Shown: positions 1 to 64,000 of the stretch, in pieces
How positions within the stretch are numbered: position 1 is the stretch's first letter
How the letters are laid out: the number at the start of each line of letters is the position of its first letter
Assembly (NCBI GenBank): GCA_022773425.1
Contig: JALFBM010000031.1
Coordinates: 13,905-77,904 of the forward strand
Origin: Selenomonadaceae bacterium
Lineage (GTDB): Bacteria; Bacillota; Negativicutes; Selenomonadales; Selenomonadaceae
DNA length: 64,000 nucleotides
Direction: 5' to 3'
Notes under the pieces: model-generated
Database searches by the model: none
The model's input: the letters and a program-made list of their open reading frames with translations, nothing else
What the model was told of the DNA's origin: nothing
Made by a program: the position numbers and the translations under genes

Positions 1-1149
1 GACATCCGAGATCAGGATGTCCTTCGGGCCCATGACCTCCCGCACGTCGATGAGCGCGCGCTGCGGCTTTACCGGATAGCTGTTATCGTCCGCATAACCC
101 GTGTGCTCGGCCACCATGCGCGCACGGATGGCCAGAATCTCCTCGGGTTCCTTTGTCCGCGTCGTTGCCGAGCGGATGCGCTCGAGGGCGTCCCCGATAT
201 CGCCGACGACGCTGACCTCCGGCTGATAGTCGCGGTTGATATCGGCCGGCCGGCGGTCGATATGCAGGATCCGCGTGCCCGGCGTAAACCATTTCGACGG
301 CGCGTACTCGATGATGTCGTAGCCGACCGCGATGACGAGGTCGGCTTTTTCGAGCACGCGCGTCTGATAGTCTGCCATCGGGATGCCGACCGTCCAGAGC
401 GCGTAGGGGCTCGTGAACGGGATCGCACCCTTTGCCATCATCGTGTTCACGACCGGGAGCTTGAGCTCCTCGGCAAAGCGCGTGAGCTCCGGCGCCGCCC
501 CGCTGCGGATCAGGCTCGCGCCGGCGAGGATGACCGGGTTCTCGGCCTTCTCAATCAGCGCGGATGCCTTCCGGATGGCATTTTCCGTCGCGTACTCGAC
601 CGGCTGATGCTGCGGCAGCAGGGGCCGCTCTCCTTTCCGGACCGGCATTTTCGCGACATTGACCGGCAGGTCGATAAACGTCGCGCCGGATTTTTCCTGC
701 TCGGCGTATTTGAACGCGAGCCGCACGATTTCCGCCATTGAATCCGGATGAACGACTGTATAGGCGCGCCGCGTAATCGGCTCAAACATCGCGCGCAGGT
801 CGAGATATTGATGCGCCGTGATATGCATGCGGTCGCTGTGCACCTGCCCGGAAATCGCGACGAGCGGCGCACCGTCGCTGTCCGCGTCCGCGACGCCCGT
901 GATCAGGTTCGTCGCGCCCGGGCCGAGCGTCGACAGACAGACCCCGGCCTTGCCCGTCAAGCGCCCGTAGACGTCCGCCATGAAGGCCGCGCCCTGCTCG
1001 TGCCGCACCGTGATGAAGCGGATGGAGGAGTCCTTCAGCGCCTCGAGCACCGCGAGATTCTCCTCTCCGGGGATGCCGAAGATGCAGCGCACGCCCTCGG
1101 CCTCCAGGCATTCCACCAGAAGCTCCGCCGTATTCTTTTCCTGACCCAT
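1..1149 (-). CDS. Thiamine-diphosphate-dependent acetolactate synthase-like enzyme (N-terminal 383 aa; 3' end runs off the window)
   Basis: Absent from the ORF track because it has no in-window stop. Reverse reading from ATG 1149..1147 gives MGQEKNTAELLVECLEAEGVRCIFGIPGEENLAVLEALKDSSIRFITVRHEQGAAFMADVYGR..., the AlsS/IlvB-type TPP enzyme N-terminal domain. The frame stays open to position 1. It lies 12 nt downstream of the hutD-like stop. Confidence 0.8.
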   Translation of the reverse strand, partial: MGQEKNTAELLVECLEAEGVRCIFGIPGEENLAVLEALKDSSIRFITVRHEQGAAFMADVYGRLTGKAGVCLSTLGPGATNLITGVADADSDGAPLVAISGQVHSDRMHITAHQYLDLRAMFEPITRRAYTVVHPDSMAEIVRLAFKYAEQEKSGATFIDLPVNVAKMPVRKGERPLLPQHQPVEYATENAIRKASALIEKAENPVILAGASLIRSGAAPELTRFAEELKLPVVNTMMAKGAIPFTSPYALWTVGIPMADYQTRVLEKADLVIAVGYDIIEYAPSKWFTPGTRILHIDRRPADINRDYQPEVSVVGDIGDALERIRSATTRTKEPEEILAIRARMVAEHTGYADDNSYPVKPQRALIDVREVMGPKDILISDV

Positions 1150-1161
1150 GATATCATCCTT

Positions 1162-1734
1162 TCATTTCCGCTGTACGGCAGCATGTATGAGCTGCGCATC
1201 GTCCGTCCTGCCCTGCCGGATCCGCGTGATGCCCGGCCGCTCCAGATGCAACAGGCTCCCCTCCATCAGATGGATGTTCTCGTGCCGGGTGTCGAGGAAG
1301 AAATCGCCGCGATACGCGTAGTAGAAATCCTCCTCCGCCCCGTCCAGAAGGCAAGGAAAGTTATCCAGCGCTTCCAGCGCGACCTCAAACGGCGCGTCCT
1401 TCGCCCACATGACGTTGAAGTCCTGGCACCGGCCGCGGCTGATCGTCTTTGCGCCGCCATCGAAGAAATCCGTCTGGAATGGCAGGAGCGCAATCGGCTG
1501 CTCCTCGTCATGCGTCAGCTGGACAGGAGCGGAAAGCGGCATCAGCACGCGATGGAACGCGGGCAGCGGCGTAAAGGTCGATTCGTCCGTTTCCACCGTC
1601 GCCGAGCTCAACCGCAGGGTGAAGTCCCTCGCGGCGTAGTCCGCCGCTCCGCCCGCGATATAGAGCTCGCGCGTCTGTCCGCCCGACCACTGCGCGACCG
1701 GCTGATTTTCCAGCGGGATGATCTGTATCTTCAT
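1162..1734 (-). CDS. hutD: HutD/Ves-family protein
   Basis: 190-aa ORF. MKIQIIPLENQPVAQWSGGQTRELY fits the HutD N-terminal W-x-GG-x-T-x-E pattern as I recall it. The start overlaps the hutI stop (ATGA at 1731-1734). Confidence 0.55.
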   Translation of the reverse strand: MKIQIIPLENQPVAQWSGGQTRELYIAGGAADYAARDFTLRLSSATVETDESTFTPLPAFHRVLMPLSAPVQLTHDEEQPIALLPFQTDFFDGGAKTISRGRCQDFNVMWAKDAPFEVALEALDNFPCLLDGAEEDFYYAYRGDFFLDTRHENIHLMEGSLLHLERPGITRIRQGRTDDAQLIHAAVQRK

Positions 1735-3029
1735 GATGCTGCCCCCTCGTAAACGATGGCGCCGTCCTTCAGCACGGCCTGCACCAGGCTGAGGCCCGTC
1801 TTATAGGAAAGATACCGGTAGTCCGGCGCGTCGAGCAATACGATGTCGCCGCGCTTCCCGGGCTCGATGCTGCCGATCTCCTCGGCCCGTCCGACGGCCG
1901 CGGCCGCGTTCAGCGTGACTGCCGTCAGCGCCTCGGCCGCCGTCATGTGCATGGCGATGACTGCCAGCGCGAAGACGAGCGGCAACGAATACGTATAGCA
2001 GCTGCCCGGGTTGTCATCGCTCGCGAGCGCGACGGCTGCTCCGCTGTCGATAAGCTTGCGCGCGGGCGCATAGGGCATCCGCATGCAAAACGCCGTCGCC
2101 GGCAGCAGTACCGCAACCGTCTGCCCTGTGGCGAGCTCCCGAATGCCCGCCTCGCTGACCGACAGCAGATGATCGGCGCTGACCGCGCGGAGCTCGGCCG
2201 CGAGCTCCGCGCCGCCCGTGCTGCTCATCTCGTCCGCATGCAATTTCAGCATAAAGCCGAGATCCCGCGCTTTTTCGAGAATCTTTCGCGCTTCGCCGGT
2301 CGTGAACACACCCGTCTCACAAAACACATCGACGAAATCCGCCAGCCCCTGTTCCCGCACGAGCGGCAGCATTTCCCGGCAGATGAAGTCCACATAGTCC
2401 CCGGAGCGCCCCTGATACTCCGGCGGCACGGCGTGCGCGCCGAGATACGTGGGGACGACCGTCGCCGGCGTCTCTTGGTCAAGGCGCCGCAGTACGCGCA
2501 GAAGACGCAGCTCGGTCTCGCGGTCGAGGCCATAGCCGCTTTTCCCCTCGACCGTCGTGATGCCGAGCGCCAGCATCGCCCGCAGCGTCTTTTCCCCCGC
2601 CGCAAAAAGCGCGTCCTCGTCCATCGCCCGCGTCGCGCGCATCGTCGCGACGATGCCGCCGCCACGCTTCAGAAGTTCCAAATAGGGGACGCCTGCCAGG
2701 CGGTCATCAAATTCCTGCGCACGCGCACCGCCGAACAGAAAATGCGTGTGCGGATCGATAAAGCCAGGCACCGCACATTTCCCTTTGCCGTCCAGCACGA
2801 TGGTCTCCTGCTGCGGGCTGCCGGAAAGCGCCAGCCGCACCGCATCACACGCCGCCGCTGCCTCGCTCAGCACCGCCTCCTCTTTGCCTGCCGCACGGAT
2901 CACGCCGTCCTCGATCCATACCGCCGCGCCAGAGGTGATGGAAAGCTCTCTCATCGCCCCGCCGTGCCGCGCGCTCCTTCCCGTCGGTGTCGCGAGCTGC
3001 GCGATCCCCCGGATGATCGTCTCCTGCAT
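1731..3029 (-). CDS. hutI: Imidazolonepropionase
   Basis: Amidohydrolase fold with PGFIDPHTHFLFGG, KLHADE and ASDDNPGS motifs, in a hut neighbourhood. Start moved to ATG 3029 (MQETIIRG); the ORF-track start at 3080 is an upstream extension. Confidence 0.9.
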   Translation of the reverse strand: MQETIIRGIAQLATPTGRSARHGGAMRELSITSGAAVWIEDGVIRAAGKEEAVLSEAAAACDAVRLALSGSPQQETIVLDGKGKCAVPGFIDPHTHFLFGGARAQEFDDRLAGVPYLELLKRGGGIVATMRATRAMDEDALFAAGEKTLRAMLALGITTVEGKSGYGLDRETELRLLRVLRRLDQETPATVVPTYLGAHAVPPEYQGRSGDYVDFICREMLPLVREQGLADFVDVFCETGVFTTGEARKILEKARDLGFMLKLHADEMSSTGGAELAAELRAVSADHLLSVSEAGIRELATGQTVAVLLPATAFCMRMPYAPARKLIDSGAAVALASDDNPGSCYTYSLPLVFALAVIAMHMTAAEALTAVTLNAAAAVGRAEEIGSIEPGKRGDIVLLDAPDYRYLSYKTGLSLVQAVLKDGAIVYEGAAS

Positions 3030-3132
3030 AAGCGTCACGCCTTTCTTCCCAAATCTCTGGATATAGAGAAACGGCTGCACCTCACGTGCACCCGTTTCCT
3101 TTATTCCCGCGCTTTCCTAGCCTAGGCGGATA

Positions 3133-5139
3133 TCAGAACAGCTTCGCCACTTCTTTTTTCACCAGCTCGTCATCGGCAAGGCACGGCTCCGTAACGTGCG
3201 CACTCTGTGCGAAATCTTCATTAAATTTCTGAATGGTCTCCATCGAATGCGCGTTCCTCGCCCAGCTGCGGCGCGCGACACCGCTGATGACATCCCAGAG
3301 CAGGGCGCTCTTGATGATGTTGTCGACGCGCTCGCTGCCGTCCAGTACGAGGCCAAAGCCGCCGTTGACGGACTTGCCGATACCGACGCCGCCGCCGTTG
3401 TGCAGAGCACAGAGGCTCATGCCGCGCGCTGCGTTGCCGGCGAAGCACTGCACCGCCATATCCGCCATGACGTTGCTGCCGTCCTTGATGTTCGCGGTCT
3501 CGCGGAACGGCGAATCCGTGCCCGAGACATCGTGATGATCGCGGCCCATCATCACGGGGCCGATCTTGCCCTCGCGCACGAGCTCGTTGAACTTCAGCGC
3601 GATGCGGATGCGCCCCTCGGCATCCTGATAGAGGATGCGCGCCTGCGTGCCGACGACGAGGTTGTTCTTCTCCGCGTCGCGGATCCAGTTGTAGTTGTCG
3701 CGGTCCTGGTAGCGGCGGTTCGTATCGATGCAGCTCATCGCCGCCTTATCCGTCTCGATGAGATCCTCATGCTTGCCGGACAGGCAGACCCAGCGGAACG
3801 GGCCATAGCCGTAATCGAACAGCTGCGGGCCCATGATGTCCTCGACGTACGACGGCAGCGTGAAGCCGTCCTTATCGTCGACGCCATTCTTGGAGAGCTC
3901 CTTGACGCCAGCATCGTAGACCGCCTTCAGGAACGAATTGCCGTAGTCGAAGAAATACGTGCCGTCCCTGACGCAGGTCATGATGAGCTCGTACTGATGG
4001 CGCAGGCTCTTGTTGACGAGCTGCACGAACTGCCCACGGTCCTCCGCGAGCATCTTCGTGCGTTCCTCAAACGTCAGGCCCTGCGGGCAGTAGCCGCCTT
4101 CATAGGCCGCGTGACAGGAAGTCTGGTCGCTCATGAGATCGACGTGGATATGGTTCTTGACGACGTATTCGAGCAGGTCGACGATGTTGCCGTGATAGGC
4201 GATCGACGTCGCGGTCTTTGCCGCGAGGTGCTGCTTTGCCGAGGCGAAGACCTCGTCGAGGCTGTCATAGCATTCGCTGCACCAGCCCTGGTCGAGACGC
4301 GTCTGAATGCGTGACATATCGACCTCAGCGATGACGCCGACCGCGTGTGCGATTTCCGCTGCTTTCGGCTGCGCGCCGCTCATGCCGCCCATGCCCGAGC
4401 TCACGAACAGATGTCCCGCGAGGTTGCCGTCCTCCGGTACGCCGAGATGCATGCGGCCGGCATTCAGGAGCGTGTTGTACGTGCCGTGCACGATGCCCTG
4501 CGGCCCGATGTACATCCAGCCGCCGGCCGTCATCTGGCCGTAGTTTGCGACGCCCATTTCCTCGGCGATCTCCCAGTCCTTCGGATTATCGAATTCGCCG
4601 ACCATCAACGCGTTCGTGATGATGACGCGCGGGGCCGTCGGCTTCGACGGGAACAGGCCGAGCGGATTGCCGCTTTCCATGACGAGCGTCTGGTGATCCG
4701 TCATGACCTCGAGATACTTCTTGATCAGGCGGTACTGCAGCCAGTCATGGCAGACGCTGCCCGTCTCGCCATAGGTCACCAGTTCATACGGATACAGGCC
4801 GACCTCGAAGTCCAGGTTGTTGTCGATCATGACCTGGAAGGCCTTGCCCTCAAGACAATTGCCCTTGTACTCGTCGATTGGCTTGCCGTAGATGCGCCCT
4901 GCCGGACGGTAGCGGTACGCATAGATCCGGCCATACGTCTTGAGCTCCTGCAGGAATTCCGGAATGAGTTTTTCATGCAGACTCGGGTCGACATAGCGGA
5001 GCGCGTTCTTGAGCGCGGTCTCCGTCTGCGCCTGCGTCAAGTGAAACCCGCGGGATGGAGCGCGGCGGATGCCTGGTACAAAAGCCGGCATCTCCGGATA
5101 CTCCGTGATCGGTGGAATGCAAAATGGCTGTGCTTTCAT
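3133..5139 (-). CDS. hutU: Urocanate hydratase (long ~670-aa form)
   Basis: 668-aa ORF with YGETGSVCHDWLQY and GQMTAGGWMYIGPQGIVHGTYNT. A TAGGAG RBS precedes ATG 5139. Thiourocanate-type specificity cannot be excluded from sequence alone. Confidence 0.9.
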   Translation of the reverse strand: MKAQPFCIPPITEYPEMPAFVPGIRRAPSRGFHLTQAQTETALKNALRYVDPSLHEKLIPEFLQELKTYGRIYAYRYRPAGRIYGKPIDEYKGNCLEGKAFQVMIDNNLDFEVGLYPYELVTYGETGSVCHDWLQYRLIKKYLEVMTDHQTLVMESGNPLGLFPSKPTAPRVIITNALMVGEFDNPKDWEIAEEMGVANYGQMTAGGWMYIGPQGIVHGTYNTLLNAGRMHLGVPEDGNLAGHLFVSSGMGGMSGAQPKAAEIAHAVGVIAEVDMSRIQTRLDQGWCSECYDSLDEVFASAKQHLAAKTATSIAYHGNIVDLLEYVVKNHIHVDLMSDQTSCHAAYEGGYCPQGLTFEERTKMLAEDRGQFVQLVNKSLRHQYELIMTCVRDGTYFFDYGNSFLKAVYDAGVKELSKNGVDDKDGFTLPSYVEDIMGPQLFDYGYGPFRWVCLSGKHEDLIETDKAAMSCIDTNRRYQDRDNYNWIRDAEKNNLVVGTQARILYQDAEGRIRIALKFNELVREGKIGPVMMGRDHHDVSGTDSPFRETANIKDGSNVMADMAVQCFAGNAARGMSLCALHNGGGVGIGKSVNGGFGLVLDGSERVDNIIKSALLWDVISGVARRSWARNAHSMETIQKFNEDFAQSAHVTEPCLADDELVKKEVAKLF

Positions 5140-5187
5140 GATGCAAACATCTCCTATGCATATCTTGCGATATCATGCTGTCGCTTG

Positions 5188-6522
5188 TTATCTCTCTTCC
5201 AGGTGCCGCATGGTCGCGCGGATTTTCCCGAGCAGTTCCGGTTCGCCAAGGCGGACCAGTCGGCCCTCTCTCACCGTGTCCTCGCCGTTGACCACCACGC
5301 GGTCAATCGCCGTCGGCTGCAGCGCGTAGATCAGGTTCGGCAGGAACTGCCCGTTGCCGGATAGCGGCTGCATGGAAAGGTCGTCGAGATTCACGCCGAC
5401 GAAATCCGCCATGCACCCGGGCTCTATGGCGCCGACCGGCAGGTCGAGCGCCTTCGCGCCATTCACCGTGCCCATATCCATCGCGTCCCGGTAGTTGACG
5501 CAGAGCGCGTCAAGCGTCTTTGCCTTCTGCAGGATCGGTGCCATGCGCATTTCTTCGAACACGCTGTTGCGGTTGTTGCCGCAGGCGCCATCGCTGCCAA
5601 GCGCCACGGGAACCTTCGCCCGCAGGAACGCGGGAATATCCGTGATGCCGTCGGCGAGGAACATATTGCTCGACGGACAGTAAATCAGATGCCCGCCTTT
5701 CGCGCCGAGCGTCCGGATCTCGTCCGGCGTCAGCCAAACACCGTGGATGATGGCGAGGTGCTCGTCCACGACGCCAAGTTCGTCGAGGTACGCCAGCGGC
5801 GTCATCCCGTATTTTTTCTGCACCTGCTCGACCTCGAACCGCTCCTCCGACACGTGGATGTGCATCGGCGTGTGGTATTTCACCGCGAGCGCGTGCCCTG
5901 CCTCGACCATTTCCGACGAGGCCGCGTGCAGGCTGTGCGGCGCCGGGATGACCTTGGCCATGCCGCCCGGATACTGCTTCATGAGGCTGTCGGTGTTGGC
6001 CTCCGCCTGCGCAACGCTCTCCACGTATCCCGCCGGGGCGCCGTCCCAGTCGTACATCGTGCGGGCGAGCACGAGGCGGATGCCGAGGTCATGCGCCGCA
6101 CGGATGACGGCCTCGTCCCCTGCCGTACCGTCGTTATGCAGGTAGAAGAAGTCACAGACCGTCGTCGCGCCGCATTTCATCATCTCCGCAAAGGAGAACA
6201 ACGCGCCCGTGTAGATATCCTCCGGCCTGAGCCGCGGGGAATACTTGTACAGGGACTCATCACGCCAGGTCAAAAACGGCTTGTCCGCCGCGATACCGCG
6301 GAGCAGACTCTGAAAGCTGTGGTTATGCGCGTTGACCGTGCCCGGGACGAGGGCGAGCCGCTCCCATCGCTCCGGCGCGAGTTCGGGATTCGCTTGTTCC
6401 AGAGCAGCCGCCGGTCCGACGGCCTTGATTTTCCCGCCCTTCGTCAACACGGCAAAATCCTTCTGCGCCGCGCCTGCGGTAAAGCAGAGCGCCGGCTCGA
6501 TCAGACGTCTTTTTTCCGTCAT
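5188..6522 (-). CDS. Amidohydrolase-superfamily deiminase, formimidoylglutamate deiminase (HutF)-like
   Basis: 444 aa with the metal motif PGTVNAHNHSFQSLLRG, plus HIHVSEE and GSDG. Length and hut context fit HutF. The substrate is not decidable by eye. Confidence 0.55.
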   Translation of the reverse strand: MTEKRRLIEPALCFTAGAAQKDFAVLTKGGKIKAVGPAAALEQANPELAPERWERLALVPGTVNAHNHSFQSLLRGIAADKPFLTWRDESLYKYSPRLRPEDIYTGALFSFAEMMKCGATTVCDFFYLHNDGTAGDEAVIRAAHDLGIRLVLARTMYDWDGAPAGYVESVAQAEANTDSLMKQYPGGMAKVIPAPHSLHAASSEMVEAGHALAVKYHTPMHIHVSEERFEVEQVQKKYGMTPLAYLDELGVVDEHLAIIHGVWLTPDEIRTLGAKGGHLIYCPSSNMFLADGITDIPAFLRAKVPVALGSDGACGNNRNSVFEEMRMAPILQKAKTLDALCVNYRDAMDMGTVNGAKALDLPVGAIEPGCMADFVGVNLDDLSMQPLSGNGQFLPNLIYALQPTAIDRVVVNGEDTVREGRLVRLGEPELLGKIRATMRHLEER

Positions 6523-7778
6523 TTCGGCAGCCTCCCATCCAAAAGTAACACCGCATCCAGCATGGTCTGTGCGGCAATCGCGACGGATTTCTCCGGCGCC
6601 GCCTCCTGCGGGCAGTGACTGTACCCATCGACCGTCGATACGAACAGCATACCCGCCTTCGTGACGCGTGCCAGGTTCGCCGCATCATGGCCAGCCATAC
6701 TCACGAGCTCGCGCCGCGGCTCATGCAGTGCCTCGGCCGCATCGCCGATGGCCTCGATGACCTCGCCTGCCATCGGCATCTCCGCCTGGTCGAGGTTCAA
6801 TTTACGCTCGATGACGACGCCGCGCGCCTGTTCTATTCCGCGGACGGCTTCGCCAAAATGCGCGAGCGCCGCAGCCCGCGTCTTAGGATTCGCCGTGCGC
6901 AGGTCAAGCGTCAGCATGACCTGCGCCGGCACGATGTTCGACGCGTTCGGCTGCGCCTGAATATGCCCGACCGTCGCCGCGAGATCCGGCGCCCCCCGCA
7001 TTAGATCCTCGACGGCAAGCACGATATCGGACGCCGCCGCAAGGGCGTCGCGCCGGTTCTCGAGCTGCGTAGTCCCCGCGTGGTTGGCCTCTCCGTGTAC
7101 GTAGAGGATCTCGCGGTAAATCCCGGTGATGCAGGTGACCGCGGCGATGTGCTCGCCGGCGTCGTAGAGGCGACGCCCCTGCTCGATATGACATTCGAGG
7201 AAGGCGGCGAGCCTGCCCTTCTCGAGCCGCGCGTCCTCGGCCACGCGGTGGATGTCGCCGCCGAGGCGGGCGATGGCCGTCTCCAGCGTCTCCCCCGTCA
7301 CGCGGTTTCGGATCTGCTCGAGATCTTTTTCCACGAGCCGCCCGCATAGCACCTTCGAGCCAAGCGTCGACACGGAAAAATCGCTCGGTTCCTCACCGGT
7401 CATAGACAGCGTCCAAACCGGATGCCGGAGCGCTGCCCCGTTCTCGAGGAGCGTCTGCACGACCTCCGTCGCCATCAGCACGCCGAGTGCGCCGTCATAG
7501 GCGCCGCCGTTCGGCACGGTATCGTGATGCGAGCCGAGTACAATCGGTTTCCCCGCCGCGGCGCCACAGGGCTTCCCCCATAGGTTCGCTATGGCATCGG
7601 TATGTACACCGAGCCCGATGTTTTCCCAAAGGGCCTTGAGCCAGGCGCGCGCCTCGCTGTCCGCCGGGCTCGCGAGCTGGCGGTCGATGCCGCCCGCCGC
7701 GTTCCGCCCGATTTTCGCAAGCTCCCTGAGCTTCTCCTGCAGGCGCGCCGCATTCACGCGCAGACGATTTCCGGCCAT
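6519..7778 (-). CDS. M20-family Zn amidohydrolase (N-carbamoyl-L-amino-acid hydrolase / allantoate amidohydrolase type)
   Basis: Motifs LGSHHDTVPNGGAYDGALGV, MTGEEPS and HGEANHAGTT. Start set to ATG 7778, 8 nt after AAAGGAG. The stop overlaps the next start (ATGA 6519-6522). Confidence 0.75.
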   Translation of the reverse strand: MAGNRLRVNAARLQEKLRELAKIGRNAAGGIDRQLASPADSEARAWLKALWENIGLGVHTDAIANLWGKPCGAAAGKPIVLGSHHDTVPNGGAYDGALGVLMATEVVQTLLENGAALRHPVWTLSMTGEEPSDFSVSTLGSKVLCGRLVEKDLEQIRNRVTGETLETAIARLGGDIHRVAEDARLEKGRLAAFLECHIEQGRRLYDAGEHIAAVTCITGIYREILYVHGEANHAGTTQLENRRDALAAASDIVLAVEDLMRGAPDLAATVGHIQAQPNASNIVPAQVMLTLDLRTANPKTRAAALAHFGEAVRGIEQARGVVIERKLNLDQAEMPMAGEVIEAIGDAAEALHEPRRELVSMAGHDAANLARVTKAGMLFVSTVDGYSHCPQEAAPEKSVAIAAQTMLDAVLLLDGRLPK

Positions 7779-7826
7779 GAGCATCGCTCCTTTCTCTTGC
7801 CGCTGCCCGATGTTCCCCATCAAGGA

Positions 7827-8837
7827 TCAGAGATACGAACCGTCAAGCACATCCTCCGGCGCGACCGGCTTATCGATCAGCTTCAGCTCCGTCCAAAGAT
7901 CCGATGCCATCTTCGCTACCTTGTAGAAATCGCCGGGGTTCTCCTTCGTGCCGAAATACTTCTTGTTGCCCTCTTCGTCGTAAAACGTGACGTCCTGCAG
8001 CTCGCTCTTGACGTTCTCCGGCTTCTCACCGAGATGCTTCGCGATGATATCGATGGCCTCGTCCGGATGTTCCTTCAGGAACCGGATGGCGTCATACCAT
8101 GCGGCCGTAATGCCCTTTACTGCCTCCGGATGCGCCTGGATGAAGTCCTTGCGCATCGCGAACGTATCGACGATGATGCCCGGGGTCGCCTTGCTGTCCA
8201 TCAGCGTATGCCCGAAATCGGTCTTCGAGGCCTTCGAGAGCCACGGCTGCCACGTGATGGCGGCGTCGACCTTGCCCGCGACGAACGCCGCACCGGCATC
8301 GCCAGCCGCCATGTTCTGTACATCAAAGTCCTTGATGCTCATGCCCTTCTGATGAAGTAGATACTGGAACCAGAAGAAATCCGCGCCACCGGTCGTATCC
8401 AGCGCGACCTTCTTCCCCTTCAGATCTTCCAGGGAATTGTACTCCTTCTTCGCGATAATGCCATCGCCGCCAGAGGACGTATCGAGCGCCAGGACACAGG
8501 CGAGGTCGATGCCGCTGCTCGCGTTGACAATCTGCGTATCGATCGTCGTCGACACGCCCTGAATGCGTCCCGCGGCGAGCGCGCTCTTGCTGTCCGCCTT
8601 GGACTCAATCGACTGAACCTCGACATTGACGCCATGATCCTTGAAAAAGCCCTTATCCTCCGCGATATAGAACGGCGCAAAGCCGATCCACGACGCCTGC
8701 CCGATGATGATTTTATCGCCCGCGCCGGACGAGCTGCTGCTCGTAGCAGCCTGCTTCGTGCCGCCGCAGCCAGCTGCCACGGCCACAAGTGCTGCCGACA
8801 GGGTAACGGCGAAAACTTTCTTCCAAAATGCTTTCAT
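7827..8837 (-). CDS. ABC transporter substrate-binding lipoprotein, NitT/TauT (NMT1/THI5-like) family, copy 1
   Basis: Lipobox (LVAVAAGCGG) and an NMT1-like core (WIGFAPFYIAEDKGFF...VALDTTGGADFFW). Start at ATG 8837 (MKAFWKK) after AGAGGGGGG. Confidence 0.8.
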   Translation of the reverse strand: MKAFWKKVFAVTLSAALVAVAAGCGGTKQAATSSSSSGAGDKIIIGQASWIGFAPFYIAEDKGFFKDHGVNVEVQSIESKADSKSALAAGRIQGVSTTIDTQIVNASSGIDLACVLALDTSSGGDGIIAKKEYNSLEDLKGKKVALDTTGGADFFWFQYLLHQKGMSIKDFDVQNMAAGDAGAAFVAGKVDAAITWQPWLSKASKTDFGHTLMDSKATPGIIVDTFAMRKDFIQAHPEAVKGITAAWYDAIRFLKEHPDEAIDIIAKHLGEKPENVKSELQDVTFYDEEGNKKYFGTKENPGDFYKVAKMASDLWTELKLIDKPVAPEDVLDGSYL

Positions 8838-8876
8838 GATGAATACCCCCCTCTGGGAAATACAAAAACGATCCAT

Positions 8877-9293
8877 TCAATCCATGAGGCACAGCGTGCC
8901 CGTCTCCACATTGAGGTCAGCGGACTTGCCATCCAGTTTCCCGCTCGCCGCGGCCTGGTAAAATTCCTCCGGCATGCGGTTCACGAGCGGCAGATCGAAG
9001 ATGATCGCGCTCGCTGCCAGCGTCGTATCCGCATCGCGGACGATGATGGCAGCGGGGCCCTTGCCCGTGAGCTTCAGCTGGTACATGCCGTCCGCCTGGA
9101 CGACGGAACTGCCCTTGCCATACGGGAAGACGAGGATTTTCCCCGTCACGCACTGCCCGTAAAGGCAATGCTGCTTCTCGATGATCTTCCCGGTTTTCGG
9201 GTCGATCAAATAAAAGCAAATCGGATCCTCCGAATAAAGAAGCTCGCCGGACGCCTTTCCACCGGCAATTTTATGGCAGGAAAAAGTTTTCAT
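8877..9293 (-). CDS. Aconitase X small (swivel, DUF126) subunit
   Basis: 138 aa from ATG 9293 (MKTFSCHKIAGGKASGELLY); GKILVFPYGKGSSV and PAAIIV fit DUF126. A GGAGG RBS is present. The ORF-track start at 9446 overlaps the upstream gene. 0-nt gap to the binding-protein start region. Confidence 0.75.
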   Translation of the reverse strand: MKTFSCHKIAGGKASGELLYSEDPICFYLIDPKTGKIIEKQHCLYGQCVTGKILVFPYGKGSSVVQADGMYQLKLTGKGPAAIIVRDADTTLAASAIIFDLPLVNRMPEEFYQAAASGKLDGKSADLNVETGTLCLMD

Positions 9294-9307
9294 CCGAATT
9301 CCTCCTC

Positions 9308-10507
9308 TCAATACTCGCCCGCGAGGGCGGCTTCGACGGAATCTTTCAGCGGCGCGAGAACGAAATCCATCTGACGGCGCTTTGTGTAGTACGCGCATTT
9401 CGGGGAATCCGTGATCCCGCGCTTGCCGTAGAGGAATTTCCAGCACGGCTGGTCCATGCAGGTATCGTCGATGATCCAGCCGCCGGCCTCGCGAATGATG
9501 GCCTCGTAACCCATCTTCTCCGCTAGATTCTTCGTCAGCGACGACGTCATGATGAACATCGGCACCGCGAGCTTCTTGCCTTTGACGATCTCCGCGATCG
9601 TCGTGACCTGGTCAATCGTAAAATGCGGGCAGCCGTATAGCGCGAAATCAATCTTTCCGCCCGGCGCCGTGAGCTCGCTGCGCATCGTCTCGAGGTCCGC
9701 CCGCGTGATCGTGACTTCCTTTTTCGGCTTCTTTCCCTGGAACGCCGCCTCGCGCGTCGGCGCTTCCGGCGTGAAGCCGACGATATGGTAAAGTGCGACG
9801 TTGCCGCCCGTATTGAGCTGCGCGCCGAGGTTCATCAGCGCTTCCTTCGACGGGTTTTCGAGCCCCTCGAAAACCGGTACGCCGAAGCCCGTCTTGCGCG
9901 GTGCAAAATAACCGAGCATCTGATAGTCGAAATCGTCCTGCATATCCGCCTCAACGTGGACGAGAACATCACCCGCCCGGTTCTCATCGAGCAGATAGCC
10001 GTAGTAAGGCGTCACACCGGTCACCGCGGAGCAAAGCGCGCTCTGCGCGGCCTCGCGATTCGTCCGCGCGCCGTAAACCGAATTGACAAACGGCGTCGCA
10101 CTGGACTCGGAGAACGAGAGGATCTCCCCGAAGCGCGGTACGTTGCGCTCGAGGTACGGCGTGCAATCATACGTCATGATGGCGCCGAGCTTGGTGTAGG
10201 CCGCGTGCGTGCGCTTGACGATGGAAAGATCCTCCGGTTCCACATGCGTGAAGGCTTCGCATTGCTTCCAATTAAAACTCGGGTTAACCGTCGGACGCAC
10301 GCGACAGTGCGCGCCGCCCTCTGCCAGACGTTCGGCAAACCACAGATCCGCCTCCTGATTGCTCAGCGCGACATGCGTGCGCGTAACCGGCACCATATAC
10401 GGCGCATCATAGGCTTCGCCGATCGCAACGAGTACCTTCATGGCGAGCTGCGTACCCGGCCCGTATTTGCCATCGAGCATGGCCTGTTCTTCTGCTTTTA
10501 GTTTCAT
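9308..10507 (-). CDS. Aconitase X large (catalytic, DUF521) subunit
   Basis: 399 aa from ATG 10507 (MKLKAEEQAMLDGKYGPGTQLAMKVLVAIGEAYDA), the typical DUF521 N-terminus. A GAGGAGG RBS is present. Confidence 0.8.
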   Translation of the reverse strand: MKLKAEEQAMLDGKYGPGTQLAMKVLVAIGEAYDAPYMVPVTRTHVALSNQEADLWFAERLAEGGAHCRVRPTVNPSFNWKQCEAFTHVEPEDLSIVKRTHAAYTKLGAIMTYDCTPYLERNVPRFGEILSFSESSATPFVNSVYGARTNREAAQSALCSAVTGVTPYYGYLLDENRAGDVLVHVEADMQDDFDYQMLGYFAPRKTGFGVPVFEGLENPSKEALMNLGAQLNTGGNVALYHIVGFTPEAPTREAAFQGKKPKKEVTITRADLETMRSELTAPGGKIDFALYGCPHFTIDQVTTIAEIVKGKKLAVPMFIMTSSLTKNLAEKMGYEAIIREAGGWIIDDTCMDQPCWKFLYGKRGITDSPKCAYYTKRRQMDFVLAPLKDSVEAALAGEY

Positions 10508-10600
10508 GTTGTCCTGCCTCCTCAACGATACGCCATCGCGGTATGTTTGATGGGCACATTCTCTCGTTTTTAGGATTGATGATATTATTCATCCGAAGGA

Positions 10601-10646
10601 AAACAAAAAGGTGTTCAAGACAGTTTTCTCTGTCTCGAACACCTTT
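10601..10646 (-). terminator. Rho-independent terminator after rpiR-like gene
   Basis: About 16-bp imperfect stem (aaaggtgttcaagacag / ctgtctcgaacaccttt), followed on the minus strand by TTTTTGTTTT. Confidence 0.65.
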
Positions 10647-10713
10647 GTTCTCTATCTACGTTTAGAATACCACGAGGCTTACAGTATGTCAATATGATTC
10701 CCTTTTGTATACA

Positions 10714-11583
10714 TTATTTTGTAAAGTACACCATATTCCGCTTCTCGATGTCCTCGATGGCGTCGATGCGACTCTTGAGTTGCGGCATCTGTGCGGCGGC
10801 ATCCTGCAGCATCAGGTTCAGAAACGTCAGCGGCGTCCCATATACGTCAAACAGAGCCCCCGTCGTAATCGGCACGCAAACCGCATGGTCGACGACCGGC
10901 ACGAGCGGCGAAAAGGTACTGTCCGTCAACCCGGTGATCGGAATGCCCTTCTCCTTGATGATCCGGCATTTCTCAATCAGCGTGCGGGAGTACCGCGGGA
11001 ACGCCACCGCGAGGATGTTTACATCCTCCGGGGAAAGCAGCTCGAGCGTCTCAAAATCCCGCGTCGCCGGCAGGACGGTCGAGACGTTCTCCCGCATTTT
11101 CCCGAGAATATACGCCGCGTATGGCAGCAGCGTCGCCGACATCCGCGCAGAAATCAGAATCAGCCGCTTCGGCGAGAGCACCATCGAAAGCATGGCCTGA
11201 TAGGCCGGCCCGAGGAAGGCTTTCTCCAGGCCATCGAGGTTGCGGATCTCACTGTCGAGTATGGGGCGCCTTGCGCTGCCCTTGTGGTGATGCCCCTTCG
11301 GGCTGCTGTAATGAAGGCGTTCCGGCGCCGTGAGCTTCTTGAGCATCACCTGCTGCAGATTGCGCAGGAATTCGTTGTAGCCATGATAGCCGAGCATCAT
11401 GAAGAACCGCGATACGCTCCCCTGCGAGACACCCATATCGTCCGCGAGCTCGCTCGCCGTCATGAAGATGATCTGCAGATAATTCTTCTCGATGTACAAC
11501 GCGATTTTTTGATTGGTCGGCGACTGCTTGGCCGCATTGGCAAGCAGCAGCGAAAGCTGTTCCGGCGTCTCAAAGGCTGGCAT
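10714..11583 (-). CDS. MurR/RpiR-family transcriptional regulator (HTH + SIS)
   Basis: HTH region MTASELADDMGVSQGSVSRFFMMLGYHGYNEF plus a C-terminal SIS domain. Start set to ATG 11583 (MPAFETPEQ, AAGGAG RBS) because a near-consensus promoter overlaps the ORF-track start. Confidence 0.8.
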   Translation of the reverse strand: MPAFETPEQLSLLLANAAKQSPTNQKIALYIEKNYLQIIFMTASELADDMGVSQGSVSRFFMMLGYHGYNEFLRNLQQVMLKKLTAPERLHYSSPKGHHHKGSARRPILDSEIRNLDGLEKAFLGPAYQAMLSMVLSPKRLILISARMSATLLPYAAYILGKMRENVSTVLPATRDFETLELLSPEDVNILAVAFPRYSRTLIEKCRIIKEKGIPITGLTDSTFSPLVPVVDHAVCVPITTGALFDVYGTPLTFLNLMLQDAAAQMPQLKSRIDAIEDIEKRNMVYFTK

Positions 11584-11617
11584 ATGGCGTTTCTCCTTTT
11601 CTAACCGATTCCATTTC

Positions 11618-11647
11618 ATTATAGTCAGCCTCTTTCTTCTTTGTCAA
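11618..11647 (-). promoter_or_regulatory. Sigma-70/SigA-type promoter for rpiR-like gene
   Basis: On the minus strand: TTGACA (11647..11642), 18-nt spacer, TATAAT (11623..11618). Confidence 0.6.
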
Positions 11648-11684
11648 GAAAGCCCCGCTTTCCTCAGACAGCCATTCCACCGCT

Positions 11685-12932
11685 TTATGTTGCGGAGGAG
11701 AGGAGTTCCAGGCGCGGATTTTTCTTCACCTCGGGAAGCAATGCGCCGCTGACCTCGATTTCCTGCAGCGACAGCGTATTCTTGATGCGAACGATTTTTG
11801 CCTGTTCCGGGCGCACGCCGCGACAGAGCTTCAGAGCAATACGGACTGCCTCATCTTCGTCCCTTGCCTGCAGCGGAATCCTGGCATCCTCGACACAGCG
11901 GCAGGCAATCGCGTTCGCGTACATCGCCTCAAAATCGATGTTGGGCAGAATGTTCTTCGTGATGACGTCGAAGAGACCGATGCCGATGGCATTGCCATGC
12001 GAAGCCTCCGTAACATCGAGAAGGACCATGCGCGAAATGGCTGGAATCGGCACGAGAAAGTCATCCCGCGCCGTGCTGCGCCCGACGATGTTCGGGTCAA
12101 AGCCGGCGCCGGAAACATCCTTGCCGATTTCCTTCATCACGAGCACGTCAATGGACGGGAGCAGCAGCCCCGGGAAATAGCCGATGGATTTCTGGACGAG
12201 AGCCTTCTCCTCCTCGATCAGCGTTTCCCGCGGCAAAGCGTGAATCTCCGCCGTCTCGTCGAGGGCATTCTCAAGGATAGCGAGGCCGAAGCCGACCGGC
12301 GCCTTCTGCAGAATCATCCGCGCAGCTTCTTCTAGAACCGATGCAAACCGGCTGCTCGGCGTCCCGTGAATTTCCGTGCACCCGCGCTGATTGCCGAGCC
12401 CGATGACGAGCATCTTCGCAATGCCGCTCTGCAGCGGCCCGATGAAGTCCGTATGCAGTTTGATGCGATTGATCGGGACGATGAGGTCCGCGTTGTATGC
12501 CGTGCGGTCAAAATACACATGCGTGCCGTCTGCCAGCCGGCCGAGCTCGACCGTATCGACGTCCGTGATGACCGGTACGCCCATGTTCTCTTCGGTGATG
12601 CCGTAGGCGGCGAGCACCTCGCGCTGCCCTTCCTCCGTTCCGCCGCCATGGCTCCCCATGGCCGAGACGATGAAGGGCTTTACCCCCGCCGCCTGGAGTT
12701 CCCGCAGCACGCATTGCACCATGCAATCTAGATTCGCGATGCCGCGGCTGCCAACCGCGACGGCGACGCGGGCCCCCGGATGCAGCTTTTCCCGAATCGC
12801 AGCGCGCATACATTCCGCGTGAATGCGCGCGGGAATCGCCGCGCGCGGCAAGGTCACCGTATCGAAATGCTGGCGCACACGGTACAAACGGGGCAGGGGA
12901 TAGTCGTACTCCTGTGGCAATAGCAGCGGCAT
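11685..12932 (-). CDS. LarA-like (DUF2088, lactate-racemase N-domain family) protein
   Basis: 415 aa. VAVAVGSRGI / AMGSHGGGTEEGQ / INRIKLHTDFIGPLQSGIAKM line up by eye with the LarA topology. Assignment is from memory only. Confidence 0.5.
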   Translation of the reverse strand: MPLLLPQEYDYPLPRLYRVRQHFDTVTLPRAAIPARIHAECMRAAIREKLHPGARVAVAVGSRGIANLDCMVQCVLRELQAAGVKPFIVSAMGSHGGGTEEGQREVLAAYGITEENMGVPVITDVDTVELGRLADGTHVYFDRTAYNADLIVPINRIKLHTDFIGPLQSGIAKMLVIGLGNQRGCTEIHGTPSSRFASVLEEAARMILQKAPVGFGLAILENALDETAEIHALPRETLIEEEKALVQKSIGYFPGLLLPSIDVLVMKEIGKDVSGAGFDPNIVGRSTARDDFLVPIPAISRMVLLDVTEASHGNAIGIGLFDVITKNILPNIDFEAMYANAIACRCVEDARIPLQARDEDEAVRIALKLCRGVRPEQAKIVRIKNTLSLQEIEVSGALLPEVKKNPRLELLSSAT

Positions 12933-12955
12933 ACGAATTCCTCCTCGTTTTTCTC

Positions 12956-13765
12956 TCAGTTCTCCTCAAGCATCCTCTGCAGCTTCATGCGCAGGGCGAC
13001 GAAATCCTCCGTCTCCTTTAGGGACTGCTTGCGGTCGTACGGCAGATATACCGGAATGACCTCTCGGATACGGCCCGGACGCGCGCTCATGACGTAGATT
13101 TTCGAAGCGAGAAACACTGCCTCCTCGATATCATGCGTGACAAACGCGATGGTCGGCCGTTCTTTCTGCCAGATGCTGCGGATCAACTGCTGCATCTCCG
13201 ATTTGGTGATCGGGTCGAGCGCGCCGAACGGCTCGTCCATCAGCAGCAGTTCCGGATTGGTGGCGAGCGCGCGCGCGATCGCCACGCGCTGCTTCATACC
13301 GCCGGAAAGTTCCTTTGGATAAGCGTCACGGAAGCCCTTGAGCCGCATGAGCCCGAGATATTTGTCGATGATTTGCTCCTGCTCTTCCTTTGGCGTTCCC
13401 TTTTCCTTCAGGCCGTAAGCGATGTTTTCCGCGACGGTCATCCACGGGAACAGCGTATACGTCTGAAAGACCATGCCGCGGTCGGGGCCAGGCCCTTTGA
13501 CCGGGCGGTCCTTGATGACGATCTTCCCCTCGGTCGGAAAATCCAGCCCCGCGAGCATGCGCAGAAGTGTCGATTTGCCGCAGCCGGAGGTACCGACAAT
13601 GCAGACGAATTCATTCTCGAGCACTTCGACATTCACATCTTCGAGGGCCAGCGTCGTCTTAGCCTTGCTTTCATACCGCTTGACGATATGACTCGCACTG
13701 ATGATGGTGGAAGCGACCTTTGCCTCAATCGGCGTCGCCAGATTCGTCTCAGACAAGGACATCAT
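12956..13765 (-). CDS. ABC transporter ATP-binding protein, NitT/TauT family, copy 1 (no adjacent permease)
   Basis: Walker A GTSGCGKST, signature LSGGMKQR, Walker B LLLMDEPFGALD, H-loop THD. Start at ATG 13765 (MMSLSE) lies 17 nt inside the upstream PII gene. Confidence 0.85.
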   Translation of the reverse strand: MMSLSETNLATPIEAKVASTIISASHIVKRYESKAKTTLALEDVNVEVLENEFVCIVGTSGCGKSTLLRMLAGLDFPTEGKIVIKDRPVKGPGPDRGMVFQTYTLFPWMTVAENIAYGLKEKGTPKEEQEQIIDKYLGLMRLKGFRDAYPKELSGGMKQRVAIARALATNPELLLMDEPFGALDPITKSEMQQLIRSIWQKERPTIAFVTHDIEEAVFLASKIYVMSARPGRIREVIPVYLPYDRKQSLKETEDFVALRMKLQRMLEEN

Positions 13766-14096
13766 CCCCCTGCTGCCCGGTCCGGATGCGCAGCGCGCTC
13801 TCGGCCGGCAGTACAAAAATCTTGCCATCGCCCGGATGTCCCGTGGAGTTTTCCTTCATCAGGATATGGACGATCTTATCGACATCCGCATCGCGCGCAA
13901 AGATATCCAGATAGCGCTTTGCAATGAACCGGATCCCTACCGTTTCCTTTTCCTCGCTGTCGGTATGGAATACCACGCGCTGCCTGCCGCGGCCGATGAC
14001 CTCTTTCGTCGTCATCGCGTTGAAGCCGTTCTGGATCAGGATTCGCTTTGTCGCAAAATAGCGGTTGGGACGAATAATCGCTACGATTTCTCTCAT
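13749..14096 (-). CDS. PII-family signal protein, NifI2-like (extended T-loop)
   Basis: 115 aa with MREIVAIIRPN, GRGRQ and GDGKIFV. The T-loop carries an insertion (VVFHTDSEEKETVGIRFIAKRY). Confidence 0.7.
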   Translation of the reverse strand: MREIVAIIRPNRYFATKRILIQNGFNAMTTKEVIGRGRQRVVFHTDSEEKETVGIRFIAKRYLDIFARDADVDKIVHILMKENSTGHPGDGKIFVLPAESALRIRTGQQGDDVLV

Positions 14097-14423
14097 TCAG
14101 AGTTCCTCCTTCCCGGTCGAAACGGTATAGGCGGTCAGCACATCCTGCACAAAAATCTTGCCGTCGCCGAATGCACCCGTTTCCTCCGTGCGCGCCTCCT
14201 TTTCGATCGTCTTCACGACATCCTCCGCGTCTGCATCCTCAACGACCATGACGAGCATCTCTTTCGGGATTTCGTCGTAGTAGACGTCTCCGACCTTCAG
14301 TCCGCGCTGTTTGCCGCGGCCAAGCGCGCTGATGCGCGTGACGGAATTATGCCCTTTTTTCTCAAGCGCCGTAAGAACCGGCAATACCTTTTCCGGGCGT
14401 ATGATGGCTTTGATCATCTTCAT
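14097..14423 (-). CDS. PII-family signal protein, NifI1-like
   Basis: 108 aa with MKMIKAIIRPEK, GRGKQRGLKVGDVYYDEIPK and FGDGKIFV. 0-nt gap to the next PII gene. Confidence 0.7.
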   Translation of the reverse strand: MKMIKAIIRPEKVLPVLTALEKKGHNSVTRISALGRGKQRGLKVGDVYYDEIPKEMLVMVVEDADAEDVVKTIEKEARTEETGAFGDGKIFVQDVLTAYTVSTGKEEL

Positions 14424-14468
14424 GGGAATCTCTCCTTACTTTGTGCGCTGCAGCAGTATCCATGCCGT

Positions 14469-15641
14469 CTATCCAAGTTTCAGCATCTTATGATAGATTT
14501 CAACTAGATCCGCTTTGGATACCGGCTGACGAGGGCAGCCCTCGATATCGATCTCGAGCAGGGCCTCTCCGGCCATCTGATCGATAAACGCCTCATCGAC
14601 CGGGCCAATATCCAGCTTCTCATCGACGCCGATGGCCTGAAACAGCGCGTGCAGCTTGTCGATCAGGAAGTCTGCGGCTTTCTCCTCCGCCACAGAGGCG
14701 GCTGCCGGGTCGATGTAGTCGATGATTTCCTTGTATTTCTTCGCCGAAACCTTTGCCGTGTACTCAATGGTCGGGATCTGCGCGACGCCGACGCCGAGGC
14801 CGTGCGGAACCTTCTTGCGCGCAGAGAGCGGACAGGACACCGCATGCGGGATGATGCAGCCGTTCTTCGACTGCGCAATGCCCGCGTACATCGAGGCAAG
14901 GGCCATGTAGTTGCGGGCCTCTTTGTCACCGGCGACCGATGCCGGCAGATACTCGAGCGTCAGCTTGATGGCCTCTTTCGAGAACAGATCCGCCATCGTA
15001 TTCTCGAGCGTCGAGACATAGGCCTCGAGCGCATGGCCGAATACATCGAGGCCCGTGTTCGCGCAGACGGATTTCGGCATGCCGTAGGTCATCTCCGGAT
15101 CGACATAGGCATATTTCGGGAGCAGGATACCGTCGTAGAACACGTCCTTGATCTGTTTTGTGTCGATGAGCACGATGCACTCCGAGACCTCCGAGCCGGT
15201 GCCCGCCGTTGTCGGCACGGCGATCAGCGGCAGCAGCGGATTCTCGACCTTACGCGCCTTATCCCCGCGCAGGTACATGTAGTCCTCGATGCTGCCCTCA
15301 TTCGTCGCGATCACCGCGGCGCCTTTGCCGACATCCATCGAGGAACCGCCGCCGATGGCGATGATGATATCGCAGCCCTCCGCACGGATTTCCTTTGCGC
15401 AGGCGTCGACGGACAGGACGCTCGGGTTCGGTGTGAATTCGCTGAACAGCAGATACGGGACATGGCCCGCATCGAGGACATCCGTGACCGGCTTCATCAT
15501 ACCGAGCTTGCGGAGGTCTTTATCGATGACGATCATCGCCTTGCTCGCATGCTCTGCCCGGACGGCGTTCAGAATTTCCTTGACCTTGCCGGCGCCGAAT
15601 TCGATATCCACAAAATGTTTATAAGAAAATGGTGCAATCAT
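14469..15641 (-). CDS. Iron-containing alcohol dehydrogenase
   Basis: Fe-ADH motifs AIGGGSSMDVGK, AVPTTAGTGSE and GLDVFGHALEAY. Start at ATG 15641 after GAGAGGAG. Confidence 0.85.
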   Translation of the reverse strand: MIAPFSYKHFVDIEFGAGKVKEILNAVRAEHASKAMIVIDKDLRKLGMMKPVTDVLDAGHVPYLLFSEFTPNPSVLSVDACAKEIRAEGCDIIIAIGGGSSMDVGKGAAVIATNEGSIEDYMYLRGDKARKVENPLLPLIAVPTTAGTGSEVSECIVLIDTKQIKDVFYDGILLPKYAYVDPEMTYGMPKSVCANTGLDVFGHALEAYVSTLENTMADLFSKEAIKLTLEYLPASVAGDKEARNYMALASMYAGIAQSKNGCIIPHAVSCPLSARKKVPHGLGVGVAQIPTIEYTAKVSAKKYKEIIDYIDPAAASVAEEKAADFLIDKLHALFQAIGVDEKLDIGPVDEAFIDQMAGEALLEIDIEGCPRQPVSKADLVEIYHKMLKLG

Positions 15642-15690
15642 GGCAGTTTCTCCTCTCACGAACCAATTCCGCGTAACCGCGTCCCGCTAT

Positions 15691-17178
15691 TCAGTCTACC
15701 GGACCAAACCATCCGGTCGGTTCCGGCTTCAACAGAACATTGACCTGCTTGATTTCCGTGAATTCATCGAATCCATAAGTGCCGAGCTCGCGGCCGATAC
15801 CGCTCTGCTTGTAGCCGCCCCACGGCGCTTCATTGTAGACCGGGCCGAATTCGTTGACCCATGTGATGCCCGCACGGATCTTCTTGACGACGCGCAGCGC
15901 TTTTCCGATATCCTTCGAGAACACGCCCGCGGCGAGGCCATACGTCGTGCCGTTAGCCAGCTCGATGGCTTCCTGCTCCGTGTGGAATTTCTGCAGGCAG
16001 AGCACGGGGCCGAAAATCTCCTCCTGCACGATGGTCATATCCGGTGTGCAGTCGCCGAAAATCGTCGGCTGGACGAAATAACCTTTGGCCAGCTCTCCCT
16101 CTGTCGCACGGCCGCCGCCGACAAGGACTTTCGCACCTTCCGCCTTGCCCTTCTCGATATAGGCGAGGACCTTCTCCATATGCTCTTTCGTGACGAGCGG
16201 CCCCATCGTGACGCCCTCCTCAAGGCCGTTGCCGAGTTTGATCTGTTTCGTGACTTTGACGAGCGCCTTGACGAATTTGTCGTAGATCGTGTCCTGGATG
16301 AGGATGCGCGAGCTCGCGGAGCAGACCTCGCCCTGGTTGTAGAACATGCCGAAGGCCGCATAATCCACCGCATTCTCGAAATCGGCGTCATCGAAGACAA
16401 CAATCGGGGATTTGCCGCCGAGCTCGAGGCAAATGCCCTTGATGTTCGTCGCCGCTGCGCGCATGACGCTCTGGCCGGCTTCGATGCTGCCCGTGAACGC
16501 GATCTTATCGACGTCTGTGTTTTTCGCGAGCTCATCGCCGACATCGCTGCCGCCACCGAGTACAAGGTTCACGACGCCCTTCGGGAAACCGACATGCTCC
16601 ATGATCTCGAAGAGTTTGATGGCGGAGAGCGGCGTCGCGCTCGCCGGTTTCAGAATAATCGTATTGCCGGCGGCCAGTGCCGGAGCGAGCTTCCACATCG
16701 CCAGTGAAATGGGGAAGTTCCACGCCACAATCATGCCGACCACGCCGATCGGCTCGCGGATCGTCATGGCGTGCACATCGGGAGACGGGACGCTATAGGT
16801 CTGCCCGCTCGGCTTCGTGCAGATACCGGCGTAATAGCGCAAACAGGCGGCACTGTCATAGACATCGTAGCTCGCTTCCGTCAACGTCTTGCCGTTGTTC
16901 ATCGTCTCAATGCGGGCGATCTCATCGACGCGCGCTTCCATCTCATCCGCGAACTTGATCAGTAGCGCGGCGCGGTCGGTCGCCGCCCCGTCGCTCCAGC
17001 TGCCTTCGTCAAAGGCCTTGCGGGCCGCCTGGATGGCGCGGCGCGCATCTTCGCGGTCACCGCGCGTCACGCGGGCAAAGACCTCGCCGGTCGCCGGATT
17101 GATGACATCCTTTGTCTTGCCAGATGCCGCGTAGACCCATTCCCCATTGATGAACATTTTCTGCGTTTCGATTTCCAT
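15691..17178 (-). CDS. NAD(P)-dependent aldehyde dehydrogenase
   Basis: 495 aa with FTGSIEAGQSV, LELGGKSP, catalytic Cys in GEVCSASSR, and EEIFGPV. Confidence 0.9.
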   Translation of the reverse strand: MEIETQKMFINGEWVYAASGKTKDVINPATGEVFARVTRGDREDARRAIQAARKAFDEGSWSDGAATDRAALLIKFADEMEARVDEIARIETMNNGKTLTEASYDVYDSAACLRYYAGICTKPSGQTYSVPSPDVHAMTIREPIGVVGMIVAWNFPISLAMWKLAPALAAGNTIILKPASATPLSAIKLFEIMEHVGFPKGVVNLVLGGGSDVGDELAKNTDVDKIAFTGSIEAGQSVMRAAATNIKGICLELGGKSPIVVFDDADFENAVDYAAFGMFYNQGEVCSASSRILIQDTIYDKFVKALVKVTKQIKLGNGLEEGVTMGPLVTKEHMEKVLAYIEKGKAEGAKVLVGGGRATEGELAKGYFVQPTIFGDCTPDMTIVQEEIFGPVLCLQKFHTEQEAIELANGTTYGLAAGVFSKDIGKALRVVKKIRAGITWVNEFGPVYNEAPWGGYKQSGIGRELGTYGFDEFTEIKQVNVLLKPEPTGWFGPVD

Positions 17179-17219
17179 GGAATTCAGCCTCCTTCAACCA
17201 GAATTCGAATCATCCCGCA

Positions 17220-19256
17220 TCAGCCCTTCAGCATGCGTGCATCCACGGCGACTGCCGTGTCCTCGTAGGCGAATACCGGGTTGAGATCCATCTCCTTCAA
17301 ATCGCGATAGCGGAAAGGAAGTTCCGAGACATGCACCAGCAGAGCGGCCAGGCGGTCGAAGTCGACCGGCCCCTGCCCTCGCACGCCCTCGAGCAGCTTG
17401 TGCGCCTTGATGCCCGCCATCATCTCGCGCGCCGTCTCCTCGCGAATCGGCGCGACGCGGAACACGACGTCCTGAAACACCTCCGTATAGATGCCGCCGA
17501 GACCGAACGCAACGACCGGACCGAATGTCGCATCGCGGATGAGTCCGATGATGAGCTCCCGTCCGGGCGGCAGCATCTTCGATAAAATGGCCCCGCGAAA
17601 ATCCTTCCCGGCGCCGATCTGCGCGAGCTTGCGGAACGCCGAACGCGCGCCCGCTTCGTCGCCGATGTTCAAAATGACGCCGCCGACATCCGATTTGTGC
17701 AGAATCTGCGGCGATACGATCTTCATGACGACCGGGAAGCCGAGTTTTGCCGCCTCCGCGGCGGCCTCTGCCTCGCTGTGCACGAACGCGTATTGCTGTA
17801 CCGCAACGCCGTTTTCCCGCAGAAGCTGCTTTGCGTCCGGCTCGAGGAGCTCCGCCGGCAGCGGTTTCAGCTCTCCTGCCGGCAGCGGCGCGGTACCGAG
17901 CGGCGCCCTGCGCCTCTCTTCATAGGCTGCCATCTTCGAGAGCGCGCTGACGAAGCGTTCCCCGCTCTCATAATGCGGAATGCCCGCCCGCGCGAGGATT
18001 TCCCGCGCTTCCTGTATGTCGCTGCCGACTTCAATATGCGCGGCGATCGGCTTGCCGGACTTGCGGGCGGCTGCGGCGATGCCTTCCGCAATCGGCACCG
18101 ATTTTAGATACGGTGTCCCGATATAGAGCGCGAGCGCCGCGTCATATTCCTGCAATGCCGTCTCAAGCGATTCCTCGTACTGCTCGCCCGTGCCCTCAAC
18201 CGTAATGTCGAGCGGATTTTTGACGCTTGCAAAGGAAGGCAGGAACTCGTACAAGCTCTCCTTCATGCCGTCCGTCGGCTCGGGCATGGTAAGCCCGACC
18301 TCCTCGGCGCGATCGGTCGCCATGACGCCCGGCCCGCCGGAATTCGTAACGACCAGCAGTCGTTTGCCCTGGACCGGCGGCAGCATCGCGAATCCCTTGC
18401 AGATGTCGAACATTTCTTCCAGCGACATCGCGCGGACTGCGCCGCACTGGCGGATGGCCGCGTCGAAAACGCCATCCGCGCCAGCCATGGAGCCGGTATG
18501 CGACAACGCCGCGCGGCTGCCCGCGCTGCTGCGGCCCGCCTTCACGATGACGACCGGCTTGACCTTCGCCAGCTCCGCCAGGGTCTTCAGAAAGGCCCGC
18601 CCGTCATGCACGGACTCCATATAGCACGCGACGACCTTCGTATGCGGATCGTCCTTGAGCCAGCCGAGGAACTCGAGCATGTTGAGGTCGAGGCCGTTGC
18701 CGAAGCTCACGAATTTCGATACGCCGAGGCCCTGCGCCTTTGCCATCGCCATCAGGGAGCCGCCGACCGCGCCGCTCTGTGAAATGATCGCGATATTCCC
18801 CTCCGGCGGCCGCGTCTCGAGCGTCGCGAGCAGATGATCCTGTGTGCTAACCACCCCGGCGCAGTTCGGCCCTACAAAACGGATGCCATACTTCCGGCTG
18901 ACCGCAAGAATGGCTTCCTCGCCCTCGCGGTTGCCGGCCTCCGAAAAGCCGGAGGTGATGATGGCCGCGGCCTGGATGCCCTTTTTCCCACAGTCCTCCA
19001 GGACGGCCGGCACCGTTGCCGCCGGCGCCGCGATGACCGCGAGATCCACCACGTCTTCGATGTCGAGCACGGATGGATAGCCTTTGACTTCCTTGCCCGG
19101 CACATCCGCTACGCCCTGCCCCTTCGGGTTCACGGCGTAAATTTTTTCCATGCCGCCCTCAATCAAACGGTGAATCAGTACGTTGGCGAGCTTGCCAGGC
19201 TTTACCGAACCGAAAACCGCCACGCCCTTCGGGCTGAACAGTGCATCGTATACCAT
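17220..19256 (-). CDS. ADP-forming (NDP-forming) acyl-/acetyl-CoA synthetase, fused alpha-beta
   Basis: 678 aa. A CoA-binding / succinyl-CoA-synthetase-like N-half (GVAVFGSV, SQSGAVGGS, HTGSMAG) is fused to a C-terminal ATP-grasp domain. Confidence 0.85.
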   Translation of the reverse strand: MVYDALFSPKGVAVFGSVKPGKLANVLIHRLIEGGMEKIYAVNPKGQGVADVPGKEVKGYPSVLDIEDVVDLAVIAAPAATVPAVLEDCGKKGIQAAAIITSGFSEAGNREGEEAILAVSRKYGIRFVGPNCAGVVSTQDHLLATLETRPPEGNIAIISQSGAVGGSLMAMAKAQGLGVSKFVSFGNGLDLNMLEFLGWLKDDPHTKVVACYMESVHDGRAFLKTLAELAKVKPVVIVKAGRSSAGSRAALSHTGSMAGADGVFDAAIRQCGAVRAMSLEEMFDICKGFAMLPPVQGKRLLVVTNSGGPGVMATDRAEEVGLTMPEPTDGMKESLYEFLPSFASVKNPLDITVEGTGEQYEESLETALQEYDAALALYIGTPYLKSVPIAEGIAAAARKSGKPIAAHIEVGSDIQEAREILARAGIPHYESGERFVSALSKMAAYEERRRAPLGTAPLPAGELKPLPAELLEPDAKQLLRENGVAVQQYAFVHSEAEAAAEAAKLGFPVVMKIVSPQILHKSDVGGVILNIGDEAGARSAFRKLAQIGAGKDFRGAILSKMLPPGRELIIGLIRDATFGPVVAFGLGGIYTEVFQDVVFRVAPIREETAREMMAGIKAHKLLEGVRGQGPVDFDRLAALLVHVSELPFRYRDLKEMDLNPVFAYEDTAVAVDARMLKG

Positions 19257-19269
19257 TCTGCCGCCCCCT

Positions 19270-19875
19270 TCAGATTTCTTTTACCACCGCTGTGCGCCCG
19301 GCCTCAAAGGCAAACGCATTTACCTTCGCGGCTTTCGGCCAACGCGTTTCCAGCAGCCCTCGGATTTCCTCCTGCGGGAAGACCTGGCTGAGCTTCGTCC
19401 GGCCGAACAGGCTTCCGAGCACGAAGATATTGTCCCGGATCGGACGCCCCTGGAAATCCGGTTTCTCCTTCGGGTCGAGTACGATGGCTCTGCCGCCCGC
19501 CTGCCCGATTTCCCTTACGACGGTATCCGCTTCCGGATACGGCGCCTTGCCGAGCATGACCGCGGCGGGATTCCAGCGATTCGTGTAGAGCAGGAACTCT
19601 CCGCCTTTCTTGAGATACCGCACGCCCTTCAAGGCCTCCGATTGCTCCATCGCGATGACGAGATCCGCACCGCCCTCCGGGATATCCGGGCCGACCTCCG
19701 CCGAGCCGATCCGCAGCTGTACCTTGACGAACCCGCCGCGCTGCGCCATGCCTTTCGTCGGGTAGTAATTCACCGGCATATCCTTCTGAAACGCCGCCTT
19801 GGTCAGGATATCCGCAATGGTCAGGACGCCCTGGCCTCCGACGCCCACGATATAAATGTCCAATGTCTGCGCCAT
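19270..19875 (-). CDS. iorB: Indolepyruvate:ferredoxin oxidoreductase subunit beta
   Basis: 201 aa with DIYIVGVGGQGVLT. Lies 12 nt downstream of iorA. Confidence 0.8.
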   Translation of the reverse strand: MAQTLDIYIVGVGGQGVLTIADILTKAAFQKDMPVNYYPTKGMAQRGGFVKVQLRIGSAEVGPDIPEGGADLVIAMEQSEALKGVRYLKKGGEFLLYTNRWNPAAVMLGKAPYPEADTVVREIGQAGGRAIVLDPKEKPDFQGRPIRDNIFVLGSLFGRTKLSQVFPQEEIRGLLETRWPKAAKVNAFAFEAGRTAVVKEI

Positions 19876-19887
19876 GCTGTTTCCTCC

Positions 19888-21753
19888 TCACGCCTTGACG
19901 AGCGCACCGAATTTGCAGATCTGCGTGCAGATTCCACAGCCGTTGCACTGCGTGGCATCAATCGAAATCTTTCCATCGGTAAAGTCAATCGCCGGACAGC
20001 CGGTCTGATGGATACAGAGCTTGCAAGCCTTGCATTTATCCTCGACAACCCGCACCGTGCCGTAGCGGATCTTGCGGCGACCGGCCTGAATGGCGCACTC
20101 GCGGCGCGCGAGGACAACGCTCGTGCCTGAATATTGCATGGAGTCCGCGATGGCGTCCGTCATGCCGGCGAGGTCATAGGGATCGACGACCTTGAAGTCC
20201 GCAACGCCGAGCCCACGCACCACGCTCTCGATATCGATCTGGTGCCATACATGCTGCGGCGAATGCTGCGCTTCCTGCATCGTGCCCGGATTGACCTGCA
20301 TGCCGGTCATGGACGTCCAGCCGTTGTCCATGATGATCAGCGTCAGGTTCGACGCATGCTGCAGGGCGTTGACGAGGCCTGGCATGCCGGCATGGAAGAA
20401 CGTCGAATCGCCGATGGTCGCGATAACCGGATTTTTTGTACCGGCGTAGACAAAGCCCTGTGCCAGCGAGACGCTCGCGCCCATCGCGACTTCCGTCCAA
20501 AGAATCTCGAACGGCGGTGTCGTGCCGAGAATCGTGCAGCCAATATCGCCGGTTACGACGACCTCCTCCTTCTTCCTATGCAGTTTGCGGATCGCCTGCG
20601 CGATGGAAATGTAAGTGCCGCGATGCGGGCAGCCGGCGCAGACGGTAATCGGACGCGCAGCCGCGTACTTTTCCGGCTCGATGGCCGGCTTCTCGAGGAA
20701 CGCCGGCATCGCCGTACCGAGCAGCTTGATGATGCCGCGCTCGATGAGATCCGCGTTGTAGCAGCCGATGCGGCGGAAGGTCCCGTCGTTCTTCCCGAGG
20801 ATCTTTGCCTTCGCGCCCATCTGATAAGCGAGCAGGATGGCACGGTTCTCCACGTAGGGCTCGAGCTCCTCGAGCACCAGGATGTTCGAGCAGTTCTTCA
20901 GAATGGCCTTGAGCTCCGTATCCGCATACGGGAGCGTTTCCTTCAGATCGAGAACGGAAACCTCGGAGAGGTCGATGCCCGCCTTTTCTAACGCCGCGAA
21001 AGCCTCCCGGCGGTACAAGCTCGCCACGCCGAGCGCGATGACGCCTAAGCCGCCGGCCTTCTTGAGGGAAAGCGTATTAATGCCGGCTGCGGCAATCGGT
21101 GCTTTTGCTTTCTCGAGGCGGTCGAGCAGAGCCTGGTGCTGATCCATACAGATTTTCGCGCCGGCCTTCGTGTATTTCGCCATATTGTGCTCGAGCAGCG
21201 GGTGGCCGGTCTCCGGCAGGACACGCGGCTCGATCTCCACAGGGCCGTGTGACTGCGAGAGGCTCGTGACCGAACGCAGAAATACCGGTCCGCCGATTTC
21301 CTTCGCGACTTTGAACGCGAGCTTCGTCATATCGTAGGCTTCCTGCAAGGTAGCCGGCTCAAAAACCGGCATATCGCTGATCAAGCCAAAGCCGCGCGAA
21401 TCCTGCTCCGCCATGCCGGCGGAAACGCCAGGATCGTCGACCACATAGACGACCAGCGCGCCCGTACAACCGGAATAAGCAATGGATATCAGGCTGTCAT
21501 ACGCTACGTTGACGCCCGTCATCTTCATCGCGCACATCGTCGGATAGCCGAGCAGCGCCCCGCCAGCCGCGACCTCAAAAGCGACCTTTTCATTGGCACT
21601 CCACTCGACATCGGTTCCCGGCAGATCCATCGTCAGCAGCGTCTCGATCATCTCGGTCGAAGGCGTCCCCGGATAGCCGGCAACGATCTTGACGCCCGCA
21701 GCCAGCGCTCCGTAAGCAACCGCTTCATTGCCGCTCAAAAGTTTCTTTGCCAT
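19888..21753 (-). CDS. iorA: Indolepyruvate:ferredoxin oxidoreductase subunit alpha
   Basis: 621 aa with a TPP-binding region (GDIGC, GDSTFFHAG) and two C-terminal 4Fe-4S motifs (CKACKLCIHQTGCP, CNGCGICTQIC). Confidence 0.85.
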   Translation of the reverse strand: MAKKLLSGNEAVAYGALAAGVKIVAGYPGTPSTEMIETLLTMDLPGTDVEWSANEKVAFEVAAGGALLGYPTMCAMKMTGVNVAYDSLISIAYSGCTGALVVYVVDDPGVSAGMAEQDSRGFGLISDMPVFEPATLQEAYDMTKLAFKVAKEIGGPVFLRSVTSLSQSHGPVEIEPRVLPETGHPLLEHNMAKYTKAGAKICMDQHQALLDRLEKAKAPIAAAGINTLSLKKAGGLGVIALGVASLYRREAFAALEKAGIDLSEVSVLDLKETLPYADTELKAILKNCSNILVLEELEPYVENRAILLAYQMGAKAKILGKNDGTFRRIGCYNADLIERGIIKLLGTAMPAFLEKPAIEPEKYAAARPITVCAGCPHRGTYISIAQAIRKLHRKKEEVVVTGDIGCTILGTTPPFEILWTEVAMGASVSLAQGFVYAGTKNPVIATIGDSTFFHAGMPGLVNALQHASNLTLIIMDNGWTSMTGMQVNPGTMQEAQHSPQHVWHQIDIESVVRGLGVADFKVVDPYDLAGMTDAIADSMQYSGTSVVLARRECAIQAGRRKIRYGTVRVVEDKCKACKLCIHQTGCPAIDFTDGKISIDATQCNGCGICTQICKFGALVKA

Positions 21754-21788
21754 ATGCCTCTCCTACCTTATTCTCACAGCTTTTCTTC

Positions 21789-22769
21789 TTACACGAGATC
21801 CGCACCGGGCTTTCCCTTCAGGACATGCACGGCGTTCTCCGCCGCCCGGCGCTGCAGATCTCCAAGTGCCTCCTCCGAATCATACGAGATATGCGGCGTG
21901 ACCTCGATGCCGGGGCAGTGCAGCACGGGATCGCGGGGATCGGGTGGTTCCTGCTCCAGGACATCGAGCACGGCGCCGCCGAGCTTTCCTTCCCTCACGG
22001 CCGCTATCAGCGCATTCGTATCGAGCACGCCGCCGCGCGCGGTATTGATGAGGATGGCATCCCGCTTCATCCTCGCGAGTTCCGCGGCGCCGATGAAATG
22101 ATGCGTTTCTTTGTCATAGCGCAGATGCAGGCTCACGATATCCGCGTCGGCCAGTCCTTCCGCCAGCGGCTGATAGCAGACGCCCGCGGCCGCTGCCCTT
22201 TCCGCGTTCAAATGCGGACTCCAGGCGCTGACGGAAAGACCGACCCCGCGCGCCTTTTGCGCCACTGCCCGTGCAATGGACCCGAAACCGACGAGGAACA
22301 GCTTCTTGCTGCTCAACCGGTGCAGGGGTTCTGGCATCGCGGCAGCGCCCCATTTCCCGGCCCGGATTTCCTCTTCAAACCCCGCGGTCGGCTTGTATCG
22401 CCGATAGAGAACCGACAACACGTAGTCCGCAATATCCTCCGCGCAGTAGCCTGGGATATAGCCGACGGCTATGCCGCGCGCCCGCGCCTCCTGCACATCA
22501 ATATTGTTATAGCCGGTACCATAGTTCGAGAGAATCCTGCAATGCGTCAGCTGCTCCATCTCCCGCGGCCCGATCTCGATATCGATCTGCGTCAGCACGG
22601 CGTCCGCCAGCGGGCCGTACCGGGAGAGATCCTCCCGATACGTCTTTGGCCCGGAAAAGGCCAGCTCGTAGCCGTCCGCGCCGAATGCCCGATCAAACAC
22701 CGTCTTTTCGCGTTCGTAATCCGCCCATTCATCGTCGATAATCCAGAAAAATGGTTTTTCCATCGTCAC
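21789..22769 (-). CDS. D-isomer-specific 2-hydroxyacid dehydrogenase
   Basis: 326 aa with NAD-binding GFGSIARAVA, then TARGGVLD and VTPHISY. The start overlaps the upstream ABC ATPase stop by 4 nt. Confidence 0.8.
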   Translation of the reverse strand: MTMEKPFFWIIDDEWADYEREKTVFDRAFGADGYELAFSGPKTYREDLSRYGPLADAVLTQIDIEIGPREMEQLTHCRILSNYGTGYNNIDVQEARARGIAVGYIPGYCAEDIADYVLSVLYRRYKPTAGFEEEIRAGKWGAAAMPEPLHRLSSKKLFLVGFGSIARAVAQKARGVGLSVSAWSPHLNAERAAAAGVCYQPLAEGLADADIVSLHLRYDKETHHFIGAAELARMKRDAILINTARGGVLDTNALIAAVREGKLGGAVLDVLEQEPPDPRDPVLHCPGIEVTPHISYDSEEALGDLQRRAAENAVHVLKGKPGADLV

Positions 22770-23563
22770 GCCTCCATCGCAAGGGCCGTTTCATCCCCGC
22801 GCATCTCCTCATAAATCATGCCGAGGATATCGCGCTTATACTGCAGGAATCGCGGATCACTCTTGATGTAGATATCGCGGTCGCGCGGCAGATTGACCTC
22901 GATGACTTCTTTGATGGAGCCCGGATGCGACTTCATGACGACGATACGATCCGCCATGAAAATCGCCTCCTCGATATCGTGCGTGACCATGACGATGGTC
23001 TTCGGGTGCTTGCGCCATACATCGAGCGTCAGCTCCTGCATATGCCCGCGCGTCTGCGCGTCGAGCGCGCCGAATGGTTCATCGAGCAGCAGGCTGTCCG
23101 GATCAGTCGCGAGCGCCCTCGCGATGGCGACACGCTGGCGCATGCCGCCGGAAAGCTCTTTTGGATAGGCCTTCTCAAAGCCCGAAAGCCCGACGTCCTT
23201 CAGGTACTGCATGGCGATCTGCTCGCGCTCCGCCTTTTTCTTGCCGAGCTCCTTGAGACCGTACTCGACGTTCTTCAAGACGTTCAGCCAGGGAAAAAGC
23301 GTATACGACTGAAACACCATGCCGCGATCCGGCCCAGGCCCGAGGATAGGGTGATCGCCGGCGTAGATGGTCCCCGTCGTCGGCTCGAGGAAGCCGGCCA
23401 GCATGCGCAAAAGCGTCGATTTGCCGCATCCGGAGGCGCCGAGAATCGCGACGAACTCATTTTTGCGGATATCAAAATTGATTTCCCGAAGCGCTTCGGT
23501 CTTTTTCTTGCCGCTGTCATACCACTTGGTGACACCCTTGATGCGATACATGATCTTTTCCAT
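22766..23563 (-). CDS. ABC transporter ATP-binding protein, NitT/TauT family, copy 2
   Basis: GASGCGKST, LSGGMRQR, LLLLDEPFGALD, THD. A clear paralogue of 12956..13765. Confidence 0.9.
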   Translation of the reverse strand: MEKIMYRIKGVTKWYDSGKKKTEALREINFDIRKNEFVAILGASGCGKSTLLRMLAGFLEPTTGTIYAGDHPILGPGPDRGMVFQSYTLFPWLNVLKNVEYGLKELGKKKAEREQIAMQYLKDVGLSGFEKAYPKELSGGMRQRVAIARALATDPDSLLLDEPFGALDAQTRGHMQELTLDVWRKHPKTIVMVTHDIEEAIFMADRIVVMKSHPGSIKEVIEVNLPRDRDIYIKSDPRFLQYKRDILGMIYEEMRGDETALAMEA

Positions 23564-23593
23564 GATTCACCCCTCCTTGAAGGAAAACGCTCG

Positions 23594-24382
23594 TTACGTT
23601 TCACTCCAACGGAAAAATACTTTCTTGATTCCCATGAACAGAAAATCGAAAAACAGACCGAGCAGGCCGATGGTCAGCAGCCCGACAAAGATATTGCCGA
23701 CGTTCAGCATGCGCTGCGACTGAATCATCATGTAGCCGATACCGGCTGAGGCACCGACCATCTCGGCGACGACGACATAGGTCCAGGCCCAGCCGAGCAC
23801 CATGCGCAGCGAATCGACGATATGCGGCATGCTCGCCGGCAGGATGATCTTCGTCAAGACGCGCGACGGCTTTGTGCCGAGCGTGTAGCTGACCTCGACG
23901 AGGTCATGCGGCACCTTGCGGACATCGACAGCCACCATCAGGATGAGCTGCGGCAGGCTGCCCATGATGATCAAGGCGATTTTCTCCGACTCGTCAATGC
24001 CGATCCAGAGAATGAACAGCGGGATGAACGCGGTCGCCGGCAGATACCGGATAAACGACGTAATCGGCTCGATGAACGCATCGATCGGCGCGTAGGTCCC
24101 GATCAACAGCCCGACCGGCAGCGCGATCACAGCCGAAATCAGGAAGCCGGCGAGCACGCGGTAGGTCGATATTCCGATATCCTTGACGAAATCATGGTCT
24201 GCGAAAAGCTGCTGTGCGGACTCCACCGTGTGCTGCGGGGTTGGCAAGAAAGACGGATCCACCAGTCCGGTATTCGTCACGACGAACCAGGCGAGGAACA
24301 CGATGACGAACGTCAGCGCGCCGAAAACCGTGTACATCCTCTTGCCGATACTGCCCTGCGGCTCAAAACTCTTTCCTGTCAT
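23594..24382 (-). CDS. ABC transporter permease (NitT/TauT family)
   Basis: 262 aa with about 6 TM segments and a BPD_transp_1-type loop (SYTLGTKPSRVLTKIILPASMP). It is the only permease in the cluster. Confidence 0.85.
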   Translation of the reverse strand: MTGKSFEPQGSIGKRMYTVFGALTFVIVFLAWFVVTNTGLVDPSFLPTPQHTVESAQQLFADHDFVKDIGISTYRVLAGFLISAVIALPVGLLIGTYAPIDAFIEPITSFIRYLPATAFIPLFILWIGIDESEKIALIIMGSLPQLILMVAVDVRKVPHDLVEVSYTLGTKPSRVLTKIILPASMPHIVDSLRMVLGWAWTYVVVAEMVGASAGIGYMMIQSQRMLNVGNIFVGLLTIGLLGLFFDFLFMGIKKVFFRWSET

Positions 24383-24396
24383 AGAAGGTGCCTCCT

Positions 24397-25398
24397 TTAC
24401 AGCCCCTCAAAATAACTCGCATCGACGATATCCGTGCCCTTGACCGGCGTTTCCATGAGCTTCAGCTTGATCCAGAGATCCGAAGCCTTCTGCGCCATCT
24501 CGGCCATCTTGCCGGAAACCATGTAGTCCTTGGTCATCGCCTCATCGAAGTACTGGATGTTCAGCAGCTGTGCCTTGAACTCTTCCGGCGTCATGCCCTG
24601 GCTCTTCGCGAGGATAGGAATGGCTTCCTCCGGATTGTCCTGGATGAACTTCAGCGCCTTGAAGTACGCGCGGAGAATGCCCTTGACCGTCTTTGGGTTC
24701 TTCGTGGCAAAATCCTTGTTGAAGCAGAGCGCATCCACGATGACGCCCGGGCTTTCCTTGCTCGTCGTCATGACCGATCCGAAATCCGTAGCCTTTGCCT
24801 TGGAAAGCCATGGCTCCCAGGTAACCGCCGCGTCAACCTTGCCGCCGACGAACGAAGAACCCGCATCGCCAGCCGACATGTTCTTGATGTCGAAGTCCTT
24901 CATCGTGAGGCCCTGTGCGTCCAGCAGGGTATTGAACCAGAACAGAGACGCGCCGCCTGTCGTGTCGAGGGCGATGGTCTTGCCTTTGAGGTCGCTCAAC
25001 GTCTTGTACTCTTTCTTCGCGACGATGCCGTCACCGCCGTTGGAATTGCAGAGCGGCTGAACCATCACAAGATCGATGCCGCCCGACTTGGCCATGACCT
25101 CTGTATCGATCGTCTGTTCCATCCCCTGCAGCTGGCCGGCCTTCATGGCGTTTTTGATATCGCCGGCCGATTCGATGGTACGGATCTCGAGATCCACGCC
25201 CTCCTCTTTGGCAAAGCCCTTCTCTACGGCAAGATGAAGTGGCGCGTAGCCGATCCAGGTCGTGCAGCCCAGCGTAACCTTGCCCTGATAGGCGCCATCC
25301 GACGAAGCTGCTTTGTCTTTACCGCCGCAACCGCCGACTAGAACGGCGAATGCCGTCAATCCGGCAATCATCATTGTCTCCCATTTTCTCAGTTTCAT
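24397..25398 (-). CDS. ABC transporter substrate-binding lipoprotein, NitT/TauT family, copy 2
   Basis: Lipobox (VLVGGCGG) and an NMT1-like core closely paralogous to 7827..8837. Start at ATG 25398 after AAGGGAG. Confidence 0.8.
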   Translation of the reverse strand: MKLRKWETMMIAGLTAFAVLVGGCGGKDKAASSDGAYQGKVTLGCTTWIGYAPLHLAVEKGFAKEEGVDLEIRTIESAGDIKNAMKAGQLQGMEQTIDTEVMAKSGGIDLVMVQPLCNSNGGDGIVAKKEYKTLSDLKGKTIALDTTGGASLFWFNTLLDAQGLTMKDFDIKNMSAGDAGSSFVGGKVDAAVTWEPWLSKAKATDFGSVMTTSKESPGVIVDALCFNKDFATKNPKTVKGILRAYFKALKFIQDNPEEAIPILAKSQGMTPEEFKAQLLNIQYFDEAMTKDYMVSGKMAEMAQKASDLWIKLKLMETPVKGTDIVDASYFEGL

Positions 25399-25485
25399 GG
25401 CTCCGCTCCCTTTCTTTTCGTTCGCGAATTTGATTGAATAATTCATTTCTCTGATAAATGATTGATTCATTCATGTTGGAGAAAT

Positions 25486-25530
25486 AAAAAAACAACGACG
25501 CGTTGTTGTCCAAAGCGTCGTTGCTTTTTA
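25486..25530. terminator. Bidirectional stem-loop terminator after the SSS transporter gene
   Basis: 9-bp stem caacgacgc/gcgtcgttg, flanked by an A-run (25486-25492) and by CTTTTTA. Confidence 0.65.
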
Positions 25531-25640
25531 TGGCTTTATTATAGGTTCAACTGTGTATCATGTCAATACTTTTTCCATGTTTTTTCAAGTATCTTGTATA
25601 CGAAAAGCAAATTTGCCTTTTACACCATGACAATTATCTT

Positions 25641-27053
25641 TTATATATGGGTTCGGCGGTTTTTCACGAGGGCCCGGACCGGGCGGTATTTCTGCTGCAG
25701 GATGCCGGGCACGATGAGCAGGACGCTGACGGCGAGACCGACAAAGAGCGGGTTCAGTTTGATCCCGACGAAGCTCGCGGCGAGCGCGGCTCCCGTCGAT
25801 ATAACCATGGACGCGACGGCCCAATGGCGTTCGATGGCCTGCGGCAGGAAAACCGCGACCGTCAGCGGCAAAAAGATGCCACCGCCGCGCAGCGCCATCG
25901 AGAGATACGACCAGAACAGTACCTGCGAGCCCTCGTTGAGCACGGCAATCACGGCGGCGACGACGATGGTCGCGAGCACGAGGAGCCGCGTGAGCCAGAG
26001 CTGCGACGCGCTCTTCGTCACGTGCAGTGCTTTGCAGAGAATATCCCGCGAGAGCATCGTGCCGATGCCGAGAGACAATCCCGCGGTCGAACCGATCAGC
26101 GAAAGCATGATGCCGCCCATCGCGATGCTGCCGAGTACGACCGGCTGATAGGAGAGCAGGAACGTCGGCAGCGCGAGAATCGCAGGGACCTCCGGATGCG
26201 CCGCGTGCATATACATGCCGATCATCGCGCAGGGAAGGCCGATGGGCAGCGAGATCAGCGCCGCGACGAACGCGCCGACCGAGGCCGCCTTCGGCGTGGT
26301 TGCCGAGAAGATCGCCTGGACGTAGGTCTGCGTGCAGATCATGCCGACGATGACGGAAATCAGATTCGCCATCGTCATCTGCATGCCGCCTGCAAAGAGG
26401 TTGAACCAGGTATCGGCCGGCAGCACCGCGTGGATTTCCGGCTGGAAAAGGACCGCGTAACCGGCGGCGCCGCCCGCGAGCAACATGCTGACCCAGATGA
26501 CGACCATCTTCAGGATGCCGCCGACCCCCGCGCTCTTCATGCCGCCAAAAAAGGCGTAGCAGGTGACGAGCACGAGCAGGATTCCCGCCGCTGGCCAAAA
26601 CGGGATGGCGAGAATAGCGGCGATGATGTAGATGCCCGGCAGACAGCTCGATACCGCGCTGAAGAGAATGCCGAGCGATGAGACAACGCTCGTGAACACA
26701 CCGCCGGCCCTGCCGTAGTTCTGCACAAGGTATTGCGGGATGGTCTCGAGCGAGGAGCGGCGCAGGGGCCGCGCGTAGAAAATCCCCATGATGATCAGCG
26801 CCAGACCGACGCCGATCGTGAACCACCAGGCCGAAAGCCCGATGGTCGATGCGAGCTGCGCCGTACCGATGGTCGCGCCGCCGCCGACACAAGTTCCGGC
26901 GATGGAGCCGGCGACAAGCGGCACACCGGCTGAACGCCCGCCAAGGCTGAAGCCTTCGGCCGAATGAACGGACCTCGCCGCGTAGATGCCGCAGCCGAGA
27001 ACGACGGCAATGGTCGCCGCGATGAGGAACAGCTGAATAGGGGAAAGTTCCAT
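25641..27053 (-). CDS. Sodium:solute symporter (SSS) family transporter
   Basis: 470 aa and highly hydrophobic, with about 12-13 TM segments and an SSS-like N-terminus (GFSLGGRSAGVPLVAGSIAGTCVGGGATIG). Confidence 0.75.
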   Translation of the reverse strand: MELSPIQLFLIAATIAVVLGCGIYAARSVHSAEGFSLGGRSAGVPLVAGSIAGTCVGGGATIGTAQLASTIGLSAWWFTIGVGLALIIMGIFYARPLRRSSLETIPQYLVQNYGRAGGVFTSVVSSLGILFSAVSSCLPGIYIIAAILAIPFWPAAGILLVLVTCYAFFGGMKSAGVGGILKMVVIWVSMLLAGGAAGYAVLFQPEIHAVLPADTWFNLFAGGMQMTMANLISVIVGMICTQTYVQAIFSATTPKAASVGAFVAALISLPIGLPCAMIGMYMHAAHPEVPAILALPTFLLSYQPVVLGSIAMGGIMLSLIGSTAGLSLGIGTMLSRDILCKALHVTKSASQLWLTRLLVLATIVVAAVIAVLNEGSQVLFWSYLSMALRGGGIFLPLTVAVFLPQAIERHWAVASMVISTGAALAASFVGIKLNPLFVGLAVSVLLIVPGILQQKYRPVRALVKNRRTHI

Positions 27054-27139
27054 GGGGTATCGCGTTTCCTTTCTTGTTCTTGTGTTCGTCTTGCTTTACA
27101 ACGTTACACTTTCCTGTATGGTATTGATCTTATAAGCCG

Positions 27140-27167
27140 ATTATAGCACCGCAAAATTTTCCGTCAA
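27140..27167 (-). promoter_or_regulatory. Candidate promoter of SSS transporter gene
   Basis: On the minus strand: TTGACG (27167..27162), 16 nt, TATAAT (27145..27140). Lies about 85 nt upstream of ATG 27053. Confidence 0.5.
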
Positions 27168-27259
27168 GAATTGTTTTTTCTCCCTCCAAACAAAAGAATA
27201 CGCCTGGCACGCGACATTTTCTCGTGTTTTGCGCATCCTTCCCCCAAAAAACGATTTCT

Positions 27260-27288
27260 TTGACTTCCCCACCGGGCATTGCTACAAT
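27260..27288 (+). promoter_or_regulatory. Near-consensus promoter of thiT
   Basis: TTGACT (27260-27265), 17 nt, TACAAT (27283-27288). Confidence 0.6.
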
Positions 27289-27374
27289 GAATTGTGGGCT
27301 TTACCCTTGACGGGAAGCGCAGCGCGCCTTCCGCCTTTCCTCAACATGGATCGTTTACAGAAAGGAATTCGTCT

Positions 27375-27908
27375 ATGCTTCACGTTCACTTCACCACGCG
27401 GGAGCTCGTCTTCACGGCGCTCATGATTGCCGCGACCTTTGTGCTCGAGCAGCTGCGTATCTTCACGATGCCGCAGGGCGGCAGCATCACGCTCGGCGGC
27501 ATGGTACCGCTCCTGCTGCTCGCGTATCTCTTCGGCCCGGTCGTCGGCGCTGCCGGCGGCTGCCTGTACGGCTTCCTGAACCTCATGCAGGATCCGTTCA
27601 TCGTGCACCCCGTGCAGGTGCTGTTTGACTACCCGCTCCCCTATATGTGCATGGGCCTCGCGGGGCTCTTTCCCGCGCACCGCGCCGCCTCGACCGCGCT
27701 CGCGTTCGCCGCGCGCTTCATCTGCCACTTCATCTCCGGCATCGTCTTCTTCGCGTCCTACGCGCCCGAGGGCATGAATCCCGCTATATACTCTGCCGTC
27801 TTCAATGCGACGTATCTGATCCCGGATTTTCTCATCTGCTGCGTCATACTCAAGCTCCTGCCCATCCGCCGCCTGGCCGCCGCGTTTCCCCATCGCCAGC
27901 ACCCATGA
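27375..27908 (+). CDS. thiT: ECF-transporter S component, thiamine-specific ThiT-like
   Basis: 177 aa from ATG 27375 (AAAGGA RBS), with 6 TM segments. FICHFISGIVFFASYAPEG resembles the ThiT hallmark region (FFHFIAGIIFWSQYAW in L. lactis ThiT, from memory). Confidence 0.65.
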   Translation: MLHVHFTTRELVFTALMIAATFVLEQLRIFTMPQGGSITLGGMVPLLLLAYLFGPVVGAAGGCLYGFLNLMQDPFIVHPVQVLFDYPLPYMCMGLAGLFPAHRAASTALAFAARFICHFISGIVFFASYAPEGMNPAIYSAVFNATYLIPDFLICCVILKLLPIRRLAAAFPHRQHP

Positions 27909-27913
27909 TCCGA

Positions 27914-27966
27914 AGGCAAAACAAAAAGCAGGGCCCCCGTACGGTTTCCCGTGCGGGGGCCCTGCT
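27914..27966 (-). terminator. Terminator between convergent thiT and hsp20
   Basis: 13-bp GC stem agcagggcccccg/cgggggccctgct. A T-tract (TTTTTGTTTT) follows on the minus strand only. Confidence 0.75.
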
Positions 27967-27994
27967 CGTCCATCGACAAGCTCATGCTGCCGGA

Positions 27995-28450
27995 TTAAGC
28001 GACACCATGGATATCGATGGTATGGCCCGCTTCGGCCGCATTCTCCATTTTCGGCATATGGACGGAAAGGATGCCATCCTCGTATGCTGCCGTGCATTTG
28101 TTCTCATCGATGTTGTCGATGTAGAACGAGCGGCTCATGCTGCTCTGGCTGCGCTCGCGGCGTACGTAGTTGCCCTTGTCATCCTTCTGCTCGTCGTTTT
28201 TCTCATTCTTCGCGGCAATCGTCAGATAGTGATCTTTATAGGTCAGGGAGATATCGTCTTTCTTCATGCCCGGCAGCTCAGCCGTCAGGTCGTAGCTGTC
28301 GCCATTATCCTTGACATCCACCTTGAACTCTGGTACGTGGAACCCGCTCATAAACGGTTCATCAAAGACGTTCATCAGGCGATCGAAGATGTTGTCTTCC
28401 TTGCTGAGATCGTTACCACCGACAAATGGAACCAAACCAAACATAATCAA
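27995..28450 (-). CDS. Hsp20/alpha-crystallin small heat-shock protein
   Basis: 151 aa with an alpha-crystallin domain (FKVDVKDNGDSYDLTAELPGMKKDDISLTYKDHYLTIAA...GILSVHMPK). Confidence 0.9.
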   Translation of the reverse strand: MIMFGLVPFVGGNDLSKEDNIFDRLMNVFDEPFMSGFHVPEFKVDVKDNGDSYDLTAELPGMKKDDISLTYKDHYLTIAAKNEKNDEQKDDKGNYVRRERSQSSMSRSFYIDNIDENKCTAAYEDGILSVHMPKMENAAEAGHTIDIHGVA

Positions 28451-28551
28451 GATCCCCTTTCGAAAGCATTTGATTTTCTGCTCGGGTTCTTCGGGAACGG
28501 CGCCTCATCCTCCGGGGCTCTTTCCTGTTCCCTTATCCCCTTTGCAATTCT

Positions 28552-28580
28552 TATTATACTCGAATAAGTCAAAAAGTCAA
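28552..28580 (-). promoter_or_regulatory. Candidate hsp20 promoter
   Basis: On the minus strand: TTGACT (28580..28575), 17 nt, TATAAT (28557..28552). Confidence 0.5.
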
Positions 28581-28611
28581 TAGGTCAAAAGAAAAATTTG
28601 ACTTTTGTCAA
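28568..28611. repeat. GTCAA(A) heptad array plus TTGAC-N4-GTCAA palindrome upstream of hsp20
   Basis: GTCAA at 28568, 28576 and 28584 (8-bp period). Palindrome TTGACTTTTGTCAA at 28598-28611. Confidence 0.6.
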
Positions 28612-28646
28612 AAAAATTTGCCGCCGTCCCATCCGACGGCGGCAAA
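28610..28646 (-). terminator. Rho-independent terminator of pfkA
   Basis: 12-bp stem tttgccgccgtc/gacggcggcaaa, with a T-run on the minus strand. Confidence 0.8.
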
Positions 28647-28671
28647 AGCCTGACATACCCGTATCTGCTGC

Positions 28672-29634
28672 TCAGAACAACACCTTAGCAAGATGCATAT
28701 AATCCGGGTCGATCTTCTTTTTGTTGTTGACGGCATCGTGCAGGTCGATGGCGACGACGTGGCCTTTGGCAAAGCCGAAGACGATATCCGACATGCCGGA
28801 GATGATGGCGAGCGCCGCCTTCTCCCCGAGCTGGCTTGCGCGCACGCGGTCGATGACCGACGGGGAACCGCCGCGCTGGATGTGCCCGAGCACGGAAACG
28901 CGCGTATCGAGCTTGGTCTTCTCCGCGACGTATTTGCCGATTTCCGTACCGCTGCCCGCACCCTCGGCGACCACCATCAGGATATAGCGCTTGCCCTTCT
29001 TGTAGGCCTCGGCCATATCCTTGCAGATCTCATCGAGGTCGTACTCCTCCTCCGGGATCAGGATGTACTCCGCGCCGCCCGAAATGCCGGATACCAGCGC
29101 AAGCCAGCCGCACTGACGGCCCATGACCTCGAGCACGATGACGCGGCGGTGTGCCGACGCCGTGTCGCGCAATTTGTTGATGGCATCGACAATCGTGTTC
29201 GCCGCCGTATCGCAGCCAATCGTGTAGTCCATGCCCCAGACGTCGTTGTCGATGGTGCCCGGCAGGCCGACAATCGGCATGCCCGTTTCCTTCGACAGCA
29301 GCGAAGCGCCGCGCAGGGATCCGTCGCCGCCGATGACGACGAGGCCCTCGATGCCGCGCTTTTTGAGGTTCTCATAGCCGAGACGGCGCCCCTCCGGCGT
29401 CTTCCAGCGCTTGCAGCGCGCCGTGCCGAGGAACGTGCCGCCGCGCTGGATGATGTCGCTGACGTCCTTGCGCTCCATCTTGAACATATCTTCCTCGAGC
29501 AGGCCATGATAGCCGCTGCGGATGCCCCAGACATCCACGCCCTCATAAAGGGCCGTGCGCACGACCGCGCGCGCGCAGGCGTTCATCCCCGGGCTGTCCC
29601 CGCCGCTTGTCATGACTGCAATGCTTTTTAACAT
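28672..29634 (-). CDS. pfkA: ATP-dependent 6-phosphofructokinase
   Basis: MTSGGDSPGMNA, GGDGS, PGTIDND and MGR motifs. Start at ATG 29634 after AAGGGGGA. Confidence 0.9.
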   Translation of the reverse strand: MLKSIAVMTSGGDSPGMNACARAVVRTALYEGVDVWGIRSGYHGLLEEDMFKMERKDVSDIIQRGGTFLGTARCKRWKTPEGRRLGYENLKKRGIEGLVVIGGDGSLRGASLLSKETGMPIVGLPGTIDNDVWGMDYTIGCDTAANTIVDAINKLRDTASAHRRVIVLEVMGRQCGWLALVSGISGGAEYILIPEEEYDLDEICKDMAEAYKKGKRYILMVVAEGAGSGTEIGKYVAEKTKLDTRVSVLGHIQRGGSPSVIDRVRASQLGEKAALAIISGMSDIVFGFAKGHVVAIDLHDAVNNKKKIDPDYMHLAKVLF

Positions 29635-29770
29635 GTCGAATCCCCCTTGGAATCGCATTCTTTCAACTTATTCCCATATCAATCTCTATCATACCACAAA
29701 TTTGCCGCAGAAACTACTCCCATCCGACGAACCAAAGAACGAAAAATGGAGTGGCCGCGCCGCGGAAACC

Positions 29771-29799
29771 TTGACAAATGTCCCTTTTTTGTATTTAAT
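29771..29799 (+). promoter_or_regulatory. Candidate promoter driving the ZTP riboswitch-purH transcript
   Basis: TTGACA (29771-29776), 17 nt, TTTAAT (29794-29799). Confidence 0.45.
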
Positions 29800-29809
29800 A
29801 GAGATAGAA

Positions 29810-29883
29810 CCGCGTGACTGACGGAAGTGGAGGATACCACAGGGAGCGCGGAATTGCGTAGAAAAAGCCGACCGTCTGGGCAG
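29810..29883 (+). ncRNA. ZTP (pfl-motif) riboswitch aptamer
   Basis: CCGCGUGACUGACGGAAGUGGAGGAUACCACAGGGAGCGCGG, a linker, then CCGACCGUCUGGGCA. P1 is ccgcg/cgcgg and P2 is gtgg/ccac. The pseudoknot GACGG (29820-24) / CCGUC (29872-76) is a compensatory variant of consensus GGCG/CGCC. The conserved GUGACUG and CUGGGCA strings are present. Confidence 0.85.
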
Positions 29884-29912
29884 AGGAAGCCTGGATTTGT
29901 CGGCTTTCTTTA
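29864..29912 (+). terminator. Riboswitch expression-platform terminator
   Basis: Stem aaagccgac (29864-72) / gtcggcttt (29899-907), followed by CTTTAT. The 5' arm overlaps the pseudoknot strand, giving ON-switch logic. Confidence 0.75.
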
Positions 29913-29945
29913 TAAGCTTTATGGAAAAGAAAAGGAGAGGCAATC

Positions 29946-31121
29946 ATGCAGGAACTGGAACTCAAATACGGCTGCAACCCGAATCAGAAACCGGCCAAGG
30001 TCTTTATGAACGGTGGAAAGGACCTGCCGTTCACGGTGCGGAACGGCAAGCCCGGCTACATCAATCTGCTCGACGCGATGAACAGCTGGCAGCTCGTCCG
30101 CGAGCTACGCCGCGCGACGGGCCTGCCGGCCGCCGCCTCGTTCAAGCACGTGAGCCCGGCCGGCGCCGCGGTCGCCGTCCCGCTCACGAACCTCCTTCGC
30201 CGCATCTACTTCGTCGAGGACACGGAGCTCTCCCCGATTGCGACGGCCTACATCCGCGCGCGCGGCGCGGACCGCATGAGCTCGTACGGCGATTTCGTCG
30301 CGCTCTCCGACGAATGCGACGCACAGACCGCTTCCTTCCTGAAGCACGAGGTCTCCGACGGCATCATCGCGCCGTCCTATTCCGATGAGGCCCTCGCCAT
30401 CCTGAAAACCAAGCGCAAGGGGAACTACCTCGTCATCCAGATGGACCCGTCCTACGAGCCGGAACCGGTCGAGACGAAGCAGGTCTTCGGCGTGACCTTC
30501 TCGCAGAAGCGCAACGATGTCGTGATCGACGAGAGCTGCCTGACCGACATCGTCACGAAGAACAAAGACATCCCGGACGACGCGAAGCGCGACCTGCTGA
30601 TCGCGCTGATCACGCTGAAATACACACAGTCCAACTCCGTCTGCTACACCTACGGCGGCCAGGCCATCGGCATCGGCGCAGGCCAGCAGAGCCGCGTCCA
30701 CTGCACGCGCCTCGCCGGCGACAAAGCCGACAAATGGTTCCTCCGCCAGAGCCCGCAGGTGCTCGCGCTCCCGTTCAAAGACGATGTCCGCCGCCCGGAC
30801 CGCGACAACGCCATCGACGTCTACACGGGCAGCGAGTGGCGCGACCTGCTCGAGACGGACGACTGGAAACGCGTGTTCACCGAGAAGCCGCCTGTGTTCA
30901 CCGAGGAAGAGAAACGCGAATGCCTGAAAAAAGAGCATGGCGTCTGCCTCGGCTCCGACGCGTTCTTCCCGTTCGGCGACAACATTGAGCGCGCGCATAA
31001 GAGCGGCGTGTCCTATGTCGCGCAGACCGGCGGCTCCATCCGCGACGACAACGTCATCGAGACTGCGGACAAGTACCACATGGCCATGGCCATGACGCAT
31101 ATCCGCCTGTTCCACCATTGA
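29946..31121 (+). CDS. purH: AICAR formyltransferase (short PurH form without the IMP cyclohydrolase domain)
   Basis: 391 aa starting MQELELKYGCNPNQKPAKVFMNGG, with SFKHVSPAGAAV. An AAAGGAGAGG RBS is present. Confidence 0.8.
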   Translation: MQELELKYGCNPNQKPAKVFMNGGKDLPFTVRNGKPGYINLLDAMNSWQLVRELRRATGLPAAASFKHVSPAGAAVAVPLTNLLRRIYFVEDTELSPIATAYIRARGADRMSSYGDFVALSDECDAQTASFLKHEVSDGIIAPSYSDEALAILKTKRKGNYLVIQMDPSYEPEPVETKQVFGVTFSQKRNDVVIDESCLTDIVTKNKDIPDDAKRDLLIALITLKYTQSNSVCYTYGGQAIGIGAGQQSRVHCTRLAGDKADKWFLRQSPQVLALPFKDDVRRPDRDNAIDVYTGSEWRDLLETDDWKRVFTEKPPVFTEEEKRECLKKEHGVCLGSDAFFPFGDNIERAHKSGVSYVAQTGGSIRDDNVIETADKYHMAMAMTHIRLFHH

Positions 31122-31136
31122 TCGAATCGCTTAGAT

Positions 31137-31190
31137 AAAAAAGTACTGCCGTACCAGCGGATGCGCGTTGGTACGGCAGTACTTTTTTTA
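31137..31190. terminator. Bidirectional terminator after purH
   Basis: 14-bp perfect stem agtactgccgtacc/ggtacggcagtact, flanked by A5 and T7. Confidence 0.85.
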
Positions 31191-31248
31191 TCCACTCTAT
31201 CCACAGATTTTATCCCGCTGTTTGTGGATATCTTTTCTTTTATCCACA
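31188..31248. repeat. DnaA-box cluster 1
   Basis: TTATCCACT (31188-96), CTATCCACA (31197-205), TGTGGATAT (31223-31, reverse) and a perfect TTATCCACA (31240-48). Confidence 0.7.
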
Positions 31249-31259
31249 AACAGCGCCGG

Positions 31260-31949
31260 TCACATCGAAATCCAGAGCCTATCCTCAACCTCATCGCGCA
31301 GGGTTTTGCCGCCCTGCTTCTTGCCCGTCAGCGTATTCTTCGGCATATTGCGAAGGACGCCGTGATAGATGTCATCCTCGATGGAGCCAGGCACAAGGTT
31401 CTCCCAATTGCTCATGCTGTACGCGCGCTCGTGAATGGCATTGTCCGGGCGCCCCGTGACCTCGAGCTCGCAGAGGAATTGGATCTGCTGATGGCTGGGA
31501 CGGATATAGTAATGCTCGAGGTAATAGGTCTGCGGATAGCGATACGCCGCGTCCTGCTTGGCCGCATCCTCCTTCTGCGTCCCATCGGAGTCCAGGCGCA
31601 CCCAGACGTCTACGATGTACTCGTCCCCAGAATGCGGCATCTGGATCCATTTCGCATTCTGCGTGTCCATCGCGTAGTTGAAGCCGTTGTCGTTCAGCAG
31701 CTGGATATAGCGCGTTTTCGCGGGCTTCCTTTTTTGTGCCGCGTGGCTCTTCGTCCGTTTGTTTTTTGCCGCGGGCTGCGCAGCGGCAGACTGCGCGGCG
31801 GCTTTATGCCGGTTTTGCATCTCCGCCAGGATTTCCTCTGCCGTCCGCGTGCTCCCCTTCGGATTTTCACCGGTTGCCGTGCAGAAAGCCGGCATGGCAA
31901 GCAGGCCGAGGGACAGCAGAACGGCCAGCAGATGTTTCGTGCTCTTCAT
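31260..31949 (-). CDS. Secreted hypothetical protein
   Basis: Signal peptide MKSTKHLLAVLLSLGLLAMPAFC, then a Lys/Ala-rich linker. No family recognised. Start at ATG 31949 after GGGAAGGGTGA. Confidence 0.5.
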   Translation of the reverse strand: MKSTKHLLAVLLSLGLLAMPAFCTATGENPKGSTRTAEEILAEMQNRHKAAAQSAAAQPAAKNKRTKSHAAQKRKPAKTRYIQLLNDNGFNYAMDTQNAKWIQMPHSGDEYIVDVWVRLDSDGTQKEDAAKQDAAYRYPQTYYLEHYYIRPSHQQIQFLCELEVTGRPDNAIHERAYSMSNWENLVPGSIEDDIYHGVLRNMPKNTLTGKKQGGKTLRDEVEDRLWISM

Positions 31950-31969
31950 CGCGATCACCCTTCCCATCT

Positions 31970-32686
31970 TCAGAGAATCGGCTTTTTCGCCGGGGTTCCG
32001 GCCTTGCGCGGATAAGCCTTCGGCGTCGGCATGGTCTTGTGCACCGCGATAACGGCGCGCACGTCATCGAGCCCCGGCAATGCGACGCGGCGCGTTTCCA
32101 TCCCGCTGCCGCCCATCACCTTCAGGGCCTTTCCGGCTTCCCGCAGCTCCTCCTCGTATTTCGCGCCCTTCAGCGCGAGGAAATACCCGCCGCGCTTCAC
32201 GAAGGGCATGCAGTACTCCGCCAGCACGCTGAGGCGCGCGACGGCGCGGCTCACAGCGATATCGTACTGCTCGCGATACGCCTTTTGGCGCGCGCCCTCC
32301 TCGGCCCGCGCATGCACGCAGGACACCGCCTCGAGCCCCAGGTCATCGACCACCGTCTGCAGGAAATGCACGCGCTTCTGCAGGGCGTCCATCAACGTCA
32401 GATGGATGCCCGGACAAAAAATCTTCAGCGGGATGCCGGGGAATCCCGCCCCCGTCCCGACGTCGATGACGGATACGCCGTCATGGAATAACTCGGGCGT
32501 GTAGGCGGACAGGCTGTCGACCATATGCTTGACCGCGACCTCGCGCGGCTCCGTGATGGCCGTGAGGTTCATCCTCTCGTTCCACGCGAGCAACAACCGC
32601 TGGTACTGGTCAAACTGCCGAAGCTGCTCATCGGAAAGGGACAGACCATACGCCGCCGCGGCTTTCCGCATCTCCTCCAAAAACAC
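31970..32686 (-). CDS. rsmG: 16S rRNA (guanine527-N7)-methyltransferase RsmG (GidB)
   Basis: 238 aa with the SAM motif VIDVGTGAGFPGIPLKI. GTG start after AGGTGA. Confidence 0.9.
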   Translation of the reverse strand: MFLEEMRKAAAAYGLSLSDEQLRQFDQYQRLLLAWNERMNLTAITEPREVAVKHMVDSLSAYTPELFHDGVSVIDVGTGAGFPGIPLKIFCPGIHLTLMDALQKRVHFLQTVVDDLGLEAVSCVHARAEEGARQKAYREQYDIAVSRAVARLSVLAEYCMPFVKRGGYFLALKGAKYEEELREAGKALKVMGGSGMETRRVALPGLDDVRAVIAVHKTMPTPKAYPRKAGTPAKKPIL

Positions 32687-32716
32687 GCTTGCTCACCTCA
32701 TTTTGGAATCTCTGCG

Positions 32717-33694
32717 TCAGATGACCCCCTGCTTGAGCAGGTCGGTCAGATGGATCATGCCGACCGGCTTGCCGTCCTCGATGACCGGCAGGACCGTGAC
32801 CGGCCGCGGCTGATGCTTTTCCATGACGGACAGCGCGGCCGTAGCCATCGCATCCTTCTTGATGGTCAGCGGCTCGCTATACATGATGTCCGCGACCGGC
32901 TTGTCGAGGAACGCATAGTCCTTGGCGATGGCGCGGCGAACGATGCCATCGGTCAGCAGACCGATAAACTTGCCGTCCCCGTCCGTGACCGAGACCGCAC
33001 CGAGCCCTTTCTCCGTCATCGTGAACAGCGCGTCCTTCACGGCGCGCGACCCTTCGACGACCGGATTCTCGTCCCCGGCGTGCATGACGTTCTCAACCTT
33101 CAGCAACAGGCGGCGTCCGAGCGCCCCGCCCGGATGGAACAGCGCGAAATCCTGCTTCGTGAAGTTGCGCACCGACATCGTCGCGACGGCGAGCGCATCG
33201 CCCATCGCGAGCGTGCAGGTCGTGCTGGTCGTCGGCGCGAGGTTCAGCGGGCAGGCCTCTTTCTCATGCCCGATATCGATGACGTAGTCCGCGGCCTGCG
33301 CGAGCTGCGACTCGCGGTTGCCCGTCATCGCGATGATGGTCGCGCCGATGCGGCGGATGATCGGCAGGATCTTGATGGTCTCCGTCGACTCCCCGCTGTT
33401 CGAAATGGCGATGACGACATCCTTTTCCGTGACCATCCCGAGATCCCCGTGGAACGCCTCCGCCGGATGCAGAAAGAACGACGGCGTGCCCGTGCTCGCG
33501 AACGTCGCCGCCATCTTGCGCCCGATGTGGCCGGATTTCCCCATGCCGGTCACAATGACGCGCGCCGTGCAGCTCAAAATGCACTCCACGGACTTCACAA
33601 ACCCGTCGTCGATGTTCTCTTTCAGCTTCCGGACCGCTGCAGACTCGATTTCCAGCGTCTCCACGGCCTTTTCTCGAATGGTTTTCTCCTTCAT
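32717..33694 (-). CDS. kdsD: Arabinose-5-phosphate isomerase (KpsF/GutQ/KdsD family)
   Basis: SIS domain (VTGMGKSGHIGRKMAATFASTGTP) plus a tandem CBS pair. AGGAGG RBS. Confidence 0.85.
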   Translation of the reverse strand: MKEKTIREKAVETLEIESAAVRKLKENIDDGFVKSVECILSCTARVIVTGMGKSGHIGRKMAATFASTGTPSFFLHPAEAFHGDLGMVTEKDVVIAISNSGESTETIKILPIIRRIGATIIAMTGNRESQLAQAADYVIDIGHEKEACPLNLAPTTSTTCTLAMGDALAVATMSVRNFTKQDFALFHPGGALGRRLLLKVENVMHAGDENPVVEGSRAVKDALFTMTEKGLGAVSVTDGDGKFIGLLTDGIVRRAIAKDYAFLDKPVADIMYSEPLTIKKDAMATAALSVMEKHQPRPVTVLPVIEDGKPVGMIHLTDLLKQGVI

Positions 33695-33823
33695 CTTGCT
33701 TCTTTTCCTCCTAGATCCATGTGCTCTGTCTTATTATACACGTTTTTCCCCGGCTTTGTATAGTTCTGCAGGAAAAAGCGGCCGCACGCCACAAGCGCAC
33801 AGCCGCTTCCCTGCCTGCGGGAT

Positions 33824-34267
33824 TCATTCCGCTTCGTCCTCATCCGCATACAGCCGAAAATCCGTATTCTGATGAATCTGGACGCCGTACGGCAGGAGGT
33901 CTGCGAGCTCGACCTGTTTGACCTCGCCCTTCATATTCGCCATAACGACCTCCGGCACGTGGAACTCGGCGAGCAGCTGACAGACCGCGCCGTTCGGGAT
34001 AAACGGCTCCTCCTTGTCCGCGACGACCGCAATGCCGTCGAACTCCCGCTTGCCATCCGCGACCGCGCGGTACAGCGCCACAGCCTCCGCCGTTGTGGAT
34101 AATGCGGGGATCGTATTTTCGATGTTGCAGCCCGCGTAGAAGGTCCCATCGCTCGCGAGGATGCATGCGCCGACCGGCACCCTGCCGTACGGCACATACG
34201 CATTGTGCAGAATTTCCATCGCCTGCTGCACCAGCGTATTCACCATGGATTCATTGAGCATTGCCAT
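33824..34267 (-). CDS. Cytidine-deaminase-fold protein with degenerate zinc site
   Basis: 147 aa, alignable by eye to B. subtilis Cdd (YxPYS..VGA..L..DG..Y.GCNIEN). However, CAE has become TAE and PCGACRQ has become PNGAVCQ. Confidence 0.7.
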   Translation of the reverse strand: MAMLNESMVNTLVQQAMEILHNAYVPYGRVPVGACILASDGTFYAGCNIENTIPALSTTAEAVALYRAVADGKREFDGIAVVADKEEPFIPNGAVCQLLAEFHVPEVVMANMKGEVKQVELADLLPYGVQIHQNTDFRLYADEDEAE

Positions 34268-34391
34268 ACTCCCGCCCCCTGTATCTTCAGATCCTCATTC
34301 CGTTCCGTAAAATCGGTCCTAGGTATATATTAGCCCTCCCGGCGCAAAAATCCTTTCTTCCGTCAAAAAATTTTCCGCTGTGCTGCGCAGC

Positions 34392-34672
34392 TTACCCACA
34401 GCATGCTGCACTTTATCCACGAAAATCTATGTTATCCACACAATAATCCACAGCTGTGTATAACTTTTTTTTGCACATGCTGCAAATCCGGTTCTCTTTA
34501 TGGATAAAAACGGTTTTTCTCCAACCTGTGCAAGAAAGCATCTTCCCTTCACCAAAATTGGTGGATAATGTGTATAAATCTGTGGATTACGCAAGATATC
34601 GTGTCCTTTTTCCTGCCGAACACCATATCTTGTGTCTCGCCGCAGGGAAATATCCCCCAACGACGTGGATAA
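34392..34672. repeat. DnaA-box cluster 2 (8 boxes, two opposed arrays around an AT-rich core)
   Basis: Forward boxes: TTACCCACA 34392, TTATCCACG 34413, TTATCCACA 34432 (perfect), TAATCCACA 34444. Reverse boxes: TATGGATAA 34499, GGTGGATAA 34560, TGTGGATTA 34581, CGTGGATAA 34664. The AT-rich stretch gtgtataactttttttttg lies between the arrays. Confidence 0.75.
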
Positions 34673-35131
34673 TCACCAGGACCGAAACGGGTGTTTCTGC
34701 AGACTGGAGTTGTAATATTGTATCTGCCCGGAGACCTCCTCGCCAAGCCATGCAGGCCGCGAAAACGGCGCATCGGCCGACGGCAGTTCGACCTCCGCCA
34801 CGCGGAGTCCTTCGTTGGCCCCCCCGAACACGTCGATTTCCCAAACGGACTTATCCACCGTTTCCACATAGCGCGTCTTTTCGATGATGGGCTGCACGCA
34901 GAGCGCGAGCATGGCCTCGGCATCCGCCAGTGGCACCTCGTACTCGAATTCGAGTCGGCGAATCCCGTCGTTCTTCCCCTTGACGGTCAAATACCCTTTT
35001 CCGGCGCGGATGCGGACGCGCACCGTCCGCCCGGGCTCCGTCGACAGATACCCCTGCGCGATCCGGTCTCCCTTCTCTTGCGGCGTCCAACTGTCCTTGA
35101 CCAAAAATTTACGCTCGATTTCCTCTGCCAC
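34673..35131 (-). CDS. CYTH-domain protein (triphosphate tunnel metalloenzyme)
   Basis: EIERKFL (ExExK) signature. The likely start is GTG 35131, 7 nt after AAGGAAG; the ORF-track start is TTG 35149. Confidence 0.75.
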   Translation of the reverse strand: MAEEIERKFLVKDSWTPQEKGDRIAQGYLSTEPGRTVRVRIRAGKGYLTVKGKNDGIRRLEFEYEVPLADAEAMLALCVQPIIEKTRYVETVDKSVWEIDVFGGANEGLRVAEVELPSADAPFSRPAWLGEEVSGQIQYYNSSLQKHPFRSW

Positions 35132-35271
35132 GAAACATCTTCCTTTCAAAAATCAGATTTCCCTGTTATTCTAAGCTATGTATCTGAAAAATCGTTGCTT
35201 CTCCCCGGTGATTTCATTATAATAGAGAAGTATCGGATTTTGTACCTGCACGAAAAAAAGAAGGGTTTTTT

Positions 35272-36510
35272 TTGCCAAATTCCACTATCCCTCCCCGGCG
35301 GAGCTCGCGCAGAGAACGCCGCAAAGAGAAACACGTCTGGCCGTGGGTTCTCCTGTTCCTGTGCTTCATCGCCGCGGCAGCCGCCGGTGCGCTGTTCGCC
35401 TCGAACAGTCTGCTCGACCGCAACGGCAGCCTGGCGGAGGACGGCCTGATGACCGCCAAGGACAAATCGACCATCATGATTATGGGTGTCGATACACGCG
35501 AAGACGATGTCGGCCGCTCGGACACCCTGATGCTCGCGACCATTGACCCGAAAAAGGATCAGGCCGCCCTCCTCTCCATTCCGCGCGACACGCGCGTGAA
35601 AATCAAGGGGCACGGCTTTGACAAGATCAATGCAGCCTACGCGTACGGCGGCGAGCGCCTGACGCAGAGCACCGTCGAGAACTTCCTCGGCGTCAACGTC
35701 GACCACTACATCGTCATCAACACGCACGCGTTCCAAAAGATCATCGACGCGCTCGGCGGCATCGACATCAACGTCGAAAAACGCATGTACTACGAGGACC
35801 CATGGGACGACGACGGGGGCCTCCTAATCGACCTCCAGCCGGGCATGCAGCATATGGACGGCAAGACCGCCGTGACCTATGTGCGCTACCGCGATCAGGA
35901 GGGCGACATCGGACGCATCAAACGCCAGCAGAAATTCATCGCGGCCTGCATGGACAAGCTGACGAGCCCGTCCATCATCCCAAAACTCCCGGCGGTCATC
36001 CACGAAGTCATCAGCTCCGTAAAGACCGATCTTTCCGTGCGCCAGCTGCTCGAGTTTGCCGGCACGCTGAAAGAGTCTCGCAAGAACGGGCTCAAGACGG
36101 ATATGGTGCCGGGCAAGCCACTCTACATCAACGGCATCAGCTACTGGATCCCGGATATCGCCGAGCTGCGCGCCACGCTCGCGAATACGCTTGGGCTGCA
36201 TCTCTCGGGACGCGCCCAGCAGGAGATGCAGCGCGCCCAGCAGGAATACAAGGATTCCATCCCGGCCACGGCAAAGGAAGTCCCGGCCAGCGATACGTCC
36301 ATCGGCAAGGTCTCGAAGAGCAGCCACAAGGAAAGCGGTCTGAAGGAAAGCCCGAAAAAGGAGAGCTCCCAGAGCAGCAGTTCCTCGCGCAGCTATGACC
36401 GCCGCTCCGAAGACACGGCGGCCAGCCGCAGCGAACGCGGTGAGGACGTCAGCGTCAACGCCGGCGGCTCCGCCCCATCGCGCACCGAGAATTCCGGCAA
36501 GGGGCAGTAA
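35272..36510 (+). CDS. LytR-CpsA-Psr (LCP) family protein
   Basis: N-terminal TM segment, LCP core (MGVDTREDDVGRSDTLMLATI...SIPRDT) and a Ser/Lys/Glu-rich C-terminal tail. TTG start. Confidence 0.85.
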   Translation: MPNSTIPPRRSSRRERRKEKHVWPWVLLFLCFIAAAAAGALFASNSLLDRNGSLAEDGLMTAKDKSTIMIMGVDTREDDVGRSDTLMLATIDPKKDQAALLSIPRDTRVKIKGHGFDKINAAYAYGGERLTQSTVENFLGVNVDHYIVINTHAFQKIIDALGGIDINVEKRMYYEDPWDDDGGLLIDLQPGMQHMDGKTAVTYVRYRDQEGDIGRIKRQQKFIAACMDKLTSPSIIPKLPAVIHEVISSVKTDLSVRQLLEFAGTLKESRKNGLKTDMVPGKPLYINGISYWIPDIAELRATLANTLGLHLSGRAQQEMQRAQQEYKDSIPATAKEVPASDTSIGKVSKSSHKESGLKESPKKESSQSSSSSRSYDRRSEDTAASRSERGEDVSVNAGGSAPSRTENSGKGQ

Positions 36511-36544
36511 GGACCGATAAAAATTGCATATGTTTACATAAAAA

Positions 36545-36590
36545 GCAGCAATCCAGCGCATGATATTCCGTTGGATTGCCGCTTTTTTTT
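36545..36590 (+). terminator. Rho-independent terminator of LCP gene
   Basis: Stem gcagcaatcca/tggattgccgc (1 mismatch) followed by T8. Confidence 0.75.
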
Positions 36591-36636
36591 CTTTTTTTGA
36601 TAAGTTTCCTTGATCGAAACCATGGAAACTTCATAT

Positions 36637-36664
36637 TTGTCATCCCCAAAAATGGCGATATAAT
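36637..36664 (+). promoter_or_regulatory. Promoter of malic enzyme gene
   Basis: TTGTCA (36637-42), 16 nt, TATAAT (36659-64). It leaves a leader of about 165 nt. Confidence 0.55.
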
Positions 36665-36832
36665 AGAGTCAAAGGAAAAAAATGTTGTAACCGATTACAA
36701 AGTTTTTGAGAACGGTAACCGATGGCACAGAAAAATCGCCCCGGTTCCCGTAAACTAGTCTACAGACAAGGGAAATCCCCCGAGGGAAACGATACCCAAA
36801 ACGGGAGAACGAAAAGAAAGGAAGTCTTTCGC

Positions 36833-38074
36833 ATGGCAGCAAACGTAACGGACGAAGCCCTGCAGCTTCACGCACGCCATCACGGCAAAATTGAGGTCAC
36901 GAGCAAGGTGCCGCTGCGCACGGCAAAGGATCTGACGCTCGCCTATTCACCAGGCGTCGCAGCGCCGTGCCTCGCGATCCAGGATAATCCGGAAAAAATC
37001 TACGACTACACCGCAAAGGGCAACAGCGTCGCCGTCGTGACAAACGGAACGGCCGTCCTCGGGCTCGGCAGCATCGGCGCGGGCGCCGGCATGCCGGTCA
37101 TGGAGGGCAAAGCCATCCTATTCAAGGGCTTCGCCGGCGTCGACGCCTATCCGATTGCACTCGACACGAAGGACCCGAAGGAAGTCATCCGCGCCGTCCA
37201 ACTCATCGCGCCGGGCTTCGGCGGCATCAACCTGGAGGACATCAAAGCGCCGGAATGCTTCGATATCGAGCGCGAGCTCAAGAGAACCCTCGACATCCCG
37301 GTGTTCCATGATGACCAACACGGCACGGCCATCGTCGTCGTCTCCGCGCTCATCAATGCGTTCCGGCTGATCGGCAAGCGATTCGAGGACGCGAAGGTCG
37401 TTGTCAACGGCGCAGGCGCCGCGGGCCAGGCCATCACGCGCCTGCTCTACCACATGAAGACGCGCCATATCATCCTGTGCGACTCGCACGGCGCCATCTA
37501 CGCCGGCCGTCCGGACGATATGAATCCGTACAAGGATGACATCGCGAACATCACGAACCTCGAGAAAGAGGCCGGCACACTCGCCGACGTCATGAAGGGC
37601 GCCGATGTCTTTATCGGCGTTTCGGTCGCCGGGGCCGTCACCGAGGATATGGTCCGCTCGATGAACAAAGACGCCGTCATCCTCGCGATGGCAAACCCGA
37701 CGCCGGAGATCATGCCTGAGCTCGCGAAAAAGGCCGGCGCGCGCATCGTCGCAACCGGCCGCTCCGACTACCCGAACCAGGTCAACAACCTGCTCGCGTT
37801 CCCGGGCATCTTCCGCGGCGCCCTCGACGTCCGCGCGAAGGAGATCAACGAGGAGATGAAGGTCGCCGCGGCACACGCGATTGCAGACCTCATCGCCCCG
37901 GAGGACATCACCGAGGACAACGTCATCGCGAGCCCGTTCGACGCGGACGTCGCGCCGAACGTCGCCGCGGCCGTCGCCAAAGCGGCTCTCGAGACCGGCG
38001 CCGCCCGCCGCAAAGACATCACCCCCGAGCAGGTCGCGGCCCACACCCGCCAGCTCCTCGCGGCCCAGAACTGA
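36833..38074 (+). CDS. NAD(P)-dependent malic enzyme (no PTA domain)
   Basis: 413 aa from ATG 36833 ([13 protein letters not shown]), with [28 protein letters not shown] and VVNGAGAAG. Confidence 0.9.
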
Positions 38075-38100
38075 AAAAGCATACCCTCCCTTTCCAAAAG

Positions 38101-38139
38101 CCGCTGCACAGGAATCCCCCGTGCAGCGGCTATGTTTTT
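38101..38139 (+). terminator. Rho-independent terminator of malic enzyme gene
   Basis: Stem ccgctgcac/gtgcagcgg followed by CTATGTTTTT. Confidence 0.7.
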
Positions 38140-38160
38140 GCCCCATGATGACAAAAAGTT

Positions 38161-38218
38161 GGATTTCATTCCTAAAACATGATAAAATATAGGAGAGTTA
38201 GGATTTCATTCCTAAAAC
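38161..38218 (+). repeat. Two copies of an 18-bp direct repeat bracketing a putative extended -10
   Basis: GGATTTCATTCCTAAAAC at 38161-78 and 38201-18, separated by cATGATAAAATataggagagtta (TGaTAAAAT). Confidence 0.7.
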
Positions 38219-38253
38219 TATGTATCTTGAAGACTTTTTAGGAGTTGATTCCC

Positions 38254-39465
38254 ATGAAATGGATTGCCAGACCGGAGTATCTCGATTTTCTGCAACGCTT
38301 CCGAGGACGCGACCTGATCAAAGTGGTTTCCGGCGTCCGCCGTTGCGGGAAATCCACGCTGTTCCTGCTTTACCGGCAATGGCTTCTGCAACATGGCGTC
38401 TCATCCGAACAGATTATCACGATCAACTTCGAGGATCTAGCCTTTGAGTCCTTATGTGACTACCGCGCTCTGTACCAATACATCACGAGCCGGATGCTCC
38501 CGGACAAGATGAACTATATTTTCCTCGACGAAATCCAGCATGTCCCATCGTTTGAGAAGGTCGTAGACAGCCTGTTTATCAAAGAAAACGCAGACGTCTA
38601 TATCACGGGTTCCAACGCATACTTCATGTCCGGAGATCTGGCGACGCTCCTGACTGGCCGCTATGTGGAACTGAAGATGCTGCCGTTGTCATTTTCCGAA
38701 TTCTGTCAAGGCCTTGAAGGCAATCTGACTTTACCGGCAAAATACAACGCGTATATCCGGAACAGTTCTTTCCCTTACGCCTTGCAATTCCAAGACACGC
38801 CGGAAGCCGTAGAGGAATATCTGTCCGGCATCTACAATACCATTCTCATCAAGGATACACTGCGCCGTATGGGCAGCAGCGACACGATGCTGATGGAAAG
38901 CCTGATGAAATACCTCGCCGCCAATATCGGCAGCCTGATTTCCCCGAACAAAATCGCGAACTCCCTGACCAGCATGGGGCGGAAAGTCGACAACAAGACT
39001 ATCGAAAGGTACCTGCAGGGGCTCAAGGACAGTCTGCTCATCTATCAGGCAGACCGATATGATATACGCGGCAAACAGCTGCTGAAAATCAACGCAAAAT
39101 ATTACCTGGTCGACCCGGCCTTCCGCCGCCTGCTCATACAGGACAATGGCCGCGATACCGGCCATATCCTAGAGAATGTTGTTTATCTGGAACTCCTGCG
39201 ACGCGGTGGCAAAGTCTACGTTGGACAGCTTCCAAAAGGCGAGATCGACTTCGTCGTCGAACGCCCCGGCACGCGGGAATACTACCAAGTCGCAGAAAGC
39301 ACTCTGCAGCCGGAGGTCCTGGACCGCGAACTGAAACCGCTCAAAGCCATCCGCGACCAATACCCGAAATACCTGCTGACCCTCGACGAAATCGCCCCCG
39401 AAGCCAACTACGACGGTATCCAGAAGAAAAATGTCCTGCAGTGGCTCTTGCATACAAATGGGTAA
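38254..39465 (+). CDS. AAA-type ATPase with DUF4143 C-terminal domain (COG1373-like)
   Basis: P-loop GVRRCGKST and a Walker B-like IFLDEIQ. Start at ATG 38254, 9 nt after AGGAG. Confidence 0.7.
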   Translation: MKWIARPEYLDFLQRFRGRDLIKVVSGVRRCGKSTLFLLYRQWLLQHGVSSEQIITINFEDLAFESLCDYRALYQYITSRMLPDKMNYIFLDEIQHVPSFEKVVDSLFIKENADVYITGSNAYFMSGDLATLLTGRYVELKMLPLSFSEFCQGLEGNLTLPAKYNAYIRNSSFPYALQFQDTPEAVEEYLSGIYNTILIKDTLRRMGSSDTMLMESLMKYLAANIGSLISPNKIANSLTSMGRKVDNKTIERYLQGLKDSLLIYQADRYDIRGKQLLKINAKYYLVDPAFRRLLIQDNGRDTGHILENVVYLELLRRGGKVYVGQLPKGEIDFVVERPGTREYYQVAESTLQPEVLDRELKPLKAIRDQYPKYLLTLDEIAPEANYDGIQKKNVLQWLLHTNG

Positions 39466-39487
39466 AGATCATATCCCAGTAACAAAT

Positions 39488-41221
39488 TCAATCTATTTTC
39501 CGGAATATGCGGTAATTTTTCTCTGCGATATCGGGAGCGGATATGGATGGATCCTCGGAGGCATCCCAGATGCATTCGTAGTGCTCGTCGTTGGCGAGGT
39601 TGTAGTAGAGGATGTCGTTTTCGTCGACGAGGAGGTAGTTGAAGGCATAGCGTGCGAGGAAATCCCGGTAGTCGATGTGGCTTTTCTGCAATGCATAATA
39701 TTCAGAGAAGATATCCTTTTGCTGATTGACCTTCTTGATGAATACCTCCGCGCGAGAGTCTATATAGCACGGGAATCCCTGAAACTCTAAGTACGGGCCC
39801 TCGTCGTATCCCGTATAGAGGCAGATACTCTCTGGTGACGCCTCCGCGTACAGAACCTCCGATGCGCGCTGCAGAGGCTGCTGGATGGGCGAACGGGTAT
39901 AGCAGCTTATGATGGGAGGCAAAACGACCAGAAACAGGATGAAGATGGCAGAAAGCACTCCATCCCTTTCGATTTCTGGAGACAGGAGTTCTTTCCGGGC
40001 CGAAAAACAGTGCTGCCTCTTGGAACGCAAAATGAAACGAGCCAGTGACAGGAGCAGAAGAGTTGCAAAGAAAAGCAGGATTCCGAGATATATCCTTTGA
40101 TCATCCTTGAATGAAGAAAGGAACGCCAGATAGTATTTATAAGAAATCCCCATGAGGAGCAGGCCGAACAGCAAGGATAAGAAAAGTTTCTGGAACGTAT
40201 AATGCTGCTCATACGCGAGATGCTTGCCTCGGAGCATATAGGCAAGAGGCAGCGTGCCGAAAAGCAGGAACAGGAAAAAGCTGCGGACCGAGGAAAGCGC
40301 CAGGATGCCTGTGCCGAATGCGAAGAGGAAATAGCGGAGCGGCGCGCGATGCCTTGCGTAGAACATAAACAGGCCGATGAACAGAAGCAGCAGGATAGAG
40401 GAAAACCCACGGAGGGCAAGCGGCGTCATTTCCCCGACAATCGCGTTGATCTCCTTGTAGCCGTAGGAATGGGCAGTATACGTCATCGCCTCAGTACCAT
40501 ACGGATTCAGAAAGGCAAACGCGAACATGCCAAGCGCTAGGATCAGCAGTTCGTGCCCTTTCCATGCGGCAGGTTCAGGGAAACGCGCGGTAAAACGCGC
40601 CAGCCTCCCCTGCTGCCCGATCCATTCCGCGAGGTACGGGAGCAGGAAAACGAAAAGCATCGGCCACATCGCCGCATGGATATTGATCAGCAACACAGAA
40701 AGTATCGATAGGATTGCGAAGCAGTACTTCTTCCCCCACGGGATATTCTCGAGCACAAGGATTTCCAGCAGGAAGATGATGGATGAAAAAAGCTGCGGCC
40801 GCTGGCAGATGAAGAGCATCCCGCAGAATACCCCGATGATCTGCGCGAGCAGGAACGCCATCTGCCGGTTCCTGCTGACCGAGAGCACGAGACGATAGTC
40901 GAGATAGATCAGCACGGCCCCGCCGATCCAGGCGAAGGCCTGAAGCCCAAGGATACCGGCAAGGGAATAGACTTTCCAAAGGATCCAGGCGAAAAGCCAT
41001 TGCTGCATGATGAAATGCAGTCCCTCATGCATCGTGAACGGCTCCGTATGCGGGAAGCCGTATAGATCCACATAACGCCCGTGATTCAGCAAGAACCACG
41101 TGTCGTTATCGACGCGGTTCCCGACGAAAAGCAGGCCGACGAAAAGGAACAGGAACAAGATGACCGGAATCTTCTTATCTTTGAGGATTCCGGCTTTTCC
41201 ATCAGGCTGGTTCACGAGCAT
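39488..41221 (-). CDS. Large polytopic membrane protein with C-terminal soluble domain (possible GT-C-type glycosyltransferase/polymerase)
   Basis: 577 aa with at least 12 predicted TM segments, an early extracytoplasmic acidic motif (RVDNDTWF) and a soluble tail of about 130 aa. No family confidently recognised. Confidence 0.45.
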
Positions 41222-42789
41222 TCTCCCTCCCCTGCAGATGCTTCTTCCTGATAATCGGATTCGGTGTTGACCTTCCAGAGCGATGTCCGGTCTGCGATGC
41301 CATCCTTCAGGAGCCGCACGGCCTCCATGGCCGTGAGCATGGAGTGATCCATATTGTTGTAGCGATGCTGTCCGTTGCGGCCGATGCAGTAGAGGTTATC
41401 CACCGCATCGAGCGCCTTGCGCACGACGGGGAACTCGCTATAGCTGCCATAATAGGCCGGATACGCTTTCTGCACGCGCACGACATGCCCTTTGATGACC
41501 GCATGCGGGGCGAGGATGCCGATTTTTTCGAGTTCGCCTGCCGCAAACGAAAGGAACGCTTCGTCCGGCATAGACCAGAGCGCATCGCCCTCCGCACAGA
41601 AATACTCGAGCCCGATCCAGACGGTATGCATCGGGTCCTCGACCAGATACGGCGACCAGTTGTTGAAGACCTGCAGCCGCCCGATCTTGACCTCCGGTTC
41701 CTGAATATAGATCCAGCAGTCTGGGACAATGCCGTTCACGGTCTTATGCTGCGTATTATTTTTGAGCGCCAATCGATTGACGAGCAGCCCGGCCGTCATG
41801 AAGTCGCGGTACGGGAGTGTCTCTGCGACCGCCCGGGCCTTGTCCGGCAGCCAATCCACTGGCATTGCCGCACAGAGATCCTTAACGGGCATAGAGGAAA
41901 AGACGAAATCTGCAGGAACCGTCTCGCAGGTGCCATCGGTCCGCTTGACGCGAAGCCCCGTGATATGCCGGTCCGGACTCCCCTCGATGCCGACGACCTG
42001 CTGCTGATAGCGTATCTCCCCGCCGAGCCGCTCGACCTCTGCGGCCAGATCCTCAAAGAATTCCCCGGGGCCGAATTTCGGATAGAAGAACTGCTCGATC
42101 AGCGAGGTTTCCTGCTTCTTCTGCTGGATGCCGAGGCGGCGGTCCAGGAAATCCCGGATGACGCCGAGAAGCGAGACGCCCTTGATGCGCTGGCTGCCCC
42201 AGTTCGCGCCGATCTGGCTCGGCGACCGCCCCCAAACCTTTTCCGTATAGCTTTCAAAGAACGTCCGGTAGAGCTCGCGCCCGAAGCGGTTGATCATGAA
42301 ATCTTCCAGCGTCTTCTCATCGCGCTTCTTCAGGCAGGCCGAAAGATAGGACAGGAGAATCCGGCTCACGCGTCGGCCACCGAGCCCCCGCAAGGTGCGC
42401 AGGGACAGTGAAACAGGATACGAGAAGAATTGCCGCAGATAGTAGATGCGGGAGATGCGGGAACGCAGCAAGAAAACGTGGTCATCCTGCTCGGGGTCGA
42501 CGCCATCGGCAAAGGTCGGGCACTCGCGCTGCAAGAGCCGATCATCCCAGGCCGGGGCAGACGCGAGCGGCATGATGCTTTTCCAGAGTGCTTTGACCGG
42601 CTCGCTTTTCGTGAAAAAGCGGTGCCCGCCGATATCCATGCGGTTGCCGGCAAAGTTGACCGTACGGGAAAGGCCGCCCGTCGCGTTGGACTGCTCCAAG
42701 ATGATCGGATGGATATCGGTCTTTTTCAGTAGTTCGTACGCTGCGGTAAGCCCCGCCGGCCCCGCACCGATAATAACAGCTTTCTTCAA
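41212..42789 (-). CDS. FAD/NAD(P)-binding oxidoreductase (amine-oxidase / UDP-galactopyranose-mutase-like fold)
   Basis: N-terminal [19 protein letters not shown]...[11 protein letters not shown] start after GGGAGATGGG. The 3' end overlaps the next gene by 10 nt. Confidence 0.7.
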
Positions 42790-42874
42790 CGTCCCATCTC
42801 CCGATTAAATGATTTCTAACAATAGTAACATTATATCATAAATCCAGATTGAAAGGATGCTTTCCTAATGAAAT

Positions 42875-42900
42875 AAAAAAGCCTTCCTGAAAAGGAAGGC
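42875..42900 (-). terminator. Rho-independent terminator of gyrA
   Basis: Stem gccttcc/ggaaggc with T6 on the minus strand. Confidence 0.75.
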
Positions 42901-42916
42901 AATAATGTTCTATGTA

Positions 42917-45346
42917 TCAGTCGTTTTTCTGATCCATGACGGCCATGGAGGCGACCTGGTCGCCTTCGTCGAGGTTCATGATCTTGACGCCCTGCGTGTT
43001 GCGGCTGATGGTCGAGATCTCGGCGACGGTCGTGCGGATGACGATGCCATTCGCCGTGATGAGCATGAGCTCCTGATCCGGCAGGACGACCTTGAAGCCG
43101 ATGACCGGGCCGGTCTTTTCGGTGACCTTGAGGTTCTTGAGGCCCGTGCCGCCGCGGTTCTGTGCGCGGTACTCATCGGTCGTCGTGCGTTTGCCGTAGC
43201 CGCCCGCCGTCACGGTCAGGACATCCGCATTATGGCGCATGATGTCCATGCCGACGACTTCGTCGCCCAGGCGGAGGTTGATACCCTTCACGCCGCGCGC
43301 GATGCGGCCCATCGAGCGGACATCCTGCTCGGAGAACGAGATGGCTTGGCCGTCCTTCGTGCCGAGCATGATGTAGCTGTCGCCGTCCGTGAACTTGACG
43401 CCGATGAGGTCATCGTCGTCCGCGAGGTTGATGGCGTTGAGCCCGCCCTTATGCAGGTTGCGGAACTCGCCGAGGCTCGTCTTCTTGACGATGCCCTTCT
43501 TCGTCGCCATGAACAGGAAGCGGTCTTCCTTGAATTCCTTGACCTGGATGATTGCCGTGATCTTCTCATCCGGCTGGAGCTGCAGCAGGTTCACGATAGC
43601 CGTGCCCTTCGCCTGGCGGCTCGCCTCGTTGATCTGATAGGCTTTCAGATGATAGACGCGCCCGCGACTCGTGAAGAACAGGATCGTGTGATGCGTCGTC
43701 GTCACGAGCATGTTCTCGACGAAATCCGCCGCCTTCGTGCCCATGCCCTTGATGCCCTTGCCGCCGCGGTTCTGGCGGCGGTACGTATCGAGTGGCATGC
43801 GCTTGATGTAGTCGTTATGCGTCAGCGTGATGACGACATCTTCCTCGGCGATGAGATCCTCCGCGCTCATATCCGACATGTCGATCGTGATGCGCGTGCG
43901 GCGGTCGTCGCCGTATTTCTCCTTGACCTGCGTAAGCTCGTCCTTGATGATGCCGAGGATGCGCGTCTCGTCGGCGAGGATGGCCTTGTACTCCTCGATG
44001 CTCTTCAAGACTTCCTGATACTCTTCCTCGATCTTCTCGCGTTCGAGGCCGGTCAGGCGCTGCAGACGGAGGTCGAGGATAGCCTGTGCCTGCTTCTCGC
44101 TGAGCTTGAAGCCCTCCATGAGGGCCGTGCGCGCGATATCGGCCGTGCGGCTCTCGCGGATCGTCGTGATGACGGCATCGAGATGATCGAGCGCGATGGT
44201 CAAGCCTTCCAAAATATGCGCGCGGGCCTCGGCCTTGCGGAGCTCGTATTTCGTCCGGCGGGTGATGACGTCCTCCTGATGCAGGATGTAGTAGTGGAGG
44301 ACTTCCTTGAGGTTCAGGATCTTCGGGCGGCCGTCGACGAGCGCGAGCATGATGACGCCGAAGCTGTCCTGCAGCTGCGTGTGCTTGTAGAGCTGGTTCA
44401 AGATGACGTTCGCGTTCGCGTCGCGGCGCAGGTCGATGACGATGCGCATGCCGTTGCGGTCCGACTCATCGCGCAGATCCGTGATGCCCTCGATTTCCTT
44501 GTTGCGGACGAGGTCGGCAATCTTCTCGATGAGGCGCGCCTTGTTGACCTGATACGGCAGCTCCGTCACGACGATGCGCGGCTTGCCGTTCGACATGGTC
44601 TCGATATGCGCATTCGCGCGCAGCTTGATGACGCCGCGGCCCGTCGTGTAGGCCTGGCGGATGCCGTCCGTGCCGAGAATGAGTCCGGCCGTCGGGAAAT
44701 CCGGTCCTTTGATGACCGTCATGAGCTCGTCAATCGTCGCATCCGGGTTATCGATGAGCATCAGCGTGCCGTCGATGACCTCGCGCATGTTGTGCGGCGG
44801 GATGTTCGTCGCCATGCCGACCGCGATGCCGCTCGTGCCGTTGACGAGCAGCTGCGGGAATTTCGCCGGCAGCACCGACGGTTCCTTCAGCGACTCATCG
44901 TAGTTCGGCACAAAATCGACCGTATCCTTGTCGATATCCTGCAGCATGAGCTCGGCAATCTTCGACATGCGGACCTCGGTGTAACGCATGGCAGCGGCCG
45001 GGTCGCCGTCAACCGAGCCGAAGTTGCCGTGCCCGTCCGCGAGCATATAACGCATGGAGAAATCCTGCGCCATGCGGACGATCGCGTCGTAGACTGAGCT
45101 GTCGCCGTGCGGATGATATTTACCCAAGACTTCACCGACGATACGCGCCGATTTCTTGTATGGCTTGTTGCTGCCCATGCCGGCTTCCTGCATCGCGTAA
45201 AGGATGCGGCGGTGCACCGGCTTCAGGCCGTCCCGGACATCCGGCAGCGCGCGGGAGACGATAACGCTCATCGCATAGTCGATGTAGCAGTGCCGCATCT
45301 CGTGCTCCAGATTGACGGGTACAACCTTTCCCTGAACAAAATCCAC
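42917..45346 (-). CDS. gyrA: DNA gyrase subunit A
   Basis: 809 aa with [17 protein letters not shown], active-site AAMRYTE and a C-terminal beta-pinwheel. GTG start after GAGGTGA. Confidence 0.97.
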
Positions 45347-45380
45347 AATCTCACCTCATACTATCGTTCTATCGTTAAGC

Positions 45381-45411
45381 AAAAACAAAGCCCAGCCGAT
45401 AAAGCCGGGCT
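45381..45411 (-). terminator. Stem-loop with T-tract between pgaD and gyrA
   Basis: Stem agcccagc/gccgggct (1 mismatch), followed on the minus strand by TTTGTTTTT. Confidence 0.6.
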
Positions 45412-45458
45412 ATTGCAATCCTCTTTGCCTTTATTTTACCATAAACCAGCAAAAAAAG

Positions 45459-45956
45459 CTACTTTTTCCTCGTCTGTGCCGCGCGTTTTTGCCCATCCGA
45501 CAGGCTGCCGATCCGCATCGGCTCCCTGCCCTCCGGCTGATAGTAGAAGCTTTCGTCGCGGGCAAAGACCTCCGCGCGGCGAAAATCCGACTGCAGGACC
45601 TCCAGATCCGCTTCCTTCATGCCGTAGAGCGCTGCAACCTCCTCCAGCGTCTGCCGCTGGAACACCTTGCGCCGGTCCTTGCCGTGAAAAAGCAGCCAGT
45701 TGTAGTACTGCCAAAGCGTCATGCTCAGCAGGATCAGCGCGGCCGCCGCGAATAGCACTTCGACGATAAACAGCGCCTGCTCCCGGTACGCTCCGATCAC
45801 GAAATAGACATAGAACGAAACGAGCAGGAACGCCCACAAAAGGAGATCGAAGGCTGCGACCATAGCGAGTTCCAGCAGACGAATCCCCCAATGCCTTTTG
45901 TAGCCGACATCGATAATCGGCCGGTTCTCGCCGGCCTGTTTCTTTTCTGGCATCAT
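45459..45956 (-). CDS. pgaD: PgaD-like small inner-membrane protein of PNAG synthase
   Basis: 165 aa from ATG 45956 (MMPEKKQAGENRP), with two TM helices and a cytosolic tail. ATGA overlap with the pgaC stop. The ORF-track 362-aa version is a spurious extension. Confidence 0.6.
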   Translation of the reverse strand: MMPEKKQAGENRPIIDVGYKRHWGIRLLELAMVAAFDLLLWAFLLVSFYVYFVIGAYREQALFIVEVLFAAAALILLSMTLWQYYNWLLFHGKDRRKVFQRQTLEEVAALYGMKEADLEVLQSDFRRAEVFARDESFYYQPEGREPMRIGSLSDGQKRAAQTRKK

Positions 45957-47233
45957 CGAAGCCCCCTGTCCGGACTGCTCCAGGTAGCGTTGGTGTTCAG
46001 ATCGCGCAGAAACCCTTTCGGCAGCGAGCAGACCGATGCCAGGGAATTGAACATCCAGTAGAACAGCGGATACCATGGCGCCCAAAAGAAGATTTTCCAA
46101 AGGCCGGCATCGTAGTGCGAATCCAGCAGCAGGCTCACGAGAATCTGCAGCAGGCTGACGCTCGCAAGAATCATGCCGTTCCAGCCCCAAAACAGGCCGA
46201 ATACCTCCTGCGGCAGCACATCCTGCCCGCTGAGGAAATTCACGAGCACGTGGAGCCCGTTTACAAACAGCAGGAAGAAAAACGCCAGCGCCCAGAACGC
46301 AGAGAAGATATAGTCCATATAGATGGGCCAGCTGCGGCGCTCTTTCCAGGAATGCCAGATGTTGCTGTGCAGGCGAAGCACCTCGATGCCGCCCTGTGCC
46401 CAGCGCAGCCTTTGCCGCCACAGACCCCGGATAGTCTCCGGCACGAGCATCCAGCAGAGCATGTTCGGCTCGTAGCGGATATCCCAAAAATGCGTTTCCA
46501 GCCGCCAGGTCATCTCGATATCGTCGGTGACCGAAACCGGGTTCCAAAGGCCGGAATGGATAACCGCCGTGCGGCGCCAGGCCGCGACGACGCCGGAAAC
46601 GGTCATGACCTTGCCGAGCAGGCGCTGTGTCCGTTTGATCAGGCCAATGACGCTCGAGTATTCCGCAATCTGGATTTTCGCGAGCAGGGTGCTGCGGTTA
46701 CGGATGCGCGGATTGCCCGTGACCGCACCGACGCGCGGGAATTTCACGAAATGCCATACCGCCCATTCGATGGCGTGCCGGTCCAGCATGGAATCCGCGT
46801 CCAGCGTCACGAGCACGTCTCCGTGGCTCACGGCAAGCGCCAGGTTGAGCCCCTGCGCCTTGCCGAGGTTCTGCCGCAGATGCACGATCCGCAGCGCCGA
46901 AAACTCCCCGAGGAGCCGGTCGAGCACGCGCTGCGTGCCGTCCGTGCTCGCGTCATTGATCACGATGACCTCAAGTCTCGGGTAGTCGTTCGCGAAAATC
47001 GACCGCACGGCATCCTCGATGTCCTGCTCCTCATTATGCGCCGGAATCAGCACGGAAACCAGCGGATACGCGTCGAGCACCGGCGGCGTTCTCGGCACGC
47101 CGCGCTCGCGCCGCCAATAAAAGAAAATTCCTCCCATCATCCAAACCATACTCATGATGACCGGATAGTAGAAGACATAGTTCATCAGCCAGCCGTAACC
47201 GGATGAAAGAATCTCTGTCATCACAACGTCCAT
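45953..47233 (-). CDS. pgaC: Poly-beta-1,6-N-acetyl-D-glucosamine synthase (GT2)
   Basis: VLIPAHNEE, LDADS and QRLRWAQGG (QxxRW) motifs, with flanking TM helices. Confidence 0.9.
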   Translation of the reverse strand: MDVVMTEILSSGYGWLMNYVFYYPVIMSMVWMMGGIFFYWRRERGVPRTPPVLDAYPLVSVLIPAHNEEQDIEDAVRSIFANDYPRLEVIVINDASTDGTQRVLDRLLGEFSALRIVHLRQNLGKAQGLNLALAVSHGDVLVTLDADSMLDRHAIEWAVWHFVKFPRVGAVTGNPRIRNRSTLLAKIQIAEYSSVIGLIKRTQRLLGKVMTVSGVVAAWRRTAVIHSGLWNPVSVTDDIEMTWRLETHFWDIRYEPNMLCWMLVPETIRGLWRQRLRWAQGGIEVLRLHSNIWHSWKERRSWPIYMDYIFSAFWALAFFFLLFVNGLHVLVNFLSGQDVLPQEVFGLFWGWNGMILASVSLLQILVSLLLDSHYDAGLWKIFFWAPWYPLFYWMFNSLASVCSLPKGFLRDLNTNATWSSPDRGLR

Positions 47234-47250
47234 GTAGTATCCCTTCTGCG

Positions 47251-49119
47251 TTACTTATCCCACCGATAAAAGCTGTGCGGATAAACGCCGCGATTCCTCA
47301 TCCCCGCCTTCCGCAGGGTATCGAGTTCCGCCCGGACCTCCTTGTCCGAGAGCCATTTCTCTTTGGCCCAGTCATAGGTCTGCACCTTGACGATGGTCCG
47401 CTTCTCGCCGCCGGCCTTCTGTATGGCCTTCGCGGTTTTCCTTAGTGCCTCGTCCGGGTGCTTTTCCTTGTCCATATACGGATAGGCCATGACGACCGTA
47501 TAATCGTAGCGCGTCAGATAATCCGGGTACGACTGCGCGAACCATTCCTGTGAGGCGGGATTGGTCACGGCCTCTGCGTAAATATCCCGCATGGCAAGGC
47601 CCTCCGGACGGCTCTCACGGAAGGACGAGAGACAGACATCCGCCACGTGGTCGAGCTGTCTGGTCTTGAGCTCCGTCCATTGCCGCATCGCCTTCGGGTC
47701 TGTGCGCGAAAGGGTCCCGAGGTCTTTGCCATACGCTTTCTGATAGGCCGCGCGGGCCGGTGCCGATACGTCCTCGAAATCGTTGAGGTAGAGATCGTCC
47801 TGAAACAGGATGCCCTCTGCCGGGGTATACCGCCCGAGGTCGCGGAACAAGGCGGCGGCCTTCTGCAGCGACGCCTCATCAAAGGGGCTGATGCGCGCAT
47901 ACCAACCGGCCTTGTCCGGGGATTCCGCCCGAACGAGATTGCTGCCGTCCTTCGCGAAAAAGGCCTGGCAAGTCAACGCGGGCATCCACGCAACGACCTT
48001 GATGCCCGCCTGCTGCAGGGCATTGCAGACATCGTTGAACGCATCGGCCGCGACCGGCACCTCCTGGTTGTAGAAATACACCTGCTGATAGTTGCCGTCT
48101 CCGTCTGGATCGGCAAAGGCCTGCAGCGCCACGAGCGAGATGTGATTGTCCTTGAGCTCCCGGACCGTCCATGCGATATTCTGACGGAATGCCCGAGCAT
48201 CCTTGTTGTAGAGTGGATCGATGTCGAGCTGTACCATGCGGATGGGGCGGCTGTCCCATGCCGCGTGATCTTTTGTCAGGAGCGACGAAAGCCCTTTGAC
48301 CGTCACATCCGACCCCATGATCATGCGCCGCGCATAGGTCTCGTACTTGGGCTCCGCCTCGTTGATACCGCCGTCGAGCAGGAAGGAAGCAGCCATGCCG
48401 TGTTTTTCCGCCGCCCGGATCGACGCGCCCGAATACATACCATAGGGCCAGACGATCGCCTTCGACGGATGCCCGAGATGCAGCTCGAACAGCCGCTGCG
48501 TCTCGCGCATATCGTCGTCCAGGCGCTTTTCGTACGCTGCCTCGGTCTCATAGTGGCCCTGCTGGTACAGGTGGTTCGCCGCGATGCCGCTCGCACCGCC
48601 AAGCGGCGCCATCGCGCGCTGCTTATGCATGGCATGCGTATGCGAGACAACCGTCACGAGACCGCTCTGTTCCATTTCGCGGAGCTGTGCCCAGCTCGCC
48701 ACCGAGCGGACATCCGTCGGCTTGCCCTCCCCGTCCGTCCACGACGTCACGATGGCGAGCATGCACGGAATATGCTCTCGTTTGAGGATGGGATACACCT
48801 TCGTGTAGAACGACGCATAGCCGTCATCAAAGGTCAGCATGACGCTTTTTTCCGGCAGAATGCGCTTGCCCTGTGTATAAGCGATATACTCATCCAACGT
48901 CACAAAATGGTACTGCTGCGCCTTCAGGTACTCGACCTGCCGCAGAAAATTCTCACGCGAAACGGCAAAATAATCCCCGGAGCGATCGATTTCATGGTAG
49001 CAGAGAATCGGTAGCTGCGTCTTTGCCAGGACCGGCGCAGGGCCAACCGCCAAAGTGCAGACCATGAGCAGCAGGAAAAGCAGCCCTCGCAGGACACGGA
49101 CGAAAGGTTTGTTTTTCAT
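47251..49119 (-). CDS. pgaB: PNAG N-deacetylase/export lipoprotein PgaB-like
   Basis: Signal peptide, a CE4 domain (FDDGY, SHTHAMH) and a C-terminal glycoside-hydrolase-like domain. The ATG 49119 start is preferred over GTG 49131. Confidence 0.85.
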   Translation of the reverse strand: MKNKPFVRVLRGLLFLLLMVCTLAVGPAPVLAKTQLPILCYHEIDRSGDYFAVSRENFLRQVEYLKAQQYHFVTLDEYIAYTQGKRILPEKSVMLTFDDGYASFYTKVYPILKREHIPCMLAIVTSWTDGEGKPTDVRSVASWAQLREMEQSGLVTVVSHTHAMHKQRAMAPLGGASGIAANHLYQQGHYETEAAYEKRLDDDMRETQRLFELHLGHPSKAIVWPYGMYSGASIRAAEKHGMAASFLLDGGINEAEPKYETYARRMIMGSDVTVKGLSSLLTKDHAAWDSRPIRMVQLDIDPLYNKDARAFRQNIAWTVRELKDNHISLVALQAFADPDGDGNYQQVYFYNQEVPVAADAFNDVCNALQQAGIKVVAWMPALTCQAFFAKDGSNLVRAESPDKAGWYARISPFDEASLQKAAALFRDLGRYTPAEGILFQDDLYLNDFEDVSAPARAAYQKAYGKDLGTLSRTDPKAMRQWTELKTRQLDHVADVCLSSFRESRPEGLAMRDIYAEAVTNPASQEWFAQSYPDYLTRYDYTVVMAYPYMDKEKHPDEALRKTAKAIQKAGGEKRTIVKVQTYDWAKEKWLSDKEVRAELDTLRKAGMRNRGVYPHSFYRWDK

Positions 49120-49124
49120 GGCGT

Positions 49125-51020
49125 TCACCACCCAATCTCATAATGGACATCAAAGCCATAGCCATTCGGACGACGGTGCTCGCCGCCCGGCTGATGGAAA
49201 TACCAGTTGTACTGCGCACCGAGCAGCAGCGATTGACCGGCCGGCAGATCCTCATGCCACGCAAGGCGACTGTACGGGGAAAACGACATCGGGTCATCGT
49301 CATCCCGGCTCCAGTCCAGCATCTGGATCCACTCGATCTGGCGCCCGCGCCGCGGGATAAACCATTTGCGGCTGAACCCGGCCGCGTAATCGACGCTGCA
49401 ATCCGGCGAATCGTACCGATCCCGTTCCTCGCGATAGTGCTCATGCCCATAGGAAAAGAGCAGGGCATCCCGGTAGGTATGCCGCAGCGACAGGCGGTAA
49501 CTGCCATCCAGCCCCCACGCGCGGGAGTCGTTTCCATCGGCTAGGGCGCTCCACGCATAATCCACGCCGATCCGCCAGCGCTCCCACGGCAGGAGATCCA
49601 GATGCAGGCTGTGGAAATCCTCGCAGATCTTGTCGGCCACCGTCCCCGCCGCATCGTGCGGGCGGCGCCCTATCGCAAAGCTGAGGCGCATCGCGTCGCT
49701 GCCCTCATAGGTCAGGCTCGCCGTGTAACCGCCACGAAAGCCGCTGCCGAAGGCATTGCCGGTCATCTGTGCCTCGCCGCGCTCGAATCGATACGCTGCG
49801 CCGGCGTATGACGAACGATACGACGTGTGCAGCCGGTCATCCTGCAGACGGGTGAAGCCGAGCCCCGCGACGCCGTAGAGATTGCCGCCAAGATACGCAC
49901 GATAATCCGCCGTCCACGCGGACGCGTGGTTGCGCTTGTTATCGAGCGAGGAGGTATAGGCAAGCGCGAGATCCTGATCCGTCTGATGCGCGAGCAGCGC
50001 CCCGGCGGAAAGCACGGCCGGGTGGTCGTTCGCCTCCGAGAGCGCCTGGGAAAATTCGCATTCGGCAGCGCCACGCCAGCCCTGATTGGCCGCATTCTTG
50101 ACGAGAGCCGCGCGCGCACGGGTGCGGACCTCCAGATTCCCGCTTTTCGTCAGCGGTTTCAGGACGCGCTGGATTTCATGAAAATAACCCTTCCCGTCCA
50201 GCAGCTCGTCGCGAACAAAATTCTGCCTTTCATTCTGCAGATCGTCCGTCGCCGCCACGAGCGCCTCGCCATAGCGCAGCGCGTAGCGTTCCGCCTCGCC
50301 GGACGTCTCGCCGGCGAGCCGGTAAACCAGGCGGGCCATTTCCAGCTTGCCCTCGCGCAGATAGGCATCACCGTCGCCGGCGACGGCATCCGCAAATTTT
50401 GGATTATGTCGCAGGACCTCCCGATACTCTGCCGCGGCCTTCCCTTCCCGGCCGAGCATGGCCAGTGCATAGGCGTTCGACAGATGCACGTAATCGAGGT
50501 TTTCCCGCTTGTTGATGAAGGCGTAGACCGCACTCGCCTGACGCCAGTCACCCGCGCGCAAATAAATATCCCCGACCGTCTGCAGGCCATACGACGGCAC
50601 CTGCTGCCAATCCGGACAGTAGGTCCGAAATACCTCGAGCGCCTCTTTGCCGCGGTTGTCAAAGCGCAGGGCCATCATGTAGTCGCAGATCATATGGCCG
50701 CTGGCCTTCCTGCTCTCGACATAGGGCTTTAGGATCCGCGCGGAGCGGTCGTATTCACCGGCATGGATGTAGAGTGCCGCCCGTCTCGCATCGACATCAC
50801 GGACAAGATCTTCTGCGGCGGATGGCGCAGCCTTTTTTGCCTGCGCAAAAGCGTCCTCTGCCGCGACGAAATTGCCGCGGCCCATTTCCTCCTCGCCCTG
50901 TGTCAGGAACACCGTATACGCCGACGGCGCCGCGTCCACCAGGCCGTCTCCAGCCTGCCAAATCCAAAGACAGGTGCAGCCGAGCAGCGCCAGGCCTTTT
51001 CTTCCTATGAAAACAGCCAT
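49125..51020 (-). CDS. pgaA: PgaA-like outer-membrane PNAG export porin (TPR + beta-barrel)
   Basis: 631 aa with a signal sequence, TPR-like N-half and a Gly/Tyr/Arg-rich alternating C-half ending in aromatic ...HYEIGW. Operon position upstream of pgaB. Confidence 0.65.
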   Translation of the reverse strand: MAVFIGRKGLALLGCTCLWIWQAGDGLVDAAPSAYTVFLTQGEEEMGRGNFVAAEDAFAQAKKAAPSAAEDLVRDVDARRAALYIHAGEYDRSARILKPYVESRKASGHMICDYMMALRFDNRGKEALEVFRTYCPDWQQVPSYGLQTVGDIYLRAGDWRQASAVYAFINKRENLDYVHLSNAYALAMLGREGKAAAEYREVLRHNPKFADAVAGDGDAYLREGKLEMARLVYRLAGETSGEAERYALRYGEALVAATDDLQNERQNFVRDELLDGKGYFHEIQRVLKPLTKSGNLEVRTRARAALVKNAANQGWRGAAECEFSQALSEANDHPAVLSAGALLAHQTDQDLALAYTSSLDNKRNHASAWTADYRAYLGGNLYGVAGLGFTRLQDDRLHTSYRSSYAGAAYRFERGEAQMTGNAFGSGFRGGYTASLTYEGSDAMRLSFAIGRRPHDAAGTVADKICEDFHSLHLDLLPWERWRIGVDYAWSALADGNDSRAWGLDGSYRLSLRHTYRDALLFSYGHEHYREERDRYDSPDCSVDYAAGFSRKWFIPRRGRQIEWIQMLDWSRDDDDPMSFSPYSRLAWHEDLPAGQSLLLGAQYNWYFHQPGGEHRRPNGYGFDVHYEIGW

Positions 51021-51021
51021 G

Positions 51022-51930
51022 TCATCCCTCCTTCATGACCTCTGCGTAGAGAAAGCCCTCGCGCACGCCGGAATCACTGTACGTGATGGTGGCGCACTGG
51101 AAGCGGTCCGCGAGCACCTCGGCGATGATGAGCCCTGGGATCACGGTCTCCATGCGGTCCGGCACGGTCTTCATGAGCATGATGGTCATCTCCTGGGAAA
51201 TGCCGTGGTCGGATTGGAACCTGGAGATCAGCGAAAGCAGCTGATCCGCGTTCATGCGCACGTTTGTGGCGGGCTGGTGAAACAGGGCGTTGTAGAGCGC
51301 GCAGCCACCCTTGAACGCGCCGCCGATGCCGACGATTTCCTCGCCGCGCTCCGGGAACTCCTCCATCGCGCCCATGACGCGCTCCGCCTCATCGCGGATG
51401 GCGATGCATTCGCGGCGCGTCGGCAGTACGCCCGCGACAAAGCGGCTGTCCATCGAGAGCGAACCCATCGGCAGGCTGACCTTGGACCGGATGCTCCGGT
51501 TCTCGTAGCTGACGATCTCCGTACTGCCGCCGCCGATATCGATGAGCAGACCGTCCTCCGCCGCGAGGCTGTGCGTCGCGCCGATAAAGTCGTACTCAGC
51601 CTCGCGCTCGCCGGATATCACCTGGATGGAGAGCCCCGTACGCGCCTCGATCTCCGCGACGGCCTCGCGGCTGTTGCTCGCGTTGCGAAGCGCCGCCGTC
51701 GTAAACGCGTAGACCGCGGTGATCTGGAACGTATGCAGGAACGACTGGAACTCCTGCAGGACGCGGACCGCCGCGTCAATGCCGCTCTGCTGCATCACGC
51801 CATTTTGGACATGTGCGGCGAGCCCGACCATGTGCTTCTTTTTCATCAGCATCTCCATGCGGCTGCCCTCGATCAGATAGACCGCGAGACGCACCGTGTT
51901 CGAGCCGATATCGATGATTCCTGTCAGCAT
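51022..51930 (-). CDS. Ppx/GppA-family phosphatase (single ~300-aa catalytic module)
   Basis: ASKHA motifs IIDIGSNTVRL and LIDIGGGSTE. The stop lies 1 nt before the pgaA ATG, and the pgaA RBS (GAAGGAGGGA) sits inside its last codons. Confidence 0.8.
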   Translation of the reverse strand: MLTGIIDIGSNTVRLAVYLIEGSRMEMLMKKKHMVGLAAHVQNGVMQQSGIDAAVRVLQEFQSFLHTFQITAVYAFTTAALRNASNSREAVAEIEARTGLSIQVISGEREAEYDFIGATHSLAAEDGLLIDIGGGSTEIVSYENRSIRSKVSLPMGSLSMDSRFVAGVLPTRRECIAIRDEAERVMGAMEEFPERGEEIVGIGGAFKGGCALYNALFHQPATNVRMNADQLLSLISRFQSDHGISQEMTIMLMKTVPDRMETVIPGLIIAEVLADRFQCATITYSDSGVREGFLYAEVMKEG

Positions 51931-52028
51931 CGTTTTTCCTCCGCCTTGTCTTCCACTTCTTTTCTTGCCCCTATTCTATCACATTTGTCACAGGAAATGG
52001 CCATGATTCGCTAATTGTGAAATTTTTG

Positions 52029-52057
52029 TTGCATTCAACCACAAGATGTTGTATGAT
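52029..52057 (+). promoter_or_regulatory. Candidate promoter of a short transcript upstream of the Tad locus
   Basis: TTGCAT (52029-34), 17 nt, TATGAT (52052-57). Confidence 0.45.
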
Positions 52058-52063
52058 AAGCGT

Positions 52064-52151
52064 GGGAGGACTACTACATATCGTTATGTGGTAGTTTGGC
52101 GAGAATGTATAGAGGTGGCAGAAACGGGAACGTTCGGTAGTTCCCGTTTTT
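52064..52151 (+). ncRNA. Candidate ~90-nt small RNA or terminated leader
   Basis: Internal hairpin actactacata/tatgtggtagt (52070-52095). Terminator aaacgggaa/ttcccgttt (52122-49) followed by TTTTTG. No convincing ORF. Confidence 0.35.
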
Positions 52152-52314
52152 GTGTTGCAAAAAATAAAAATGTGGATTTGATAGGCCTCAAGACCCATAT
52201 GCCGATGGAAGAAACAGACAGAATATGTTAAACTAAAGGATAGAGTTTCACAAGAAAAAATCCGAATTCTTTTGCGAAATAAATTCCATTCTTTTCCCAT
52301 GGGGAGGTAAGAAT

Positions 52315-53706
52315 ATGAAGGTTTTTTCCAGGCTTTATCCGCGAAGCAGCGATCAGCGCGGCGCTTCGATGATCCTGACCGCATTCTTTATTCCTGTCGC
52401 GGTTTCTCTGATGGGCTTCACCATGGACTGCGGCACCGCTTATTACCGCTATTCCCAGCTGCAGAACGCGACGGATGCCGCCGTGCTCGCCGGTGCGAAC
52501 GCCTACTACAACTACCGGGAGAGCACCTCTTCGCATCCCCGGGCAGATCAGGAGGCGGCGCGCTACATTTCCGGGGATAAAAACAATCTGCCCGCCCAGG
52601 CTGTCGCGGAACTATCCGGCAGTCCGGTCTATCAGGCGAAGATCTACAACGATACGACCTACTATCATGTCAAGGCGACGCAGGAGGTATCGACGATTTT
52701 CCTGCGGCATCTGCCCGGCATGAAAGAAACGATCACCGTGCACGCCGCCAGCACCGCCGCCATCAGCAGCCAAAAGGATTCTTCCGTAACCGAACAGAAA
52801 GACGGAAAGCAGCTGTTTATCTTCCAAAAGGACCTGAATATCGTAAACTCCATTGAAAATCCGGACCGCGTCGGCCGCCCCAACGACCCGGGCGGCAAGA
52901 TTGTGACGACGTTCGACGGCGGCGTCGCCTACACGGACGATCACGCCACCTATAACTACAGCTCACAGTCAAGCCAGCTGCATTATCTCTTCACGGAGTT
53001 GGCCAGGAAAAAGGGCCTGGGCGTCAATGAGGCCATTGCGCAAAACAATCCGTCCGATGAAAACAAACGCTACACCAGCCAGATCACGAAAACGACCTAC
53101 GACTTCGACGCGCTCTGGAACAGCGTAGCCAGGCATGTCTCAAGCAACCCGGTGACCGATCAGAACCCCAACGCATCCACCTTTGCCAACCAGCAATATG
53201 TGACCTTCAACACGGACCGTACGAACAACATCAATCTGACGATAGACCGCGCGATTGCCGGGGATAGCAATCAGCCCGTCTATATGCTGATCAAGGCGGG
53301 CGAGTGGAGCGGCCTCAGCGTCCTGAACGTCAACCTCAATGCGGATACGAGACGCCCGCTGATCATCTGTCTCGATCCGGACAATGCCAGAAACCGCAAT
53401 CAGTGGGCACAGATCCATATCAACCTGAACGGCCATACCTTCCGCGGCATCGTCTATGCCAAGAACATGTCGGACGAAGGCGTTCTGATCAACGCCAATG
53501 GCGGCACCTTCCAGGGCTCGATCATGGCCAAGAGCATCAACCTGCAGGGGGGCGCGGGGACCTATCGCTATGAGTACTTCCAGGGCATCAGCCCGGCCGG
53601 TCAAAACAGCGGTTCGTCGAGTGGGAACGAAGGATCAAACCCATATTCCGGTTCCAAAACGCCAAAGATCACCCTCACCTCGCCGGAGGGCCTGACGTGG
53701 GATTAA
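52315..53706 (+). CDS. TadG-like (TadE/G N-terminal domain) pilus-associated protein
   Basis: N-terminal RGASMILTAFFIPVAVSLMGFTMD hydrophobic segment typical of TadG/Tad_N, followed by a large soluble domain. GGGGAGG RBS. Confidence 0.65.
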   Translation: MKVFSRLYPRSSDQRGASMILTAFFIPVAVSLMGFTMDCGTAYYRYSQLQNATDAAVLAGANAYYNYRESTSSHPRADQEAARYISGDKNNLPAQAVAELSGSPVYQAKIYNDTTYYHVKATQEVSTIFLRHLPGMKETITVHAASTAAISSQKDSSVTEQKDGKQLFIFQKDLNIVNSIENPDRVGRPNDPGGKIVTTFDGGVAYTDDHATYNYSSQSSQLHYLFTELARKKGLGVNEAIAQNNPSDENKRYTSQITKTTYDFDALWNSVARHVSSNPVTDQNPNASTFANQQYVTFNTDRTNNINLTIDRAIAGDSNQPVYMLIKAGEWSGLSVLNVNLNADTRRPLIICLDPDNARNRNQWAQIHINLNGHTFRGIVYAKNMSDEGVLINANGGTFQGSIMAKSINLQGGAGTYRYEYFQGISPAGQNSGSSSGNEGSNPYSGSKTPKITLTSPEGLTWD

Positions 53707-54077
53707 GCCATAGGGCCGGGTTCCACGGATAGGCTTTGCCCTTTCCGCAGCCCGAGCCGGTCGGCTTCTCCCGCGGGGAGTTCCACGACCGCCCAGGCAG
53801 AGAGGCATAGCGAAAGACCGATCCAGGGCCGCAGATGCCGGACGACCTTCTGAATGCGCAGCGTTTTGTCGAGATAGACCGCATCGATGGCAAAGCGCAT
53901 AAAGCACATATGGATGCTGTTACAGGGCGCAAGAAGCAGCCCATGCTGCGCCGGCAGTTTTTTTCGGAGCATCAGTCCGCGAAAGCGAGAGAAAAAAGAA
54001 TCCGCCACCTCCAGCGTGAGGGGCGGATTCTTTTTGTCGGCTTTTGCAGAAGGAATGTGGCAGCGTATCGTTTTCAA
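53703..54077 (-). CDS. DUF192-family protein
   Basis: 124 aa with FRGLM...LL..PCNSIHMCFMRFAIDAVYLD, a pattern I associate with DUF192 (COG1430). TTG start after GGAGGGA. Confidence 0.55.
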   Translation of the reverse strand: MKTIRCHIPSAKADKKNPPLTLEVADSFFSRFRGLMLRKKLPAQHGLLLAPCNSIHMCFMRFAIDAVYLDKTLRIQKVVRHLRPWIGLSLCLSAWAVVELPAGEADRLGLRKGQSLSVEPGPMA

Positions 54078-54115
54078 CGCAAAAATCCCTCCATCATATA
54101 AGGCATAGAACGCCT

Positions 54116-55072
54116 TTACATCGTTTTCATCAAGGCGAGCAGCGACGGGACCAAGGTCACGACGAAAATCGCCGGGAAAATGAACAGGACGAGCGGGAAC
54201 AGGATCTTGATCGGTGCGCGCATTGCCTCCGCTTTGATGTACTGGCGGCGGCGCTCGCGGATGTTATCCGCCTGGTTCTTCAACGTTTTCCCCATGCTCG
54301 AACCGAGCTTCTCGGCCTGAATCAGCGCCGTCATAAACAGGGACACATCCTGCAGCTCGCAGCGCGCCGCCAAATGCTTCATCGCGTTGCGGCGGATCAT
54401 CCCCATGCGCACATCGTCCTGAAAATGCTTGAATTCATCGATCAGGGGGCCTTTCATGCGGTCCGTGATTTTCCGCAGCGCCGCATCGAAGGAAAGACCG
54501 GCCTGCACGCTGACACAGAGCAGATCCAGGACCTCGGGAAGCTGGCGCATGATCATGTTCTTTCTTTTTTGGATATTCGCATTCAGGACCGCGATGGGCA
54601 CGTAACCGCCGGCAATCGAGCCAAAGAATAGGAACAGACCCATCTTTAGGGCATCCGTTCCCTGCATGGCCGTGTAGTACCAGACCATCAGAAAGACCAG
54701 CACCGCGGAAAGCAGCATCGTGCCAAACAGCGTCTCCGGCTTGATCTCCTGCGTTTTTCCAGCCAGCACGATTTTATGCTGCAGCCATTCGCGCCATTCT
54801 TTCGGCGTCATCTGATTCGCGAGCTGAGAAAAATAGTCTTCCAGCGGAAGCACGACACGCTCGACGAACGGGATATCCTTCAGCTGGCGTTTGGTATTCT
54901 GCCCGGAAGGAAAGATACGGACTTCGTTCGGCCGGTGGTGCATCGTGCGGATGTTGTTGAGCCGCGCGCGGAGCTGATCGTTCGGTGCGATCTTCTGATG
55001 GATAAGATACCGCAGAAGCAGAAAGACAAAGCAGGCACCGGACAGCGCAAAGAGCAGACGTAAGACAAGCAT
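54116..55072 (-). CDS. tadC: Tad pilus platform protein TadC (T2SS F-type)
   Basis: 318 aa with a T2SSF-type domain and 3-4 TM segments. ATGA overlap with the cpaF stop. Confidence 0.8.
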   Translation of the reverse strand: MLVLRLLFALSGACFVFLLLRYLIHQKIAPNDQLRARLNNIRTMHHRPNEVRIFPSGQNTKRQLKDIPFVERVVLPLEDYFSQLANQMTPKEWREWLQHKIVLAGKTQEIKPETLFGTMLLSAVLVFLMVWYYTAMQGTDALKMGLFLFFGSIAGGYVPIAVLNANIQKRKNMIMRQLPEVLDLLCVSVQAGLSFDAALRKITDRMKGPLIDEFKHFQDDVRMGMIRRNAMKHLAARCELQDVSLFMTALIQAEKLGSSMGKTLKNQADNIRERRRQYIKAEAMRAPIKILFPLVLFIFPAIFVVTLVPSLLALMKTM

Positions 55073-56445
55073 CAGCGTCCCTCCCCCGCTTCAAAAAAGT
55101 CCTCGGGCAGGTCAACGCCGTAAAGCGCGAACTTATCGTAAAAGCTCGGCTTCAGCCCCGTCGAGGCGAAATGTCCGATGGCCTTGCCGTTCTCATCAAC
55201 GCCCGTCTGCACATATCGGAACAGATCCTGCGTCGTAATGATGTTATCCTCCATGTGCTGGACCTCGGTGATATAGGTGACCTTGCGGCTGCCGTCGCGA
55301 ATACGCGACTGCTGCAGGATCAGATCGATGGCCGACGAAATCTGTTCGCGGATGGCGCGCACCGGCAGCTCGAGGCCACTCATGAGCACCATCGTCTCCA
55401 GGCGCGAGAGGGCGTCGCGCGGAGTGTTCGCATGCGCCGTCGTCAGCGAGCCATCGTGGCCGGTATTCATGGCCTGCAGCATATCGAGCGCCTCGCCGGA
55501 ACGGACCTCACCGACGATGATACGGTCCGGGCGCATACGCAAGGCGTTGCGCACGAGATCGCGGATCGTGATTTCGCCCTTGCCCTCGATGTTGGCCGGG
55601 CGCGCCTCCAGCGTCACGACGTGATTCTGCTGCAGCCGCAGCTCGGCCGCATCCTCGATGGTCACGATGCGTTCGGTCTCGGGGATAAACGATGAGAGCA
55701 CGTTCAGCGTCGTCGTCTTACCGGAGCCGGTACCGCCCGAGACGAGGATATTGATGCGCGCCTTGACGCAGGCCCGCAGGAAATCCGCCATCTTCGTGTC
55801 GAGCGTGCCGAACGAGATCAGGTTCTCGACGCTGAATGGCTTTTTCGAGAACTTTCGAATGGTCAGGCATGGCCCCTTGAGAGAAAGCGGCGGGATGATG
55901 ATGTTGACACGCGACCCATCTTCGAGACGCGCGTCAACCAGGGGGGATGACTCATCGATCCGGCGCCCGAGCGGCGTCAGGATGCGCTCGATGATATGCA
56001 TCAGATGTGCCGTATCGTGGAACTTCACCTTCGTGAGCTCGAGCTTTCCCATGCGCTCCACATAGACCTGGGAGGGGCCGTTGACCATGATCTCGGTGAC
56101 GGAGTCATCCTTATGCAGGGATTCGATCGGCCCGAGACCGAGCATATCGTCGGCGATATCGGATACGAGCTGCTTGCGCCGCCCGCGCGGCACCAGGAAT
56201 GGATCCTCCTCGATATAGCGCTGCACATAGCCGTCGATGATACGTTCAACCTGCCGCGGATCCTGATGGTTTGTCGTGAGGACCTGCTGTTCCTCCAGCG
56301 TCATCTCATCGATAATCCGCTGATGGATGCGCTGCTTGACGACGAGATACGAGTCCTCGCCCGTATCCTGCTGTTCTTCGGCAGCAAAGATACGTACCTG
56401 ATGATTTTCGCCGTCTTTCCGGCCAAGTCTCGTAAGTAACGACAT
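55072..56445 (-). CDS. cpaF: Tad pilus secretion ATPase CpaF/TadA
   Basis: Walker [10 protein letters not shown], Walker B, Asp and His boxes of the VirB11/CpaF type. Start at ATG 56445 (MSLLTRLG) after AGGAGG. Confidence 0.9.
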
Positions 56446-56537
56446 CGCATCTGCCTCCTGGTATGGATGTATATTTTCTGCCTGCAGCAAACGCTTGCCG
56501 GCAGTCGTTTTCAAAAGAAAAGAGCAATGAGCATGGC

Positions 56538-57011
56538 TCATTGCTCCTGTTGTAAATAGCCTTCCTGAAGCATCTGATATTGAATTTGAAATTTCCGGAC
56601 GGATTCCGGAATAAAATTCTTTATGGCATAGATGGCACTGTTGTCATCCTTCATCCTTGCGGTGATGGTCACGCGGACATCGTGAACCTGCCCGCCCTCC
56701 ATCACCGGTTGAATCGTATAGCCGCCGTCCGTGATTTCGTACATATGCTGCGATTTTTCTGCCTGCTGGACATACTTGTTCCGCACCTGGTCATAAGCCG
56801 CCTGGATGGGAACGGCGTTCTTGCCGTCTCCATACGACTGCTGTGCGGTGATCGATGCCTCGCGCGCAGAGCTTCTCGCGAGATTGTTGAGGGTCAGATA
56901 ATCGGAAAACAAAAAACCGATATAGGCTATCCCAAAAAGAAACATCAGCAGAAACGGCATGACCAAAGCAAACTCGATAACGTCTTGACCTCGCTCATTG
57001 TTCTTCCACAT
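56538..57011 (-). CDS. tadE: TadE-like pseudopilin
   Basis: N-terminal GQDVIEFALVMPFLLMFLFG motif. Confidence 0.75.
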   Translation of the reverse strand: MWKNNERGQDVIEFALVMPFLLMFLFGIAYIGFLFSDYLTLNNLARSSAREASITAQQSYGDGKNAVPIQAAYDQVRNKYVQQAEKSQHMYEITDGGYTIQPVMEGGQVHDVRVTITARMKDDNSAIYAIKNFIPESVRKFQIQYQMLQEGYLQQEQ

Positions 57012-57058
57012 CTGTCATACCTTCTACTTTGGACAAAAATTATTTGCTGGCAGTGCCG

Positions 57059-57238
57059 TTAACCAAACATCGTAGCAACACCATCGAATGCATTCTTGAC
57101 CTTATTCTGCAGAGTTCCGCCGTTGCCGACAGCAACGGCTACGACGACGATGAATGCCAGGATCAAGGCATACTCGACGATGCCCTGTGCCTTCTCGCTC
57201 AGATAACGAGCCTTTACGTAATCGATGATCTCCTTCAT
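57059..57238 (-). CDS. flp: Flp-family type IVb pilin (59 aa)
   Basis: Not in the ORF track (under 60 aa). The reverse strand gives MKEIIDYVKARYLSEKAQGIVEYALILAFIVVVAVAVGNGGTLQNKVKNAFDGVATMFG*. Flp motif G/IVEYALIL. GGAGGAG RBS 6 nt upstream. Confidence 0.9.
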   Translation of the reverse strand: MKEIIDYVKARYLSEKAQGIVEYALILAFIVVVAVAVGNGGTLQNKVKNAFDGVATMFG

Positions 57239-57280
57239 AATGAACTCCTCCTAAAAAGTATAGATAAAAATGGATGTATA

Positions 57281-57302
57281 TAGATCCCCGAAGGGAAATC
57301 TA
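57281..57302 (-). promoter_or_regulatory. Intercistronic stem-loop with UUCG tetraloop between tadB and flp
   Basis: Minus strand UAGAUUUCCC-UUCG-GGGGAUCUA: 9 bp with one bulge. Confidence 0.5.
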
Positions 57303-57308
57303 TCGCCG

Positions 57309-58274
57309 TTACATTTTGATATCCACGATGCGCTTGATGACGATGCAGCCGATGATCTCGAGCACGATCGCTCCGCCAATCGCCATGCGGCCCGTTGGCT
57401 CCTCGAACAGCGGCTGCAGGTAGCCGGGATTCACGAAGTAAAGCGCAGCGGCGATCACGAAGGGCAGGACGACGAGTACCATGCCGGACATGCGGCCCTG
57501 GGAGGTCATCGTCGCGATTTCCCGGCGCATGCGCACGCGGTTCTCGACGGTCTCACAGATCGTGTCGAGGATCTGCGCGAGATTGCCGCCGACCTGCCGC
57601 TGAATCTCGACGGCGGTCACGGCGAGCTCGAAATCCGAGCTCTGCATGCGCCGCGCCATTTCCTCGAGGGCCTTGTCCATCGACGTGCCGATGCGGATCT
57701 CGGCGATGGCCTTCGTGAGCTCCTTGCTCATCGGGTCGCCCATCTCTTGGGCGACCAGCTCGATGGCCTGCATGAAGCTAAAGCCGGAACGCAAGGCGTT
57801 CGAAACCATCGTCAGCATATCGCCAAGCTGCCCGACGAACGCGTCCTGGCGCCGCTTGATGCGGATGGAAAGCCACATCAGCCCGGCGATAACGCCGGTA
57901 AGCGCACCGAGCAGCACGCCGATGACCGTCTGGATCAGGATGCCGCCGACCGCGGCGCCGAGCACGCCGAGCACGGCGAGTCCCGTCTGGAACTCCGTGC
58001 CGAGCAGCGGCAGATCCGCCTGTTGCATGCGGAAATCAAGATCCGCGGCCTTGTGTACATCGTTCCAGAACAGGGACAATTTCCGCAGGACGGCAAGCAT
58101 CCGCGCGCGAAAGTCGTTTTTCTCCCCCTTCTGACCGGGCAGTGCCCGATGCGCCTCAGAAAAGAACTCGAGGCGTTTCACGAGCCTTTCCTTGCTCGCC
58201 TGCCGATAACGGAGCAACCCGCAGAAGAGGAGAAACAGGCCGAGGGAAATCAGGATGATGCCAAACCCTCTCAT
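57309..58274 (-). CDS. tadB: Tad pilus platform protein TadB (T2SS F-type)
   Basis: 321 aa with a T2SSF-type domain. ATGA overlap with the upstream cpaE stop. Confidence 0.8.
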   Translation of the reverse strand: MRGFGIILISLGLFLLFCGLLRYRQASKERLVKRLEFFSEAHRALPGQKGEKNDFRARMLAVLRKLSLFWNDVHKAADLDFRMQQADLPLLGTEFQTGLAVLGVLGAAVGGILIQTVIGVLLGALTGVIAGLMWLSIRIKRRQDAFVGQLGDMLTMVSNALRSGFSFMQAIELVAQEMGDPMSKELTKAIAEIRIGTSMDKALEEMARRMQSSDFELAVTAVEIQRQVGGNLAQILDTICETVENRVRMRREIATMTSQGRMSGMVLVVLPFVIAAALYFVNPGYLQPLFEEPTGRMAIGGAIVLEIIGCIVIKRIVDIKM

Positions 58275-59401
58275 GGCTTATCCCACCTTATCCGATGCCG
58301 TCCGATGATGTGTTCCGCGAGGCGGTTGATGCTCTTCGCAAGCTCGCTGTCCGGCTCGAGATCCATCGCCATGCTGCCATTGTCCGCCGCCTCCGAGACG
58401 ACCTGATAGGCATTCGGCACGATGGTCTCCACCGGCTCGCCGAGTTCCTGCTCGAGCTTCTGCTTTTCCCGCATATCGCACGGCGAAACGCGCGTGAACA
58501 CGGTCCGCACTCGCTCGTCGTAGTCCTTCCAGTCTTTGAAAATCTCCAGGGCGCGGCGCGTATGCTGCAGCTCATAGCCGCCGTTCAGCATCGTCACGAC
58601 ATAGACCGTATCGGATAGCTCCGACGCCGCAATCGAGGTCGGGTTGAATCCCGGCGGTACATCGATCAAGATGTAGCGGTACAGACTGCGCGCCATGCGG
58701 ATGATGTTCTCAAAATCCCCGATGCCGACATTGTCGATGAGATTCGGCTCAGCCGTGCCGCAGAGCACATGCACGTAATCCGAGACCGGAACAAAGTAGC
58801 TGTTCAGCGTGACCGGGGAAAGGAAGGATACGTCATGCGCGGCCTCGACGATGGTCGCCTGCGGCGTCAGGTTGAAGAACACGGCCATATCGCCGAACTG
58901 CAGATCCGCGTCGATGACGCCGACCTGTTCCTTGGTGCGCCGCCCGAGCGTCATCGCGAGGTTCGCGATCAGCGAGGTCTTGCCGCTCTTACCCTTCGGC
59001 GAGAAAAACGTCATGACCTGCGAGGAAACCTCCATGCCGCTTTTCGCGAACGTCTTGACTGCCGCCTGCAGCTCCTCTGGCGTGAACGGCTTGACAAGAT
59101 ACCCTTTCGCACCGGCCTGCACAAGCTGGCTGACGCCGGCGGCCTGCCAATTCTCGCTGAGACACAGGATGGTCGCGCCGGGATATCCCCGGTTGAACTC
59201 CGCAATCTGCTTGATGCCTTCTTTGTTGTCGATATCGAGCAAGATCAGGTTTGGCTTAAATAGCACACCCTGTCCGAGCGCGTCGCTCGGCGCCTGATAG
59301 CGCGCGACCAGCTGAAAGTTATCCCCCGCCTGGCGGACAGCTTGTGCGAGCTGCTCCAGCATCAGGCGGTTGCGTTCTACCAGTAAAACGCGATACGCCA
59401 T
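58271..59401 (-). CDS. cpaE: CpaE/TadZ: receiver-like domain + ParA/MinD-type ATPase
   Basis: N-terminal REC-like fold (VLLVERN, LILLDID, YLVKPF), then the deviant Walker A FFSPKGKSGKTSL. Confidence 0.8.
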   Translation of the reverse strand: MAYRVLLVERNRLMLEQLAQAVRQAGDNFQLVARYQAPSDALGQGVLFKPNLILLDIDNKEGIKQIAEFNRGYPGATILCLSENWQAAGVSQLVQAGAKGYLVKPFTPEELQAAVKTFAKSGMEVSSQVMTFFSPKGKSGKTSLIANLAMTLGRRTKEQVGVIDADLQFGDMAVFFNLTPQATIVEAAHDVSFLSPVTLNSYFVPVSDYVHVLCGTAEPNLIDNVGIGDFENIIRMARSLYRYILIDVPPGFNPTSIAASELSDTVYVVTMLNGGYELQHTRRALEIFKDWKDYDERVRTVFTRVSPCDMREKQKLEQELGEPVETIVPNAYQVVSEAADNGSMAMDLEPDSELAKSINRLAEHIIGRHRIRWDKP

Positions 59402-59407
59402 GCCCTC

Positions 59408-60244
59408 TTACTCCTTTCCAAACAGCCGGTGGAAAAGTCCGCCGCCGCTTTTTTCCTCCGAATGGTCCGGATATTCCTCCTCGTAATGCTGATTCGTCGA
59501 GCGATAGACAAGCTCGCGCAGTGCGAGGCCGAGGCCATCGCTGCCATGCGACAGGACGAGCGGCACACCGCTCTTGATGGACGCATTCGCCGCCTTGAAA
59601 TCGTTCGGCAGGATATGGTAGAAGTCCTCGCCGAGAATCCCCTTGACCTCGTCCATCGGGATACGCGTTTTCGCGTTGCTGCGGTTCAGCACGATGCGGA
59701 GCTTGTTGCGGTCATAATTCAATTTCTTCAGGGTATCGATGCCGCTTTTCATGTTCTTGATGGTCGGGATAAAATCGACAATGCCGAGGAACACGACCAC
59801 CGTACTGATATCGAGCATCGAGAGGTTCAGCACGCTGAACATCGAGGTCGTGTCGATGACCACGTAGTTGAACATGGTCTGCAGCTGCTGCACGACGCGT
59901 TTCACGGCGTCCGCCTTGATGTTGTAGGCTTCCTCGAGCAGCGACGGATTCGCCATGACGTAGAACACGACGCCGTCATGCTCGTACGGCGTCAGATATT
60001 CCTCCACATGGGCGTCACTGCCCTCAACCGCAAAGGCCTGCTGCGCGTCCGCCATGGTGCTTTCCGGCATGAGTTGCAGGTAATTGCAGACATCGCCGAA
60101 CTGCAGGTCAAGGTCCAGCAGGCAGACCCGGTAGCCGTTGCGCGCGAGCTCCGCCGCCAGGTTCGTGCTGACGAGTGTCTTGCCGACGGACGAAGCCGTG
60201 CTGAAAAAGGTGACGATAGCGCCCTTCTGTTCGATCTCCGCCAT
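59408..60244 (-). CDS. Second ParA/MinD-like CpaE paralogue without receiver domain
   Basis: 278 aa. The P-loop FFSTASSVGKTLV lacks the signature Lys (KGG replaced by ASS). MinD-like core (LLDLDLQFGD). Confidence 0.65.
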   Translation of the reverse strand: MAEIEQKGAIVTFFSTASSVGKTLVSTNLAAELARNGYRVCLLDLDLQFGDVCNYLQLMPESTMADAQQAFAVEGSDAHVEEYLTPYEHDGVVFYVMANPSLLEEAYNIKADAVKRVVQQLQTMFNYVVIDTTSMFSVLNLSMLDISTVVVFLGIVDFIPTIKNMKSGIDTLKKLNYDRNKLRIVLNRSNAKTRIPMDEVKGILGEDFYHILPNDFKAANASIKSGVPLVLSHGSDGLGLALRELVYRSTNQHYEEEYPDHSEEKSGGGLFHRLFGKE

Positions 60245-60250
60245 GCCTGC

Positions 60251-61849
60251 TCACATCCTCTGTATGTCATCCGCGGTCAAGATGACCGGGCCCTCGGTGC
60301 TGTTTTCCGCTTTGCTGGATTTTGCAGCCGTTTGCTGCACCTTTGCCGGCTTCTGCACTTTGACCGTTTTCTTCGCCTTCGGCGGCTCTGGTTTTGCCTT
60401 GGCCGCCGACTGCTTGGGCTTCGTCTGCTCGACCGGCGGCACAGGCTCGTTCAGGTTGACCCGCTCGCGCATCTGATCCTCCTGCCGCATATCCCGATAC
60501 GCCTTCTTCATCGACGAATCCATGGCGACAGGCGTCGTTTCATTGACCACACGCGGCGTGATCAACACGAGAATTTCCGTCTTGTCCTTGGTCTTGTCGT
60601 GATATTTGAACAATTCGCCAAGCACCGGGATTTTCCCGAGCAGCGGAACACTTTTGACGCTTTCCTCATCGTCGGAATTCATCAGCCCGCCGATCACCAT
60701 GGTCATTCCCGACGGGATATTCACCATGGTCTCCGCGGTGCGCTCCACGATGACCGGATTGTCGTTCACAAGGTTGCTCCAGTCCACCCGACTGACCGAC
60801 GCCACGAGGCGGCTGGTCACATTGCCCTCCCGGTCGACATCCGGTTTGACCAGATCGAGCTCGATGCCATAGTCCTTCCAATCGGTCGAATAATTGCCTG
60901 CGTCATCTTTTGTCGCATAGGGAACCTGCCCACCGATCTTGATGCCGGCGGTCTTGCCGCTCATCGTCGTGATGTTGGGCCGCGAGATCACGCGCGCCTT
61001 CCCCGCCTCCACGAGGGCATGGAGTTTCGCGTGAATATCGGCAAAATGGGTGTAGAGCCAGTTCTTGGAATACCAATGCCCCTGATCCTTATCGCGGTAG
61101 GTTTTCCCCGTCGCCAGCGTATACGTGCCATTGTAGCTGGTCGACCCACCGTATTCCATGCCCAGCATTTTCTCATCATCGTTGCGGATTTCCACGATCT
61201 GCGCTTCGATGTTGATCTGATCTGGATTGGTCATCTCCAGCAGGTTGATGACATTGGGGTTCTCCCAATCGGCATCATCGACCGAAATGGCGTCCGAACC
61301 ATGTTTCAGCAGGGTCTTTTTGTCCGTTTTCGAGGCAGCCATTTGGACGTTGCTGCTCCCGTCCTGATTGTTCTTCCCTTCGCTGCCGCTTACCTTTCCC
61401 AGATAAAGCGCGGCGATTTTGCCGGCTGTCTCCTTTTCGCGCAGATTCGCTACGGTGCCGCGGAGCAGGACCTTATCACCGACCTTCTCGACCTTGACGC
61501 CGGGCAGGTCGATCGCCCGCTGGATCAGCGACGCGAGGCCCGTATCCCTCGGCGACACGCTGACCGTGAATTCCTGCCGCATGCCGTTTGCCGTCCAGAC
61601 CGTCAGGCTCGTCGAGCCGGACGCCAGCGCGATGATGTTGATGGCGTTCTTGTTGATGACATTGACATCGGCGATTTTCGGATTCGTGACCGCGACGCGC
61701 GTGATGCGGCTGTTCTGCGGCATATAGTAAGACTGATTGACCTCGAGCCAGATCGGCTGCACATAGGCGTATGCCGGTGCTGCCGCAACGATGGACGTGA
61801 GAACCGCCGTCATGGTACCGATACCCAGTTTGCTGACTTTCTTGTTCAT
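60251..61849 (-). CDS. cpaC: Tad pilus secretin CpaC/RcpA
   Basis: Signal peptide (AAPAYA), N-domains, a secretin core (VISRPNITTMSGKTA...IPVLGELFK) and a Lys/Pro-rich tail. Start at ATG 61849 (MNKKVSK), 11 nt after GAGGAG. Confidence 0.85.
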   Translation of the reverse strand: MNKKVSKLGIGTMTAVLTSIVAAAPAYAYVQPIWLEVNQSYYMPQNSRITRVAVTNPKIADVNVINKNAINIIALASGSTSLTVWTANGMRQEFTVSVSPRDTGLASLIQRAIDLPGVKVEKVGDKVLLRGTVANLREKETAGKIAALYLGKVSGSEGKNNQDGSSNVQMAASKTDKKTLLKHGSDAISVDDADWENPNVINLLEMTNPDQINIEAQIVEIRNDDEKMLGMEYGGSTSYNGTYTLATGKTYRDKDQGHWYSKNWLYTHFADIHAKLHALVEAGKARVISRPNITTMSGKTAGIKIGGQVPYATKDDAGNYSTDWKDYGIELDLVKPDVDREGNVTSRLVASVSRVDWSNLVNDNPVIVERTAETMVNIPSGMTMVIGGLMNSDDEESVKSVPLLGKIPVLGELFKYHDKTKDKTEILVLITPRVVNETTPVAMDSSMKKAYRDMRQEDQMRERVNLNEPVPPVEQTKPKQSAAKAKPEPPKAKKTVKVQKPAKVQQTAAKSSKAENSTEGPVILTADDIQRM

Positions 61850-61857
61850 GACCGTAC

Positions 61858-62919
61858 TCACTCCTCACTCGATTTCGTTCCGCGCAGGATCTCTATGCCA
61901 TTCGATATCGCCTGAACGGCGCTCGCCGCAGGGGATGGCGCCGCAGCCGGCGCTGCAGGAGCAGCCGGCGCGGGCGGCGTATAGGAGGCGGGCGGCGTAT
62001 AGCTATTGCTATGCGTCGGCGCGCTCGAGGACGTGTTCGCTGGCGGCGTGTAGTTCGTCGCCGGTGCCGCCGGCTGATCCTTCCCCTTGTTCGTGAGCAG
62101 GAAATAATCCGTATCCACCGTGAAGATATCCGTCGGATCGACCGGACGGAGCACGAGATAGACCGTACCGCTCTGCGATGCCACCGCGAGCTTCAGCGAC
62201 TCCTCCGGCGTCAGCGCGAGCGTTGCCGTCGCCATCTGTCCGCTGCTCTTGCCCGTATCGGCCGCCTTGGCATCCTTTTTCTTGTCGCCGCTGCTATTTT
62301 CATTGCTGCCGCTGTCCTGCACCGTGTTCTCGACGCTGTCGAGGCCGGTTTTATTGATGCCGAGCAGCAGGACATTCTGCAGGAGAATCTCGCCGGAAAT
62401 CCCCTTGTCGTCCGCCTTGCCCGAGATGATCATGACGTCAACGTAGTCCCCTGGCTTGGCAAAGCCCGCGATGCCCGTGATGTCCGTGATCGGCACAGAG
62501 ATGGCGCGGCAGTCCGGGGGAATCATGCCGACGAAGCCGGCCTTCTTCGGATCCATGAAGACCTTCTTGTCCGTCAGGACGTCGCCCTGCTGGATCGCGA
62601 CGCTCGTCGGCTGGTCCGTGACCTCGCTGACATCGTGCGCCGCGCCTGCCGGCACCACATCGACCGGCATCTCAACGACGCGCACCATATTCTCTTTGAT
62701 GATGGTCCGCTGCGGGATATCCTGCTTCGCAACCACAACGCGAACCGTATCCACATGGCTCGCCTGCTTGTTTCCGCTGTCTCCCGAGGAAAAAATAAAT
62801 AAGAGCAGGCCAAAGAACACACACGCGGCGCCCGCAAGGAGCATCCATTGCTTTTCCGTCAGATGTATGCGTTCGAAGAACCTGCCGAGGTTTTGGGTGA
62901 ACTTCGGCAGCTTGGGCAT
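61858..62919 (-). CDS. cpaB: Flp pilus assembly protein CpaB/RcpC
   Basis: N-terminal TM segment, SAF-like and RcpC-type regions, and a Pro-rich C-tail with three YTPPA repeats. The start is uncertain (ATG 62919 preferred over 63021). Confidence 0.7.
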   Translation of the reverse strand: MPKLPKFTQNLGRFFERIHLTEKQWMLLAGAACVFFGLLLFIFSSGDSGNKQASHVDTVRVVVAKQDIPQRTIIKENMVRVVEMPVDVVPAGAAHDVSEVTDQPTSVAIQQGDVLTDKKVFMDPKKAGFVGMIPPDCRAISVPITDITGIAGFAKPGDYVDVMIISGKADDKGISGEILLQNVLLLGINKTGLDSVENTVQDSGSNENSSGDKKKDAKAADTGKSSGQMATATLALTPEESLKLAVASQSGTVYLVLRPVDPTDIFTVDTDYFLLTNKGKDQPAAPATNYTPPANTSSSAPTHSNSYTPPASYTPPAPAAPAAPAAAPSPAASAVQAISNGIEILRGTKSSEE

Positions 62920-63313
62920 AAAAGCAACAACCTCTTCCCTCTCTGTATTGACATAGGGACATCTTGTTTCTCTACTCTTATTTATATCGGATATCCCTTT
63001 GTTTATCTTAGAATCTATCATAACATAAAGTTAAAAGTTTTTCTATGAAAATTTTTTCATTTATCGAAGTTTTCGTTAAAAAAATGTAATTCGCCATCCA
63101 ATCGCAGGGAAAGAATGTAAAAAACCAATAAAAAAAATAACATTTCGTTTGTATTTTCTCCTTTCTGCCAAAACATGCGAGGAAAATCCCGCCAGTGGCA
63201 CGCAGATGTACGGGAAAATGGCATGCGGGCACTATCAAAGGAGTGGCTCTCATGTTACAATAAAGGAAAGGCAAAAAAAGGCATCGATAGAAAAAATACG
63301 GGAGGGGATTGTC

Positions 63314-63958
63314 TTGCTATTCCTTACGCTTTTCAAAGTGGCGGCAGCGATAGCGCTCGCGGTCGTCGGCGCCATCCGCGGGAGTCAGTGGATCGACGCG
63401 AGCTATGCGCGGCGGCCGGATATCTTGACCGATGCGGGAGCAGTCTACGCGCAGAACGCGCACCGCGGTGCACGGCTCGCGGCGGTACTCGGCTTCCTGT
63501 TCTGCCTCGTGGCATGGCGCATCAACGGACTTCTCGCGACGCTCGCGGCACTCGTACTGATGTATTTCTGCGCGCTGTTCACGTTCACAGACCTCGAGCA
63601 GCGCGTGATCTTCGACCGCATGATGATTCCCTTTGCCCTGCTCGGCATCGTCTTCACGATCCTCACGGGGACGGGGATTTTCAACCATATCGGCGCGGCG
63701 GTCGTCTACGGCCTCGTGTTCCTGCTGCTGTCGATCCTGACGCATGGCAGCCTGGGCGGCGGTGACATCAAACTCGTGGCCGCGCTCGGCCTGTGGGTAG
63801 GCTCTGAGCACCTGCTCTACATCGTGCTCGGCGGCATCGTGCTCAGCGGTCTCGCCGCGTTCCTTCTGCTCGCCACGAGACGCCTCTCCCGCAAAGATTA
63901 CCTCCCCTACGCCCCCGGCTTCACCATCGCCACCGTCTTCGTCACGCTGCTATGCTGA
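63314..63958 (+). CDS. cpaA: A24-family prepilin peptidase (CpaA/TadV-like)
   Basis: Polytopic, with catalytic Asp motifs FTFTDLEQRVI and GGGDIKLVAALG. The start is uncertain (TTG 63314 after GGGAGGGG; the ORF-track start at 63149 is unlikely). Confidence 0.7.
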   Translation: MLFLTLFKVAAAIALAVVGAIRGSQWIDASYARRPDILTDAGAVYAQNAHRGARLAAVLGFLFCLVAWRINGLLATLAALVLMYFCALFTFTDLEQRVIFDRMMIPFALLGIVFTILTGTGIFNHIGAAVVYGLVFLLLSILTHGSLGGGDIKLVAALGLWVGSEHLLYIVLGGIVLSGLAAFLLLATRRLSRKDYLPYAPGFTIATVFVTLLC

Positions 63959-64000
63959 CGCCGCCCAAAAAACGGCTGAAAACGCACCAAAAAGGGGCTG

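Follow-up and report, generated by a model that had tools for sequence, protein, structure and literature searches.

An AcnX enzyme is part of a widespread variant of the histidine-utilisation (hut) operon. Its two subunit genes were located in the window, the 64-kb stretch of Selenomonadaceae DNA analyzed here, where the AcnX, LarA, RpiR and binding-protein genes all lie on the minus strand (Table 1). We propose, tentatively and with somewhat less than even confidence, that AcnX interconverts imidazole-lactate and urocanate and that LarA racemises the imported hydroxy acid, giving an entry into the Hut pathway independent of hutH; the substrate, direction and regiochemistry of AcnX and the role of LarA are what we infer. 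All genes described in the initial annotation were present at the positions it had given, and its interpretation was supported in part.

Table 1. Features of the AcnX region and associated genes in the window
Feature	Position	Strand	Evidence
Imidazolonepropionase HutI	1731..3080	-	TIGR01224 453 bits, cutoff 298
Urocanase HutU, long form, 668 aa	3133..5139	-	TIGR01228 425 bits, cutoff 375
TRZ/ATZ-type amidohydrolase	5188..6522	-	Amidohydro_1 194 bits
M20 hydantoinase/carbamoylase-family amidase	6519..7823	-	TIGR01879 300 bits, cutoff 204
NMT1/SsuA-type ABC substrate-binding protein (SBP)	7827..8837	-	Pfam NMT1 97 bits; TIGR01728 183 bits
AcnX small (swivel) subunit (AcnXS), 138 aa	8877..9293	-	PF01989 93.2 bits
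AcnX large subunit (AcnXL), 399 aa	9308..10507	-	PF04412 432.7 bits; predicted member of an uncharacterised bacterial Type-II subclass
rpiR-acnXL conserved leader	10607..10692	-	TTGACA-17-TATTCT promoter-like site, then palindrome/terminator
RpiR-family regulator (HTH_6 + SIS)	ORF 10714-11619; probable gene 10714..11583	-	Pfam domains
LarA homologue, 415 aa	11685..12932	-	Lar_N 44 bits; NF052515 'NPN isomerase group 22' 486.9 bits, cutoff 400
ABC ATPase immediately upstream of LarA	12956..13828	-	ABC_tran 118 bits
D-2-hydroxyacid dehydrogenase (D2HADH)	21789..22769	-	2-Hacid_dh_C 169 bits

The subunit genes, initially annotated as DUF521 and DUF126 ORFs 14 nt apart, gave the expected family matches and are separated by exactly that distance. 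Each has a GAGGAGG ribosome-binding site of its own, that of AcnXL preceding the ATG at 10507. The nearest solved structure of AcnXL is TkAcnX-L (7cnr_A, E 5e-68), and AcnXS matches 7cnr_B at E 1e-22. AcnXL keeps equivalents of the Fe-S cysteines Cys110, Cys283 and Cys342 and of Glu129-Ser130-Ser131, Lys361, Tyr365 and Asn79, carboxylate- and hydroxyl-binding residues being among those kept, and the catalytic Ser of AcnXS was found in a GKGSSV motif. The Gly48-Val49-Ser50 phosphate loop is deleted. An HVALSNQ-ADLWF loop, kept across 39 AcnXL orthologues with all positions but one invariant, is probably the conserved specificity loop of this subclass itself. From these features the pair is predicted to be a hydro-lyase with an Fe-S centre that falls in an uncharacterised bacterial Type-II subclass.

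Family membership (PF04412, PF01989) and the names that some database entries give to orthologues would make the pair a hydroxyproline or phosphomevalonate dehydratase, a reading that is already contradicted and has next to no probability. With NF051439 (cutoff 700) the pair scored 218 and 55 bits. At the positions of Asp203, Thr72 and Trp35 the window AcnX has a gap, Val and Tyr, respectively, and this Tyr occupies the AcnXS specificity position (Leu27 in Tk, Trp35 in At). The context across loci consists of hut genes and not of hydroxyproline or mevalonate genes; in agreement with the initial annotation, no Pro_racemase-family gene was found in the window's genome, which is 82% complete. Hydroxyproline dehydratase was rejected because of the NF051439 score and the lack of conservation of pyrrolidine-specific residues, and phosphomevalonate dehydratase because the phosphate loop is deleted and phosphomevalonate-specific residues are absent.

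Orthologous AcnXL loci (n = 38, 61-86% identity) were compared across several phyla, including Bacillota, Actinomycetota, a Thermotogae-labelled MAG and a Spirochaetia genome. AcnXS adjoins AcnXL in every locus, and 27 loci have hutU no more than 10 kb away. The genes typically follow one another as M20 amidase, amidohydrolase, AcnXL, AcnXS, D2HADH, NMT1-type SBP, hutU, hutI, permease, ATPase, hutD and RpiR. This hut-type operon includes AcnX as an integral and widely conserved component, and the earlier description of a separate module lying "between" hut genes does not hold. In approximately 24 loci the M20 gene immediately precedes those of the amidohydrolase and AcnXL, and an NMT1-type SBP adjoins AcnX in most. 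In the window, the SBP gene was said to abut AcnXS. The AcnXS stop (8879-8877) does touch the first ATG of the SBP ORF (8876), but the real gap is probably 39 nt because the start at 8837, with an AGGGGGG site and a signal-peptide-like N terminus, is the better one. A related, PGDH-like D2HADH directly follows AcnXS in approximately 26 of the 38 loci, so that D2HADH and not LarA is the most conserved hydroxy-acid partner of AcnX; in the window its gene is displaced to the IorAB/ADP-forming acyl-CoA synthetase (ACS) block.

The proposed position of AcnX at the pathway entry comes from the distribution of hutH. All 28 genomes checked that carry an AcnX orthologue also carry hutU, non-adjacent in 10 of them, whereas no hutH match was obtained in 15. 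Several of these 15 genomes are MAGs of limited completeness, and related genomes do not count as independent, but a chromosome-level Selenomonadaceae assembly and the isolates Pectinatus cerevisiiphilus, Agrilactobacillus composti, Liquorilactobacillus sicerae, Ruminococcus callidus and Propionispira arboris are among them. In relatives with hutU but without an AcnX orthologue, hutH was matched in six of six. Because AcnX occurs in the hut operon mostly where the usual first enzyme is lacking, AcnX and LarA probably feed an imidazole hydroxy acid into the hut pathway.

Plain import of urocanate might also explain the loss of hutH, since uptake would make that gene dispensable. AcnX would then act as a hydratase on part of the urocanate, D2HADH (with inversion by LarA where needed) would yield imidazole-pyruvate, IorAB and ACS would convert this to imidazole-acetate with a gain of ATP, and the Hut enzymes would degrade the rest. 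Enoate hydration is close to equilibrium. In Ruminococcus callidus, Huintestinicola, Lachnospiraceae and Clostridiales loci, AcnX has hutU and IorA-IorB-ACS as its immediate neighbours on either side, and one further locus (L046) combines LarA, RpiR, AcnX, SBP, ABC, D2HADH, IorAB and ACS with no hut genes nearby. Most of the 38 loci, however, have no IorAB/ACS within 10 kb of AcnX. In P. cerevisiiphilus, moreover, LarA and the importer genes share one operon (LarA, permease, ATPase, SBP) flanked by housekeeping genes, and AcnX stands beside hut genes with neither D2HADH nor Ior adjoining, so that hydration and racemisation would be useless there. We regard this hydratase reading as unlikely.

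The window's HutU is a genuine urocanase, as it shares 85% identity with the only HutU encoded by a Selenomonadaceae relative that has hutH in its cluster (L028/L053). The amidohydrolase, a candidate formiminoglutamate deiminase analogue, scored 189-232 bits with HutF models, under their cutoffs; among solved structures it comes closest to uncharacterised amidohydrolases (E ~2e-51), followed by MTA/SAH and 8-oxoguanine deaminases, with HutF at 1e-30. The M20 amidase, a candidate N-formyl- or N-carbamoyl-glutamate hydrolase, is ErtE-like at 356 bits, under the ErtE cutoff. The steps after HutI are themselves putative, because the M20 amidase falls below all equivalog cutoffs and the amidohydrolase resembles uncharacterised amidohydrolases and purine-type deaminases more than it does HutF. 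Instead of providing the entry, AcnX and D2HADH could work after or beside Hut, on a hydroxy acid derived from glutamate or 2-oxoglutarate or on a compound formed as unstable imidazolone-propionate breaks down. The most conserved block, M20-amidohydrolase-AcnXL-AcnXS-D2HADH, is kept in Faecalispora without adjacent hutU or hutI, and PGDH-like enzymes, which the adjacent D2HADH resembles, reduce 2-oxoglutarate. Such a role is nevertheless improbable, as a chemically plausible Fe-S dehydration of 2-hydroxyglutarate does not exist and both hutU without hutH and the co-operonic arrangement of LarA with an importer would be left unexplained.

The LarA/DUF2088-like assignment of the 415-aa ORF was confirmed (Table 1), and the catalytic and NPN-binding motifs GSRG, GSHGG, KLHT and AKM and a later His are all retained. 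As reported initially, larB, larC and larE are absent from the window; elsewhere in the same genome larB and larC were found on contig 50 and larE on contig 27, all exceeding cutoffs, and by these matches the genome can make the NPN cofactor. The ABC ATPase shares a transcription unit with LarA, and the ATPase-LarA order recurs in loci L021-L023 and L048. LarA is a rare addition: it accompanies AcnX in 4 of the 38 genome loci and also on one metagenome contig, occurring in the genus of the window, one close relative and that contig. An epimerase plus dehydratase feeding 2-oxoacid oxidation had been suggested. The link of AcnX to 2-oxoacid oxidation is real, because in some genomes AcnX is directly beside IorAB and ACS.

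LarAs that are linked to AcnX or to the ABC importer group together in a clade of their own (support 100/100); they are approximately 40% identical to other group-22 members and altered in the C-terminal substrate region. This bears on the general model of the initial annotation, in which LarA epimerises C2 of a 2,3-dihydroxy (sugar-acid type) acid, or AcnX acts on a 3-hydroxy-2-amino acid; 2,3-dehydration by AcnX would give a 2-oxo acid for reduction by D2HADH or oxidation by IorAB, and the hut genes would be mere neighbours. The model agrees with the known regiochemistry of AcnX (PMC8184944), both D2HADH and IorAB handle 2-oxo acids, and group-22 LarA homologues elsewhere accompany IlvD/Edd dehydratases, SDRs, sugar kinases and TRAP transporters (PMC7583248, Table S1). 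Against it, the AcnX-linked LarAs stand apart as described, AcnX is intermixed with hut genes in a single operon in different phyla, hutU being present in every genome checked, the clusters inspected showed no sugar kinase, aldolase or SDR, and HutU and HutI would be left without a substrate where hutH is missing. We consider it quite unlikely.

The promoter and terminator ascribed to rpiR correspond to a perfect TTGACA-18-TATAAT (sigma-70) promoter at 11647-11618 and to a 17-bp-stem hairpin, a palindrome or terminator, with a T-run at 10646-10607 in the leader toward acnXL. The true start is probably ATG 11583, preceded by an AAAGGAG ribosome-binding site, because the -10 box overlaps the first ATG of the ORF. 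The Veillonellaceae SB90 locus (L048) has kept the leader, with compensatory changes; an Rfam search of the leader gave no match. RpiR orthologues border the hut/AcnX cluster in many genera, where RpiR is probably the regulator of the whole cluster. A phosphorylated or sugar-acid effector, earlier deduced from the SIS domain, is without support because no sugar or sugar-acid genes accompany RpiR.

In the imidazole-lactate reading, the NMT1-type ABC system would import an imidazole hydroxy acid derived from histidine, imidazole-lactate being the likeliest candidate, and AcnX would dehydrate this acid to urocanate. HutU, HutI, the TRZ/ATZ amidohydrolase and the M20 amidase would carry urocanate to glutamate, and the pathway would thus be entered without histidine ammonia-lyase. 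D2HADH would connect the hydroxy acid to imidazole-pyruvate and onward to IorAB and ACS; in the lineage of the window, the dedicated group-22 LarA subclade would racemise the hydroxy acid so that either enantiomer is usable, and the cluster would be under RpiR regulation. An imported chiral 2-hydroxy acid is pointed to because D2HADH and LarA, the alternative neighbours of AcnX, both act at C2 of 2-hydroxy acids and LarA is co-operonic with the importer in P. cerevisiiphilus. Several genomes have IorAB/ACS, a TPP enzyme, ALDH and Fe-ADH next to AcnX, which is consistent with an arylpyruvate-type (imidazole-pyruvate) branch. The chemistry speaks against imidazole-lactate. Both characterised AcnX enzymes take off a 3-hydroxyl together with the C2 proton (PMC8184944). 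By analogy, imidazole-lactate, with its 2-hydroxyl and poorly activated C3 proton, would be unlike their substrates. Known aryl-lactate dehydrations proceed on CoA esters with radical enzymes. The 3-hydroxy isomer would suit AcnX chemistry but neither LarA nor D2HADH.

Among the closest known systems is the Type-IIb AcnX of Thermococcus kodakarensis, a mevalonate-5-phosphate dehydratase (7CNR/7CNS; PMC8184944), which shares with the window AcnX the two subunits, the best structural-sequence match, the three Cys ligands, the catalytic Ser and the Glu-Ser-Ser, Lys and Tyr binding carboxylate or hydroxyl. In contrast, the window enzyme has the HVALSNQ-ADLWF loop replacing the phosphate-binding Gly-Val-Ser, Tyr for Leu27(S), a bacterial host and a hut gene context. 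Watanabe et al. described uncharacterised Type-IIc to IIf subclasses without landmark residues (PMC8184944), to which the window AcnX, judged by its residues, would correspond. Hydroxyproline-dehydratase AcnX has the superfamily, the fold and the embedding of a dehydratase in an amino-acid catabolic cluster in common with it; the window enzyme differs in its score far below the NCBIfam cutoff, its Type-II Cys ligand set and the absence of hydroxyproline pathway genes. Phenyllactate dehydratase FldABC converts aryl-lactate to aryl-acrylate, following a D-2-hydroxyacid dehydrogenase, through radical chemistry that acts on CoA esters. The same overall transformation after D2HADH is proposed for AcnX, which would be a CoA-independent aconitase-type Fe-S enzyme unlike FldABC, with CoA-transferase and activator genes absent. 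The window LarA passes the group-22 family model (Desguin et al. 2020, PMC7583248; NF052515) and has the Arg, two catalytic His, NPN-tethering Lys and Ni-binding His of that group. Group 22 has no assigned substrate and usually neighbours sugar-acid genes (PMC7583248), whereas the window-type LarAs are a distinct clade linked to the NMT1-type ABC importer and AcnX. The canonical Hut pathway (HutH, HutU, HutI, then HutF/HutG or FtcD) is resembled in HutU and HutI above equivalog cutoffs and in the presence of HutD, and the deiminase-like amidohydrolase and the amidase could complete a five-step-type route. The AcnX-type cluster departs from it in the frequent lack of a HutH match, in last two enzymes drawn from non-canonical families, and in the insertion of AcnX, D2HADH or LarA, and an ABC importer into the operon.

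The features described for this region by the initial annotation, namely an AcnX gene pair, an rpiR regulator gene with promoter and hairpin, and a LarA-like ORF of 415 aa, were all found on the minus strand. AcnXL and AcnXS are separate genes with a gap of 14 nt, which fits a two-subunit Type-II AcnX.

Positions of features in the window
Feature	Position	Strand	Remarks
hutD and acetolactate-synthase-like TPP enzyme	1-1734		after hutI; hutH at this place in sister species
Urocanase gene (hutU)	3133-5139
NMT1/SsuA-type binding protein (SBP)	better start 8837	minus	first ATG of ORF touches AcnXS stop
AcnXS (swivel)	8877-9293	minus	PF01989, 93.2 bits, above gathering score; own GAGGAGG ribosome-binding site
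AcnXL	9308-10507	minus	PF04412, 432.7 bits, above gathering score; GAGGAGG ribosome-binding site
rpiR-acnXL leader	10607-10692	minus	promoter-like TTGACA-17-TATTCT with TG extension, followed directly by palindrome and T-run
Hairpin after rpiR	10646-10607	minus	17-bp stem and T-run
rpiR promoter	11647-11618	minus	perfect TTGACA-18-TATAAT
ABC ATPase/second PII gene	12956-14423		ATPase upstream of LarA

An initial tblastn comparison covered relatives from the same family. In four other genera, AcnX orthologue pairs (80-86% identity) were located inside a hut-type cluster with no LarA nearby, and LarA directly upstream of AcnXL was seen only in the genus of the window. When 185,579 species genomes were scanned, 38 orthologous AcnXL loci with 61-86% identity were obtained, originating from Selenomonadaceae, Pectinatus, Megamonas, Propionispira, Ruminococcus callidus, Faecalispora, Lachnospiraceae, Bifidobacterium, Liquorilactobacillus, Agrilactobacillus, Dethiobacter, Pelotomaculum, a Thermotogae-labelled MAG and a Spirochaetia genome. 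Within ±10 kb of AcnXL, AcnXS was present at all 38 loci, hutU at 27, an NMT1-type binding protein at about 27, an M20 amidase together with a TRZ/ATZ amidohydrolase at about 24, and hutD at about 20; a D-2-hydroxyacid dehydrogenase (D2HADH) was adjacent at about 26. The 2-oxoacid oxidation genes IorAB together with the ADP-forming acyl-CoA synthetase (ACS) were found at 6 loci and ACS alone at 3 more, and hutH at 2. Pfam-annotated neighborhoods showed the interleaved AcnX-hut operon likewise in Agrilactobacillus composti, Ethanoligenens and two metagenomic contigs. The loci from Actinomyces and a Bifidobacteriaceae MAG contained AcnXL, AcnXS and D2HADH only, save for an importer in Actinomyces. 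In Faecalispora spp., the cluster consists of M20 amidase, amidohydrolase, AcnXL, AcnXS, D2HADH, SBP, permease, ATPase, hutD and RpiR; hutU and hutI are sited elsewhere in the genome, which also encodes two to three hutH-like genes, at least one of them above the cutoff. The acetolactate-synthase-like TPP enzyme recurs in the AcnX clusters of Ethanoligenens, R. callidus and Lachnospiraceae. The PDB neighbors of the amidohydrolase, D2HADH and binding protein did not narrow the substrate.

Both Hut enzymes of the window passed their equivalog cutoffs (HutU, TIGR01228, 425 versus 375 bits; HutI, TIGR01224, 453 versus 298 bits). For HutH (TIGR01225), no match was obtained in the 82% complete genome of the window, and Veillonellaceae SB90, a close relative sharing this gene order, likewise has no hutH. 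All 28 checked genomes with an AcnX orthologue carry hutU (non-adjacent in ten), and in 15 of the 28, including several isolates and a chromosome-level assembly, hutH was not found; some of the genomes are incomplete, and related genomes do not count as independent. Among relatives of the window without an AcnX orthologue, six carry hutU, and every one of these had a hutH match. In this sample urocanase without histidase occurs only together with AcnX, which suggests that the AcnX module either supplies urocanate or accompanies its uptake. In the chief rival of the pathway proposed below, urocanate would be imported and the AcnX reaction would run in reverse, as a hydration, followed by oxidation through Ior/ACS.

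The window HutU is 85% identical to the sole HutU of a relative whose cluster includes hutH, and it is therefore regarded as a true urocanase. The enzyme and its relatives represent a long form of ∼670-690 aa with an N-terminal extension of ∼80 aa. This form scores ∼430 bits on TIGR01228, compared with 700-945 bits for canonical HutU elsewhere in Negativicutes, and is the one found beside true hutH genes in that class. An ergothioneine/thiourocanate pathway was set aside, because the urocanase passes the HutU model and is orthologous to a HutU sited with a true hutH; on the models for that pathway it reached 303 and 345 bits, versus cutoffs of 930 and 880.

The 415-aa ORF proved to be a LarA homologue, as had been supposed, with 486.9 bits on NF052515 ("NPN-dependent isomerase group 22"; cutoff 400). 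The homologues of Pectinatus cerevisiiphilus and of the metagenomic contig L046 reached 495 and 516 bits, respectively. Catalytic residues were checked by motif against other group-22 sequences; the motifs GSRG, GSHGG, K(L/P)HT and (A/V)KM plus the following His aligned with those of other group members, and the Arg, two catalytic His, NPN-tethering Lys and Ni-binding His are retained. These motifs agree with R-H-H-K-H, the signature given for group 22 in the PMC7583248 Dataset. When the window LarA was searched against PDB sequences, no match was obtained. Genes for cofactor synthesis, which the initial annotation had proposed to look for outside the window, were present in the 1.9-Mb MAG, all above cutoffs (larB and larC on contig 50, larE on contig 27), and LarB occurs in all five other genomes bearing this LarA. 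The MAG contains a second LarA homologue on contig 4 (14594-15199) with a strong Lar_N match of 204 bits, probably a canonical lactate-racemase-type enzyme. The group-22 LarA is consequently not the only possible client of larBCE.

Group 22 was described as being of "unknown function" with no characterized member, occurring beside genes for SDRs, IlvD/Edd dehydratases, TRAP transporters, LarE and sugar kinases (Desguin et al., PMC7583248). A sugar-acid reading prompted by that context was checked against the gene neighborhoods and was rejected; none of the AcnX-linked loci examined contained a sugar kinase, an aldolase or an IlvD/Edd gene. A maximum-likelihood tree placed the LarAs with a link to AcnX or an NMT1-type importer (those of the window and three congeners, of Veillonellaceae SB90, of L046 and of P. 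cerevisiiphilus) in one long-stemmed clade with 100/100 support, apart from the remaining group-22 sequences of the class, to which identity was 37-42%. This clade retains the motifs with the Arg, the two catalytic His, the Lys and the subsequent His, and its C-terminal substrate region differs.

Co-localization of LarA with AcnX, pointed out in the initial annotation, proved to be rare, as LarA lies within ±10 kb of AcnXL at only 4 of the 38 loci. The layout of the window is repeated on the metagenomic contig L046, with the order LarA, RpiR, AcnXL, AcnXS, SBP, continued by D2HADH, IorAB, ACS and two PII genes. The LarA gene of P. cerevisiiphilus is part of a separate unit, together with a permease, an apparently fragmented ATPase and an SBP; this unit lies between scpAB and dak2, 36 kb from a cluster of hutD, RpiR, M20 amidase, amidohydrolase, AcnXL, AcnXS, hutI and hutU. 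No D2HADH was found in this cluster, and no hutH in the genome. The simplest reading of this layout is that a chiral 2-hydroxy acid is imported, racemized, dehydrated by AcnX and degraded in the Hut manner. For the ATPase between permease and SBP in this organism (DSM 20467, locus positions 5322-6449), only a 127-aa ORF was found in a 1.1-kb gap. In the window, where the longest ORF for the ABC ATPase runs 80 nt into the second PII gene, the ATPase probably has a later true start. The order PII-PII-ATPase-LarA is kept in the genus of the window and in Veillonellaceae SB90; in L046, PII-PII-ATPase follows ACS.

The regulator contains an N-terminal HTH_6 domain (PF01418, 35 bits) and a C-terminal SIS domain (PF01380, 42 bits) and reached no NCBIfam equivalog. 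At 11581-11623, the -10 box of its promoter and the initial ATG of the longest reading frame overlap, so translation probably starts at the in-frame ATG at 11583, behind AAAGGAG, giving a protein of 289 aa. The promoter-like site and the palindrome of the rpiR-acnXL leader are both conserved with compensatory changes in Veillonellaceae SB90. The element could serve as a leader attenuator, as terminator of rpiR or as operator for RpiR; no Rfam match to a riboswitch was obtained in the leader.

Both known AcnX activities were rejected by model scores, specificity residues and gene context. For hydroxyproline dehydratase, AcnXL and AcnXS scored 217.8 and 55 bits, below the equivalog cutoff of 700 bits (NF051439). 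The hydroxyproline-specific residues of AtAcnX are Trp35, Thr72, Asp203 and Ile206 (PMC8184944); the first three are replaced by Tyr, Val and a gap in the window AcnX, and the position of Ile206 falls in a rearranged loop. A proline-racemase-like epimerase (PF05544) had no match in the genome of the window (82% complete), and no epimerase of the hydroxyproline pathway was present in any AcnX neighborhood inspected. A mevalonate-5-phosphate dehydratase (Type-IIb) was rejected, as the phosphate loop Gly48-Val49-Ser50 corresponds to a three-residue deletion in the alignment to 7cnr_A. No genes of the modified mevalonate pathway were found in the window AcnX neighborhood.

We tentatively propose, as a possibility that we ourselves regard with some doubt, that the AcnX orthologue group is an imidazole-lactate dehydratase forming urocanate from this aryl-type 2-hydroxy acid by CoA-independent, non-radical Fe-S chemistry, and that together with D2HADH and a dedicated NPN-dependent imidazole-lactate racemase, represented by the LarA group-22 subclade, it takes the place of HutH at the start of the Hut pathway in many gut, rumen and fermented-beverage anaerobes. 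The importer would take up imidazole-lactate, which D2HADH could alternatively produce from imidazole-pyruvate. LarA would invert C2 where needed, AcnX would eliminate water to give urocanate, and HutU and HutI would convert urocanate to formiminoglutamate. From this, the TRZ/ATZ amidohydrolase and M20 amidase may yield glutamate, with loss of either ammonia plus formate or CO2 plus ammonia, and the nearby IorAB, ACS, TPP enzyme, ALDH and Fe-ADH may process imidazole-pyruvate oxidatively. The main objection to this proposal is a chemical one: characterized AcnX enzymes take off the 3-hydroxyl and the C2 proton (PMC8184944), whereas the hydroxyl group of imidazole-lactate sits on C2. Enzymes of the aconitase superfamily do handle both hydroxyl positions of their substrates, which for AcnX acting on imidazole-lactate is an analogy and no proof. 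A possible alternative is the generic 2,3-dihydroxy-acid model of the initial annotation, which leaves the linkage to hut genes unexplained. Overall, the observations of the initial annotation were confirmed and its interpretation was supported in part.

In the literature searched, no description was found of the functional combination, of a hutH-less, AcnX-centered hut operon or of the LarA subclade, and nothing relevant on an imidazole-lactate dehydratase or on DUF521/DUF126 together with urocanase or HutD. Among gut metabolites, imidazole-lactate, urocanate and imidazole-propionate are medically interesting, and a bacterial route using or making imidazole-lactate would alter the modeling of histidine-derived metabolite pools. 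If true, the imidazole-lactate proposal would provide the first substrate for LarA group 22, account for the retention of urocanase and imidazolonepropionase in many anaerobes that have no histidase, and assign the first function to one bacterial AcnX subclass left open by Watanabe et al. (2021). If confirmed, it would add the aconitase-type dehydration of an aryl-lactate to the reactions covered by the aconitase superfamily.

The nearest solved structure to the AcnX pair is TkAcnX (7cnr), an archaeal phosphomevalonate dehydratase (E values of 5e-68 for the large and 1e-22 for the small subunit). Its Fe-S ligands Cys110, Cys283 and Cys342 have equivalents in the window AcnXL (alignment to 7cnr_A), the catalytic Ser62 of the small subunit is retained in AcnXS (alignment to 7cnr_B), and the Glu-Ser-Ser, Lys and Tyr holding carboxylate and hydroxyl are kept. 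The Fe-S Cys ligands and the catalytic Ser are conserved among 39 AcnX orthologues, as are the large-subunit loop HVALSNQ-ADLWF, invariant at all positions but one, and the small-subunit motifs CFYL and SSVVQ-DG. Bacterial AcnX of Types IIc to IIf are uncharacterized, and the landmark residues of either known activity are missing from them (PMC8184944); the window AcnX fits the description of these subclasses. AcnX, LarA, RpiR and the Hut enzymes all belong to known families, and the system combines these known kinds of enzymes into a new functional variant.

Follow-up and report, generated by a model that had tools for sequence, protein, structure and literature searches.

Results

A pair of PII genes followed by an ABC transporter ATPase gene

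The DNA stretch analysed in this study (64 kb; referred to as the window) contains two adjacent genes for PII proteins on the minus strand, which follow each other with a 0-nt gap. PII-1 (14097..14423, 108 aa), which encodes a NifI1-type PII protein, is preceded by a strong ribosome-binding site (AAGGAGA), and PII-2 (13749..14096, 115 aa) encodes a PII protein of NifI2 type that is divergent and whose shortened T-loop ends in FIAK. The PII hallmarks were found as described in the original prediction: the N-termini MKMIKAIIRP (PII-1) and MREIVAIIRP (PII-2), the motifs GRGKQRG and GRGRQRV respectively, and GDGKIFV in both proteins. Both matched the PF00543 profile above the gathering cut-off of 25 bits (76.9 bits and E value 1e-21 for PII-1; 66.6 bits and 1e-18 for PII-2) and are therefore real PII genes. 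The AF2 model of PII-2 (pLDDT 85.9) has the PII fold and matched GlnK/PII structures with TM scores of 0.7-0.8 in Foldseek. Foldseek was also considered as a subfamily test of this model; it confirmed the fold but did not separate NifI2 from GlnK.

The gene of an Fe-dependent alcohol dehydrogenase (Fe-ADH; 14469-15659) lies upstream of the pair. Downstream, the ATG of the ATPase2 gene (12956..13765, minus strand; PF00005) is located at 13765, i.e. 17 nt inside PII-2, and the two genes are translationally coupled. A further in-frame ATG is present at 13762 and is the one used by the closest homologue. ATPase2 is an NrtD/CmpD-like ABC ATPase of the NitT/TauT family; its best PDB matches were NrtD (8wm7_D, 211 bits) and CmpD, and its best solved homologues are NrtD, CmpD, CmpC and NrtC. 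It carries a conserved N-terminal peptide, PIEAKVASTII, and residues 1-19 were modelled by AF2 as a low-confidence coil with low pLDDT. This N-terminal extension is common to the ATPases of the urea-type loci described below and absent from the second ATPase of the operon. The idea that it is a hallmark of PII-linked ATPases only was weakened, since NrtD, which aligns from residue 13, possesses a similar extension.

ATPase2 had been regarded as an orphan ATPase, which proved incorrect. The same operon also encodes a second NitT/TauT ATPase (ATPase1; 22766..23563, minus strand), which is 54% identical to ATPase2, a single ABC permease of the BPD_transp_1 family resembling SsuC/TauC/NtrB (23594..24382, minus strand) and two substrate-binding proteins (SBPs) of the NMT1/SsuA family (24397..25470 and 7827..8876, both on the minus strand), the latter with a lipoprotein-like N-terminus. 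All parts of an NrtBCD-type importer are thus present: a NitT/TauT SBP, a permease and two distinct nucleotide-binding domain (NBD) subunits. Each ATPase consists of a single domain (265 and 269 aa, compared with 665-690 aa for NrtC/CmpC), and neither carries the C-terminal SBP-like regulatory domain of NrtC/CmpC, which contributes to the PII interface there.

The catabolic operon

The transcription unit of the PII pair probably begins at a 12/12 match to the sigma-70 promoter consensus (25538..25566, minus strand), an assignment based on this match only. Between ATPase1 and PII-1 lies a catabolic block (14469..22769, minus strand) which codes for a D-2-hydroxyacid dehydrogenase, IorA, IorB, an ADP-forming acyl-CoA synthetase, an aldehyde dehydrogenase and the Fe-ADH. 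Downstream of ATPase2, the minus strand encodes a LarA-like nickel-pincer-cofactor isomerase (11685..12932; NCBIfam group 22, 487 bits, cut-off 400), an RpiR-family regulator with HTH_6 and SIS domains (10714..11619) that has its own 12/12 consensus promoter (11647-11618), and AcnX (8877..10525), which consists of a large subunit (9308-10525) and a small swivel subunit (8877-9293). These are followed by Hut-like genes (1162..7823, minus strand) encoding an M20 carbamoylase/amidase, a HutF-like amidohydrolase, urocanase HutU (668 aa; 425 bits, cut-off 375), imidazolonepropionase HutI (453 bits, cut-off 298) and HutD. The last of these was assigned by position, as the orthologous gene in related loci belongs to PF05962 and the window ORF had no NCBIfam match. 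The operon encodes a Hut-like pathway from urocanate to glutamate. A literature search on a catabolic pathway combining LarA and urocanate found nothing relevant. In addition, the window carries Tad pilus genes and codes for a secretin and for a protein with SIS and CBS domains. With Selenomonadaceae as the nearest named relatives (see below), these genes make a diderm member of the Bacillota the probable source of the DNA.

The original prediction that the window contains no nifHDK, glnA or amtB was borne out. No homologues of NifH, NifD, NifK, NifE or NifN were detected in the 64 kb by tblastn; PROSITE-type motifs of glutamine synthetase and Amt were absent from the same 64 kb; and Pfam searches of the other large ORFs scanned in the window returned no nif, glnA or amtB. 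The PII motif was matched in the window by the PII-1 and PII-2 ORFs only.

Assignment of the PII proteins to the NifI1 and NifI2 groups

In neighbour-joining (NJ) trees with bootstrap, PII-1 fell inside the NifI1 group (98%) and PII-2 inside the NifI2 group (86%), while the GlnB/K sequences formed a separate group (91%), outside of which both proteins of the window are placed. The ABC-linked pairs were joined in a single clade with a support of 45-67% only. The NCBIfam search was in agreement with this: the GlnB and GlnK models gave 38-59 bits with the window proteins, far below the equivalog cut-offs of 181-202, and these were the only models matched, none of NifI type being among them.

The best PDB match of PII-1 was 9p1x_H (99 bits; the next PDB match scored 57), and that of PII-2 was 9p1x_G with 77.5 bits vs 75.7 for Aquifex GlnB, so that for PII-2 the PDB scores alone are ambiguous. 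We take the PII chains of entry 9p1x to be NifI1 (105 aa, 12 chains) and NifI2 (125 aa, 6 chains). PII-1 shares 49-62% identity with nif-linked NifI1 proteins, and its residues of the MgATP/2-oxoglutarate (2-OG) pocket are the same as theirs. PII-2 belongs to a clade of its own (58-93% identity); beyond this clade, its identity to NifI2 proteins of 119-128 aa was at most 46% among the matches listed. The nearest named relatives are metagenome-assembled genomes (MAGs) of Selenomonadaceae.

The T-loops were compared with those of 61 nif-linked NifI1 and 61 nif-linked NifI2 proteins among the matches listed. PII-1 has a G35-K58 span of 20 residues and a GRGKQRG base, the same pattern as in the 61 NifI1 proteins. 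PII-2 had been credited with a long T-loop insertion, which was not confirmed: the span is 26 residues, about 2 more than in GlnB (24) and short for a NifI2 (at least 30 when nif-linked). The whole protein has 115 aa vs 120-133 aa in nif-linked NifI2 and thus lacks the extended T-loop by which NifI2 is recognized. Its T-loop ends in FIAK vs [LW]IPK in nif-linked NifI2. The proposed NifI1/NifI2 arrangement of a short-loop and a long-loop PII protein therefore holds as far as the tree groups are concerned but not for the loop of PII-2. The loss of Q39 and G41 in PII-2 was rejected as a mark of re-targeting, since nif-linked bacterial NifI2 proteins mostly have K39 and V/I41 as well.

Recurrence of the pair beside NrtD-like ATPases

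At least 16 distinct loci were found to have the pair beside an NrtD-like ATPase. They fall into four kinds, namely Hut-like loci, urea carboxylase loci, urease-associated loci and one other. The order PII-1, PII-2, ATPase2 is kept in eight diverged Hut-type lineages, whose PII-2 proteins are 47-94% identical to that of the window. The neighbourhoods of the orthologues are not nif-linked, and the same ATPase follows the pair in every relative examined. No nif genes stand beside the pair in any Hut-type relative examined, so the position in a nif operon, mostly between nifH and nifD, that is typical of NifI1/NifI2 genes is lacking. A compact locus (L004) consists of genes for a permease, ATPase1, PII-1, PII-2, ATPase2 and an SBP, and the 20 kb examined there contains no counterparts of the Ior, acyl-CoA synthetase, LarA-like, AcnX and urocanase genes of the window. 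As the transporter is kept in this locus without those catabolic genes, it is the constant partner of the pair.

The pair also lies directly upstream of NitT/TauT genes in urea carboxylase/allophanate hydrolase operons (L013, L018, L019, L064, L102 and L103, the last from Clostridium tyrobutyricum), in a urease-associated operon (L100) and in one further context (L078). Except for L078, these loci encode enzymes that free nitrogen from a nitrogen-rich compound. For the L100-type locus, the ATPase cluster includes Roseburia sp. MSJ-14 as a cultured Roseburia-like carrier. When homologues of ATPase2 were picked by ATPase similarity alone, a PII pair was found upstream in all three cases.

A search of metagenome contigs with a single protein returned one close relative only (L093). 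A second contig search used a profile of the PII-2 clade with universal GDGKIF-type patterns; the relatives listed had at most 46% identity and none came from the clade itself. The loci from this profile search served as the nif-linked control set, and the urea-type loci were first revealed there. Among the matches listed, NifH was encoded directly upstream in 62 of 80 distant relatives, as in L104 with the gene order nifH, I1, I2, nifDKEN, and no nif-linked locus had an ABC ATPase near the pair. In two MAGs a nif-linked pair occurs together with an ABC-linked one (L084/L018 and L027/L064). Within these genomes the two pairs are 53-57% (I1) and 40-45% (I2) identical, which points to specialised paralogues.

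Discussion

The PII pair described here is most likely, judging from sequence and gene order, a device that stops the import of a nitrogen-rich compound when nitrogen is plentiful. The original prediction of a non-nitrogenase switch sensing 2-OG and ATP, serving the catabolic operon or its importer, is supported by the trees, by the synteny of the orthologues and by the other NitT/TauT operons, from which we infer the gating itself. Since the catabolic operon encodes a nitrogen-yielding Hut-like pathway, the role of the pair would be unrelated to nitrogenase and still belong to nitrogen control.

We consider it probable that PII-1 and PII-2 form a heteromeric NifI-like complex which has been re-targeted from nitrogenase to the NitT/TauT importer and blocks it at low 2-OG. 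By analogy with NifI1,2, a trimer would consist of two PII-1 and one PII-2 subunits. Under nitrogen sufficiency (low 2-OG, ADP or ATP bound), the complex would dock on the cytoplasmic NrtD-like ATPase2 and thereby block the import of the nitrogen-rich substrate. This substrate is probably an imidazole acid, either urocanate or a compound related to it, from which the Hut-like enzymes would produce glutamate and ammonia. When 2-OG rises, MgATP and 2-OG would shift the T-loops, the complex would leave and import would restart. Family membership, gene order, translational coupling, the recurrent synteny with this ATPase subfamily and the conserved ligand-site residues are established by the sequences; heteromer formation, as well as the effectors, target and sense of the regulation, is proposed.

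In the reviews and the structure papers from 2025 that were consulted, NifI1/NifI2 proteins are presented as regulators encoded in nif operons and acting on nitrogenase. The pair of the window resembles these switch-off proteins of methanogens and some anaerobic bacteria in the adjacent genes for a short-loop and then a longer-loop PII protein, in the tree groups and in the ligand-pocket residues; the expected logic, inhibition at low 2-OG and release with MgATP and 2-OG, is also the same. In contrast to NifI1/NifI2, the pair lies outside a nif operon in 64 kb without nitrogenase, its conserved neighbour is an ABC ATPase, and the T-loop of its NifI2-type member, which in NifI2 wraps NifDK, has some 4 to over 10 fewer residues and terminates in FIAK rather than [LW]IPK. 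A preprint on the nitrogenase complex attributes most NifDK contacts to the NifI2 T-loop (bioRxiv 10.64898/2025.12.07.692841). It is thus exactly the NifDK-contacting part that has been shortened and rewritten, which argues for re-targeting away from nitrogenase.

The precedent from cyanobacteria invoked in the original prediction is real: PII binds the NBDs of NrtBCD (PMC6603209, PMC10945777), whereby GlnB-type PII locks the transporter and ATP with 2-OG reverses the binding (PMC10945777). As in the PII-NrtABCD system, the operon of the window encodes a NitT/TauT importer, presumably for a nitrogen source, with two different NBD genes and one permease. The cyanobacterial comparison extends to the CmpABCD-type architecture and to UrtE of the urea transporter. 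However, the cyanobacterial PII protein is a GlnB homotrimer which is encoded elsewhere and binds by its core to NrtC with a C-terminal SBP-like regulatory domain, whereas in the window the transporter operon itself contains the genes of a NifI-type pair, and such a domain is absent from both ATPases. The co-transcription of a PII gene with a membrane transporter is also reminiscent of GlnK-AmtB, where GlnK plugs AmtB and 2-OG with ATP relieves the block. There, a single homotrimeric GlnK inserts its T-loops into a channel, whereas here a two-gene NifI-type pair stands beside a primary active ABC importer.

The re-targeting model rests on gene context, and it counts against the model that operon neighbours may be co-regulated without interacting. 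The pair might instead control an enzyme of the local pathway, such as the LarA-like isomerase, AcnX, Ior or the acyl-CoA synthetase, or urea carboxylase in the urea-type loci. Many enzymes are under PII control, and the pair of the window stands amid catabolic genes. Moreover, biotin carriers are known PII partners, and as the urea carboxylases of L013, L102 and L103 contain a biotinyl domain, the urea-type pairs could act on this enzyme. Nevertheless, no enzyme family is common to the Hut, L004, urea, urease and L078 contexts, which share the NitT/TauT transporter alone, and a transporter gene always follows the pair directly, so that we regard an enzyme target as unlikely. A general nitrogen target encoded elsewhere (glutamine synthetase, the ammonium channel or a transcription factor), with the pair merely co-expressed with nitrogen-scavenging operons, would fit the role of PII proteins as hubs with many targets and the variation of the regulators with operon type (RpiR, LuxR/GerE). 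This seems slightly less likely still, since the presence of several paralogous pairs per genome, each tied to one operon, the translational coupling to ATPase2 and the repeated association with a single ATPase subfamily all speak for a dedicated partner at the locus itself.

The 49-62% identity of PII-1 to nif-linked NifI1 would also suit an ordinary nitrogenase brake, with nif genes elsewhere in the genome and an accidental position here. We find this highly improbable: the ATPase synteny is kept across lineages in which PII-2 identity falls to 47%, the pair belongs to a clade apart from the nif-linked ones, the NifDK-binding T-loop is shortened and altered, nif-bearing genomes have their own nif-embedded pair and the window is devoid of nif genes.

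Beyond the window, the chances seem about even that NifI-type heteromeric pairs are not confined to nitrogenase and that the ABC-importer-linked pairs represent a sister lineage, widespread in anaerobic Bacillota, which serves as a dedicated 2-OG gate. The alternative nitrogen sources admitted by this gate would include urea, imidazole acids of the urocanate type and compounds with ureido or amine groups. The carriers are rumen and gut Selenomonadaceae, Oscillospiraceae, Lachnospiraceae/Roseburia-like bacteria and C. tyrobutyricum. The conserved and disordered peptide at the N-terminus of the NrtD-like ATPase may be the docking site for the pairs of the sister lineage. It counts against the re-targeting model that the PII-2 T-loop is not the same in the Hut, urea and urease types despite 61-66% identity between the ATPases; docking may thus involve another element than this loop, or each type may have a target of its own.

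We found no paper on NifI pairs outside nif operons in a full-text literature search. If the model is true, the NifI family would have a second target class, and the NifI proteins, as the only heteromeric PII proteins known, would act on a wider range of targets. Non-phototrophic anaerobes would then offer a second example of an ABC transporter controlled by PII, and one that evolved independently. The annotations 'PII 1 / PII 2' (nifI) in metagenomes would then be unsafe as markers of diazotrophy. The model is directly testable in cultured species, e.g. C. tyrobutyricum, and, if true, suggests how gut and rumen Bacillota rank urea, imidazole acids derived from histidine and other nitrogen sources post-translationally.

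Results

Two PII genes abut on the minus strand, PII-1 (14423..14097, 108 aa), preceded by a strong ribosome-binding site (AAGGAGA), and PII-2 (14096..13749, 115 aa). The original prediction had described adjacent reading frames without a gap, and the TGA of PII-1 is indeed followed immediately by the ATG of PII-2. Both carry the quoted PII hallmark motifs and exceed the Pfam P-II (PF00543) cut-off of 25 (76.9 and 66.6 bits, respectively). Also as described, an Fe-ADH gene lies upstream of the pair, and on the other side the ATG of an ABC ATPase gene (ATPase2, 12956..13765, minus strand) falls 17 nt within PII-2. The abutment of the PII genes and this internal start indicate that PII-1, PII-2 and ATPase2 are translationally coupled.

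The closest solved relative of PII-1 is chain H of 9p1x (105 aa, 12 chains; 99 bits, runner-up 57), which we take to be NifI1, and that of PII-2 is chain G (125 aa, 6 chains; 77.5 bits, GlnB 75.7), presumably NifI2. A neighbor-joining tree of 102 sequences comprised the window pair, six Hut-type pairs (with Hut-like genes) and five other ABC-linked pairs, 29 nif-embedded pairs, both 9p1x PII chains and 18 GlnB/GlnK-type proteins. The NifI1/NifI2-type identity claimed earlier was upheld by this tree: PII-1 grouped with NifI1 (98% bootstrap) and PII-2 with NifI2 (86%), outside the GlnB/GlnK group (91%). The Hut-type clade was supported by 73% (NifI1-type members) and 81% (NifI2-type members), and its union with four urea-type pairs (with urea carboxylase genes) by just 45% and 67%, respectively. 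The ligand-pocket residues of PII-1 follow exactly the pattern of nif-linked NifI1 and those of PII-2 the bacterial NifI2 pattern. In a search of 5.8 billion proteins, PII-2 formed a small clade of its own (58-93% identity), beyond which identity was at most 46%, to proteins of 119-128 aa annotated as 'PII 2'.

The long T-loop insertion ascribed to the second PII protein was not found: in the alignment, the PII-2 loop is only two residues longer than that of Aquifex GlnB. The G35-K58 span comprises 26 residues in PII-2, 24 in GlnB, 20 in PII-1 and at least 30 in nif-linked NifI2 (n = 61); protein length is 114-117 aa in the PII-2 clade, PII-2 included, whereas true NifI2 proteins have 120-133 aa.

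The order PII-1, PII-2, ATPase2 is kept in every PII-2-clade relative with readable context, so that the suggested link to the ATPase extends to orthologues. These loci are L001-L003 (Selenomonadaceae MAGs), L006-L008, L009/L010, L011/L012, L093 (a JGI metagenome contig), L101 (a Hut-type locus of an Oscillospiraceae MAG) and L004/L005. The last is a compact locus (permease, ATPase1, PII-1, PII-2, ATPase2, SBP) with no Ior, acyl-CoA synthetase, LarA-like, AcnX or urocanase gene within 20 kb, which makes the transporter the constant partner of the PII pair.

Among the distant relatives listed (genome representatives), 62 of 80 are true NifI pairs, with NifH immediately upstream; no ABC ATPase was found near a nif-linked pair among the nif-linked loci listed. 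In at least five loci among the matches listed, the PII pair is followed by NitT/TauT transporter genes, flanked in L013, L018, L019 and L064 by DUF1989, urea carboxylase and allophanate hydrolase genes; L078 is a variant without urea carboxylase. ATPase2 and the urea-type ATPase share an N-terminal peptide, [PH][LI]EAxVAS..I, which is missing in ATPase1, the second NitT/TauT ATPase of the window, and Walker A is at residue 52-68 in all 120 of the best 120 ATPase2 homologues as against about 40 in ATPase1. All three homologues selected solely by ATPase similarity have a PII pair upstream: L101, the urea-type L102 (Clostridium sp.) and L100, which lies on a metagenome contig and whose ATPase belongs to a protein cluster with a member from Roseburia sp. 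MSJ-14. In L100 (5399-14837), two PII genes are followed by the permease and then the ATPase gene, and no NMT1 binding protein was called in the vicinity; further downstream are genes for a CN-hydrolase, two Fe-ADH, a class-III aminotransferase, an aldehyde dehydrogenase and urease. A PII-1 homologue of Clostridium tyrobutyricum (L103) is urea-type and one of other Clostridium species (L104) nif-embedded. Four tandem DUF1989 genes, twice the usual pair, stand right before the L103 PII pair (4130-6947). Both kinds of pair occur in two MAGs, Bacillota OH_CBB_158 (nif L084, urea-transporter L018) and Ethanoligenens WK034_bin.8 (nif L027, urea-transporter L064), with 53-57% identity between the kinds for the NifI1-type and 40-45% for the NifI2-type member. 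Sequence comparison indicates that these are specialised paralogues, not misplaced nif genes.

ATPase2 had been called an orphan, yet its own minus-strand cluster also contains the binding protein SBP1 (24397-25470), a permease (23594-24382), ATPase1 (22766-23563) and a second binding protein, SBP2 (7827-8876). Between ATPase1 and PII-1 lie genes for a D-2-hydroxyacid dehydrogenase, IorAB, an ADP-forming acyl-CoA synthetase, an aldehyde dehydrogenase and the Fe-ADH; ATPase2 is followed by a LarA-like nickel-pincer isomerase (group 22), RpiR and the AcnX large and small subunits, and an M20 amidase, a HutF-like amidohydrolase, urocanase, imidazolonepropionase and HutD come last. HutU and HutI passed the NCBIfam equivalog cut-offs, and the operon thus ends with a nitrogen-releasing urocanate-to-glutamate route; no HutH was seen among the genes of the cluster. 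Consensus promoters (12/12) are located upstream of SBP1 and of rpiR, and from the position of the former, the PII pair and ATPase2 appear to share one transcript with SBP1, permease and ATPase1. The importer genes (7827-8876, 22766-25470 and 12956-13765, minus strand) encode one permease, two binding proteins and two ATPases 54% identical to each other, which suggests that the NBDs (ATPase subunits) either pair as a heterodimer, like NrtC/NrtD, or form alternative homodimers.

The cluster of about 24 kb (1162-25566, minus strand) joins a Hut-like route to AcnX, the LarA-like isomerase and the 2-hydroxyacid/Ior/acyl-CoA/aldehyde/Fe-ADH enzymes. Much of this gene set recurs in L001-L003, L006-L012, L093 and L101, and it may constitute a pathway, so far undescribed, that acts on an imidazole 2-hydroxy or 2-oxo acid. 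The urocanase (3133-5139, minus strand; 668 aa) matches the HutU model only from residue 98 and thus has some 95 extra residues at its N-terminus; the relatives have this long form as well (668-676 aa). The gap separating the rpiR stop (10714) from the AcnX start (10525) contains a promoter-like site (10/12, with TG extension) followed by a hairpin with a 17-bp stem and a T-run (10607-10692, minus strand), which is either a terminator for rpiR or a leader/attenuator of the AcnX-Hut unit.

The statement that nifHDK, amtB and glnA are missing from the 64 kb agrees with our searches. NifH, NifD, NifK, NifE and NifN-B queries from the true nif locus L050 gave no tblastn match in the window, no GS or Amt signature motif occurred there, and the PII motif matched the PII-1 and PII-2 ORFs only. 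Among the other large ORFs scanned, Pfam detected no nif, glnA or amtB gene; it identified gyrA, purH, malic enzyme, polysaccharide-synthesis and Tad-pilus genes and a secretin. A ZMP/ZTP riboswitch (RF01750; 29804-29888, plus strand; 57.8 bits, gathering score 39) lies directly 5' of a purH-like AICARFT/IMPCHase ORF (29946-31121), the canonical layout. The Tad/Flp pilus cluster (52315-63958, secretin 60251-61861) and a SIS+CBS-domain protein (32717-33694), possibly KpsF-like, point to a diderm, Negativicutes-type host, matching the Selenomonadaceae relatives. A family-2 glycosyltransferase beside a polysaccharide deacetylase/GHL13 protein (45953-49131, minus strand), with a TPR protein next (49125-51020), resembles a PNAG-type (pgaBC-like) exopolysaccharide locus.

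Discussion

According to a structure preprint (bioRxiv 10.64898/2025.12.07.692841), the mixed NifI1,2 trimers have I2/I1, I1/I2 and I1/I1 ligand sites, which implies two NifI1 to one NifI2; most NifDK contacts come from the NifI2 T-loop, and MgATP with 2-oxoglutarate (2-OG) flips the loops, releasing the enzyme. In the window lineage, the NifI1-type subunit is nearly unaltered and the NifI2-type T-loop is shorter and rewritten, as expected of a new target with sensing kept. The closest solved homologues of ATPase2 are NrtD, CmpD, CmpC and NrtC, the NBDs of NitT/TauT importers from cyanobacteria. In NrtBCD, asymmetric binding of a GlnB-type PII protein to one NBD holds the transporter in its inward-facing state, and ATP together with 2-OG prevents this binding (PMC6603209, PMC10945777), whereas the putative regulator here is a NifI-type pair. 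On the basis of the T-loop change and this precedent, we propose that a PII-1/PII-2 heteromer would gate the importer through ATPase2 in response to nitrogen and energy status. That this conserved neighbour is also physically bound by the pair, and which way the regulation runs, is what we infer. AF2 assigns no confident structure to the conserved first 19 residues of ATPase2 (pLDDT 41-61), and NrtD has a similar N-terminal extension; the low confidence would fit a docking peptide but is no evidence for one.

It is unlikely that the pair acts on a local enzyme: the urea carboxylase of the urea-type loci, with its biotinyl domain, could be such a target, but no enzyme family is common to all contexts. 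Slightly less probable again is a distant general target, with the pair merely co-expressed with the operon. That the pair serves as a nitrogenase brake for nif genes elsewhere in the genome is very improbable, because the order PII-1, PII-2, ATPase2 is kept across relatives and the ABC link recurs beyond the Hut operon; moreover, the nif-bearing MAGs hold a separate nif pair.

In a 2026 review, nifI1/nifI2 are assigned to nif operons. The full-text literature searched, including the accessible part of one of two 2025 structure preprints, contained no description of a NifI pair outside nif operons, nor of paired PII genes in operons for urea carboxylase or NitT/TauT transporters. NifI heteromers and the control of ABC importers by PII proteins are already known separately; their combination, in the form of a NifI-type pair that would control an ABC importer and whose genes lie within transporter operons of anaerobic Bacillota, appears to be undescribed.

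Follow-up and report, generated by a model that had tools for sequence, protein, structure and literature searches.

The region analysed here, referred to as the window, is a stretch of 64,000 nucleotides from a Selenomonadaceae genome, and the locus of interest lies between a gene for a CYTH-domain protein of 152 aa (34673-35131, minus strand; Pfam PF01928, start taken from the L001 gene call) and cdd, which encodes cytidine deaminase (33824-34267, minus strand; NCBIfam). The intergenic spacer between both genes (34268-34672) is 405 bp long, has a GC content of 44% in a window of 59% GC and holds the entire DnaA-box cluster (DBC) described below. The gene calls agree with the initial annotation of the surroundings: nearly all genes to the left of the cluster are on the minus strand, three plus-strand genes (35272-39465) start about 600 bp to its right, and between 39.5 and 63 kb the genes return to the minus strand, which carries at least 15 of the 20 genes right of the cluster, including gyrA (42917-45346). 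The nearby position of rsmG (31970-32686) was also described correctly, and dnaA, dnaN and rpmH are absent from the annotated genes of the 64-kb window, as had been stated. A tblastn search with an approximate B. subtilis DnaA query retrieved no dnaA from the window or from the first 57 relative loci, and an Rfam search of 30-36 kb gave no match. A contig of the metagenome-assembled genome (MAG) GCA_034087385.1 matches the window and stops 2.4 kb past its right end, the assembled DNA runs that contain the window sequence are pig gut metagenomes, and the SLH-porin genes of a close relative support the assignment to Selenomonadaceae.

Using TTATCCACA with at most one mismatch on both strands, we identified 24 DnaA-box matches in the whole window, whereas 6.2 are expected from shuffled sequences and none of 100 shuffles reached 24. 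Ten of these matches fall within the 281 bp from 34392 to 34672, where the background rate of the window predicts about 0.03 boxes. Simple Poisson arithmetic puts the probability of at least ten boxes in such an interval at about 1e-22, which excludes chance, and the DnaA boxes of the CYTH-cdd spacer are therefore real and enriched. Read in the direction of the flanking genes, the cluster begins with TTATCCACG (34664-34672, minus strand), which abuts the stop codon of the CYTH gene, followed by an inverted repeat of CAAGATAT and ATATCTTG (34592-34632, arms 34592-34599 and 34625-34632). Next comes a tandem triple on the minus strand, recovered by the box search as well as the alignment, in which TAATCCACA (34581-34589) is separated by the 3-bp gap gat from TTATACACA (34569-34577) and the latter directly adjoins TTATCCACC (34560-34568). 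The box-like 9-mer TTATCCATA (34499-34507, minus strand) precedes a head-to-head group, which consists of a final cdd-facing box TTATACACA (34455-34463, minus strand) and two opposing plus-strand boxes, TAATCCACA (34444-34452), 2 bp away, and the perfect match TTATCCACA (34432-34440), 12 bp from the 34444 box. Two extra plus-strand boxes, TTATCCACG (34413-34421) and TTACCCACA (34392-34400), complete the cluster on the cdd side. The initial annotation had listed eight boxes in two opposed arrays. Its four forward boxes between 34392 and 34452, one of them perfect and two spaced at 12 bp, were all recovered, and the arrays are indeed opposed, but the reverse boxes number six (34455, 34499, 34560, 34569, 34581 and 34664) instead of four, which brings the total to ten. 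The two arrays were also thought to flank an AT-rich stretch at 34455-34500. They actually meet at 34453-34454, the 2-bp gap between the 34444 and 34455 boxes, and the stretch itself starts with a box in its first nine bases and is only 65% A+T.

To compare this arrangement with that of relatives, which were reached via CYTH and gyrA homologues, we aligned the spacer of the window with those of six further lineages. These are L003, a sister species, L133 from the genus of the window (57% GC, 8 boxes), L055 (56% GC, 6 boxes), L058 (41% GC, 8 boxes), Selenomonas ruminantium L135 (48% GC, 9 boxes) and Mitsuokella L137 (54% GC, 8 boxes). The CYTH orthologues share 62-93% identity, all seven orthologous loci examined carry the cluster, and the six spacers orthologous to that of the window hold 6-9 boxes each. 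Over these seven lineages, which span 41-59% GC, the boxes are invariant while the spacers average just 59% column identity, and also in the sister species L003 the boxes are retained and the sequence between them is altered. The comparison indicates that the DnaA boxes behind the CYTH gene are under purifying selection. In all seven Selenomonadaceae lineages they form a cis-element of about 230 bp fixed directly behind the CYTH gene, with an invariant order of one box at the CYTH stop codon, the triple (box, 3-bp gap, box, no gap, box) and the head-to-head group (box, 2 bp, opposing box, 3 bp, opposing box). Box 1, the triple with its gat gap and the position of the cdd-facing 34455 box are kept in 7/7 lineages, as is TGTGGATAA at the 34432 opposing box. 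The genus of the window has two boxes beyond this common layout: the 34413 box is kept only in L003 and L133 and is thus genus-specific, and the 34392 box is kept in L003 and weaker in L133 (TCACCCACA, two mismatches). The 34499 9-mer, the sole non-conserved box, is missing in L003 and L133 and aligns where L055, L058, L135 and L137 have the promoter-like motif TATATTATAGTAGGAAA. The arms of the inverted repeat are retained in L003, L133 and L055 (10 bp there) and absent in the lower-GC lineages L058, L135 and L137.

In principle, DnaA need not be the protein that recognises the 9-mers: a dimeric regulator of the palindrome CCACAGCTGTGG, for instance, could bind them, and their likeness to DnaA boxes would then be coincidental. 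The head-to-head pair is in fact a near-perfect palindrome, but most boxes are arranged in tandem, and the central dinucleotide of the pair differs by lineage (GC, GT or AG) while the full flanking 9-mers remain constant. As the same 9-mer consensus also fills the dnaA-flanking origins of the family, we regard such a coincidence as most improbable. The proposal of a major DnaA-binding locus, which the initial annotation had offered as its second option, is supported, as far as can be judged from sequence, by the invariant boxes and diverging spacers of the seven lineages.

The gene downstream of the cluster varies: cdd in L055, mgtC followed by cdd in L058 and S. ruminantium, and none in Mitsuokella, where a terminator and a PTS gene in convergent orientation come after the intact cluster. 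Whichever gene comes after it, the cluster stays behind the CYTH gene. Judged from these alignments, its fixed layout is maintained across genomes of 41-59% GC, even without a downstream gene. Both rsmG and kdsD adjoin the cluster only in the genus of the window, and in a scan of a genome collection with KdsD, which returned 52 loci, L003 alone was syntenic and kdsD was found in other contexts elsewhere.

The other option of the initial annotation was that the cluster is the chromosomal oriC, with dnaA displaced elsewhere. Its opposed box arrays together with the local T8 run, the plus-strand genes starting shortly to the right and the nearby rsmG would be in line with this reading. The composition of the window is not: the plus-strand GC skew has negative values left as well as right of the cluster, approaches zero only at about 39-45 kb and does not switch at 34.4 kb. 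To remove the effect of gene orientation we compared the GC3 skew of same-strand genes left and right of the cluster, which is -0.27 and -0.24 for plus-strand genes and near 0 on either side for minus-strand genes. Were 34.4 kb the starting point of the forks, plus-strand genes right of it should resemble minus-strand genes left of it; this is not the case, and there is therefore no origin-type switch. In six lineages the skew does not change sign at the cluster, whereas at the dnaA-linked origin it reverses, from -0.21 to +0.15 in L062 and from -0.18 to +0.17 in L092. Negativicutes have G-rich leading strands and a very strong gene-strand bias, with more than 80% of the genes on the leading strand in Veillonella parvula (PMC4070872). 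Taken together with the same-strand skew and the bias towards minus-strand genes, the window therefore looks like a single replichore that is copied from right to left, with the minus strand as leading strand. The minus-strand orientation of the genes from 39.5 kb onward, gyrA included, and of the CYTH gene immediately right of the cluster also argues against an origin at this position.

The region proposed as unwinding element does not fare better. Without its end boxes, the supposed AT-rich core (34464-34498) includes the T8 run, which is not conserved and becomes GCACGGGAAAG (in L003) or GCGCAGGAAAG in the sister species, where the core is GC-richer (L003 and L133). Within the spacer, GC content is lowest in the 30-mer at 34345, close to the start of cdd and outside the region between the arrays, and no conserved AT-rich unwinding element was found beside the boxes. 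[quoted passage not shown] Every box was scored for trios within 16 bp, out of six. None of the 140 boxes of the window (up to two mismatches) reaches 4/6 trios, and the best score of the cluster itself, 2/6, arises from overlapping boxes. The CYTH clusters of the five lineages scanned score 1-3/6, compared with 4-5/6 in 8/8 dnaA-dnaN spacers of relatives, in all of which the tandem boxes overlap and are followed, after a GC-rich spacer of 4 bp, by CTA CTA CTA (CTACTACTA), in agreement with the BUS. The TAG TAG within TATATTATAGTAGGAAA was considered as a pair of DnaA-trios and rejected because it lies more than 40 nt from a correctly oriented box with another box intervening. Among the features of an oriC, the locus thus shows the box cluster and lacks a BUS, a conserved AT-rich element, a strand switch and adjacency to dnaA or dnaN. 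The CYTH-cdd cluster is very probably not the site of chromosome unwinding.

These results also bear on a weaker version of the origin hypothesis, in which the cluster is a latent or secondary origin-like region that could support plasmid replication or serve as a backup origin, as Pseudomonas aeruginosa oriCII does for plasmids. Indeed, its box count equals or exceeds that of either half of the true origin (8 versus 7 and 6 in the sister species), and oriCII is a conserved origin-like cluster near gid genes that replicates plasmids and is dispensable in the chromosome (PMC13438810). However, no box in five lineages has a trio array within 16 bp, with best scores of 2-3/6 at the cluster against the values given above for the true origins, the AT-rich unwinding element is not conserved and the skew is undisturbed at the cluster. 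We consider a latent origin highly improbable.

The actual origin can be located with the help of relatives. When TerC, encoded on a contig of the window species, was used to scan metagenomes, about 25 Selenomonadaceae loci were recovered with the arrangement rpmH-[4-7 boxes]-dnaA-[4-7 boxes]-dnaN. In L062, which belongs to the species of L058, the order is purH-unk-rsmG-mnmG-mnmE-jag-yidC-yidD-rnpA-rpmH-[5 boxes]-dnaA-[4 boxes]-dnaN, and L058 has the order dnaN-S4-recF-DciA-RemA-gyrB-...-Ppx-gyrA-malic-LCP-CYTH-[cluster], which places the cluster about 16 kb from dnaN. The loci L073 and L133 share an identical overlap of 5,591 bp and are therefore one contig. This contig of 86,934 bp is from the same genus as the window, with a gyrA 99% identical to that of the window, and reads rpmH-[7 boxes]-dnaA-[6 boxes]-dnaN...gyrA...CYTH-[8 boxes]-cdd-kdsD-rsmG, the CYTH-cdd spacer being 30.8 kb from the dnaA-dnaN spacer. 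For the window species itself, three contigs (L067-L069, RcpC 100% identical) show secretin-RcpC-A24-M48-TerC-gyrB past the right end of the window; these RcpC-matched contigs are 10 kb long and end in gyrB. By extrapolation from the sister-species contig and about 2 kb of same-species sequence past the window, the oriC of the window genome would lie right of the cluster, near coordinate 72-74 kb and at a distance of about 37 kb; the skew had predicted this direction. The best explanation is that the CYTH-cdd cluster lies about 31-37 kb from a dnaA-linked oriC on the dnaA side of the chromosome. With dnaA-linked box clusters elsewhere in the relatives and a canonical dnaA-flanking origin on the sister-species contig as well as in every relative examined, the candidate oriC of the initial annotation does not hold up, and we attach only a very small probability to it.

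The vicinity of rsmG, a classical neighbour of origins, also finds an explanation here. The window and L062 share an orthologous purH-unk-rsmG block (unk 50% identical), but rsmG adjoins mnmG on the rpmH side of oriC in L062, whereas in the genus of the window it borders kdsD-cdd-CYTH and is found on the dnaA side; in more distant relatives the cluster adjoins the CYTH gene and rsmG is not nearby. An inversion spanning oriC, from mnmG to past cdd, would account for the position of rsmG, and all genes would thereby stay co-oriented with replication. It seems that rsmG stands beside a non-origin cluster because of this rearrangement.

A second DnaA-box cluster, which the initial annotation had omitted, lies at 31188-31248 and comprises four boxes in 61 bp (31188, 31197 and the perfect 31240 on the plus strand, 31223 on the minus strand). 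It sits between the terminator hairpin of purH and the stop codon of a 235-aa gene. Its boxes are retained in L002 and L003 despite replacement of the neighbouring hairpin, and L003 thus has both clusters, but no counterpart was found in the orthologous spacer of L062. We considered a bipartite origin around the rsmG operon, formed by the clusters at 31.2 and 34.4 kb, and rejected it, as the second cluster is genus-specific, neither has trios and there is no skew switch.

The CYTH-cdd cluster is probably a non-origin DBC in the neighbourhood of the dnaA-flanking origin. Several near-consensus intergenic boxes outside oriC are present, they are distinct from the dnaA-flanking clusters, and the distance to oriC is small throughout (about 16 kb in L058, 30.8 kb on the sister contig and about 37 kb by extrapolation in the window). 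On our best reading it would act as a DnaA sink, as a DnaA operator for the downstream genes, or as both. DnaA would bind the boxes cooperatively and with high affinity, as at the same-consensus origin boxes of the family. The cluster would be replicated soon after initiation, its copy number would double early, and the doubled cluster would pull DnaA from oriC and delay re-initiation, by analogy with the oriC-proximal DBCs of B. subtilis. Furthermore, a promoter-like site in most lineages would fire towards mgtC or cdd, and bound DnaA may act as a roadblock to transcription into the pyrimidine-salvage gene cdd.

This promoter-like site consists of TATACA or TTTGCA, 16-17 nt and TATAGT and is located about 40-60 nt upstream of the head-to-head boxes. 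In four lineages (L055, L058, L135 and L137) the stretch that separates the triple from the head-to-head boxes contains the motif TATATTATAGTAGGAAA, and in L135, L055 and L058 a site was called at the same aligned position, pointing downstream; the sites match 9/12 consensus positions, which in AT-rich spacers is not clearly above the expectation from shuffles. A consensus promoter scan of the window gave no convincing cdd promoter. We nevertheless note CTAATATATA (34324-34333, minus strand), which was not called by that scan, as a candidate -10 region; it is located about 60 nt upstream of the cdd start and is invariant in L003 and L133. One could argue that the cluster is only a transcriptional operator, by which DnaA represses or activates the mgtC/cdd unit (here also kdsD-rsmG) and couples pyrimidine salvage to the replication cycle, with no measurable effect on initiation. 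The position upstream of cdd or mgtC-cdd in 6/7 lineages, the promoter-like site ahead of the head-to-head boxes and the established role of DnaA as a transcription factor at clusters of its boxes (PMC3245932, PMC13438810) speak for this. On the other hand, the intact cluster of Mitsuokella has nothing downstream to regulate, the promoter-like motif has decayed in the genus of the window while the boxes persist and have become more numerous, and 8-10 boxes far exceed the need of an operator. For these reasons we think it rather unlikely that the cluster serves transcription only. The persistence of the boxes next to a decayed promoter motif and the situation in Mitsuokella favour selection for DnaA binding itself, as in a sink, and suggest that it is this binding for which the boxes are maintained.

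The closest parallel to a DnaA sink or operator of this kind is B. subtilis with its six DBCs, mostly near oriC, which are bound by DnaA, control the genes beside them and hold back initiation (Okumura et al., 2012, PMC3245932; Smith and Grossman, 2015, PMC4447404), and whose major DnaA-binding regions hold more boxes than the weaker ones (PMC4447404). The CYTH-cdd cluster resembles them in that numerous consensus TTATCCACA boxes form an intergenic array outside oriC but within tens of kb of it, beside a promoter-like site, in a genome of Firmicutes lineage with a bipartite origin flanking dnaA. The neighbours differ, as CYTH and cdd correspond to none of the six B. subtilis loci (0/6 orthologous), and the fixed one-three-three layout with family-wide conservation is known here from sequence comparison. 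It should be kept in mind that a DBC carried on a plasmid failed to complement the over-initiation phenotype in B. subtilis (PMC3245932), which indicates that simple titration is not the whole story even there. E. coli datA is another DnaA-box cluster apart from the origin; it is copied shortly after oriC and lowers the initiation potential. It has few boxes and an IHF site and acts by IHF-dependent hydrolysis of the ATP bound to DnaA (PMC4585315). In sequence, datA and the CYTH-cdd cluster are unrelated. To our knowledge, bacteria of the Firmicutes lineage generally lack IHF. A third case is P. aeruginosa oriCII upstream of gidA, again a conserved origin-like box cluster near gid genes that is not a working chromosomal origin and through which DnaA controls the adjacent operon (PMC13438810). 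oriCII replicates plasmids; the CYTH-cdd cluster is without an unwinding module, which argues against such a role, and its link to rsmG is secondary and genus-specific. Compared with the bipartite Firmicutes oriC with a BUS (Pelliciari et al., 2021, PMC8287927), the box consensus is the same and the box count similar or higher, but the cluster is without the module of tandem boxes, spacer and DnaA-trios, adjacency to dnaA or dnaN and the strand switch, all of which are seen at the real origins of the family. Our literature search found no paper on DnaA-box clusters in Negativicutes and none that ties a DnaA-box cluster to cdd.

For the annotation of such genomes, the locus is a reminder that a non-origin cluster near rsmG and gyrA may exceed either origin half in its number of boxes, and that box counting alone would misplace oriC in a fragmented MAG; the DnaA-trio module and the same-strand skew comparison separate origin and non-origin cluster cleanly. 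The analysis also places the origin of a pig-gut Selenomonadaceae genus and documents an origin-spanning rearrangement. Furthermore, oriC-proximal DnaA-box clusters are extended from Bacillus to the Negativicutes, and the conserved box layout is a basis for comparing non-unwinding with unwinding DnaA assemblies. It is tempting to go one step further and to view the cluster, with its fixed one-three-three layout, as a dedicated family-wide regulator of initiator availability in these diderm Firmicutes, resembling datA or a DBC, an idea that we put forward tentatively and hold to be possible, though not the likelier outcome. If true, it would be the first such element defined by conservation and not by genetics, and would offer a compact model of how box spacing and orientation build a non-unwinding DnaA complex.

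DnaA boxes in this region are not confined to the main cluster in the spacer between the CYTH gene and cdd. A second cluster comprises four boxes within 61 bp (window 31188-31248), one of them perfect, and is flanked by the terminator hairpin of purH and the stop codon of a gene for a 235-aa protein. Its boxes are retained in a close relative (L002) and in a sister species (L003), whereas the adjacent hairpin sequence has been replaced there; in the orthologous spacer of L062, a relative with 41% GC, the second cluster is absent. Furthermore, a perfect TTATCCACA is located within the cdd coding sequence (34094-34102), about 300 bp from the main cluster, and a box with one mismatch lies within the CYTH gene (34851-34859).

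Inside the main cluster we identified the inverted repeat CAAGATAT...ATATCTTG, with arms at 34592-34599 and 34625-34632 of the window. The arms are 10 bp long and conserved in L003, in the sister contig L133 and in the 56% GC lineage L055, and the repeat is not conserved in the lineages with lower GC content. As it is not followed by a T-run, it is no obvious terminator. A further element, the motif TATATTATAGTAGGAAA, is conserved in four lineages (L055, ~10625-10645; L058, ~16060-16080; Selenomonas ruminantium L135, ~6645-6665; Mitsuokella L137, ~6660-6680), with the tandem triple on one side and the head-to-head boxes on the other. In three of the four it scores as a weak sigma-70-like promoter, and the matching position in the window is occupied by a non-conserved box-like 9-mer at 34499. 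The Mitsuokella cluster (L137 6469-6818) is intact, but all that comes after it is a strong hairpin terminator and a convergent PTS gene; were the promoter-like site active there, the product would be a short non-coding transcript carrying DnaA-box sequences.

The plus-strand AAA_14/DUF4143 ATPase gene (38245-39465), one of the three plus-strand genes which the initial annotation had read as the sign of a strand switch, is absent in both L002 and L133 and is on these grounds likely an insertion. Similarly, the poly-N-acetylglucosamine operon between Ppx and gyrA (pgaC/pgaB and a PgaA-like TPR gene, 45953-51020) is missing from L133, where Ppx directly precedes gyrA, and therefore probably represents an inserted island. 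Between the gyrA and gyrB regions, a Tad/Flp pilus locus extends from 52315 to 63958; it is complete (Tad, DUF192, T2SSF, T2SSE, TadE, CpaE-like, CbiA, secretin, RcpC and A24 peptidase), and its presence varies between strains of one relative (L058 versus L059). In L002, whose spacers are 97% identical to those of the window, the context left of the PFK gene differs and contains SLH-domain porins, alanine racemase and DUF951 (L002 1-8600 versus window ~1-28600), which indicates a synteny break inside the species group.

The gene rsmG adjoins kdsD-cdd-CYTH in the genus of the window (window 31260-34267; L133 19039-22430), and in L062 (1-8304) it adjoins mnmG-mnmE-jag-yidC-rnpA-rpmH-oriC instead. 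These different neighbors would fit an inversion across the origin. The Selenomonadaceae origins themselves carry a very regular unwinding module, in which two DnaA boxes that share a single base are followed by a 4-bp GC-rich spacer and then by CTA CTA CTA CG(N) ... CTA. It was seen in L073 (3717-3757), which belongs to the sister contig, and in the dnaA-dnaN spacers of L062, L087, L090, L092, L094, L115 and L124. This module provides a clean marker to locate oriC in MAGs from Selenomonadaceae.
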